The notes: a model not told the origin generated them from the sequence alone. A DNA stretch of 40,527 nt from an uncultured Candidatus Saccharibacteria bacterium (GCA_964634615.1 CAZWLQ010000005.1:1-40527), one strand, 5' to 3'. Numbered from the stretch's first letter, positions 1 to 40,527 are shown. Program-made: numbers and translations.

Positions 1-6725: not shown

Positions 6726-6756
6726 ATTATATAGGCACTCGGTCTAAATCCCGCAA
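6726..6756 (-). promoter_or_regulatory. Sigma70-like promoter TTGCGG-17 nt-TATATAAT for the 4506-6467 gene
   Basis: Read on the minus strand. It lies ~250 nt upstream of the ATG at 6467. Confidence 0.55.
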
Positions 6757-6897
6757 ACAGTTGTGGATAAACATACCCAGAAACCGCCCCACAGGGTCTA
6801 TGGCCTACAACCGAAAGTGTACCATTTTTGGCACTTTTGAACAAGCAATGCTTCTTCTCTGTATATAGGAGGATAGAGCAGTTGCGTTACGCTCTCA

Positions 6898-7686
6898 CTA
6901 AACAAAATAGGTGGTCCAACGGCGCTCTCCTTTCTTTTTGAGACGGCCATTGGTAACCATATCTACGAGGTCGCGCTGAATCGTTTTTTCGCTGTACTCC
7001 GGAGCAACCGAGGCAATGTCCTTTATCGTCAGGGGACCCTTTTCCTCTATGATGCGGTGTATCTTTTCTTTTCTTTCTTTTCCGCCTCCGTTTTGCTCAT
7101 GTCGTTCCGGTTCAATGTCTTTTATAGGTCCTATTGTCCTTTTAAACTCCCCGAACGATGGTTGTATTTTTTGTCTTATAGAAACAATAGCGTGTCCTTT
7201 AGAATGTCCTTTATCCTTTTGTTTGCTTGAGGCACTCGCAGGGAGAAGTGTCGGAAGAGTCATTCCCTCAAGGGTGGCCGCTATAGGACTCTGTCCTTGT
7301 GGAACAGCAGCGAGGGTTTCAATATCACCCACAAAGGACTCGATTTCTGCTTTTAAAAAGAGGTGGTTCATCTCGGACACCAATCCTGACCGAGATGCGA
7401 GATCGGAAAGAGAAAGAGCATGTTCAAGAGATCCTCGTATTTCGAGAATACGTGAAGCGTTTGAAACCTTATTGTCTGATATAGCTCTCATATCAGACAC
7501 CAAAACAAGTGCCTTTTTTCGAAGCTCTTCCCGAAGTGGCTCTTTTTCAGAGAAAAGCCCGGTTATGAGATAAATGGCTGTAGCAATTTTTTGAGCTCTT
7601 CCGATAAAGAAAATAAAGGACATAGCGTTCTCTTTTGAAGGAGATGCACCTATATTTTTTGTCCTTGAGATTGATATATCAGACAT
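6898..7686 (-). CDS. Hypothetical protein with a C-terminal winged-helix (DeoR-like HTH) domain
   Basis: The C-terminus reads IHRIIEEKGPLTIKDIASVAPEYSEKTIQRDLVDMVTNGRLKKKGERRWTTYF. The N-terminal half is helical and of unknown family. The start is ambiguous (7692 GTG, 7686 ATG or 7623 ATG). Confidence 0.6.
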   Translation of the reverse strand: MSDISISRTKNIGASPSKENAMSFIFFIGRAQKIATAIYLITGLFSEKEPLREELRKKALVLVSDMRAISDNKVSNASRILEIRGSLEHALSLSDLASRSGLVSEMNHLFLKAEIESFVGDIETLAAVPQGQSPIAATLEGMTLPTLLPASASSKQKDKGHSKGHAIVSIRQKIQPSFGEFKRTIGPIKDIEPERHEQNGGGKERKEKIHRIIEEKGPLTIKDIASVAPEYSEKTIQRDLVDMVTNGRLKKKGERRWTTYFV

Positions 7687-7876
7687 ACCCACAAGATGCT
7701 AAAAGACAGTCAAAGACTACATCACCGATAAAGGACTTTCAAGCATTGTGTGACCACAAGGACACGCAAACACACTCATGAAAATAGTGTCACCGAAACG
7801 AGCGCTCAAACAAACGTGATGTGGTGTAATGCATGCTACAATTGCTCTATACCGTACGAAAATCATTACGCGCATC

Positions 7877-10093
7877 ATGGCAAAAAAACAGAAACGATCA
7901 AAGAAACGATACGACCAGAACGAAGAAGCGCCTGAAGGGGGTCGACTTGGCCTCTCGGAGCAGACTCTGTATGCGGTCCTCGGAGTCATCCTGCTTGTCG
8001 TTGCTATTTTCTTTTTGCTCGCGGCCTTTGAAAAAGCGGGGCTTGTGGGTCGCGTCATGTATCAGAATCTTTCCACCTTCCTCGGCATCGGATACTATCT
8101 CTTGCCAATTCTCTTCTTTCTTCTTTCGTCATCGTATTTTCGATCGGTGAAGACAAATCTTGCGCTCACCAACATTCTTGGTTCGCTCCTCTTCTGCCTC
8201 TCGGGGTTGGGTTTGATCGAAATATTCTTCGTTGGACACGCCGGTGTTCTTGGACACATTCTTGGTTCTCCGCTTGCGCGACTCTTTGATGTATCGGGTG
8301 CAGCGGTTATCCTCGCTGCTACCTTTGCAATCTCACTGCTGATTCTCTTCAATGCGCACCCTGTTCAAGAATTCCGTCTCTGGAAAGAGCGTCGTCGCGA
8401 GCGCATGCTTCTCGAAGAAGAGGCGCGTCTGGCACTCGGCGAAGAGATTCTCGACGATGAAGAAAACGAAATGATTGAAACTGCTCTTCCAAATGCGGCA
8501 GACGTTGGAGCGAACGAGACACCAACCGCAGAAACACCAAAAAAATCTATTTTCAAAAAAGCAGAGCCGGAGGGATTCTCACTCGCAAACTATTCTGGAA
8601 CGTACACTCCCCCGCCACTTTCTATCTTTGCAAAAGACTCTGGTAAGCCAGGTGTCGGTGACATCAAAGCGAATGCAAATATCATTAAGCGAACATTCCA
8701 AAACTTTGGCATTGATGTCGCAATGGATGAAATTTCGATTGGCCCATCGGTTACTCGCTATGCACTGAAGCCCGCCGAAGGTGTTCGCCTTTCAAAGATT
8801 CTCTCGTTGCAGAAGAACCTTGAGCTTGCACTTGCGGCGCATCCTGTTCGTATTGAAGCGCCAATCCCGGGAAAAGCACTCGTTGGTATCGAGGTGCCGA
8901 ACTCTGCAAAAACAACTGTTGGCTTTGGGACGCTTTTGACGACCGACGAATACGCAGCGATGCAGAAACCGCTCACCCTTGCACTTGGTCGTGACGTCGA
9001 AGGTATCGCATCGTTTGCTGACCTTGGTAAAATGCCACACATGCTGATTGCGGGCGCGACTGGCTCTGGTAAATCAGTGACTATTCACGCACTCATCAAT
9101 TCGATGCTCTTCAGGAACGGCCCGAACTCCCTCCGATTTGTGATGGTTGACCCGAAGCGTGTTGAATTGACCCTCTACAACGGTATTCCGCACCTCTTAA
9201 CACCGGTGATTACCGAGCCAAAGAAGGCAATTTTGGCGCTCAAATGGCTCGTGAATGAAATGGAAAGGCGTTATAACGTACTTGAACAAAGCCATGTTCG
9301 CGATATCAGCTCGTACCACGCGACGATCCTTGGCCCAGCCATCGACAAACGAAAAGACCCCGAAGAAGAGGTACCGGAGACAATGCCGTATATCGTGGTG
9401 GTGGTTGATGAACTTGCGGATATTATGTCGTCCTATCCTCGTGAACTTGAGGCGGGCATCGTGCGACTCGCGCAAATGTCTCGTGCGGTTGGTATTCACT
9501 TGATACTCTCGACGCAACGACCAAGCGTGAATGTCATCACCGGTTTGATTAAGGCGAACATCCCAGGCCGAATTGCCTTACAGGTGTCTTCTCAAATTGA
9601 CTCGCGCACAATTCTTGATGCATCAGGCGCTGAAAAACTCCTTGGTGCCGGTGATATGCTCTTCTCCTCGGGTGATATGGGCAAACCAAAACGTATCCAG
9701 TCTGCGTTCATCTCTGAAGACGAGGTAAAGAAGGTGACAGAATTTCTACGAAGCAATGCTGACGGTCTTGAGGCGCTCGATATGCCAATTGACCTTGAAA
9801 CTTCTTCCCATAGTTCATCGGGTGGCAGTGGTAGCATCTTCGGTGGCAGTGACGATGCGGATGACGACGACCTTTTTGAAGACGCGCGCGAGACCGTCAT
9901 TCACGCGGGCAAAGCGTCCACATCGTATCTCCAACGCAAGCTCCGCATCGGCTACGCGCGTGCCGCTCGGCTGATCGATCTTCTTGAAGAGCGCGGTGTC
10001 ATCGGACCTGGCGATGGGGCAAAACCGCGCGATGTGCTTGTCGCGCCACCGTCGGGAGTTGTGGTTGAAGACACTGACGACGGCATTGTCTAA
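7877..10093 (+). CDS. ftsK: DNA translocase FtsK/SpoIIIE
   Basis: N-terminal TM helices, Walker A GATGSGKS, a VVVDELADIM block and a C-terminal gamma wHTH (SYLQRKLRIGYARAARLIDLLEERGVIG). Confidence 0.9.
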   Translation: MAKKQKRSKKRYDQNEEAPEGGRLGLSEQTLYAVLGVILLVVAIFFLLAAFEKAGLVGRVMYQNLSTFLGIGYYLLPILFFLLSSSYFRSVKTNLALTNILGSLLFCLSGLGLIEIFFVGHAGVLGHILGSPLARLFDVSGAAVILAATFAISLLILFNAHPVQEFRLWKERRRERMLLEEEARLALGEEILDDEENEMIETALPNAADVGANETPTAETPKKSIFKKAEPEGFSLANYSGTYTPPPLSIFAKDSGKPGVGDIKANANIIKRTFQNFGIDVAMDEISIGPSVTRYALKPAEGVRLSKILSLQKNLELALAAHPVRIEAPIPGKALVGIEVPNSAKTTVGFGTLLTTDEYAAMQKPLTLALGRDVEGIASFADLGKMPHMLIAGATGSGKSVTIHALINSMLFRNGPNSLRFVMVDPKRVELTLYNGIPHLLTPVITEPKKAILALKWLVNEMERRYNVLEQSHVRDISSYHATILGPAIDKRKDPEEEVPETMPYIVVVVDELADIMSSYPRELEAGIVRLAQMSRAVGIHLILSTQRPSVNVITGLIKANIPGRIALQVSSQIDSRTILDASGAEKLLGAGDMLFSSGDMGKPKRIQSAFISEDEVKKVTEFLRSNADGLEALDMPIDLETSSHSSSGGSGSIFGGSDDADDDDLFEDARETVIHAGKASTSYLQRKLRIGYARAARLIDLLEERGVIGPGDGAKPRDVLVAPPSGVVVEDTDDGIV

Positions 10094-10100
10094 TTGAGTC

Positions 10101-10559
10101 ATGACAGGGTCGCACACCATCCGACGAATCCTTATAACTGTTGCGGTCGTACTTGTACTTGGCTACACAGCGTTTGAAGCGCGCGGGTTCGTGCGCGGCC
10201 CGGTGATAACCATTGAGAATCCCCTCCCCGGAGCAACTATCACTGAACCACTAATTCACATAACAGGCACTGCGAAGAATATCAGTGCAATTATGATGAA
10301 TGGTCGACCAATCTTTATATCCGAAGAGGGTCACATTGATGAGCCCGTAGCGCTCTCACCGGGCTATAACGAGGTCTATTTTGTTGGTACCGACCGGTTT
10401 GGCAAACAAAATACACTTATACTCCCTCTCTCCTATACTGCGTCAGATACCCCAGCAATGACGATTCCAAAGGCTACAAGTAGTGACGGAATCCTGCTTC
10501 CTATTGACTCTGCGGCAACCACAACCGAAGGACAGGAAACAGCGACGTCAAGTTCATAA
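10101..10559 (+). CDS. Hypothetical membrane-anchored protein, 152 aa
   Basis: One N-terminal TM (ILITVAVVLVLGY) followed by a beta-rich ectodomain. The gene is tightly spaced after ftsK. Confidence 0.55.
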   Translation: MTGSHTIRRILITVAVVLVLGYTAFEARGFVRGPVITIENPLPGATITEPLIHITGTAKNISAIMMNGRPIFISEEGHIDEPVALSPGYNEVYFVGTDRFGKQNTLILPLSYTASDTPAMTIPKATSSDGILLPIDSAATTTEGQETATSSS

Positions 10560-10616
10560 AAATTTTATCCGCACGGTATACTATTCGGTATATAGATAGC
10601 GCTAATTCTTTACGAT

Positions 10617-11678
10617 ATGGCATTCAAAAAAGGAGGAAAAAAGGGTGAAGAAAAAGAAATGAAGTCGGTTCCAGAGGCGCGCGATATGAGCGTCCGACAA
10701 TCCGCAGAAAGCATCAACGAAACACTCCGAGCGATTCAAACAAAATTCGGCGACGAGTCAATCATGAAGTTGGGCGATCGACCGAAAGTGAACGTCGCTG
10801 CGGTTTCAACAGGTTCGTTGTCACTCGATGCAGCACTCGGTATCGGCGGACTTCCTCGTGGTCGCGTTATTGAAATCTTTGGGCCAGAATCATCCGGAAA
10901 GACGACACTTGCGCTCCACGTCGTTGCTGAAGCACAAAAAGCGGGTGGTGTGTGTGCGTTCGTTGACGCGGAACACGCAATGGATCCTGACTACACCAAG
11001 AAACTCGGCGTGAACATCGATGAACTCCTCCTTTCACAACCAGACACCGGTGAACAGGCGCTCGAGATTGTTGAGTCACTGGTGCGCACCGGAAAGATTG
11101 ATGTTGTTGTTATCGACTCAGTCGCTGCGCTCGTTCCAAAAGATGAAATTGAAGGTGAGATGGGTCAGAGCCACGTTGGTAAGCAGGCGCGATTGATGAG
11201 TCAGGCATTGCGAAAGTTGACCGGTATCGTCGCTCGCAGCAAAACAATCGTTATCTTCATCAACCAGATTCGCATGAAGATCGGTGTGATGTTTGGAAAC
11301 CCAGAAACAACGCCGGGTGGAAACGCTTTGAAATTTTACTCGTCGGTTCGTCTCGATGTGCGTCGCATCGCACAAATTAAAAAGGGTGAAGAGGTTGTCG
11401 GTGGTCGCGTTCGTGTAAAAGTCGTGAAGAACAAGGTCGCTGCCCCGTTCCGTCAGGCAGAATTCGATTTGGTCTACAACGAAGGAATCTCACTTGAAGG
11501 AGAGATGCTTGCACTTGGTGAGAAATACGAATTGGTCCAGAAAAACGGCGCGTCCTACAAATATGGCGATGTCGCACTCGGACGTGGCTACGACGCTGCC
11601 CGAACGTTCCTCCGCGAAACAAAAGATGTGAAAAAGAAGCTCCTTGCAGAGATTAAAGAGAAGTTAAAAGAGGCCTAA
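10617..11678 (+). CDS. recA: Recombinase RecA
   Basis: Walker [10 protein letters not shown], plus the FVDAEHA and IDSVAAL motifs. Confidence 0.95.
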
Positions 11679-11686
11679 ACGTGACA

Positions 11687-11714
11687 TTGTTTCTCAAAAT
11701 CAACCTGATATAGT
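11687..11714 (+). promoter_or_regulatory. Promoter TTGTTT-16 nt-TGaTATAGT (extended -10) for orphan gene 11757
   Basis: Read directly from the sequence. Confidence 0.45.
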
Positions 11715-11756
11715 TGCGATAGAAACAACCCTCGATTCCGATGCAAGGAGGCATCC

Positions 11757-12116
11757 ATGCAAGTTCAACGCACGACCCTGATGAATTGGGAGCTTTCCAC
11801 ACGGTATGGTGGGCAGCTTCTAGCTAAGACCCGCCGACGCTCCTTCACGACACTCGAAGAGGGTCGTGCTAAGGCTCTGCTCGAATTCCTGGAGCGCGTC
11901 AACAAGGCCCAGGGAGAGAGCATGGCAACAGACTTGCTTGATGGCGAGCTCGACCTTCTGAAGGAAGTCGTTCCTCCTGCACTGGAGGGCTTGCCTCAAG
12001 ACCTCTTACAGATGGTTCACGTGATGCGAGAGAGACTCGCGGGCAAGTCCGTGAAGACCGACTCCGTTGAAACCTTTCTGTCGAGACTCAACGCGCGCTT
12101 CAAGAGAGCAGTCTGA
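11757..12116 (+). CDS. Orphan hypothetical protein, 119 aa, helical, GC-richer than its neighbours
   Basis: Strong SD AAGGAGG 5 nt upstream of ATG. The SD sits in the loop of hairpin gaugc-AAGGAG-gcauc. The gene has its own terminator. Confidence 0.6.
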   Translation: MQVQRTTLMNWELSTRYGGQLLAKTRRRSFTTLEEGRAKALLEFLERVNKAQGESMATDLLDGELDLLKEVVPPALEGLPQDLLQMVHVMRERLAGKSVKTDSVETFLSRLNARFKRAV

Positions 12117-12142
12117 ATTGGTTGTCGTCTTGATCGTTAAGT

Positions 12143-12172
12143 CCCCCGCCCTCAAAAGCGGGGTTATCTTTA
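12143..12172 (+). terminator. Terminator of orphan gene 11757
   Basis: ccccgc-cctcaaaa-gcgggg followed by ttatcttt. Confidence 0.6.
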
Positions 12173-12188
12173 TGCAAAAAACTATCAG

Positions 12189-12217
12189 TTGCGACAGCTT
12201 GAACCCTTTGCTATGGT
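12189..12217 (+). promoter_or_regulatory. Putative efp promoter TTGCGA-17 nt-TATGGT
   Basis: Read directly from the sequence. Confidence 0.45.
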
Positions 12218-12229
12218 AGAGACACTTTG

Positions 12230-12252
12230 GAAGCCTTCGGGCTTTTTTGTTT
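12230..12252 (+). terminator. Terminator-like hairpin inside the efp leader
   Basis: GAAGCC-UUCG-GGCUUU followed by UUUGUUU. It sits between the putative promoter and the efp ATG at 12272. Confidence 0.5.
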
Positions 12253-12271
12253 GAAATCTAAACACGCAATC

Positions 12272-12832
12272 ATGCTCGACTACAACGAAATCCGCGTCGG
12301 AAAAGTTATCATCTTCAACGGCGAGCCGTATGAAGTGCTCGATTCGCACGTCTTCCGCAAGCAACAGCGTAAGCCGGTCAATGCGACCAAGCTGAAGAAT
12401 CTCATCACCGGCAAGGTGACTGAATACTCCTTCCACGTTTCTGAAAAGGCCTACGAGGCAGAGATTGAAGCGGTTCCTCTCATCTACATCTACAACACGA
12501 AGGGACAGTGGTGGTTCCACAAGGCCGGCAACCCCGGAGAGCGCCTTGAGCTTCCGGTCAGCCTCCTTGGCGACAAAGCAAAGTTCTTGAAAGAGAAGAT
12601 GGAGATTGATGGTCTCTACTTCGAAGAGCGCGCAATCGGAGTGCGCTTGCCTATCAAGGTGCAGTACAAAGTTGTTGAAGCACCACCAAACATCAAGGGC
12701 AACACCGCACAAGGCGGCGACAAGCTTGTGAAGATCGAGACCGGCGCGATGATCACAACACCGATGTTCGTGAACGAAGGCGACACGATTGAAATCAATA
12801 CCGAAACCGAAGAATACGTCGGTCGAGCATAA
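12272..12832 (+). CDS. efp: Elongation factor P
   Basis: MLDYNEIRVGKVIIFNGEPYEVLDSHVFRKQQRKPVNATKLKNLITG.. is a typical EF-P N-terminus. The 15-codon upstream extension in the ORF track is rejected. Confidence 0.92.
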   Translation: MLDYNEIRVGKVIIFNGEPYEVLDSHVFRKQQRKPVNATKLKNLITGKVTEYSFHVSEKAYEAEIEAVPLIYIYNTKGQWWFHKAGNPGERLELPVSLLGDKAKFLKEKMEIDGLYFEERAIGVRLPIKVQYKVVEAPPNIKGNTAQGGDKLVKIETGAMITTPMFVNEGDTIEINTETEEYVGRA

Positions 12833-12877
12833 AATACAGTCACCGGCCACGGGGGTATAGGGTTTAGAAAAAAGAAA

Positions 12878-12912
12878 ACATCCGATTCCATTTGTTTTGT
12901 GGAATCGGATGT
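12878..12912. terminator. 13-bp perfect hairpin between the convergent efp and rpsR genes
   Basis: acatccgattcca-tttgttttg-tggaatcggatgt, with an A-run upstream and a T-rich stretch downstream. Confidence 0.8.
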
Positions 12913-12936
12913 TTCTCTAGTGGCTAGAGCCACTTT

Positions 12937-13140
12937 TTATCGAATGATGAATGGCACGAGCCCCATGAAGCGGGCGTACTTAATCGCAGCCGCGAGTTCT
13001 CGCTGATGCTTTCCACACACGCCGGTGTAGCGACGCGTCTTCATACGGCCGTATGAGTTCATGAATTGCTTAATGAGCTCGACGTCCTTATAGTCGATGT
13101 GGTTTATTTGATTCTTGGTGAAAAAACAATGTTTCGTCAT
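12937..13140 (-). CDS. rpsR: 30S ribosomal protein S18
   Basis: 67 aa with ..IDYKDVELIKQFMNSYGRMKTRRYTGVCGKHQRELAAAIKYARFMGL. Confidence 0.95.
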   Translation of the reverse strand: MTKHCFFTKNQINHIDYKDVELIKQFMNSYGRMKTRRYTGVCGKHQRELAAAIKYARFMGLVPFIIR

Positions 13141-13167
13141 GGCTTTGAGATACTATCACAGCTTGAA

Positions 13168-13656
13168 TTAAAACGGAATATCCTCTGGGTTGATACCTTC
13201 TGACTCTGCGTCTGGGTACTGGATTGCTTCACCTCCTCCTGCTTGTTCCTGGCTCTCGCCTTTCGCCTCCATGCCTCCCTTTCGTTCGTAGGTTGCTCCT
13301 CCTGACGACGCTCCTGCAGCTCCGCCTGCACGTGGACCGAACTGTACGCGGTCTGCCACAATTTCGGTTCGGTACTTCTTAGTGCCGTCGTTCTTATCGT
13401 CCCAGCTACGGGTCACGATGCGTCCCTCAATCAATACCGATGCTCCCTTGCGAAGATATTGTGCAGATGTCTCTGCCTGACGACCGAAGACCACGATATT
13501 GTGGAATTCGCTTGATTCTTGTCGGTTACGATCCTTATCCATCCAAACGCGGTTGGTTGCAACGCTGAAGGTACACACCGCTGCGCCAGATGGAAGTGAA
13601 CGCAGTTCTGGATCGCGAGTGAGATTACCGAAGACGAATGCTTTGTTGAGATACAT
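13168..13656 (-). CDS. ssb: Single-stranded DNA-binding protein
   Basis: OB-fold N-terminus MYLNKAFVFGNLTRDPELR, a Gly-rich tail and an acidic tip ending DIPF. Confidence 0.93.
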   Translation of the reverse strand: MYLNKAFVFGNLTRDPELRSLPSGAAVCTFSVATNRVWMDKDRNRQESSEFHNIVVFGRQAETSAQYLRKGASVLIEGRIVTRSWDDKNDGTKKYRTEIVADRVQFGPRAGGAAGASSGGATYERKGGMEAKGESQEQAGGGEAIQYPDAESEGINPEDIPF

Positions 13657-13714
13657 GAGAGGTTTCGCTTAGGTGTATAACTAGGATACCAGTGCGATAT
13701 AAAGCGAAGATAAA

Positions 13715-14239
13715 TTACTCAACAACCAATTTTGCGATTTCTGCGTCCATTGCTTCAACGGTCATTGGTTCTGCAACTTTTTCTGGAGCGATGACGTCTG
13801 GAGCTGCAACATACGCAGGAGCGGTTGGGCGTTCTGGTTGTGCTGCCTGTGCTGGGTGCTTGCGAGGTTCTGCTGCTTCTTTGGTTGTTTTTACAACGAG
13901 TGAGCGGAGGATGCTGTTGTTGCTATCGCCCAAGAACGATTTGATGCTATGAGCAACCTCACCGTTTGATTCAAAGACGACCCAGCCGAAGTATGCTGAT
14001 GTGTAGGTGTGGCGCTTGCGGTCGATATCCTTTTGCATTGGATATGCGAGCTGCATGAGCTGAGGAGCTTCGCTGCCGAGAATCGTGCCGCCTTGTGCCT
14101 CGATTTTCCCGCGAACGTCGGAAGCTACAGATGCTGCCTCGGCCTCCTCAAGGGATGGGATAACGTGAAAAGCCGCCTCGTAAATGCGGGTATCTTCGTT
14201 TTTCTCCTCCATCTCTACCTTGGTAGTTTTTTCTGCCAT
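13715..14239 (-). CDS. rpsF: 30S ribosomal protein S6 with a long Pro/Ala-rich C-terminal extension
   Basis: RIYEAAFHVIPSL... is S6-like, and the rpsF-ssb-rpsR gene order is conserved. The ATG at 14239 is preferred to the GTG at 14248. Confidence 0.85.
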   Translation of the reverse strand: MAEKTTKVEMEEKNEDTRIYEAAFHVIPSLEEAEAASVASDVRGKIEAQGGTILGSEAPQLMQLAYPMQKDIDRKRHTYTSAYFGWVVFESNGEVAHSIKSFLGDSNNSILRSLVVKTTKEAAEPRKHPAQAAQPERPTAPAYVAAPDVIAPEKVAEPMTVEAMDAEIAKLVVE

Positions 14240-14317
14240 GGACACCACAGTAGCACATTAGAGCGCCCCACGCAATGGTTTTTGGTGAACCATCGGCTTT
14301 CATCCTACGGCTCCCTT

Positions 14318-15130
14318 TTATCCAAGACGCGGAAAGACGCGCTTGGCGGTTTGAAGCATTCGTTCCGCCAAATACTCCTCTTCAACACCTCGTATCTCTG
14401 CGATTCGCTTGATGATGTGCGTTACATAGGAAGGTTCATTTCGTTTTCCACGGTGTGGTGCCGGAGCAGCGAATGGCGCGTCGGTCTCTGCCATAATCAT
14501 ATCCTCCGGGACGAATGCAATCGTCTCGTCGTAGTCAGATACGAAGGTGATTGGTCCGTCAAATGAAAGCGTGAAGCCAAGGTCGAGAAATTTCTTGGCA
14601 GTCGGAATATCGCCAACAAAAAAGTGAATGTTGCCGCGAAGCGCATCGGATGCGGGATGCGAGGAGCGTGATGCGAGAAGAATTTCGATAATATCCTCGT
14701 ACGCATCCATCGTCCCCTTGCTTGGACGCCCATGAATCATCAGTGGTAAGTCATGCTTCATCGCAAAATCAATCTGCGCCACAAATAATTCTTTTTGCTT
14801 ATCTACGTTTACGGGCGGTCTGAAATAATCTAAGCCACACTCGCCCACTGCAACGACCTTCGGCGACAAGAGCGATTCGTAGTAGCTTTCATCAAAGGTC
14901 TCCCATACGCCTTCGGATTCTTCGATGTGTGTTGGGTGAATACCGATCGTCGCAAAAAGATTCTCGTGCTGGGCTGCAAGATCCACAACTTCTTTTGAAG
15001 TCTTTTTGTCGGTGCCCACAGAGATTGTCGCCATTCCCTCCTCTTTCATCTTCGCGATAATAGCGTCGCGATCTTCGTCAAACTGGGAGAAGTTGAGGTG
15101 GGAGTGAATATCAATGGATTTAAAGGTCAT
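14318..15130 (-). CDS. tatD: TatD-family metal-dependent hydrolase
   Basis: IDIHSHLNF at the N-terminus, GECGLDY, and HGR/ETDAPF blocks. Confidence 0.9.
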   Translation of the reverse strand: MTFKSIDIHSHLNFSQFDEDRDAIIAKMKEEGMATISVGTDKKTSKEVVDLAAQHENLFATIGIHPTHIEESEGVWETFDESYYESLLSPKVVAVGECGLDYFRPPVNVDKQKELFVAQIDFAMKHDLPLMIHGRPSKGTMDAYEDIIEILLASRSSHPASDALRGNIHFFVGDIPTAKKFLDLGFTLSFDGPITFVSDYDETIAFVPEDMIMAETDAPFAAPAPHRGKRNEPSYVTHIIKRIAEIRGVEEEYLAERMLQTAKRVFPRLG

Positions 15131-15153
15131 GAAGATTAGTGTATATCAAAATA

Positions 15154-15188
15154 GAAAAAGCCCCCACGGAGTTGTGGGGGCAGAAAAA
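15154..15188 (-). terminator. Terminator of orphan gene 15202-15489
   Basis: Minus strand reads gcccccac-aactcc-gtgggggc followed by tttttctatttt. Confidence 0.8.
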
Positions 15189-15201
15189 ACAACAGATTGG
15201 C

Positions 15202-15489
15202 TCACTCTGCGTAATCGGTTGAATTGAATGCGGCTGGTGCGTCGACCACGATAGTCGACGAACGATCAGCCAAGTCGTCATACACGGATACGCGCCAACC
15301 CAGAGCACGATATGTAGCGCTAACGTCCCACGAATTCACTGACGATCCTTGCCCGATCGTGAGTTGCGCGCTCATTTGTTCTCTGAGTTGATCATCGATG
15401 GACTCAAACGCCCTGCGGTTTTCATCTTGGCAACCACTACTGTGACTGCCATTCTTTGCAACCTGTGCATCCCTAAAACTCAGAGCCAT
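15202..15489 (-). CDS. Orphan hypothetical protein, 95 aa
   Basis: SD AGAGGAG 8 nt upstream of ATG, a consensus promoter ~75 nt upstream, and its own terminator. No family is recognisable. Confidence 0.55.
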   Translation of the reverse strand: MALSFRDAQVAKNGSHSSGCQDENRRAFESIDDQLREQMSAQLTIGQGSSVNSWDVSATYRALGWRVSVYDDLADRSSTIVVDAPAAFNSTDYAE

Positions 15490-15565
15490 GCCTGACTCTC
15501 CTCTAATGCTGGCATGTATTTAGCTGTAAAACGGCTATGGCGATCCGATAAGCCTTCTGAAAAGG

Positions 15566-15594
15566 ATTATAGTCCAGGCAAAATTGGTAATCAA
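15566..15594 (-). promoter_or_regulatory. Near-consensus promoter TTGATT-17 nt-TATAAT for orphan gene 15489
   Basis: Read on the minus strand, immediately after the metG stop codon. Confidence 0.65.
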
Positions 15595-15600
15595 ACATGA

Positions 15601-17034
15601 TTAGTCTTTTCGTGCGAAGAGGTTCTCCGGCTTCTTGTTTGCCTTCACTGCGTCTTTGATGATTTTGGAAGTGGTAGGCATGAGCGGATTGAGCAAGCGG
15701 CCGATGGTGTAGAGCCGTACTGCGAGGTCGGCGATGAGTGCCTTTCCCTTCTCTGAATCTTCTTTCACGACTTTGAATGGCTGTGTTTCTTGGATAAGCG
15801 CATCACTCTCGGCAATCTTCTTCCAAATCAAATCGCTTGCTTCATTGAACTTAAACGCATCGAGTAGCGCAAAATATTCGGTAAAATCTTCCCATTCAGG
15901 AACCTGCACCGGCGCATCGAGATGCTCTTCCGCCATTTTCATCACGCGCGAAGTAAGATTACCCAGCCCATTTGCAAGACCAGCGTTATACCACTCATCG
16001 AGTTTCTCCCACGTAACATCTGAATCATCCACGGGGGCAACGTGACGCAAGAGAAGGTAGCGCGTTGCATCGGTTCCATATTTCTTCACAAGGTCATACG
16101 GACTAATCACATTGCCGAGACTTTTGCTCATGCGCTGACCACCAGAAATAATGAATCCGTGATAGAAGATCTGATCAGAGTTCTTTACCTGTGCGGACAT
16201 GAGCATCGCTTGCCACATCAATGACTGGAAACGGATCTGATCTTTGCCGGCCATTTGAAGCACTGTGCCCTCTTCCCAGAATTTTTTGAAATTCCCTGCT
16301 GAATCATCTGGCCAACCGAGCGTTGAAATATAGTCCGTCAGTGCATCGAACCACACATACATCACCTGCGTGTCATCCCCGGGAACGGGAATCCCCCACG
16401 CAAGACGCTCCTTCTGTCGTGAAATACTAAAATCTTCGAGTCCGTTTTTGACAAACTCAACAGCTTCGGTATTACGCCAATCAGGGACGATGACGTTTGG
16501 GCGCGAAAGGTACTCAAGAAGACGGTCTTGGTATTTACTGAATTTGAAAAAATAATTCTCTTCGGAGACCGTTTGGAGTTCGAGCGTTGGGTGCAAAGGA
16601 CAGTGTCCGTGTTCAAGCTCGCGAATCGTTTTATACGCCTCGCACCCGACACAATACAAACCTTCAAATTGTTTCTTGTAAATATCCCCTGCCGCCTCAC
16701 ATCGTCGCCACATCTCCTGTGCAGCCAGTATGTGATGTTCATCGGTCGTGCGGATGAACGCGTCGTTGCTCAAGTTCAAAATATCCTCACCACCAAGTTT
16801 TTTGACTTCGTTTGCGTAATGATCAACATATGCGTGCACCTCCTGCCCCGCTTTCACTGCTGCCTCATAAATCTTCTGCCCATGTTCATCGGTTCCGGTG
16901 TTAAAAAAGACGTCGTGGCCCTGAAGACGCCACGCACGTGCGAGCGCATCGGCTTGAATAAGCTCGAGTGCAAAACCAATATGCGGATCCGCATTCACGT
17001 ACGGCAATGTTGTCGTGATGTATCGCGCAGTCAT
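15601..17034 (-). CDS. metG: Methionyl-tRNA synthetase (short form, no C-terminal tRNA-binding domain)
   Basis: Class I motifs are present: an N-terminal PYVNADPHIGF (HIGH-like) motif and KMSKS. A Zn-knuckle-like CVGCEAY...HGHCPLH is also present. Confidence 0.93.
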   Translation of the reverse strand: MTARYITTTLPYVNADPHIGFALELIQADALARAWRLQGHDVFFNTGTDEHGQKIYEAAVKAGQEVHAYVDHYANEVKKLGGEDILNLSNDAFIRTTDEHHILAAQEMWRRCEAAGDIYKKQFEGLYCVGCEAYKTIRELEHGHCPLHPTLELQTVSEENYFFKFSKYQDRLLEYLSRPNVIVPDWRNTEAVEFVKNGLEDFSISRQKERLAWGIPVPGDDTQVMYVWFDALTDYISTLGWPDDSAGNFKKFWEEGTVLQMAGKDQIRFQSLMWQAMLMSAQVKNSDQIFYHGFIISGGQRMSKSLGNVISPYDLVKKYGTDATRYLLLRHVAPVDDSDVTWEKLDEWYNAGLANGLGNLTSRVMKMAEEHLDAPVQVPEWEDFTEYFALLDAFKFNEASDLIWKKIAESDALIQETQPFKVVKEDSEKGKALIADLAVRLYTIGRLLNPLMPTTSKIIKDAVKANKKPENLFARKD

Positions 17035-17037
17035 AGG

Positions 17038-18165
17038 TTACGGCGTCAGTCGTGGTGTCTCTCCGTTTTTGACCCCATCACCGATAGAGAGATACTTAAA
17101 ATCATTCACCAATTCCATAAATGCTGCAGCAAGCGGAACCGAGAGAAGTGCGCCGAGAAATCCTCCGAGCTGTCCCCCGATAATCAACGCCAACATCACC
17201 ACCATTGCCGGAACGCCGACCACTTTGTTCACCACCAACGGATAGATGAGGTGGTTCTCAAACTGCTGGATGATGATGAAGAGACCGCCGACCATCAATG
17301 CTTGTGATACGCCACCATCGGAAATGCCAACCAAAATCGGTGGAATCGATGAAATAACCGGACCAAACAGCGGAATGATTTCCAGAAGTCCCGCCAAGAG
17401 CGCAAAGAGGAATGCGTGCTTCACGCCAAGAATGGTGAGGCCGAGGAACACCAAGACGCCCACCAGAAGCATGAGAAGGAGTTGCCCTTGCATCCACTGT
17501 CCAATCTTTACTTGTGAGCGTTTCCAGAGATTGATTGCGTACGCCTGATGTTTTGGCGGCGTCACAATATGAAGGAAATTCTCGATCCCGCGTTCTTGCA
17601 CGGCGAAGTAAAACGAGAAAACGACAATCAAAACGAAAGAGAATACGCCACCGAAGACTGACGACACAACTTGGAATACACCGCCTGGAATTGCGAGGAG
17701 TGAGCGGAAACTCGAAACCAAATCCCCTGCGGAGAGCGTGTTTGAGATGCCCTGCAAGACCTCCGGTTGCTGCCCGATATTGAAACGGTCAAAGAGCGCC
17801 TGGGTGTCAACCTGTCCAACGTATTCGGGAAGCTGGGAGAGAAACGACGATGCTTCAAACAAAAGCGGCGGGAGCGCAAAATAGACAATACTAAACACAA
17901 GTACGGCGATTGAAAAATAAATCAACACCACCGCAATCGTGCGCGGCATCCTGTGACGCGTGAGCCAGCGCGTAATTGGCTCAACGGCTGATGCAATGAC
18001 AACCGCAGCAACCACGACCAACACAACATCGCGGAGGACAAACAGGAGGAAGAGTCCAATTAAAACCAGTGCCGATTTAAAAACCGAAATAGGGCTTATA
18101 TGAAGGGTTGTGTGGTTGGGAGCACTCATGGCCTCTAGTGTAAACGGTTTGGAGACCTTCCGCAA
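17038..18165 (-). CDS. AI-2E family transporter (PerM/UPF0118)
   Basis: A multi-TM protein with the C-terminal LLEIIPLFGPVISSIPPILV block typical of the family. Confidence 0.8.
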   Translation of the reverse strand: MRKVSKPFTLEAMSAPNHTTLHISPISVFKSALVLIGLFLLFVLRDVVLVVVAAVVIASAVEPITRWLTRHRMPRTIAVVLIYFSIAVLVFSIVYFALPPLLFEASSFLSQLPEYVGQVDTQALFDRFNIGQQPEVLQGISNTLSAGDLVSSFRSLLAIPGGVFQVVSSVFGGVFSFVLIVVFSFYFAVQERGIENFLHIVTPPKHQAYAINLWKRSQVKIGQWMQGQLLLMLLVGVLVFLGLTILGVKHAFLFALLAGLLEIIPLFGPVISSIPPILVGISDGGVSQALMVGGLFIIIQQFENHLIYPLVVNKVVGVPAMVVMLALIIGGQLGGFLGALLSVPLAAAFMELVNDFKYLSIGDGVKNGETPRLTP

Positions 18166-18182
18166 AAGCCACGCACTGGGTC

Positions 18183-20120
18183 TTAATCAACAACGCGGTC
18201 ATCACCCTCGTCAAAGCTTGGGTCATCGCCGAGAAGTGTGGTGCGTGCTTCGGTTGTGTATCCAACCGACACTCCAGCAAAGCCGTCTGTCGCCTTGAGC
18301 GTCGCGTCTTCAATCAACACTGGCGCAACACCGATTTGATTCACCGATGGAGTGAGTCCGACCTGAAATGCAAGCTCGCGGAATGGATTGGTGTATCCTG
18401 CACCCGCTCGGACTGTCCCGACCGTCCACGTAATCAAGCCAGTTGATTGATCGTACGTCACGTCTTCATCCGCAGGTTCAGTAACGCCCTTCCACACAAT
18501 GTATGGAGGAAGTTTTGCGGTGACCGTCGAGCCGCTGATGTCATTGATTGAACTTGCAATGCTCCAGAGGATTGTGTATGTCGTCTCCGTTTCAACCTTT
18601 GGTGGCATTGGTCCGATGTTGGTGATTGTGCCACTGTCGTGGAGCGCAATCGTTGAGAGTGATGCATCGGTGACAAACTTCAGAAGCCCCTCTGATTCTG
18701 TTGCAACAATCTCTGGTGTATCGCTGTTGCCGATTGGAACACCGCGAAGAGAAACTCCGAGATGCACTTCTGGGTTCAAGTTTTTACCACCCATTTTTTC
18801 TGACGAGAGTGTCGTGAAGTTCACAATCGCGCGACCGCTCTCTCCCGCTTCAAGCACCGAAAATTCGCTCACGCTCCGCTTGTCCCACGTCAGTGTGTTT
18901 TTCGCAGAATCATAGAATCCTGTTGACGATTTGATGGTCTTCTCATCAATACCGTCGCCATCGAGCGTGAGTGTGAGTACTGCATCGCCCAACTTGTCAG
19001 AGAGGTTGTTCCGCCATGCGATTTCAAGCGAAACATCCTGGCCAGGAGCAACGACTAGCGTGTCCCCTGTCTCACCATCAATCGAGAATCCAAGATCAAC
19101 GAATGGCCGCGCGATGACGATTGTGTGCTCTGCATTTGCGAACGACGTGCCAATGTCAGTCAAATCATTGTCGTTTTCAGCGACGCCAATCTCGAACCTA
19201 AAAATACGCTCTTCATCGTCTTGACCTTCAAGTGAACCCTGAATCATGATGGTTCGCTTGCCGTTCGGCTCCATGTCGCCCAATGCCCACACGGTTTCGC
19301 TGAATGTTGGGGTTGGATTTCCGGAAGCAAATTCGAAGCCAAATGGATAGTTTGCTTTGAGAAGCACATTTTCAAGTGGTGCAGAAGAGTTTGACGCAAT
19401 GGTCACCTCGAGCTGCACGTCATTGCCTGAATTGAGTGCATTCGGTGCGTCGATTGAAAGTCGAATCGGGCTATCATCAATTTCAACTTCAAAGAGTCGT
19501 TCCTTGACGAAAATTGCGTTGCTTCCCACAACACGATACTCGAGCGACACGATAACGTTCTGTTTTGTCCCCTCTTCACCAAAGATGATTGCTTTCGATG
19601 TTGTTGCAACACGCTCTCCAGGAGAAAGATCGCCAAGACCCGCGCGCGTACGCAAGAGAGACACCGTAACATCGTCTGCCGAGCGCGTGCCTGGTGGATA
19701 CTCAATGGACAAATCGGCAACCTCCAGTGTTGATGCGTTGTTGTTTTTGATTTCAATTGCAAGTGGCAATGCTTCCCCCGCAGCAACTTTTGTTGGTCCG
19801 GTGACCGTGATTTCAATTTTGTCGGCGGAGAGAACATTCCTGTTGCCTGTGAGGAAGAATGCCGCGGTGCCGAGTGCTGCTAAAAAGAAAACGGCCGCAA
19901 TGGCGAAGAGCCATGTGGCATATGTTTTATGTTTTTTGGTGAATCGCATACGACTTAAGAGTGACCCTTGGTCCTCGTGATCATGCTGCCAATCGGTTTC
20001 AACGTTGCGGACTTCTCGATGAAATCCTGCCCGTGCGAACGACCCTGACACGTCGGCGTTCGGTGTATCAATTTTGTTTTGGAGTTCCTCAATCGGACTC
20101 TCTATCTCGGGCTTTTGCAT
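18183..20120 (-). CDS. Large membrane-anchored extracellular protein with repeated beta-rich modules
   Basis: One N-terminal TM (ATWLFAIAAVFFLAALGTAAFFL) followed by ~550 aa rich in T/S/V/G/E. The start may be ATG at 20120 (TATACT box 8 nt upstream) or GTG at 20141. Confidence 0.7.
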   Translation of the reverse strand: MQKPEIESPIEELQNKIDTPNADVSGSFARAGFHREVRNVETDWQHDHEDQGSLLSRMRFTKKHKTYATWLFAIAAVFFLAALGTAAFFLTGNRNVLSADKIEITVTGPTKVAAGEALPLAIEIKNNNASTLEVADLSIEYPPGTRSADDVTVSLLRTRAGLGDLSPGERVATTSKAIIFGEEGTKQNVIVSLEYRVVGSNAIFVKERLFEVEIDDSPIRLSIDAPNALNSGNDVQLEVTIASNSSAPLENVLLKANYPFGFEFASGNPTPTFSETVWALGDMEPNGKRTIMIQGSLEGQDDEERIFRFEIGVAENDNDLTDIGTSFANAEHTIVIARPFVDLGFSIDGETGDTLVVAPGQDVSLEIAWRNNLSDKLGDAVLTLTLDGDGIDEKTIKSSTGFYDSAKNTLTWDKRSVSEFSVLEAGESGRAIVNFTTLSSEKMGGKNLNPEVHLGVSLRGVPIGNSDTPEIVATESEGLLKFVTDASLSTIALHDSGTITNIGPMPPKVETETTYTILWSIASSINDISGSTVTAKLPPYIVWKGVTEPADEDVTYDQSTGLITWTVGTVRAGAGYTNPFRELAFQVGLTPSVNQIGVAPVLIEDATLKATDGFAGVSVGYTTEARTTLLGDDPSFDEGDDRVVD

Positions 20121-20233
20121 ACACTGACAGTATATCGCCACTAGGGTTTAGGGTATAGGGAGAAATGAGCTGCGGGATGCGAGATGCGTGTGAATACGAG
20201 ATGCGCGTAGGAGCGACATGAACCATCTAAGAC

Positions 20234-20262
20234 TAAAAAGAAACGGCCTCCCGAAGGAGGCG
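20234..20262 (-). terminator. Terminator of orphan gene 20289-20708
   Basis: Minus strand reads gcctcc-ttcg-ggaggc followed by cgtttcttttt. Confidence 0.75.
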
Positions 20263-20288
20263 TGGTCTCGCAATGAACCGACTGATGA

Positions 20289-20708
20289 CTACCAACCAAG
20301 GCGAGTGTGGCCTTTCTCGCTCTTCACCAAACAAATTCCTAGGTCACGCTGCTTTCCCAACGAATCTCGCTGAAGGAGAAGTGGCGCTTGACACCCGCAG
20401 TTCGCATAGGCGTGCAGTGTGAGCGTGTGGCCCTCCCTGTCAATCATCCCCGAGTTGGATTCATCGCTCCAGTTGAAGAGTTCCAGCTTCCAGACAATCA
20501 AACATGCCGTACAACCATTCCAACAATGTGTATGCACATCACCAATTCTTTCATCTAACCAGGAAGGGACACGGTCGCCAGCGGCACAAACCGCCGAACC
20601 AAGGTTGCCACCACACTTCGGGCACCGTTGGAGCGAATTCGTTTTTCTGATCTGTTCGAAAACGTCTTGAAGTAGGGCGGCCTTGTCGAGCTGTGGGTGG
20701 TTACTCAT
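20289..20708 (-). CDS. Orphan Cys-rich protein, 139 aa (CPKCGG ... HTHCWNGCTAC ... CGC), possibly zinc-binding
   Basis: Very strong SD GAGGAGGTG 4 nt upstream of the ATG at 20708. The longer ORF-track start at 20837 lacks any signal and runs through the promoter. Confidence 0.6.
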   Translation of the reverse strand: MSNHPQLDKAALLQDVFEQIRKTNSLQRCPKCGGNLGSAVCAAGDRVPSWLDERIGDVHTHCWNGCTACLIVWKLELFNWSDESNSGMIDREGHTLTLHAYANCGCQAPLLLQRDSLGKQRDLGICLVKSEKGHTRLGW

Positions 20709-20748
20709 CTCGCACCTCCTCGGGAGCGGTAGCTGTCGTCTGTCGGAG

Positions 20749-20776
20749 ATACTACACCAACCAGACCCACCGTCAA
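20749..20776 (-). promoter_or_regulatory. Promoter TTGACG-16 nt-TAGTAT for orphan gene 20708
   Basis: Read on the minus strand. Just upstream are gggatacg-agtatc-gggatacggg repeats, including the inverted repeat GATACgaGTATC. Confidence 0.55.
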
Positions 20777-20848
20777 TCAATGGGCCGTAGACACCCGTAT
20801 CCCGATACTCGTATCCCACATCCGCTTTTTGCGACACGTTGTGTGATT

Positions 20849-21550
20849 TTATATCACATCAAACTCCTGGAACACCTGCCGATAGAGATCAATCACGCGT
20901 TTTGCTTCACGATTGGTAAGAATGTAGTCGGAACCCGAATGCGCAATGCGGTTACGAATCTTGTGCGCTTCCCATGCAAGATCAAGTGTTTGGAAATCGC
21001 TCTTCTCGACACCCTTTAACATGTCACCGAGTGAATCGCCATGGTATCCCATGCTTCGCACAAGTTCGTGAAGCGCAATGTCTGCTTCGATAATTGCAAC
21101 ACGCCAGTCACCGGGATTTTCAGACGACCCGAGTGTCTCGATTCGCTCCCATCGCTCGTTCTTATCCTTGTTTGCGTCACTTGATAGTTTTGCTTCAAGC
21201 ATCTTGAGTGTCGCCCGTTCTTTTTCACGTATCTTCTTCAACTGAAGAGATGCATACATTGCTCCTACACCAAAGACGACGGAAACAATCATTGATATCC
21301 AAAGAAATGGCCCGCGGAGCATTGCATACAGTGCCGTCAGAAAACCTGACCGCGAAAAAAGGGTGCGGAGCGCGTCCACAACAGATGTCTCGCCGTTTGC
21401 GTTGAGTACGCCACCAAGCGCAGATACGAGCGCAGCAATGACCGCCAGCAACACAAGAATCATAACCAACTTCGTTGCCGCGTCTGCATCGGTTATCTTT
21501 TTTGGTGCTGCGGGTTTTCCACCTCCTTTTCCTCCTGGTTTTTCTGCCAT
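20849..21550 (-). CDS. Conserved hypothetical membrane protein, 233 aa
   Basis: Lys/Gly-rich N-terminus, two TM segments, and a C-terminal helical domain (AWEAHKIRNRIAHSG). Confidence 0.65.
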   Translation of the reverse strand: MAEKPGGKGGGKPAAPKKITDADAATKLVMILVLLAVIAALVSALGGVLNANGETSVVDALRTLFSRSGFLTALYAMLRGPFLWISMIVSVVFGVGAMYASLQLKKIREKERATLKMLEAKLSSDANKDKNERWERIETLGSSENPGDWRVAIIEADIALHELVRSMGYHGDSLGDMLKGVEKSDFQTLDLAWEAHKIRNRIAHSGSDYILTNREAKRVIDLYRQVFQEFDVI

Positions 21551-21559
21551 GGATTTAGT

Positions 21560-22987
21560 TTACTCTATTTCACCAAGGAATCGCTTGCCGACTGTGAAGA
21601 GCCGAGCTTCTCCCATATGCGGTGCAATCAGTTGCAGTCCTAATGGAAGCGCAACGCCATCTTCCTCGACTGTTCCTGAAGGAACAGAGATCGCCGGCAT
21701 ATGCGTTAGATTCGCTGATGCGGTGAAAATATCTTCGAGGTACATCTGCACGGGGTCATTTACTTTTGCGCCAATTTTGAAAGCAGGACCGGCTGTGGTC
21801 GGTGTAGCAATGACGTCACACTTTTCAAGTGCTTCCGTAAAATCTTTTGTGATCATTGCGCGAACCGCATTCGCTTTGTTGTAGTACGCATCATAGTAAC
21901 CAGAGGAGAGCACGTAGGTGCCGAGCATGATGCGGCGGCGTGGCTCTGGGCCAAACCCTTTGCCGCGCGTGAGCATATAGTCTCCCATGAGATCATCGCC
22001 ATCGATATGTAAGCCATATTTCACGCCATCAAAACGTGCGAGGTTTGTTGATGCTTCTGCAGGCACAATGACGTAGTATGTTGGCACCGTATATTTCACA
22101 TACGGTAGTTCAATCGGCACGATTTCATAACCAAGTGACTCAAGCGACTCAAGGTTTTTCTTGAATACAGCATAGACATCTTCACGTAGTCCGCACTCTT
22201 CTAAAAATGTAGTTGGTACGCCGATTTTTTTTACACCAGCATCAAGCTTCGGATAATCACCTTCATCCACTGTTGTGCTGTCCATCGGATCCTTCCCTTT
22301 TATTACCTGAAACATCGCTTCAACATCAGTAACCGTCTGTCCAAGAGGGCCTATCGAATCAAGAGATGACGCCATCGCAATCAATCCGCTACGTGACACG
22401 CTCCCGTATGTGACCTTGAGTCCGACAATGCCGCACAGGGCTGACGGCTGACGAATAGAGCCACCCGTTTCAGACCCAAACGCTCCAAGTACCATGCCGC
22501 AAGCAACTGCTGCTGCTGAACCGCCCGATGATCCTCCGGCGACGCGTGTTGGATCAAGAGGATGTTTGGTGACTCCATATGCAGAGTTCTCTGTTGAAGC
22601 ACCCATGGCAGAGTCGTCCATGTTTGTCCTGCCAACAATTACTGCGCCCGCCTTTTTTAACTTTTTGACTGCGGTTGCGTCGTATACCGCCTTGTGTCCC
22701 TTCAAGATATTTGAACACGCGGTCGAAATTTTTCCTTGAACCAAAATGTTGTCTTTCAAAGCGACAGGGATTCCTAAGAGCGGACCCGTCTCCCCCGCAC
22801 TCCTTCGTGCATCAGCTGCTTGCGCTTGGAGGATTGCATCGTCGAACACTTCGAGGAATGCATGAATCTCTGTGTCGTTCTCTTCGATCGCAGCGAGACA
22901 TTCGCGCGTCAATTCTTCCGAGGTCGTTTCTCGTTTCTCAAGCGCTCTCTGCGCCTCCGCTATAGTTTTGTATTTGAGTTCAGACAT
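21560..22987 (-). CDS. gatA: Glu-tRNA(Gln) amidotransferase subunit A
   Basis: Amidase signature GGSSGGSAAAVA, with typical length and context next to gatC. Confidence 0.93.
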   Translation of the reverse strand: MSELKYKTIAEAQRALEKRETTSEELTRECLAAIEENDTEIHAFLEVFDDAILQAQAADARRSAGETGPLLGIPVALKDNILVQGKISTACSNILKGHKAVYDATAVKKLKKAGAVIVGRTNMDDSAMGASTENSAYGVTKHPLDPTRVAGGSSGGSAAAVACGMVLGAFGSETGGSIRQPSALCGIVGLKVTYGSVSRSGLIAMASSLDSIGPLGQTVTDVEAMFQVIKGKDPMDSTTVDEGDYPKLDAGVKKIGVPTTFLEECGLREDVYAVFKKNLESLESLGYEIVPIELPYVKYTVPTYYVIVPAEASTNLARFDGVKYGLHIDGDDLMGDYMLTRGKGFGPEPRRRIMLGTYVLSSGYYDAYYNKANAVRAMITKDFTEALEKCDVIATPTTAGPAFKIGAKVNDPVQMYLEDIFTASANLTHMPAISVPSGTVEEDGVALPLGLQLIAPHMGEARLFTVGKRFLGEIE

Positions 22988-23003
22988 AGTTCTGCGTTCT
23001 GTC

Positions 23004-23023
23004 CCTGCCTGCCGGCAGGCAGG
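23004..23023. repeat. Perfect 20-nt palindrome cctgcctgccggcaggcagg (copy 2), in the gatC-gatA spacer
   Basis: Identical to 2154-2173. Confidence 0.9.
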
Positions 23024-23037
23024 CGCGTGTTCCGCGT

Positions 23038-23322
23038 CTATAGTATTTTCTTCACGCGAACATAGTTTCCCTCTCTCGCAGGTGCCTGTGCCAAAATCGC
23101 ATCAGTGTAGACACCGCTCTCATGAGGATTGATGTCGTCGCGAAATACGTTGAAGACCGCCCCTGTCTGTGGAACGTGCGCGTCACCCTCGTTTTTAGCG
23201 CCTTGAATCTGCTCAACGAATCCGAGGATATTTTCGCTCTCTTTAGCAAGTGATTCCGCCTCTTCGGTCGAGAGGTCAATACGGGCAAGCTTTGAAAGTG
23301 CCTGGATGTCTGGTTTGGTCAT
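23038..23322 (-). CDS. gatC: Glu-tRNA(Gln) amidotransferase subunit C
   Basis: MTKPDIQALSKLARIDLSTEE.. is typical of GatC. The ATG at 23322 is preferred over the ORF-track start at 23379. Confidence 0.88.
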   Translation of the reverse strand: MTKPDIQALSKLARIDLSTEEAESLAKESENILGFVEQIQGAKNEGDAHVPQTGAVFNVFRDDINPHESGVYTDAILAQAPAREGNYVRVKKIL

Positions 23323-23420
23323 ACGTGGAGCCAGTTTAGCATGATTTTTAGTTGTGATGATAGACAAAATAGCTATCAAAAAGGGTGGTGCTATAGTTTA
23401 GAAAGACAAAGGAGGAAACC

Positions 23421-23711
23421 ATGCCACCGAAAAAGAAGTCTAAAAGATCGTCGGGCGAAGTACCGCCAATCAAGCCCGTGGCTGTTGCACTCAAGGATTG
23501 GCCTGCGCATGCAAAAAGGACTCTTGAGGAAATCGAGAGGAGCGAGCGCTTGACCGCAGCAGACATGGCGGTGACCATCAACGCTCGTCCGCCAGAGGAA
23601 GAAGTTCCTACGCCTCGTTTTCCGTGGCAGAAGGAGCTTCGCGAGCGAGCAAAGCGAGCGCGTGCTGGTGAGCAGATCACCGCAAAAGATCTCAGCATTG
23701 TTGTTCGATGA
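23421..23711 (+). CDS. Orphan basic/helical protein, 96 aa
   Basis: Strong SD AAGGAGG 5 nt upstream of ATG, and its own terminator. A possible ribbon-helix-helix-like core (PVAVALKDWPAHAKRTLEEIERS) is speculative. Confidence 0.55.
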   Translation: MPPKKKSKRSSGEVPPIKPVAVALKDWPAHAKRTLEEIERSERLTAADMAVTINARPPEEEVPTPRFPWQKELRERAKRARAGEQITAKDLSIVVR

Positions 23712-23729
23712 CCTTCCTGTTCTTTGATA

Positions 23730-23756
23730 GCCCCGACTTGTTCGGGGCATTTGCGT
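23730..23756 (+). terminator. Terminator of 23421-23711
   Basis: gccccga-cttgt-tcggggc followed by atttgcgtt. Confidence 0.7.
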
Positions 23757-23761
23757 TGTAT

Positions 23762-23796
23762 AAAAAAGAAAAAGGCCCCGCAGGCGATGCGGGGCC
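23762..23796 (-). terminator. Terminator of module B (conserved with 24564-24597)
   Basis: Minus strand reads ggccccgc-atcgcct-gcggggcc followed by tttttctttttt. Confidence 0.85.
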
Positions 23797-23823
23797 GATG
23801 GAAAACGAACAGACCGAGAAAAA

Positions 23824-24396
23824 CTAAGCGGCGGGTTTAGAAGCGTCCTTCAGCGCCGCAGGAACGAAGTCCTTGAAGGAGGCGTCCGGCTTGAGGTCTT
23901 TGTAGCCAAGCCCAATGGCAGCGTCCCGCAACTCGCGGAAACAGCCGACCACACGAAGAAATGTCTCCTTCTTCTCCACCACCTTCAGTTGAGCGAGATT
24001 CTCGCCATCACCACTGTCGGCGCATGCGAGCGCACGCTCCGCATCGTTTAGTTCGAGGTTGGCAAGCCAGGCTCCAGATGCCAGTCTCGAAAGGTGCGCG
24101 AAGATGACTTCGAAGTCGACGCAGTATTTCCTGATGATCAGCTCACGTCGGTAGTTGCCGGCGATGTCTCCGTCCATCAGGTTGATCGGAACGAAGAAAA
24201 GGAAGGCGTTGACGGCTGCAACACCGATCGAAAGAAGGATCTTGGCATCTGTCTTGAGGCCGAAATCACTTTTCGCGATCAACAAGATCAGCGCGGCTGT
24301 GAGCAACAACCAACCGACCTTTCCGATCACTTCCGCAAACCGGCGCTCGAACTTAAGGTTTCTCATCTCCTTGCTGACATCACACTTGGTGGACAT
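23824..24396 (-). CDS. Orphan 2-TM protein, 190 aa (module B)
   Basis: SD AAGGAG 6 nt upstream of ATG. Two N-terminal TM helices precede a helical cytoplasmic domain ending ..GLGYKDLKP... Confidence 0.65.
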   Translation of the reverse strand: MSTKCDVSKEMRNLKFERRFAEVIGKVGWLLLTAALILLIAKSDFGLKTDAKILLSIGVAAVNAFLFFVPINLMDGDIAGNYRRELIIRKYCVDFEVIFAHLSRLASGAWLANLELNDAERALACADSGDGENLAQLKVVEKKETFLRVVGCFRELRDAAIGLGYKDLKPDASFKDFVPAALKDASKPAA

Positions 24397-24534
24397 CCAC
24401 TTCTCCTTCTCCCGCTATCGCGGGACTTAGTTCCCGCCACAACGGCCAAGTGAGATCGACTCACTAGAAGAGACGGTCGGCGCCTCTCAAGGAACTTTCG
24501 GAAAGATAGTGCTCCGAAAAATAAGTGTTGTCAA
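24397..24534 (-). promoter_or_regulatory. Module B promoter (TTGACA-17 nt-CACTAT), operator-like palindrome and ~100-nt conserved leader
   Basis: Blockwise identical to 25178-25312. The inverted repeat TTTCGGA-N9-TCCGAAA overlaps the -10 box. The leader contains GCGGGA-acuaag-UCCCGC-gaua-GCGGGA adjacent to the SD. Confidence 0.7.
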
Positions 24535-24563
24535 GATTATCCGAGGGGGTTCATCCGTATGTA

Positions 24564-24597
24564 TAAAAGAAAAAGGCCCCGCGTCGCGTGCGGGGCT
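24564..24597 (-). terminator. Terminator of module C
   Basis: Minus strand reads agccccgc-acgcgac-gcggggcc followed by tttttctttt. Confidence 0.85.
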
Positions 24598-24622
24598 GAA
24601 TGGAAAACGAGAGGCGGAGATA

Positions 24623-25177
24623 TCAGGAATCCGTTTCAGCAACCTCCGCGACGGGGGTCTTGTAGGCGGCCGAGGTAGCTTCGACCTTGTAGCCAAGCTG
24701 CTTGGCTAGGGCGTGGAATGCCCAGAACCTCGCCTTGCGCTCAGCGACGCTTCTTTTCGCATGCCACAACAGGCCGTGCATCTCTTCTGAATTGTCGTCT
24801 GCGGCAGCAGGATCAGCACACTTTCGACTCTCCGCCCGTTCTTGAAGAAGTACGACCTCCCGATCGAAAGCAGCTTCAAGATAGGAGTAAAGCTCCCGCA
24901 GTGTGGCATCGACGAGCGGGCTGAGGGTGAGCATCTGCCTAAAACGGATTTCCTTCTCCAGCCGTCGATGGACTGGCAAGGAGCATAGGGACTTGAGAAA
25001 GGTGATCCCAAGGAAGAAGGTGCTGAGAGTGATCCAGACGAACCACCCTTGTCCCTCCTTCACACTGGGGCCAAGGACCCACGATGCTAAGAAGGAGCTC
25101 CCCAATACCAGGATCCAGTAAAAAATGCGTAGTCGCTTCACATCCTTGCTCTTCATGAACTGCTCGTAACCAGACAT
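24623..25177 (-). CDS. Orphan 2-TM protein, 184 aa (module C), a distant paralogue of 23824-24396
   Basis: SD GGGGGAGG 6 nt upstream of ATG. It has the same topology as module B and shares short motifs (..CAD.. acidic patch, ..LGYK..). Confidence 0.65.
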   Translation of the reverse strand: MSGYEQFMKSKDVKRLRIFYWILVLGSSFLASWVLGPSVKEGQGWFVWITLSTFFLGITFLKSLCSLPVHRRLEKEIRFRQMLTLSPLVDATLRELYSYLEAAFDREVVLLQERAESRKCADPAAADDNSEEMHGLLWHAKRSVAERKARFWAFHALAKQLGYKVEATSAAYKTPVAEVAETDS

Positions 25178-25312
25178 CTGCTGCCTCCCCCGCCATAGCG
25201 GGACTTAGTTCCCGCCACAACGGATCTCGGAGCTCTTCTCCGAAACAGAGACGCTCTTCGCCTCTCAAGGAACTTTCGAAAAGATAGTGCTCCGAAAAGT
25301 AGACGTTGTCAA
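25178..25312 (-). promoter_or_regulatory. Module C promoter, operator-like palindrome and conserved leader
   Basis: TTGACA-17 nt-CACTAT with conserved blocks ccgaaagttccttgagaggcg and ccgttgtggcgggaactaagtcccgc. The variable hairpin is UCGGAG/CUCCGA here versus AGUGAG/CUCACU in module B. Confidence 0.7.
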
Positions 25313-25321
25313 TAGTTTCTC

Positions 25322-25353
25322 CTCTTCTCTGTTTCTGCAGAAATAGAGAAGAG
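25322..25353. repeat. 32-nt near-perfect palindrome at the ligA / island boundary
   Basis: ctcttctct-g-tttctg|cagaaa-t-agagaagag. It lies 8 nt after the ligA stop and just upstream of the module C -35 box. Confidence 0.8.
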
Positions 25354-25361
25354 TATTTTAT

Positions 25362-27362
<2,001 letters not shown>

Positions 27363-27498
27363 CTATTGTACAGGGGTCAAGCACCTTTTTCCTCTCGTCA
27401 TCAAAAAGAGCAAGCACCTGACCCATCACTCGTTTTGTTGACAATACGAACTATTCATGTACAACGTACATCAAACAGTACCTTCCGAGGAGGAGCCA

Positions 27499-27675
27499 AT
27501 GAATCGCGAGAAGGCCTTCAGGAACCAGAGAATGCAGGATTTCTCTCAACTGCTGAAGTTCCTGGTGAGGGTGGGGGCGGTGGCGTTTTTCTCATTCTTC
27601 CTCTATCAGAATCTTTCGAAGCCGATCCGGGGTTTCCTGCACTCTGGGCACAACTCCGTCCAAGCCTACCAGTAG
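27499..27675 (+). CDS. Orphan single-TM small protein, 58 aa
   Basis: Strong SD GAGGAGGAG 4 nt upstream of the internal ATG at 27499, a TM segment VGAVAFFSFFLY, and a strong terminator downstream. Confidence 0.5.
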   Translation: MNREKAFRNQRMQDFSQLLKFLVRVGAVAFFSFFLYQNLSKPIRGFLHSGHNSVQAYQ

Positions 27676-27696
27676 CTTCTGGTGTGGCATGACACA

Positions 27697-27737
27697 GCCC
27701 GTAATCTCATGCGTGAGATTGCGGGCATCGTTTTTTA
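27697..27737. terminator. 12-bp-stem terminator with a T-run
   Basis: cccgtaatctca-tgcg-tgagattgcggg followed by catcgtttttt. Confidence 0.8.
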
Positions 27738-28964
27738 ATAGGTTGCGCGAATCGCACGTTCAACACGGCGCGGGTCATCCATATCACAGGAATTGTAGCC
27801 ACGAGAAATGATAGTGGTTGTTGCTGCCGTTTTCGCCACCTCAATGGTTGCACAACGATTGTTCGCCAGAACAATATCAAATGTGGTTGATGCGCTGTCA
27901 GTTGTCGTTGAAACGTCCCAGCCAGTCTCAACATCCCATCCTGTTGCAGGGTCCGTAATGTCTGCGCCGAGACATGTCGCATTGCTTCCCTGCGCTACCG
28001 GTTGAACAAACATCAGGTTCGATTCTCTGTCATAAAGTTTTTCAATCTCTGTTTCTGAAAGCGCGCGGTTATAGAGTCGAACATCATCAATTGATCCACC
28101 CGTTAGTAATGAGGCGCTGTTTCGGGCTCCAATACCATAACTTTCATTCCTATCAGCAACATTTCCCGATCCCGTGTTTTGAATGTATGTTGTTTCTTCG
28201 TTTCCATTTACATACAGTTCAACGTTCGTACCATCATATGTCCACGCAATGTGGTACCACACACCCGGAGCGGCAACGGTCGTTGAGTCCGCAATATCCG
28301 ATCCTGTGTCACTATCAATACGAATACGGAATTTACTGCCACCACCTGTTCCTTGCATCTGCATTTGTACTTCAATGTTATTGCTCTGCGACACCAACAT
28401 TTGTTGATTTTCAACAGCAAGAAACTGCACCCAGAGCGACCCGCTCACCTCATCGGTGTAGTCAATGTCGGGAGTAAGGACAAAGTCGTTGATACCATCA
28501 AAAGAAATCGCGTCGCCAATCTGTCCATCAACCCAAGCAACGTTCGGATCCATATTCGTAAGTATGCCAACATTTCCCTGACCACTACTGTCAACCGCAA
28601 CCGCTGAGCCCGAGCCGTCTTCAAACCGCCAGTACCCCACGAGACTGTTCGCGAGACTGTCACCATAAAAACCAAACGCCGGTGATGAGAGCGCGTCATG
28701 TTTCAAATCCCAGTAGAGCGCGCATTCAAGACCTGTATCCGCAGCATAAAAGGCGTTCGCCGACTCGCGCGCACCGGATGAGAGAATCAGCTCTTTAAAT
28801 GTGATGTTAAAAATGGCGATACCGATTGCCAGCAACAGCGACGCGGTCAAAACAGCATAGAAAAGGGTAAATCCCTTCTGCTGCGCAGAAGTCTCAAATT
28901 TCAAATTCAAGATTCCAAGGGAATTCTTTCTTTGAAAACTTTTTTTTGTTTTGAACTTGAACAT
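27735..28964 (-). CDS. Pilin-like protein with a LamG/concanavalin-type jelly-roll domain (putative pilus tip adhesin)
   Basis: Prepilin-like QQKG|FTLFYAVL, with Tyr instead of Glu at +5. LamG-like strings include YWRFEDGSGS..DSSGQGN, WYHIAWTYDGTNVELYVNG and DDVRLYNRALSETEI. Confidence 0.75.
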   Translation of the reverse strand: MFKFKTKKSFQRKNSLGILNLKFETSAQQKGFTLFYAVLTASLLLAIGIAIFNITFKELILSSGARESANAFYAADTGLECALYWDLKHDALSSPAFGFYGDSLANSLVGYWRFEDGSGSAVAVDSSGQGNVGILTNMDPNVAWVDGQIGDAISFDGINDFVLTPDIDYTDEVSGSLWVQFLAVENQQMLVSQSNNIEVQMQMQGTGGGSKFRIRIDSDTGSDIADSTTVAAPGVWYHIAWTYDGTNVELYVNGNEETTYIQNTGSGNVADRNESYGIGARNSASLLTGGSIDDVRLYNRALSETEIEKLYDRESNLMFVQPVAQGSNATCLGADITDPATGWDVETGWDVSTTTDSASTTFDIVLANNRCATIEVAKTAATTTIISRGYNSCDMDDPRRVERAIRATY

Positions 28965-28994
28965 TGGATTTTATTTGGAGCTTGGTGTTTGGAA
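28965..28994 (-). repeat. 30-nt conserved block abutting the start codon of 27735-28964
   Basis: tggattttatttggagcttggtgtttggaa matches 29594-29623 at 28/30 positions. Confidence 0.85.
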
Positions 28995-29011
28995 CCTGGA
29001 TTTTATTCTTT

Positions 29012-29593
29012 CTACTGCCAATTCAGCAAATACTCGTCCGCTTCAACACTGCGAGAAATAAGACCGTCATACCATGACACCGAGACCACGACATGCATCT
29101 CGATACCTGAGATAGACTCCTCTATCGTAATGTCTCGAGTAAATTTTGTTTCCTTCCAATCAGAGCCACTGCCGTACCCATAGAGACCTGTTTCTTCGTT
29201 ATAACTCATCGGTCCGCACTCCTTACCGCACGATTCAACCTCGTTTTGTGGCACGTCAATGACGCATAAGCCGTCGAGACACGCATCAATGCCCAAGAGC
29301 CAGTCATCCCCTGAAAGAATGTTTGTATCACGAGTGTTTCTGATGTATTCAATTCCCTCTTGAATGAGGTAGGTGCCGACAACTTGATCACGCGCGATAC
29401 GTGATGCGGTCAGTCCTTGAGAACCAAGTGTCAGTGGCGCAGCAACCGCCATGAGCAACACCGTGATTGCGACCAGGGTTTCAATCAGGGTAAATCCTCG
29501 CTGTTTCGCAGAAAATCCAAAATACAAATTCCAAATGCCAAGGAGGTTTTGTTGCAGTGTTTTTGATTCTCTTGTGTTTGGAATTTGTGTCAT
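29012..29593 (-). CDS. Minor (pseudo)pilin with a prepilin-type N-terminus
   Basis: ..KQRG|FTLIETLVAITVLLMAV. The leader is long (33 aa) and contains LGIWNLYFGF. Confidence 0.8.
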   Translation of the reverse strand: MTQIPNTRESKTLQQNLLGIWNLYFGFSAKQRGFTLIETLVAITVLLMAVAAPLTLGSQGLTASRIARDQVVGTYLIQEGIEYIRNTRDTNILSGDDWLLGIDACLDGLCVIDVPQNEVESCGKECGPMSYNEETGLYGYGSGSDWKETKFTRDITIEESISGIEMHVVVSVSWYDGLISRSVEADEYLLNWQ

Positions 29594-29623
29594 TGGAATT
29601 TGTTTGGAGCTTGGTGTTTGGAA
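29594..29623 (-). repeat. 30-nt conserved block abutting the start codon of 29012-29593
   Basis: tggaatttgtttggagcttggtgtttggaa. Its first 20 nt recur inverted at 36751-36770. Confidence 0.85.
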
Positions 29624-29633
29624 TTTCTAGTAT

Positions 29634-30227
29634 TTATCTATCCAAGATTCGTTGGCTGACCAGTGTTTGCAAATCAAACCGTGTCTGTGTACGCGCATCG
29701 CCGGCAACGCCCGAAAGAACGATCAGTACTCGTGGTTGATTTGTGTCGCTTTCGCTCTCTCCATCGGCATAAAATTTTAACCTCTCGATAGTGACGTCTG
29801 GTGCGGTAAGTGCATAAAATGCGCCCGCAGAACCTTCTCGTCGTTCGATGCGGTTCGTTGCTTGGTTCAAACGATACGTGATGTCTTCTCCGTCAGTGCT
29901 CGTGAACATAAACTCTGTTGATCCGCTCGTCGCACAGGACGACACGCCACAGTCGTAGTTAGTTCCAACGCGTATCGCGCGTGTCATTGAATCAAGAGAA
30001 AAGTTAAGGTTATTCATAACCGCTTTCACCGCCTGCGCCTTTCTGTTTGCGCCAAGAATTGTTACGAGTGACCCCGTCGCAATAACCATCACGATAGAAA
30101 AAATGAAGATGGAGACAATCATCTCAATCAAGGTGAAGCCCCCATTACCGCGCACCATAGAGCACGGAGTGTATTGCGAAGGTGCGAGTATTTTTTTGTT
30201 ACATGGTTTGTGATACATGCTGTGCAC
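29634..30227 (-). CDS. Minor (pseudo)pilin
   Basis: ..GNGG|FTLIEMIVSIFIFSIV. An alternative ATG at 30158 would give a canonical 7-aa leader, MVRGNGG. Confidence 0.8.
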   Translation of the reverse strand: MHSMYHKPCNKKILAPSQYTPCSMVRGNGGFTLIEMIVSIFIFSIVMVIATGSLVTILGANRKAQAVKAVMNNLNFSLDSMTRAIRVGTNYDCGVSSCATSGSTEFMFTSTDGEDITYRLNQATNRIERREGSAGAFYALTAPDVTIERLKFYADGESESDTNQPRVLIVLSGVAGDARTQTRFDLQTLVSQRILDR

Positions 30228-30228
30228 C

Positions 30229-30885
30229 TTATCTGCCCTCTGACTCTACGCCACCGCCTTCATCAAAACCCGCTTCCGCTTCGTCTGGCCTATCAATGGC
30301 AATCTGCCCTGTTGATTCAATAATGACATACCGTATGCCCTGCTGTCGGCGTGAGATTATTTCAACCTGCGCACGTGCTATTTCACCATTGTTGATGATT
30401 GCGTCTGGCTCTGGGCGATGAAAGACGATATTGAGTTGCTTCACGCACGTGTCACTCTCGAGATCGCATAGTGATTTGACCGATGCGCCGCGTCCGATGG
30501 TATACATTTCAAGCAACTCGCCGGATTCAGCGCCACCGTAGGTGTTATCGCCATCGCGATCAGCAAACAAGACGTAGTTCTCTGAATCGGCTTCGAAGTT
30601 GACACCGTACGGGGCATCGAACTCGCCGCCTGATACACGGACGTTGATGCCGAACTGTTGGGCCTGACGAATTGAGAGCGCAATATCGTATGCGAGGTTA
30701 TTCAAAAGCACCTCATTGTCGAAGGAAGCATTACGAGCAATAACAATTGACGAGATAATCGCAAAAATCGCGACGGTCACAACCATTTCCACCAAGGTGA
30801 ACCCCCCTGACTTCGCCCTGGTGAAGGTTCCAAATCCAAGATTCCACGCTTCAAAAAATCTTTTTTTGTTTTGAGGTTGTGTCAT
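30229..30885 (-). CDS. Minor (pseudo)pilin
   Basis: ..KSGG|FTLVEMVVTVAIFAII. The leader contains EAWNLGFGTF. Confidence 0.8.
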   Translation of the reverse strand: MTQPQNKKRFFEAWNLGFGTFTRAKSGGFTLVEMVVTVAIFAIISSIVIARNASFDNEVLLNNLAYDIALSIRQAQQFGINVRVSGGEFDAPYGVNFEADSENYVLFADRDGDNTYGGAESGELLEMYTIGRGASVKSLCDLESDTCVKQLNIVFHRPEPDAIINNGEIARAQVEIISRRQQGIRYVIIESTGQIAIDRPDEAEAGFDEGGGVESEGR

Positions 30886-30903
30886 CCGAGTTTGGAGTAT
30901 TTC

Positions 30904-31734
30904 TTACAAAACTTCAATTAACGAGAGAATTGTTGTGTGCGTAAAGAAAACAAAAAGTGTCGCTGCGACCAAAAATGGCCCGAAGGGTATCTCGCTCTTC
31001 ATTGTAAGACGCTGCCCCCCGCGAGCCAATGAGAGATGTGTAGAAATCTTTCCAACAAGCACCGCGAGTACGCTCACAATTGCTCCCAACCAAATTCCGA
31101 AAATAAGTGCCGAGAAGCCGCCGAGAAGCCCAAGCATCATGCCCATTCCAACAGCAAGCTTCACATCGCCAAATCCCATGAATCGCCCTTTCGAAAGCGC
31201 CCAGAGTAGAAAGAGCGGGAACGCAACCGCAAACCCCGAAAGCACGACCATTATCGCGCCCGATATTGTCAGGCCGTAACCCACAAGACCCCAGAGGAAC
31301 GCAAGAACAATGTATGTGTACACCATGCCGTCAGGGATGATGAAGTGACGAATATCATATACAGCGATTGAAAGTAAAATAAAGATGGCCGTCCATGCAT
31401 AGAGCACAAAAAGATTCCCTCCGGGAGAAATCCCTGAAGAAAATGCGACGAGCGCTGCGGCCACAAAAAGTATGCCGAAGACAATTTCGACCAGGGCATA
31501 TTGCGGAGAAATCCGTGTTCCGCAGCTTCGACACCGTCCGCGCTGCAGAAAATAACTCACAACAGGTAAAAGTTCATACCACGAAAGCTTGTGTCCGCAG
31601 GAAGCGCAGCTTGAACGCCCATTCAATGATCTTCCTGTTCCCCACCGTAGGACGAAGACGTTCGCGAAACTGCCAATAATCGTGCCGAACACAAAAATAG
31701 CAATAAGAACAAGGTATGCTTCCTGAAGACTCAT
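30904..31734 (-). CDS. pilD: Prepilin peptidase (A24 family)
   Basis: N-terminal CASCGHKL...CRSCGTRI zinc motif, a multi-TM body, and FMGFGDVKL / IPFGPFL Asp-box regions. Confidence 0.9.
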   Translation of the reverse strand: MSLQEAYLVLIAIFVFGTIIGSFANVFVLRWGTGRSLNGRSSCASCGHKLSWYELLPVVSYFLQRGRCRSCGTRISPQYALVEIVFGILFVAAALVAFSSGISPGGNLFVLYAWTAIFILLSIAVYDIRHFIIPDGMVYTYIVLAFLWGLVGYGLTISGAIMVVLSGFAVAFPLFLLWALSKGRFMGFGDVKLAVGMGMMLGLLGGFSALIFGIWLGAIVSVLAVLVGKISTHLSLARGGQRLTMKSEIPFGPFLVAATLFVFFTHTTILSLIEVL

Positions 31735-31757
31735 ATGTATATAACTATACCTGACTC

Positions 31758-31790
31758 AAAACAAAAAACCCGCGCAAGGCAGGTTTTTTG
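31758..31790 (-). terminator. Intrinsic terminator or attenuator directly after the major pilin gene
   Basis: Minus strand reads aaccugc-cuu-gcggguu followed by ttttttgtttt. It is preceded by a second hairpin, ucgaga-uuccug-ucucga. Confidence 0.75.
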
Positions 31791-31814
31791 TTCTCTTCGA
31801 GACAGGAATCTCGA

Positions 31815-32225
31815 TTACGGAGCTACCCAGTAGTTCTCTGTTCCGCCGTTTGCTGCATCACACGCCGCATTCGACGATGATGTTGAAACACTTGCGGTGT
31901 CTTCAATCGTTGTTCCGAGACAGTAGCTTGTGGTGCTGCTTGATACGTAGACGTATGCATCACCGAGCGGATCGGCAGGGACACTTGCGATGAAGTCTGG
32001 TGCGAGTTCAGTTTCCCAACCTCCTGTTGTTGGGTATTCCTGGTTCGCATCGAAGTAGAGTTCTGATGCAAGCTTGATTTGCTGAAGGTCTGCGAGACGT
32101 CGTGCGTCGCGTGACTTTCGGCGAGCGCTGTTGAGCGATGCGAGAACGACAGACGAGAGAATGCCGATAATCGCGATCACCACCAAGAGCTCAATCAAGG
32201 TAAAACCTTTTTGGCTTTTCTTCAT
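31815..32225 (-). CDS. Major type IV pilin
   Basis: MKKSQKG|FTLIELLVVIAIIGILSSVVLASL is a canonical class III signal with Glu5. The protein is 136 aa and the gene is followed by a terminator. Confidence 0.9.
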   Translation of the reverse strand: MKKSQKGFTLIELLVVIAIIGILSSVVLASLNSARRKSRDARRLADLQQIKLASELYFDANQEYPTTGGWETELAPDFIASVPADPLGDAYVYVSSSTTSYCLGTTIEDTASVSTSSSNAACDAANGGTENYWVAP

Positions 32226-32339
32226 AAGGATCACTGATTAACCTAATTAATCTTCTAAAAAAGAAGTGCTAGTAACAGCATCCATTATAAAAACCCCATG
32301 AAATAAGGGAAATACGGGTGTGGATAACGCTCCGCTCAC

Positions 32340-32434
32340 TTTCTTTCTCAAAAACACGCGTCGCCACGTGCTCGTGGCGCGCTCACGCTCGGCCTCACTA
32401 GGCCTGCGCGAGTTTTTTGAGAAAGAAAACTCGC
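32340..32434 (-). promoter_or_regulatory. Structured element in the pilC-pilin spacer
   Basis: 15-nt perfect inverted repeat tttctttctcaaaaa (32340-32354) / tttttgagaaagaaa (32414-32428). It encloses hairpins cgccacg-tgct-cgtggcg and ggcc-tcacta-ggcc. The right arm can instead form a local 9-bp hairpin at 32408-32434. Confidence 0.55.
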
Positions 32435-32535
32435 TCTGTATGGTAAATGCAAAGACAAAAGGCCTGAAATACAAGGGCTAATTCGCGTTATTCGCGTCCT
32501 GCCGGGAGGCAGATTTGCGTTCATTCGCGCTTTTA

Positions 32536-33738
32536 CTAGAGTCCCGAGGAGATGTTGTAAATCGGAATAAGGACCGATGCCAAGAGGGTTCCGACACCGA
32601 GACCGAGAAGGACAATCATCGCTGGCTCAATCAAGTCAACCAACGTATCAACCGCATTCGTGACCTCTCGCTGATAGAAATGTGCGAGTGTCTTGAGAAT
32701 GTTGCCGAGCTCTCCTGTTTCTTCACCGATTTTAATCATCTGAATCATCACGTTTGGGATGTCTTTTGTACCACCCATTGCATCAGCAACCGGAGAACCC
32801 CCACGAACCGCCTCAACCGCATGGTTCAAAATATCTTCATACACTTTGTTGCCCACGACCGATGAACTAATCTCAAGCGCCCGAACCATGGGAATACCGG
32901 AAGAGAGCATGGTGTTCATGTTGTCAGCAATACGCGCAAGATAGAGTTTTCGAAACAAGGAGCCAATATAAGGAACCGCGAGCTTCACACGAGAGAGCCA
33001 TGATTGTCCTTTGTTCGTCGTAACGTATCGCCATGCGAAACCAACAGCAACAATTAAAATAATCAAAAAGAAGATACCGTAGTTCACCAAGAACTCTGAC
33101 AGCGCGATGACGACTGCGGTGTAAGCTGGCACCGCCTGTCCCGATTCTTCGAGAATCGTTGAAAGCTTTGGAATCACCGTTGTAAGCATCAGAATCATCA
33201 CAATACAGAACACCCCGATGACGAACGCCGGGTAAATCAAAGCATTTCGCGCCTTTGTAGTGATTTCGTACGACCGGTCGAGATAATCGGCAAGGTATGA
33301 GAAGGTTTGGTCGAGCTTTCCTGACTCTTCACCCGCACGCACCATGTTCACATAGAAGGCCGAGAATGCTTTCGGATGTTTTTCGAGCGCCTTGCTGATT
33401 GCACTTCCCCCTTGGAGGTCGTTTGCGACTTCGGCGAGTGCCTTACGCAAGTTCGGGTTCTCCGCCTCTTCGGACAAGAGACGGAACACACGGAGCGCCG
33501 AGACCTGTGCTTCAAATAGCGTTGCAATCTGGCGCGAAACAATCACCACGTCCTTGTTTGAGACGCCGTTGAAGAATGTAAAGTTCCCCAAGATTCCTGC
33601 TTCATCTTGTGCCTTGATTGAGACGATAATCAGCCCTCGCTGCTGAAGCGAACGCACTGCGACATCCTCGTTCAGGGCGTCGATGCTTCCTTTTGTCTCG
33701 TTATTTTCTTTGTCGAATGCAGTATAGGAAAAAAGCAT
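32536..33738 (-). CDS. pilC: Type IV pilus platform protein PilC (GspF family)
   Basis: 400 aa with two T2SSF repeats and three TM segments. Confidence 0.92.
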   Translation of the reverse strand: MLFSYTAFDKENNETKGSIDALNEDVAVRSLQQRGLIIVSIKAQDEAGILGNFTFFNGVSNKDVVIVSRQIATLFEAQVSALRVFRLLSEEAENPNLRKALAEVANDLQGGSAISKALEKHPKAFSAFYVNMVRAGEESGKLDQTFSYLADYLDRSYEITTKARNALIYPAFVIGVFCIVMILMLTTVIPKLSTILEESGQAVPAYTAVVIALSEFLVNYGIFFLIILIVAVGFAWRYVTTNKGQSWLSRVKLAVPYIGSLFRKLYLARIADNMNTMLSSGIPMVRALEISSSVVGNKVYEDILNHAVEAVRGGSPVADAMGGTKDIPNVMIQMIKIGEETGELGNILKTLAHFYQREVTNAVDTLVDLIEPAMIVLLGLGVGTLLASVLIPIYNISSGL

Positions 33739-33742
33739 AGTA

Positions 33743-33805
33743 TTAGCTTAAGAACACAATCGCCAGGATTCCTACAAGACCAAGCGCAATGTAGATTAAG
33801 GTCAT
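33743..33805 (-). CDS. Candidate 20-aa hydrophobic micro-ORF between pilT and pilC
   Basis: ATG ACC TTA ATC ... AGC TAA translates to MTLIYIALGLVGILAIVFLS. It starts 5 nt after the pilT stop and ends 4 nt before the pilC ATG. Confidence 0.35.
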   Translation of the reverse strand: MTLIYIALGLVGILAIVFLS

Positions 33806-33810
33806 GGTGA

Positions 33811-34881
33811 TTATATCAATTTATCGAGAATTGCCGGATTTAACGAATGCACTCGAGCATCTTCAACACTGATGACACCGTTTCTCACAAGCTCTGCGAG
33901 CGAACGGTTCATATCCATCATGCCGTACTCCGAACCGGTTTCAATCACCGAATCAATCTCATGAGTTCTTCCTTCTCGAATCAGGTTCGCGACCGCCTTC
34001 GTATTAATCAATAACTCGTATGCAGGGACGAGACCACCCGCTACGCGCGGAATCAATCGCTGTGAAAAGATTCCCAGAAGTGAGCCCGCGAGCTGCACAC
34101 GAACCTGTGATTGACTTTCTGGCGGGAACGAATCGATGATGCGATCAATCGTCTGTGATGCGTTGTTGGTGTGCAGTGTTGAAAGCACAAGGTGCCCCGT
34201 CTCTGCAGCGGTGACCGCAGTACCGATGGTTTCAGGTCCACGCATCTCACCAATCATCACCACATCAACGTCTTGGCGGAAAAGTTGCGTGAGCGCTCTA
34301 TGGAAATCGAGCGTGTCAACGCGGACTTCGCGCTGATTAATCATTGATTTTTTCGGTTCAAAGATGTATTCGATAGGGTCTTCAATCGTCACGATGTGAT
34401 CCGGACGCTCGGTGTTGATGAGCTCAATCATCGCAGCCAACGTTGTCGACTTACCGTGACCAACAGGGCCAACCACCAAGAAAAATCCTTGTTCGCGTCG
34501 GGCAAAATCTGCAAGCGCTGTCGGCAAACCGAGTTCCTCAAACGAACGAATGCTCTTTGGAATCAAGCGGAGCGCTATTGCAATCCTGTCGCGCGAGAAT
34601 GAGCAGTTCCCTCGAAAACGAATCGTATCGTTTTGATAGCTGTATGAAAAATCGACTTCTTTTTCTCGCAAAAAAAGTTCTTTGTTGGCAGGCGTCAGAA
34701 GGACCTCCATAAATCCTTTCGTATCGTCCGCCGTGAGCATTGCTTGGGCGACCAAGGGAATCATGAGGCCCGAGACGCGGATGGTTGGGTGATAGCCCGC
34801 GGTCAAGTGAAGATCCGACCCTCCTTGCTTGATGATCGTTTGAATGAGCTCTTCAAGTTGTGTTTCGTATTGCGATGCCAT
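33811..34881 (-). CDS. pilT: Twitching-motility (retraction) ATPase PilT
   Basis: GGSDLHL at the N-terminus, Walker A GPVGHGKST, and the typical ~350-aa PilT length. Confidence 0.92.
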   Translation of the reverse strand: MASQYETQLEELIQTIIKQGGSDLHLTAGYHPTIRVSGLMIPLVAQAMLTADDTKGFMEVLLTPANKELFLREKEVDFSYSYQNDTIRFRGNCSFSRDRIAIALRLIPKSIRSFEELGLPTALADFARREQGFFLVVGPVGHGKSTTLAAMIELINTERPDHIVTIEDPIEYIFEPKKSMINQREVRVDTLDFHRALTQLFRQDVDVVMIGEMRGPETIGTAVTAAETGHLVLSTLHTNNASQTIDRIIDSFPPESQSQVRVQLAGSLLGIFSQRLIPRVAGGLVPAYELLINTKAVANLIREGRTHEIDSVIETGSEYGMMDMNRSLAELVRNGVISVEDARVHSLNPAILDKLI

Positions 34882-34892
34882 AGCTTCAAAGA

Positions 34893-36719
34893 TTATACCA
34901 CGGGCTCTTCAGGCAGTGCGTCATCATTTTTGATAATGCGCTTCTCGTCAGTTGTCTCCGCTTCAACCACATCTTCATCTTCAAGAATGTCGTACGCGCC
35001 ACCAAGCGTGTTCACTTCTTCAAAGGGCACTTCCTTGCGCATGCTCTTGATGATTGCATCTTCACGCATCGTAAACATTCCCTGCTTTCGGGCGACTTCA
35101 CGAACTTTGGGTTCTGTTGGGTCGGTCAAAATCACACGTTCAAGATCTTTATTCATCTCAATCACTTCAAACACCGCGAGACGACCCCTGGTTCCTTTTG
35201 GACAGCTTTCTGAAGGTTCGATGCCGTAGAGTGCCTTGCCCTTGGGAATTTGTGAGCGATATTTTTCTGGAATATCAGCAAATTCCCTATCAATCATGAG
35301 TTTCATGCTGCCTTCAAGCGGAATCTCTTTGCCGGTATCAGGACAGAGTTTCTTCACAAGACGCTGCGCCATCGCGAGTGCCAATGTTGGTGCAATCAAA
35401 TACGGATCAACACCCATATCTATCAGTCGTGGGATAACGCCAATTGCACTGTTGGTGTGAATCGTTGAGAACACCAAGTGACCGGTCAGTGCCGCCTGCA
35501 CTGCAAGCTGTGCGGTCTCTTTGTCGCGAATCTCACCCACCATGATGATGTCGGGGTCTTGTCGGAGTGTCGTGCGGAGTCCTGATGCAAACGTGTAACC
35601 GATTTCAGGGCGCACCTGAGACTGATTCATACCAGAGATGTTGTACTCGACCGGATCTTCAAGCGAGAGAACGTTTTGACCCTCGCGATCAACCTCTTCA
35701 AGCATCGAATAGAGTGTTGTTGTTTTACCCGAACCGGTTGGTCCTGAAATCAGAATCAATCCGTACGGACGCGCGAGTGCGTTCCGCACGAGGCGCAAAT
35801 CGCGCTCTGACATGCCAATCTGGTCGAGCGGCAAAACACCCTTCTGTGGGTCAAGGATTCGCATCACCACCTTTTCTCCATAGTACGCAGGAAATGTCGA
35901 GACACGGAGGTCAATCTTTCGTCCTGAAATGTGCGCGGAGAAACGACCGTCCTGTGGTTTTCGTTTCTCGTCAATCTTCATGTTCTGGCAGAGAATCTTG
36001 ATGCGAGCAACAATTGCCGGATGCACATTCATTGGCAGTGTAAGGTTGGTTGTCATCAAACCGTCCACACGGAAACGAACCTTCAATAAATCATCGGTTG
36101 GCTCGATGTGAATGTCGGACGCGTTCTCCTCAACCGCATGGTTCAAAATCGTTGCGACGATTTTTGTCACCGGTGCATCCTCAACAATGGTTTCCTCTCT
36201 TTCTTCAATATCACCTCGGCCACGCTTTTCTGCCTTTTGTTGCTCGTTGTTCAGTTCCGATTCGAGGTCGGTAAGCGCTTCAGTGACCTCCCCCGAAAGT
36301 CCTTGATAATTCTTCAGTACATCTTCAAAGTCCTTTTGTGTAATTAAATAGAGCTTGTATGGCAGGCGTGTCTTTGCGGTTATAAATTGGAGCGCGTCCT
36401 TTGCTTCAATGTTGTCCGGGTCAACAATACCGACTTCAAGCGCATTGTCTGTCATGCCAATTGGCACAAAACTGTAGTGGCGTGCTGATTCCTCTGGAAT
36501 CGCATTGAGGACATCAAACGATATTTGTTTGGCATCAACGGTGCGGGTTGGAAGACCGTAGTGCATTCCCTTTGCCTCAAGGATTGTTGATGCGGCGACA
36601 CCTTCTGCACGAGCGACATCTTCGAGCGTTTCACCGCTTTCTTTTGCTTTTGCTTCTATCGCCCTTGCGTCGGCGTCAGAGAGCGATCCTTTTTGTACAA
36701 GTTCGTCTAGGAAGGACAT
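34893..36719 (-). CDS. pilB: Type IV pilus assembly ATPase PilB (GspE family)
   Basis: N-terminal T2SSE_N-like domain and Walker A GPTGSGKTT. The ATG at 36719 is preferred to the TTG at 36731. Confidence 0.92.
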   Translation of the reverse strand: MSFLDELVQKGSLSDADARAIEAKAKESGETLEDVARAEGVAASTILEAKGMHYGLPTRTVDAKQISFDVLNAIPEESARHYSFVPIGMTDNALEVGIVDPDNIEAKDALQFITAKTRLPYKLYLITQKDFEDVLKNYQGLSGEVTEALTDLESELNNEQQKAEKRGRGDIEEREETIVEDAPVTKIVATILNHAVEENASDIHIEPTDDLLKVRFRVDGLMTTNLTLPMNVHPAIVARIKILCQNMKIDEKRKPQDGRFSAHISGRKIDLRVSTFPAYYGEKVVMRILDPQKGVLPLDQIGMSERDLRLVRNALARPYGLILISGPTGSGKTTTLYSMLEEVDREGQNVLSLEDPVEYNISGMNQSQVRPEIGYTFASGLRTTLRQDPDIIMVGEIRDKETAQLAVQAALTGHLVFSTIHTNSAIGVIPRLIDMGVDPYLIAPTLALAMAQRLVKKLCPDTGKEIPLEGSMKLMIDREFADIPEKYRSQIPKGKALYGIEPSESCPKGTRGRLAVFEVIEMNKDLERVILTDPTEPKVREVARKQGMFTMREDAIIKSMRKEVPFEEVNTLGGAYDILEDEDVVEAETTDEKRIIKNDDALPEEPVV

Positions 36720-36844
36720 AGTGTGGTTCAAACTCTAAAATCCAAGAAATCAAGCTCCAAACAAATTCCATTATTCCAAAACCCAAATGGAAAGAGGAAA
36801 TATATGCCGTGTTTGGAAATTGGAATCTGGATTTTGGAATTTAA
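36720..36844. repeat. 125-nt spacer filled with TTGGAAT/ATTCCAA-type motifs in both orientations
   Basis: caagctccaaacaaattcca (36751-36770) is the exact reverse complement of 29594-29613. The right half reads gtgtttggaaattggaatctggattttggaattt. Confidence 0.75.
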
Positions 36845-37189
36845 TTACAGTGGCTCTGTCGTTGAAGCAGGTGCGGTTTCAACCGATTCAACCGTGCCGA
36901 TTGGTGCAAACGGATTTCGTCGGCCTATCGGCTCAGGAACCAATTTCACCGTGAAATCCTCGAGCGTCTGAAACGCCGCGTCCGCAAAAATAGCATCAGC
37001 GAGCGTAATCGACTTCAACTCAAGCAAGAGCGACAAAAGATCACCACCCTGCTCTGCAGGCAATCCCGATGGAGTCTCTGATGAGAGCGCAGCTTCCTCC
37101 TCTCCCCCAAAGAACGCCTTATAAAGGACGAACAGAAGAATCACGATGACTACGCCGATGATGATTTTTTTGATGGGTAGATTCTTCAT
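36845..37189 (-). CDS. PilP-like small anchored protein
   Basis: One N-terminal TM, ~114 aa, a C-terminal ..RRNPFAPIG motif, and a position after the PilN/PilO-like genes. Confidence 0.55.
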   Translation of the reverse strand: MKNLPIKKIIIGVVIVILLFVLYKAFFGGEEEAALSSETPSGLPAEQGGDLLSLLLELKSITLADAIFADAAFQTLEDFTVKLVPEPIGRRNPFAPIGTVESVETAPASTTEPL

Positions 37190-37190
37190 A

Positions 37191-37736
37191 CTATTTCAAC
37201 CAGTAGGTGGTGAGTGTCACGTTGTAGGTTGTAAGCCCTCCAGGTAATTCGGATGCTGTAAATGAAAGCGAGCTTACATCAATGATGCGAAGACTTCGTT
37301 CGAGATCGCCAAGAAACGCGCGGAAACGGTCGTATGTTGCCGCAACACTAAATGAAAGCGAAAGCCGACCAAACTCATCCCCCGATGGTCCAATCGCACC
37401 CTCCGTTGCGCTCTCATCGGGCAAGCCGATTGCAATACCCCCAAGAGACATCCCGTAGCGTGATGCGAGCGTGTTGATATCAATAATCAAACGGACGGTA
37501 TCGATACTATTTGGGAGCATCGTGTTCAAGCGATTGATGTTCTCCGATGAAAAGGCATTGTATTTCGAGAGAAGCGAGTCTCGGAGCGCAATCAACTCTT
37601 TCGAACGCGCGAGAGCATTGTCAAAAGAGTTCGCTTCGTCCTGAAGCGTGCGGACACCGGCATATCGCGCATTGGTGAAAAGCGCAAAAAGCGCAATTGC
37701 CGCAATGATGAGAATGATGCTGATGATGTTCTTCAT
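37191..37736 (-). CDS. PilO-like pilus assembly protein
   Basis: N-terminal TM, a coiled coil and a ferredoxin-like C-terminal half. The operon position fits. Confidence 0.6.
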   Translation of the reverse strand: MKNIISIILIIAAIALFALFTNARYAGVRTLQDEANSFDNALARSKELIALRDSLLSKYNAFSSENINRLNTMLPNSIDTVRLIIDINTLASRYGMSLGGIAIGLPDESATEGAIGPSGDEFGRLSLSFSVAATYDRFRAFLGDLERSLRIIDVSSLSFTASELPGGLTTYNVTLTTYWLK

Positions 37737-37741
37737 ATCGT

Positions 37742-38422
37742 TTAGAGTGTGTCCGTGCGTTCGCCTGTTTCTGTTGTTGTTGCAGCACCGGCGACACTTG
37801 GTGCGTCAACATCAAAAAATGCGCTTCCGCCTCGTGTTGCTTGTTCGCGGTACGACAATGTCGTCGGATCAATAATCGCGTTGACTGTGAACTCAACGTT
37901 TCCGCGCTCGTCAAGCGTCAGACCACTAAATGCTGGACTCATAATCGAGCGGTTCTTTCCAAATTCATCCGATTGCAATGCAACGGACGCAAACGACCTC
38001 GCCTCACCCTGCAATACGAGCGCAACCCCGTCTTCACCAATGCTATATGACATGTTCGTAAATCGAACTGTTTCAAGCGTGATGCCCTCAAGGAGATTGA
38101 AAATACCCGATGGTGCTAGGTGTTCATTCAAAAGATCTTGCGAGATGCGGAGTTTCGCATCGAGTCGAGAGAGCTCGCGAATCAATTCTGGCTCAAACGC
38201 GTTCTTGGCACGCTCAAGGGACTCTTTCTTGCTTTCAATTGATGAGACCAAAAAGCGACCATAGAGGAAGACGCCCGCGGCACCGAGTAGAGAAAGCACG
38301 AAAATCGCGACAGCAATAAACGAGAGAACGCTTGAGAGTGTCGTTGAAGATGACGGTCGTGCCGGAGCGCCGACATCAAAGGTTTTCTTTGGTATGAACG
38401 ATGTTTGGAATTCTTGCGCCAT
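37742..38422 (-). CDS. PilN-like pilus assembly protein
   Basis: A short cytoplasmic N-terminus, one TM, a coiled coil and a C-terminal beta-rich domain. It is the first gene of the operon. No pilM is seen. Confidence 0.55.
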   Translation of the reverse strand: MAQEFQTSFIPKKTFDVGAPARPSSSTTLSSVLSFIAVAIFVLSLLGAAGVFLYGRFLVSSIESKKESLERAKNAFEPELIRELSRLDAKLRISQDLLNEHLAPSGIFNLLEGITLETVRFTNMSYSIGEDGVALVLQGEARSFASVALQSDEFGKNRSIMSPAFSGLTLDERGNVEFTVNAIIDPTTLSYREQATRGGSAFFDVDAPSVAGAATTTETGERTDTL

Positions 38423-38441
38423 AGGAGACGGTGCTCCCTAA

Positions 38442-38470
38442 AGTATACGGCGCAGCAATCACTGCTACAA
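38442..38470 (-). promoter_or_regulatory. Putative pilus operon promoter TTGTAG-17 nt-TATACT
   Basis: Read on the minus strand, 20 nt upstream of the ATG at 38422. Confidence 0.45.
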
Positions 38471-38545
38471 GTCTCAATGTGGGTTACTTATCCCTCTGAA
38501 AAACTTCGCTATCTTGTACTCACTCTGTAGACATTTTTCATTGCT

Positions 38546-39592
38546 TCAAAAAGAAGACAGGACTCTCACAATCCCCTTCTCCGCATCCACCTCGACCATG
38601 TCGCCATCTTTGAGTACCTGCGTTGCGATTTTTGTACCGATAACACAAGGCTTTTTGAGTTCACGCGCGATTATTGCTGCGTGACATGTAATCCCTCCTT
38701 CATCCGTCACAAAACCCGCAGCACGCTCCATTGCAGGAAGAAAGTCGGGCGTCGTCATGGAGGCGACTAAAATATCCCCGGGAAGAACTTCTGCTCCCTG
38801 TCGCCATTCAAAAAGCACTTTTACTCGGCCCTGAACCACACCTTTTGATGCAGCGAAACCCTTCAAGATAGTTACATCTTCCTGTATAGATTCTCCCGCA
38901 AAAACAATGTTGTGTGTGCGTGCACAGTCGTCAATGGTTTCGGTTTTTACCTTTCCCCTAGAGTAACAATAACCCTTTTGTCTTTCTTTGTAGTCATCCA
39001 CTGACAAAAATGTCTTATTGATGACTTCGTCATACGAGACAACATCGTAGACGCTCTTTAATTCGTCAGGAAGAGTGCGTATAAAAAGCTCTTCAAATCT
39101 TGCACCTGCTTGATAGATCACCGTGTCTGTGCGCGTGCGAAGCTCAAGAGCTTTTTTCTGCATGTCGTCACTGATAACACCTTTGGCAAGACCTCCTAAC
39201 ACGTTCATGACCGTTAGGTACGGCCAAAAACTAACAATTGCATCGAATAATTCCTGAATGTTCGTTGTTGGCGAGTTGGTAAGCCTAAGAAGTGCCACCA
39301 CTTTCTCTTCATACATATTTCTATCCTCATCAAAGTCTTCCTTGTTGTCATTAAAGGATGCCGCTAATGAACGCGGGTCTTGTTGCACGTCAGAAAAATC
39401 ATAATAAACCGCTGTGCCACAGCCAGAGCGGTAGACGAAGAGTGGCTCAAAAAAGGCCGCGCCTTGTGTAAGCTTTTCAATACCGTACCGCTCTCCTCGA
39501 TACCAATACTCACAAGCAGCAAGCGTAAGCGAGCGGTTCATCACCTTTCGATATTCGTGAGCAATGAGGTTGTTACTCTGGCATGAGCCCAT
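38546..39592 (-). CDS. Protein with a C-terminal PEP-utilising-enzyme mobile (phosphohistidine swivel) domain and an unassigned ~235-aa N-terminal region
   Basis: GFVTDEGGITCHAAIIARELKKPCVIG matches the swivel-domain signature G-G-x-T-x-H-A-A-I-x-A-R-E. No ATP-grasp motifs were recognised. Confidence 0.75.
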   Translation of the reverse strand: MGSCQSNNLIAHEYRKVMNRSLTLAACEYWYRGERYGIEKLTQGAAFFEPLFVYRSGCGTAVYYDFSDVQQDPRSLAASFNDNKEDFDEDRNMYEEKVVALLRLTNSPTTNIQELFDAIVSFWPYLTVMNVLGGLAKGVISDDMQKKALELRTRTDTVIYQAGARFEELFIRTLPDELKSVYDVVSYDEVINKTFLSVDDYKERQKGYCYSRGKVKTETIDDCARTHNIVFAGESIQEDVTILKGFAASKGVVQGRVKVLFEWRQGAEVLPGDILVASMTTPDFLPAMERAAGFVTDEGGITCHAAIIARELKKPCVIGTKIATQVLKDGDMVEVDAEKGIVRVLSSF

Positions 39593-39595
39593 GGC

Positions 39596-40489
39596 TTAGT
39601 TTTCTTCTGAAATCTGTTCGATGAGTTCGGGAGGAACATCCTCTTCGAATACAAATGACTCTTCGGGGTTTTCTGATTCTTTCTTATACGAGATATGGAT
39701 TTTCATCTCACCGTTCTTTTCCATAAGAACATTCGCCTCAAAACCTTCAGCAAAACCAAACCCTTGATTCTTAAGCGCAGCTACAAAACGATCACGCTCT
39801 TGAGTTCCCCTCGTAAGCTCAATCACCTTTGCCAAAAAGGCCTCCTGAACACCTTGGTGTGTTCCGAAGAAGCGCTTGAGCTCTGGCGCATATGAATCGC
39901 TTTTTTCCCGGACAATCTTGTCCCAGCGTGGTGCAATGTCAATATACTTTTTAATGATGGAAGCAACAGCTTGTATGTGCCGCGTGTAGGTTGAACTTTC
40001 AAAATCCCCCGATTCTTTTGCCAGTTGATCGCTGTCTTCAACCAGAAACTTCAGGTACCTCCCCCCGAGAAATGCTTCCATTGCCTTTTTACCGTACGCA
40101 CTCTCCTCATCAAGAATAAAATCGAGTCTTGGATCAATACCAATCTTTGTTCCAACACGAAGACCTTGGTCAATTTTTTCTTTCAACTCTTCAAATGATT
40201 CTTCTCCGGTTATATCCTCCAGGCCTCCCGCCATCACATACCCAGCAGTTTGCTGCGTCCTCTTGCGTGGTGAACCAAAAACGATTGATTGTTCTATGTT
40301 GGTGTCTCGCGCTTTTTCTTTTGCATGAAGTCTTCCTTCGAGAGTAAGGAGGATGTCGTTATCTGATTTTTCTTCGCCTTTTTCTTTTTGATCATGGCGG
40401 AAGAATCGAAGATCAATTTGCGAGGAAATGCCCTCTCGGGATTCAGGACTTGTATCTTTTTCGATCTTTTTTTCAAAATTCATATTCAT
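39596..40489 (-). CDS. Histidine phosphatase superfamily (PGAM-like) protein
   Basis: RHDQKE (the RHG-type motif), LTLEGRLHAKEKA, GSPRKRTQQTA and a late GTHQG motif. The start is ATG at 40489 or GTG at 40525, and the frame stays open to the window edge. Confidence 0.65.
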   Translation of the reverse strand: MNMNFEKKIEKDTSPESREGISSQIDLRFFRHDQKEKGEEKSDNDILLTLEGRLHAKEKARDTNIEQSIVFGSPRKRTQQTAGYVMAGGLEDITGEESFEELKEKIDQGLRVGTKIGIDPRLDFILDEESAYGKKAMEAFLGGRYLKFLVEDSDQLAKESGDFESSTYTRHIQAVASIIKKYIDIAPRWDKIVREKSDSYAPELKRFFGTHQGVQEAFLAKVIELTRGTQERDRFVAALKNQGFGFAEGFEANVLMEKNGEMKIHISYKKESENPEESFVFEEDVPPELIEQISEEN

Positions 40490-40527
40490 GACAATTCTGT
40501 TTTTAAGAAATAATCCGCACAACACCC

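Follow-up and report, generated by a model that had tools for sequence, protein, structure and literature searches.

A candidate two-state leader RNA upstream of fast-evolving orphan membrane proteins in the ligA-gatC slot of Patescibacteria

Introduction

Translational riboswitches and RNA thermometers such as ROSE and fourU share a structured 5′ UTR in which a pyrimidine stretch complementary to the Shine-Dalgarno sequence (anti-SD) can pair with the SD, and they use mutually exclusive helices that place a double constraint on the same nucleotides. The leader RNA described here is predicted to resemble them in both respects. It differs in that it matches no Rfam family, carries its candidate anti-SD at the extreme 5′ end, from where it would toggle between the SD and a hairpin arm, and has two identical, module-specific pentaloops, for which small-molecule and temperature sensors have no need.

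Autoregulatory mRNA operators form a second group of comparable systems, which includes ribosomal-protein leaders, the MS2 coat-operator hairpin, the lambda N-boxB pentaloop and CsrA dimers on twin GGA hairpins. As in these operators, loop sequence in the new leader tracks the identity of the downstream gene; the hairpin loops may likewise be sequence-specific protein sites, and two equivalent sites would suit a dimer. In contrast, the loops are without GGA or GNRA-like motifs, and the candidate binder, whose binding is hypothetical, would be a fast-evolving two-transmembrane (2-TM) protein without a recognisable RNA-binding domain.

Several toxin and conflict systems also invite comparison. 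Like hok/sok type I toxin mRNAs, the units at this locus combine a membrane protein, an SD predicted to be occluded in structured mRNA and possible 5′-3′ complementarity; however, the protein is three to four times larger and no antisense gene was detected in a scan of the region. A type I toxin-antitoxin assignment was rejected on protein size (169–230 aa, against less than about 60 aa) and because no opposite-strand promoter lies in the region. Type III (ToxIN-like) systems are comparable in that a pair of similar hairpin units and one strong hairpin precede the gene, but the units here are 21 nt long, have different stems and number only two, the strong hairpin (P3) has no U-tract, and the product is a membrane protein rather than a ToxN-type RNase; with its defining features absent, this candidate was also set aside. 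The 2-TM proteins of the SLATT/DUF4231 group found in conflict systems are predicted pore-forming effectors (PMC9226505). The slot proteins are like them in having two TM helices followed by a helical region of about 100 aa, and in being encoded by small, mobile, fast-evolving genes in variable loci.

To our knowledge, few cis-regulatory RNAs have been reported for CPR/Patescibacteria, and a literature search for such RNAs in these bacteria turned up none. The leader is a candidate new leader family in the CPR with a testable two-state mechanism.

Results and discussion

The ligA-gatC intergenic slot of the source genome, which is of Patescibacteria (Parcubacteria/Paceibacteria-like), holds a tandem duplication of a monocistronic unit. 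Within the window (the whole 40,527-nt stretch of DNA that was analysed) the two copies, modules B and C, lie on the minus strand and each runs in the order promoter, structured 5′ leader of about 104 nt, 2-TM protein gene and intrinsic terminator. The 142 nt common to B (24400–24541) and C (25178–25319) at the upstream end are 78% identical overall and include two blocks, GAAAGTTCCTTGAGAGGCG and CCGTTGTGGCGGGAACTAAGTCCCGC, that are the same to the letter in B and C; the number of matches expected from shuffled sequences is 0. At the other end a 59-nt terminator region is common to the two modules. The B and C flanks are 78–100% identical. The terminators, both on the minus strand and both called by a terminator scan, comprise a G+C-rich hairpin and a U-run as expected of intrinsic terminators; that of B is at 23764–23796 (hairpin 23774–23796 plus T-run; aligned with C and relatives) and that of C at 24566–24596, where it is also seen in the B/C comparison. 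In a related genome (L001) the terminator stem is maintained despite a C-G to A-T change. The layout of the modules, the conserved leader blocks and the near-identical terminators had all been described in a first-pass annotation, every sequence statement of which was confirmed.

The leader RNA spans 24397–24500 in module B and 25178–25278 in module C (both minus strand), with covariance model scores of 109.6 and 110.7 bits respectively. The same leader was found in the same slot in four more Patescibacteria genomes (L001, L039/L040, L041 and L042-44), where it precedes the same gene type as in the window, and at all loci that have the leader it is directly upstream of a slot-family gene. Its recurrence outside this genome goes beyond the first-pass annotation. 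All six copies, five of them independent and all from one narrow clade, score 103–116 bits, and the model found no further copy over 140 kb. When the window is compared with L041, leader identity is 76%, with long blocks that do not vary, against 19–21% for the slot protein and 67% for LigA, and the four-fold sites of ligA, at 22% identity, are saturated. The leader RNA is conserved far above the protein level, in agreement with the central claim of the first-pass annotation, and from these comparisons we regard it as a previously undescribed, putative cis-regulatory RNA under strong purifying selection. No Rfam 15 family reached its gathering threshold on the leader: two tRNAs were the window's only matches at that level, and the best match in region 23300–25400 (E = 0.18; 21.8 bits against a cut-off of 50) fell on a terminator. 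Viral contigs scanned with both leader blocks gave 0 matches. A metagenome scan with the P3 18-mer GCGGGAACTAAGTCCCGC gave 32 loci, none of them more than an unrelated terminator or a chance match; this was the wrong search block because the P3 loop varies in relatives.

The coding sequences are far less constant. Module B encodes a protein of 190 aa (23824–24396, minus strand) that has two TM helices at its N-terminus and a helical hairpin at its C-terminus, and module C one of 184 aa (24623–25177, minus strand) with the same architecture. The two are not alignable by pairwise BLASTP (E = 8.9); both have the motifs CAD and LGYK, and the 12-mer GCTTGGCTACAA occurs in register in the two. A profile built from the proteins of the relatives scores 21.4 bits against B, where the maximum in 500 shuffles was 6.6, and 15.0 bits against C, with a shuffle maximum of 5.3. 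The first-pass annotation was thus correct that the coding regions have diverged until only topology and short motifs are in common, but these are not unrelated cargo: judged by profile similarity, the proteins of B, C and the relatives, of 169–230 aa, are homologous members of one lineage-specific, very fast-evolving orphan family. A word-indexed protein search with B matched nothing except B itself, and a full HMMER search with a B+C profile returned B, part of C, a single relative resembling C and two repeat proteins that are probably spurious. The AF2 model of B is helical and of low confidence (pLDDT 58 overall, 73–86 over residues 95–165); Foldseek matched this model to generic helical bundles only (E > 0.2), and a PDB profile search with the slot protein gave no match. 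They are predicted to be small inner-membrane proteins with two TM helices and a cytoplasmic helical hairpin.

Adjacent modules with such similar flanks might also be produced by a very recent duplication under relaxed constraint, in which the CDSs are decaying and the flanks are merely young, a scenario that the first-pass annotation had itself set against its claims. This is refuted by several observations: species with saturated ligA synonymous sites have this leader and terminator too; neither ORF is broken, and each is recovered by the family profile; C has a full-length relative elsewhere (P0125, 47% identity); dN/dS between the L041 and L042 slot proteins is 0.20, indicating purifying selection between close strains; and the C-terminus of B is also found in strain L005 with synonymous changes only.

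The leader has a conserved secondary structure. In module B (minus strand), the candidate anti-SD UUCCUU (24489–24494) is followed by hairpins P1 (24469–24487; loop CCGAC, 24476–24480), P2 (24446–24468; loop UCGAU, 24455–24459) and P3 (24412–24445), by a third strand, GCGGGA (24410–24415), and by the SD AAGGAG (24403–24408); in module C, also on the minus strand, both loops read AAGAG (P1, 25254–25258; P2, 25233–25237). Paired cells make up 91.7% of the alignment, compared with about 45–52% when the partners are slid; across the leader alignments the figure is 91.7–98.2%, with about 50% in slid controls. Single-sequence fold energies on the sense strand have z-scores of about −4.1 to −4.5 against shuffles. 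P1 is invariant in the six leaders and includes a G-U pair, so that the pairing works only on the transcribed strand. P2 shows compensatory changes in five of its nine pairs, the same position reading AGUGAG/CUCACU in B and UCGGAG/CUCCGA in C; the covarying hairpin noted from the window alone is therefore real. Lower P3 is broken in L041 and L042. Taken together, the compensatory changes, the sense-strand signal and the single gene type downstream are those of a structured cis-regulatory 5′ leader in the generic sense.

A second set of helices can be drawn on many of the same nucleotides. The three-strand arrangement GCGGGA/UCCCGC/GCGGGR, which the first-pass annotation had proposed as a switch, is conserved in all six leaders. 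The alternative helices (alignment A6, columns 5–11 with 68–74, and 77–82 with 87–92) are likewise 100% paired in six of six, and one pair (in P4) shows a compensatory A-U to U-A change between positions about 65 nt apart; none of 500 shuffles matched the observed percentage paired or covariation score. With P1–P3 imposed, every leader can form UUCCU:SD, and every leader can also form the alternative (A/U)GUUCC:GGAAC(U/A). Constrained folding of the six gave −43 to −49 kcal/mol for the first arrangement (state A), which was always completed by UUCCU:SD, and −35 to −40 kcal/mol for the second (state B), in which the SD is unpaired. Unconstrained partition-function folding strongly predicted UUCCUU:SD only for B and L039. 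Most helices are invariant, and covariation resides in P2 and the single pair of the alternative helix.

The best explanation, to which we give a probability of about 0.5, is that a duplicated unit carries a new cis-regulatory leader acting as a two-state translational switch in front of a fast-evolving orphan family, the leader probably turning translation of the slot proteins on and off. In state A, expected to be thermodynamically favoured, P1, P2 and P3 would form, the 5′-terminal UUCCU(U) would pair with the SD and translation would be off. In state B, the 5′ (A/U)GUUCC would pair with GGAAC(U/A) in the 5′ arm and loop of P3, and the freed UCCCGC would pair with the downstream GCGGGR, leaving the SD free and translation on. 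We propose that the leader is nearly invariant because most of its conserved nucleotides have two alternative partners, and such overlapping pairings would explain why this RNA is conserved in sequence and not just in structure. P2 has a single partner only and covaries freely.

A predicted bistable architecture with a conserved junction, directly upstream of a membrane protein gene, is also what a riboswitch would present, with a metabolite or ion aptamer formed by the three-way junction P4-P1-P2 and the conserved 11-nt strand CCGUUGUGGCG, and a ligand that shifts the A/B equilibrium. We consider this quite improbable, given the extremely narrow distribution of the leader, a downstream protein that evolves far too fast for a conserved transporter, and module-specific loops that would put two versions in one cell, which is unexpected for a small-molecule sensor. 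A leader peptide in the frame GTG GCG GGA ACN AAR was also considered and rejected, as it is without an SD and the downstream frames are inconsistent; both clade differences within this frame are synonymous.

Within leaders, the 5-nt loops of P1 and P2 agree at 23 of 25 positions, compared with 2.2 of 5 for non-cognate loop pairs, and of the 120 possible permutations only two trivial ones match the observed identity. Loop sequences differ between leaders, and the two loops start exactly 21 nt apart. The leaders with CAUAU loops (L001, L041 and L042) encode mutually recognisable proteins (phmmer 1e-14); the most diverged proteins lie downstream of leaders whose loops are derived, the loops having changed wherever the protein has diverged most. 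These patterns point to a module-specific, probably dimeric, candidate binder. Pairing of the loops within the cognate mRNA was ruled out, since no loop complement exists there, and loop-loop kissing was dismissed as a general mechanism, only CAUAU and UCGAU being self-complementary.

In the most speculative step of the two-state model, a module-specific factor probably recognises the pentaloops and sets the balance between A and B, and the most economical candidate would be a dimer of the module's own protein, giving autoregulation that insulates the paralogues B and C. That the pentaloops are a specificity code in this full sense, with the membrane protein dimer binding the twin loops through its cytoplasmic domain or basic N-terminus to set the switch, is a conjecture that we think rather doubtful. 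If true, operator RNA and hyper-variable protein would co-evolve and B and C would become orthogonal autoregulatory circuits, a natural case, in a CPR bacterium, of self-specific RNA-protein recognition that diversifies rapidly. The locus would then offer a compact natural system in which to follow an RNA operator and a fast-evolving protein as they co-evolve, and would illustrate how duplicated genes come to be insulated from each other.

It is equally possible that the twin loops act as DNA sites, direct repeats spaced by two turns of the helix. A broader reading along these lines takes the conserved blocks as transcription factor sites downstream of the promoter, acting as roadblock or activator, with the loops as half-sites 21 bp apart. 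It gains from a leader that is mostly invariant with little covariation, from twin 5-mers at a spacing of about two helical turns, and from GCGGGA-N6-TCCCGC being a perfect DNA palindrome. Nevertheless, we judge it unlikely: P2 pairing has been kept through five compensatory changes and G-U intermediates, the invariant G-U of P1 would read C-A, a mismatch, on the opposite strand, the change from A-U to U-A connects distant positions, fold energies of the sense strand lie about 4 SD under those of shuffles, and no candidate DNA-binding protein is common to all loci.

Each module has a predicted sigma70-type promoter, defined by −35 and −10 hexamers at 16–18 nt spacing and positional conservation and read from the sequence on the minus strand: 24506–24534 in B (−35 TTGACA, 24529–24534; −10 CACTAT, 24506–24511) and 25284–25312 in C (−10 CACTAT, 25284–25289; −35 TTGACA, 25307–25312), from which we infer the transcription starts. 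The −35 (TTGACA/TTGACG) and the position of the −10 are conserved at all six loci; relatives have TATTAT or TATATT as the −10 hexamer, the window and L039 CACTAT. The window sites were not listed by a promoter consensus scan, CACTAT being a weak −10 that matches only three of six consensus positions. The inverted repeat TTTCGGA-N9-TCCGAAA, which overlaps the −10 region (24496–24519 in B), is perfect in B, and the C copy carries a single mismatch. The first-pass annotation had read these elements as TTGACA-17-CACTAT with an operator; the hexamers and the repeat are there in both modules, but the repeat is confined to the window and L039 and absent in L001, L041 and L042, so the operator is not conserved across loci.

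A 96-aa basic orphan gene lies at one end of the island (23421–23711, plus strand; SD AAGGAGG, 23409–23415; ORF call). Homologues 97% and 75% identical occur in L005 and L001, and only there outside the window, with dN/dS values of 0.13 and 0.16; the ORF is therefore a real gene. It is absent from L039, L041 and L042, half the loci, and so cannot be a general regulator. The SD-bearing ORF called in the first pass thus holds, but its suggested ribbon-helix-helix (RHH) character was not borne out: Pfam and NCBIfam gave no significant match and no RHH family (the sole Pfam listing was DUF1490, E = 0.015, 15.8 bits against a cut-off of 28.4), a PDB profile search gave no match, and the low-confidence AF2 model (pLDDT 61) is without a beta strand. 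A beta-helix-helix pattern was seen by eye only. A terminator-like hairpin follows the gene (23730–23748, plus strand), with a 7-bp stem of which six pairs are G-C and a weak T-run.

Comparison of the gatC-ligA junction across related strains, as envisaged in the first pass, showed its content to be variable. The neighbours are the same in all loci (ligA, gatC/gatA and type IV pilus genes), while in L048 and L049 nothing lies in the slot and in L045/L051, L052 and L055 it contains different orphan genes. In two strain pairs synonymous divergence of the island is below that of the flanks (0.15 against 0.5–0.7, and 0.06–0.11 against 0.24–0.38), which suggests recent exchange of the cassette between strains. 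Conservation between close strains may in part reflect this exchange. The junction is an orphan gene hotspot in reduced genomes with signs of recent strain exchange. A mobile element or MITE was rejected, as the covariance-model search found no other copies and there are no terminal repeats. An integron-type gene cassette, which would be a promoterless ORF carrying an attC site beside an integrase, was also rejected: every unit comes with a promoter and a terminator of its own, and neither the window ORF list nor the relatives contain an integrase.

It is possible, if unlikely, that the slot is a regulated site for interchangeable, unrelated membrane effectors for toxin/immunity, phage exclusion or host interaction, with TTTCGGA-N9-TCCGAAA as a DNA operator that the 96-aa protein may bind. 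The variable slot content and the lower island dS fit such a reading, a tight leader structure would suit a product that is toxic when over-expressed, and there are matches to the SLATT clan in two of six members, each below its cut-off: DUF4231 for the L042 protein only (15.1 bits against 24.7, E = 0.032) and NCBIfam SLATT_1 for the L041 protein only (13.4 bits against 41, E = 0.055), with none for B and C. However, the proteins of B, C and the relatives are homologous, and the repeat and the 96-aa gene are each missing from three loci. Pfam, PHROGs, PADLOC and NCBIfam left the slot proteins below every threshold, so that the toxin/immunity and phage-exclusion roles offered in the first pass received no assignment, nor did any defence role. 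The single-gene loci are without an immunity or sensor partner; no locus has the nucleotide-signalling, RT or sensor genes that accompany SLATT proteins, and PADLOC was negative there too. BLASTN of the island against phages and plasmids found no DNA match.

Module C has a 3′-UTR box, CGCCUCUC (24609–24616, minus strand), fully complementary to the P1 5′ arm GAGAGGCG, and an equivalent box lies 4–20 nt past the stop codon in five of six modules, against a background frequency of 0.0011 per nt. In a hok-like scheme the mRNA would be silenced by 5′-3′ fold-back, the box CGYCUCUC pairing with GAGAGGCG, and processing would activate it, whether or not an antisense RNA takes part; predicted sequestration of the SD together with a membrane product suits the type. 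Even so, this seems to us very unlikely, since the products far exceed type I toxins, which are usually under 60 aa, the region scan found no antisense promoter, the box is degenerate in module B, and, since the box simply repeats the sequence of the P1 3′ arm, its partner may be the same factor and not the leader. Long leader/3′-UTR duplexes from RNAduplex are dominated by G+C-rich stems and uninterpretable.

Finally, the 32-nt palindrome reported at the ligA end in the first pass was found at 25322–25353 (94% complementary), in the gap that separates the ligA stop codon from the promoter of module C. It is absent at the L041 and L042 loci and present in L001, and L039 has two other long hairpins in its place.

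Modules B and C

The ~104-nt 5' leader RNA shared by modules B and C, two tandem minus-strand units in the intergenic slot between ligA and gatC, is best regarded as a novel cis-regulatory RNA confined to one lineage, and the genes it controls as a fast-evolving orphan family of proteins with two transmembrane (2-TM) helices occupying a slot of variable content. The proteins of module B (24396-23824, minus strand; 190 aa) and module C (25177-24623, minus strand; 184 aa) lack pairwise alignability (BLASTP E=8.9), whereas the 142 nt upstream (24400-24541 versus 25178-25319) are 78% identical and a terminator region of 59 nt is also common to both. The blocks GAAAGTTCCTTGAGAGGCG and CCGTTGTGGCGGGAACTAAGTCCCGC match exactly between B and C, each being absent from all shuffles, and a terminator scan picked up both module terminators (hairpin and T-run). 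The first-pass annotation's picture of conserved flanks around diverged proteins is confirmed as a whole: its -35 and -10 hexamers, like its inverted repeat TTTCGGA-N9-TCCGAAA, read as stated in B and C, and a 96-aa ORF (23421-23711, plus strand) and a 32-nt palindrome (25322-25353, ligA side) were both found where described. The transcription start of the leader is predicted from the promoter position only. A second promoter-like site, TATACA-18-GATAAT (24536-24565, minus strand), follows the terminator of module C and precedes the -35 box of module B, and is the sole promoter listed by a consensus scan of the region.

Rfam returned two tRNAs only in the whole window and no meaningful match in 23300-25400, and the B, C and 96-aa proteins had no significant match in Pfam, PADLOC, PHROGs or NCBIfam. 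With a dN/dS of 0.13-0.16 the 96-aa ORF is a real gene, missing from half of the loci; the ribbon-helix-helix (RHH) assignment previously offered for it is unsupported, with no RHH family match and a predicted model of low confidence.

The ligA-gatC junction in related genomes

When one genome per species was scanned for exact matches, the leader core turned up once, in the MAG contig L001 (CAYZIR010000001.1), where it occupies the same place as in the window, in the order gatC, 96-aa-like ORF, one module, palindrome and ligA. Contigs of identical strains and of L005, a 94%-identical strain, were recovered via the window's own proteins, and the junctions of several further genomes by looking up LigA relatives. 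The LigA homologue search identifies the organism as a Patescibacterium with nearest named kin of Parcubacteria/Paceibacteria type; because the closest named LigA kin of the clade are Pacebacteria, Campbellbacteria and others, the Candidatus Saccharibacteria label on L001 is probably an automatic mis-assignment.

One 2-TM gene, with a leader as in the window and a similar terminator, fills the slot in L039/L040 (LigA 90% identical to that of the window), L041 (67%) and L042-44 (66%). The slot is empty in L048 (5645-5658; LigA 64%) and L049 (5507-5534; 65%), and holds an unrelated soluble orphan of 126 aa, encoded on the opposite strand, in L045 (2131-2729; 64%) and L051 (5510-6075; 66%), a 227-aa orphan with ~500 nt of extra non-coding DNA in L052 (3872-5257; 66%), and what seems to be an ORF for a small membrane protein, again on the opposite strand, in L055 (2557-2897; 66%). 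The two 126-aa orphans are 41% identical (E=4e-16), and both are accompanied by the leader hairpin TCGGATCATCCGATCC. The junction is therefore a hotspot of variable content in the clade, with the leader and 2-TM unit as one recurrent occupant; in the window this unit stands twice in tandem, together with the additional 96-aa gene.

Synonymous divergence of the island is 2-4 times below that of the flanking ligA, gatC and gatA in two independent strain pairs: dS is 0.15 against 0.50-0.70 in the flanks for L041 versus L042 (L041 7985-8600), and 0.06-0.11 against 0.24-0.38 for the window (23421-24396) versus L005. The alignment of L041 with L042 shows elevated identity in one block that begins at the ligA stop codon and covers most of the slot gene. 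Together these patterns suggest that the unit was exchanged recently by recombination between related strains, in agreement with the presence/absence polymorphism of the slot.

Long perfect hairpins, centred on ATTCGCGCGAAT and ATTCGCACGAAT, adjoin the module in pairs in L001 (~7095-7175) and L039 (~11345-11425), downstream of it in the former and upstream in the latter, and may be REP- or MITE-like elements tied to slot rearrangement.

Conservation of the leader and of the slot protein

Between the window and L041, LigA is 67% identical in amino acids and the four-fold sites of ligA, at 22%, are saturated; the slot proteins are 19-21% identical and the leader 76%. Within the leader, block 1 (GTTCCTTGAGAGGCG, 15 nt) and further stretches of ~10 nt or less are invariant. 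The corresponding figures for the window and L039 are 90% for LigA, 47% for ligA four-fold sites, 21% for the slot protein and 88% for the leader. The block GTTCCTTGAGAGGCGNNNNNCGTCTC is invariant in all six leaders on which the analysis is based, a small set of which five are independent. Neither chance nor recency accounts for the conservation of the leader. Strong purifying selection acts on the leader, whereas the evolution of the protein is exceptionally fast. The inverted repeat over the -10 occurs in B, C and L039 but is missing from L001, L041 and L042; it therefore falls outside the conserved core, and the operator role proposed for it is unsupported.

Folding of the leader

Three hairpins, P1 to P3, emerge from RNAalifold and from folding of the single sequences (z about -4). 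P1 (AGAGGCG/CGUCUCU) is invariant and includes a G-U pair workable on the sense strand only. P2 is the hairpin for which covariation had been claimed, and its pairing is indeed maintained via compensatory changes at five of nine pairs. The top of P3 (GCGGGA/UCCCGC) is invariant; lower down, the stem is interrupted in L041 and L042. Searched with a covariance model of the six leaders, the window and 12 related loci yielded no additional copy, and a metagenome scan with the P3 block returned only unrelated hairpins because the P3 loop varies.

An alternative set of helices, mutually exclusive with the first, can form in the leader as well. In one, a 5' (A/U)GUUCC pairs with GGAAC(U/A), formed by the 5' arm and loop of P3; in the other, UCCCGC pairs with a downstream GCGGGR, the third strand of the first-pass annotation. 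Both are 100% paired in 6/6 leaders, and in the L041 clade a U to A change in the P3 loop is matched by an A to U change at the 5' end. When P1-P3 are imposed, a 5' UUCCU pairs with the Shine-Dalgarno (SD) sequence in every leader (-43 to -49 kcal/mol), and when the alternative helices are imposed the SD is free (-35 to -40 kcal/mol); unconstrained ensembles favour UUCCUU:SD pairing in B and L039 only. The leader is thus probably a two-state translational switch of the anti-SD/anti-anti-SD/SD kind, and blocks 1 and 2 would be invariant in sequence because each nucleotide has two partners.

P3 can also be read as a frame, GTG GCG GGA AC(U/A) AA(G/A) UCC CGC (24420-24440 and 25198-25218), in which the clade differences are both synonymous. 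This is probably chance, given that the frame has no SD and that the downstream frame varies among leaders.

Twin loops and the 3'-UTR box

P1 and P2 each carry a 5-nt loop; the two loop starts are separated by exactly 21 nt, and the loop sequences are identical within a leader: AAGAG in C, CAUAU in L001 and L041/L042, and CCAAU in L039, with B alone differing slightly (CCGAC and UCGAU). Identity within leaders thus extends to 23 of 25 positions, where non-cognate pairs share 2.2 of 5; among 120 permutations only two, both trivial, do as well. Gene conversion is considered an unlikely source of the parallel loop changes because the stems of P1 and P2 are consistently different. The complement of the loops is absent from the cognate mRNA.

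Leaders with CAUAU, presumably the ancestral loop sequence, encode mutually recognisable proteins, derived loops go with the most diverged ones, and B and C, which reside in one cell, differ in their loops. The identity of loops within a leader, their difference between leaders and their tracking of protein divergence argue for a module-specific partner, which is probably dimeric; this partner might be the module's own product, the only module-specific factor in view.

A 3'-UTR box, CG(C/U)CUCUC, lies 4-20 nt past the stop codon in five of six modules (24609-24616 in C, with equivalents in L001, L039, L041 and L042) and is degenerate in B. The box has full complementarity to the 5' arm of P1, GAGAGGCG, and could either pair with the leader, 5' to 3', or serve as a second copy of a protein site.

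Slot proteins

A phmmer search ties the proteins of L001, L041/L042 and L039 together (1e-14, 1e-5) and leaves out B and C. A profile of four proteins (L001, L039, L041 and L042) aligns B at 21.4 bits and C at 15.0 bits over nearly their full length, against maxima of 6.6 and 5.3 bits, respectively, in 500 segment-preserving shuffles. All members have a basic N-terminus, two TM helices, a helical region and the C-terminal motif F-[FWY]-A-[FLV]-R...G-[YF]-[KR]-V...[SA]-[FY]-K, and they form one family. Only P0125, a C-like protein 47% identical to C, was added when 1.8 billion representatives were searched in full with HMMER.

The slot gene has a dN/dS of 0.20 between L041 and L042, and the C-terminus of B differs from its counterpart in strain L005 by synonymous changes only. 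The slot genes are therefore functional rather than decaying, which excludes the recent duplication with relaxed constraint that the first-pass annotation had named as its refutation. The AF2 model of B is all-helical and of low confidence, residues 95-165 forming a helical hairpin that is better defined, and Foldseek returned generic bundles only. Two sub-threshold matches, with scores far under the cut-offs, hint at the SLATT/DUF4231 clan, a group of 2-TM effectors (PMC9226505); partner genes of that type are absent from the loci and PADLOC was negative. The kinship would be a lead only, and the toxin/immunity reading suggested earlier is unsupported.

Neighbouring genes

A 233-aa protein (20849-21550, minus strand) has an N-terminal TM segment and a C-terminus with weak matches to HEPN-type families (CTD11, E=0.012; HEPN_Swt1; RiboL-PSP-HEPN). 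An unannotated gene of 226-232 aa stands at the corresponding position downstream of gatA in L039, L041, L042 and L051. Upstream of ligA, a type IV pilus-like cluster (window 27735-40525; L039 194-9025) is syntenic in the relatives. In L039 it encodes a LamG-domain pseudopilin, N-methyl pilins, a prepilin peptidase, a T2SSF/PilC-family protein and T2SSE-family ATPases; in the window the LamG gene is confirmed, and the remaining genes are assigned by synteny.
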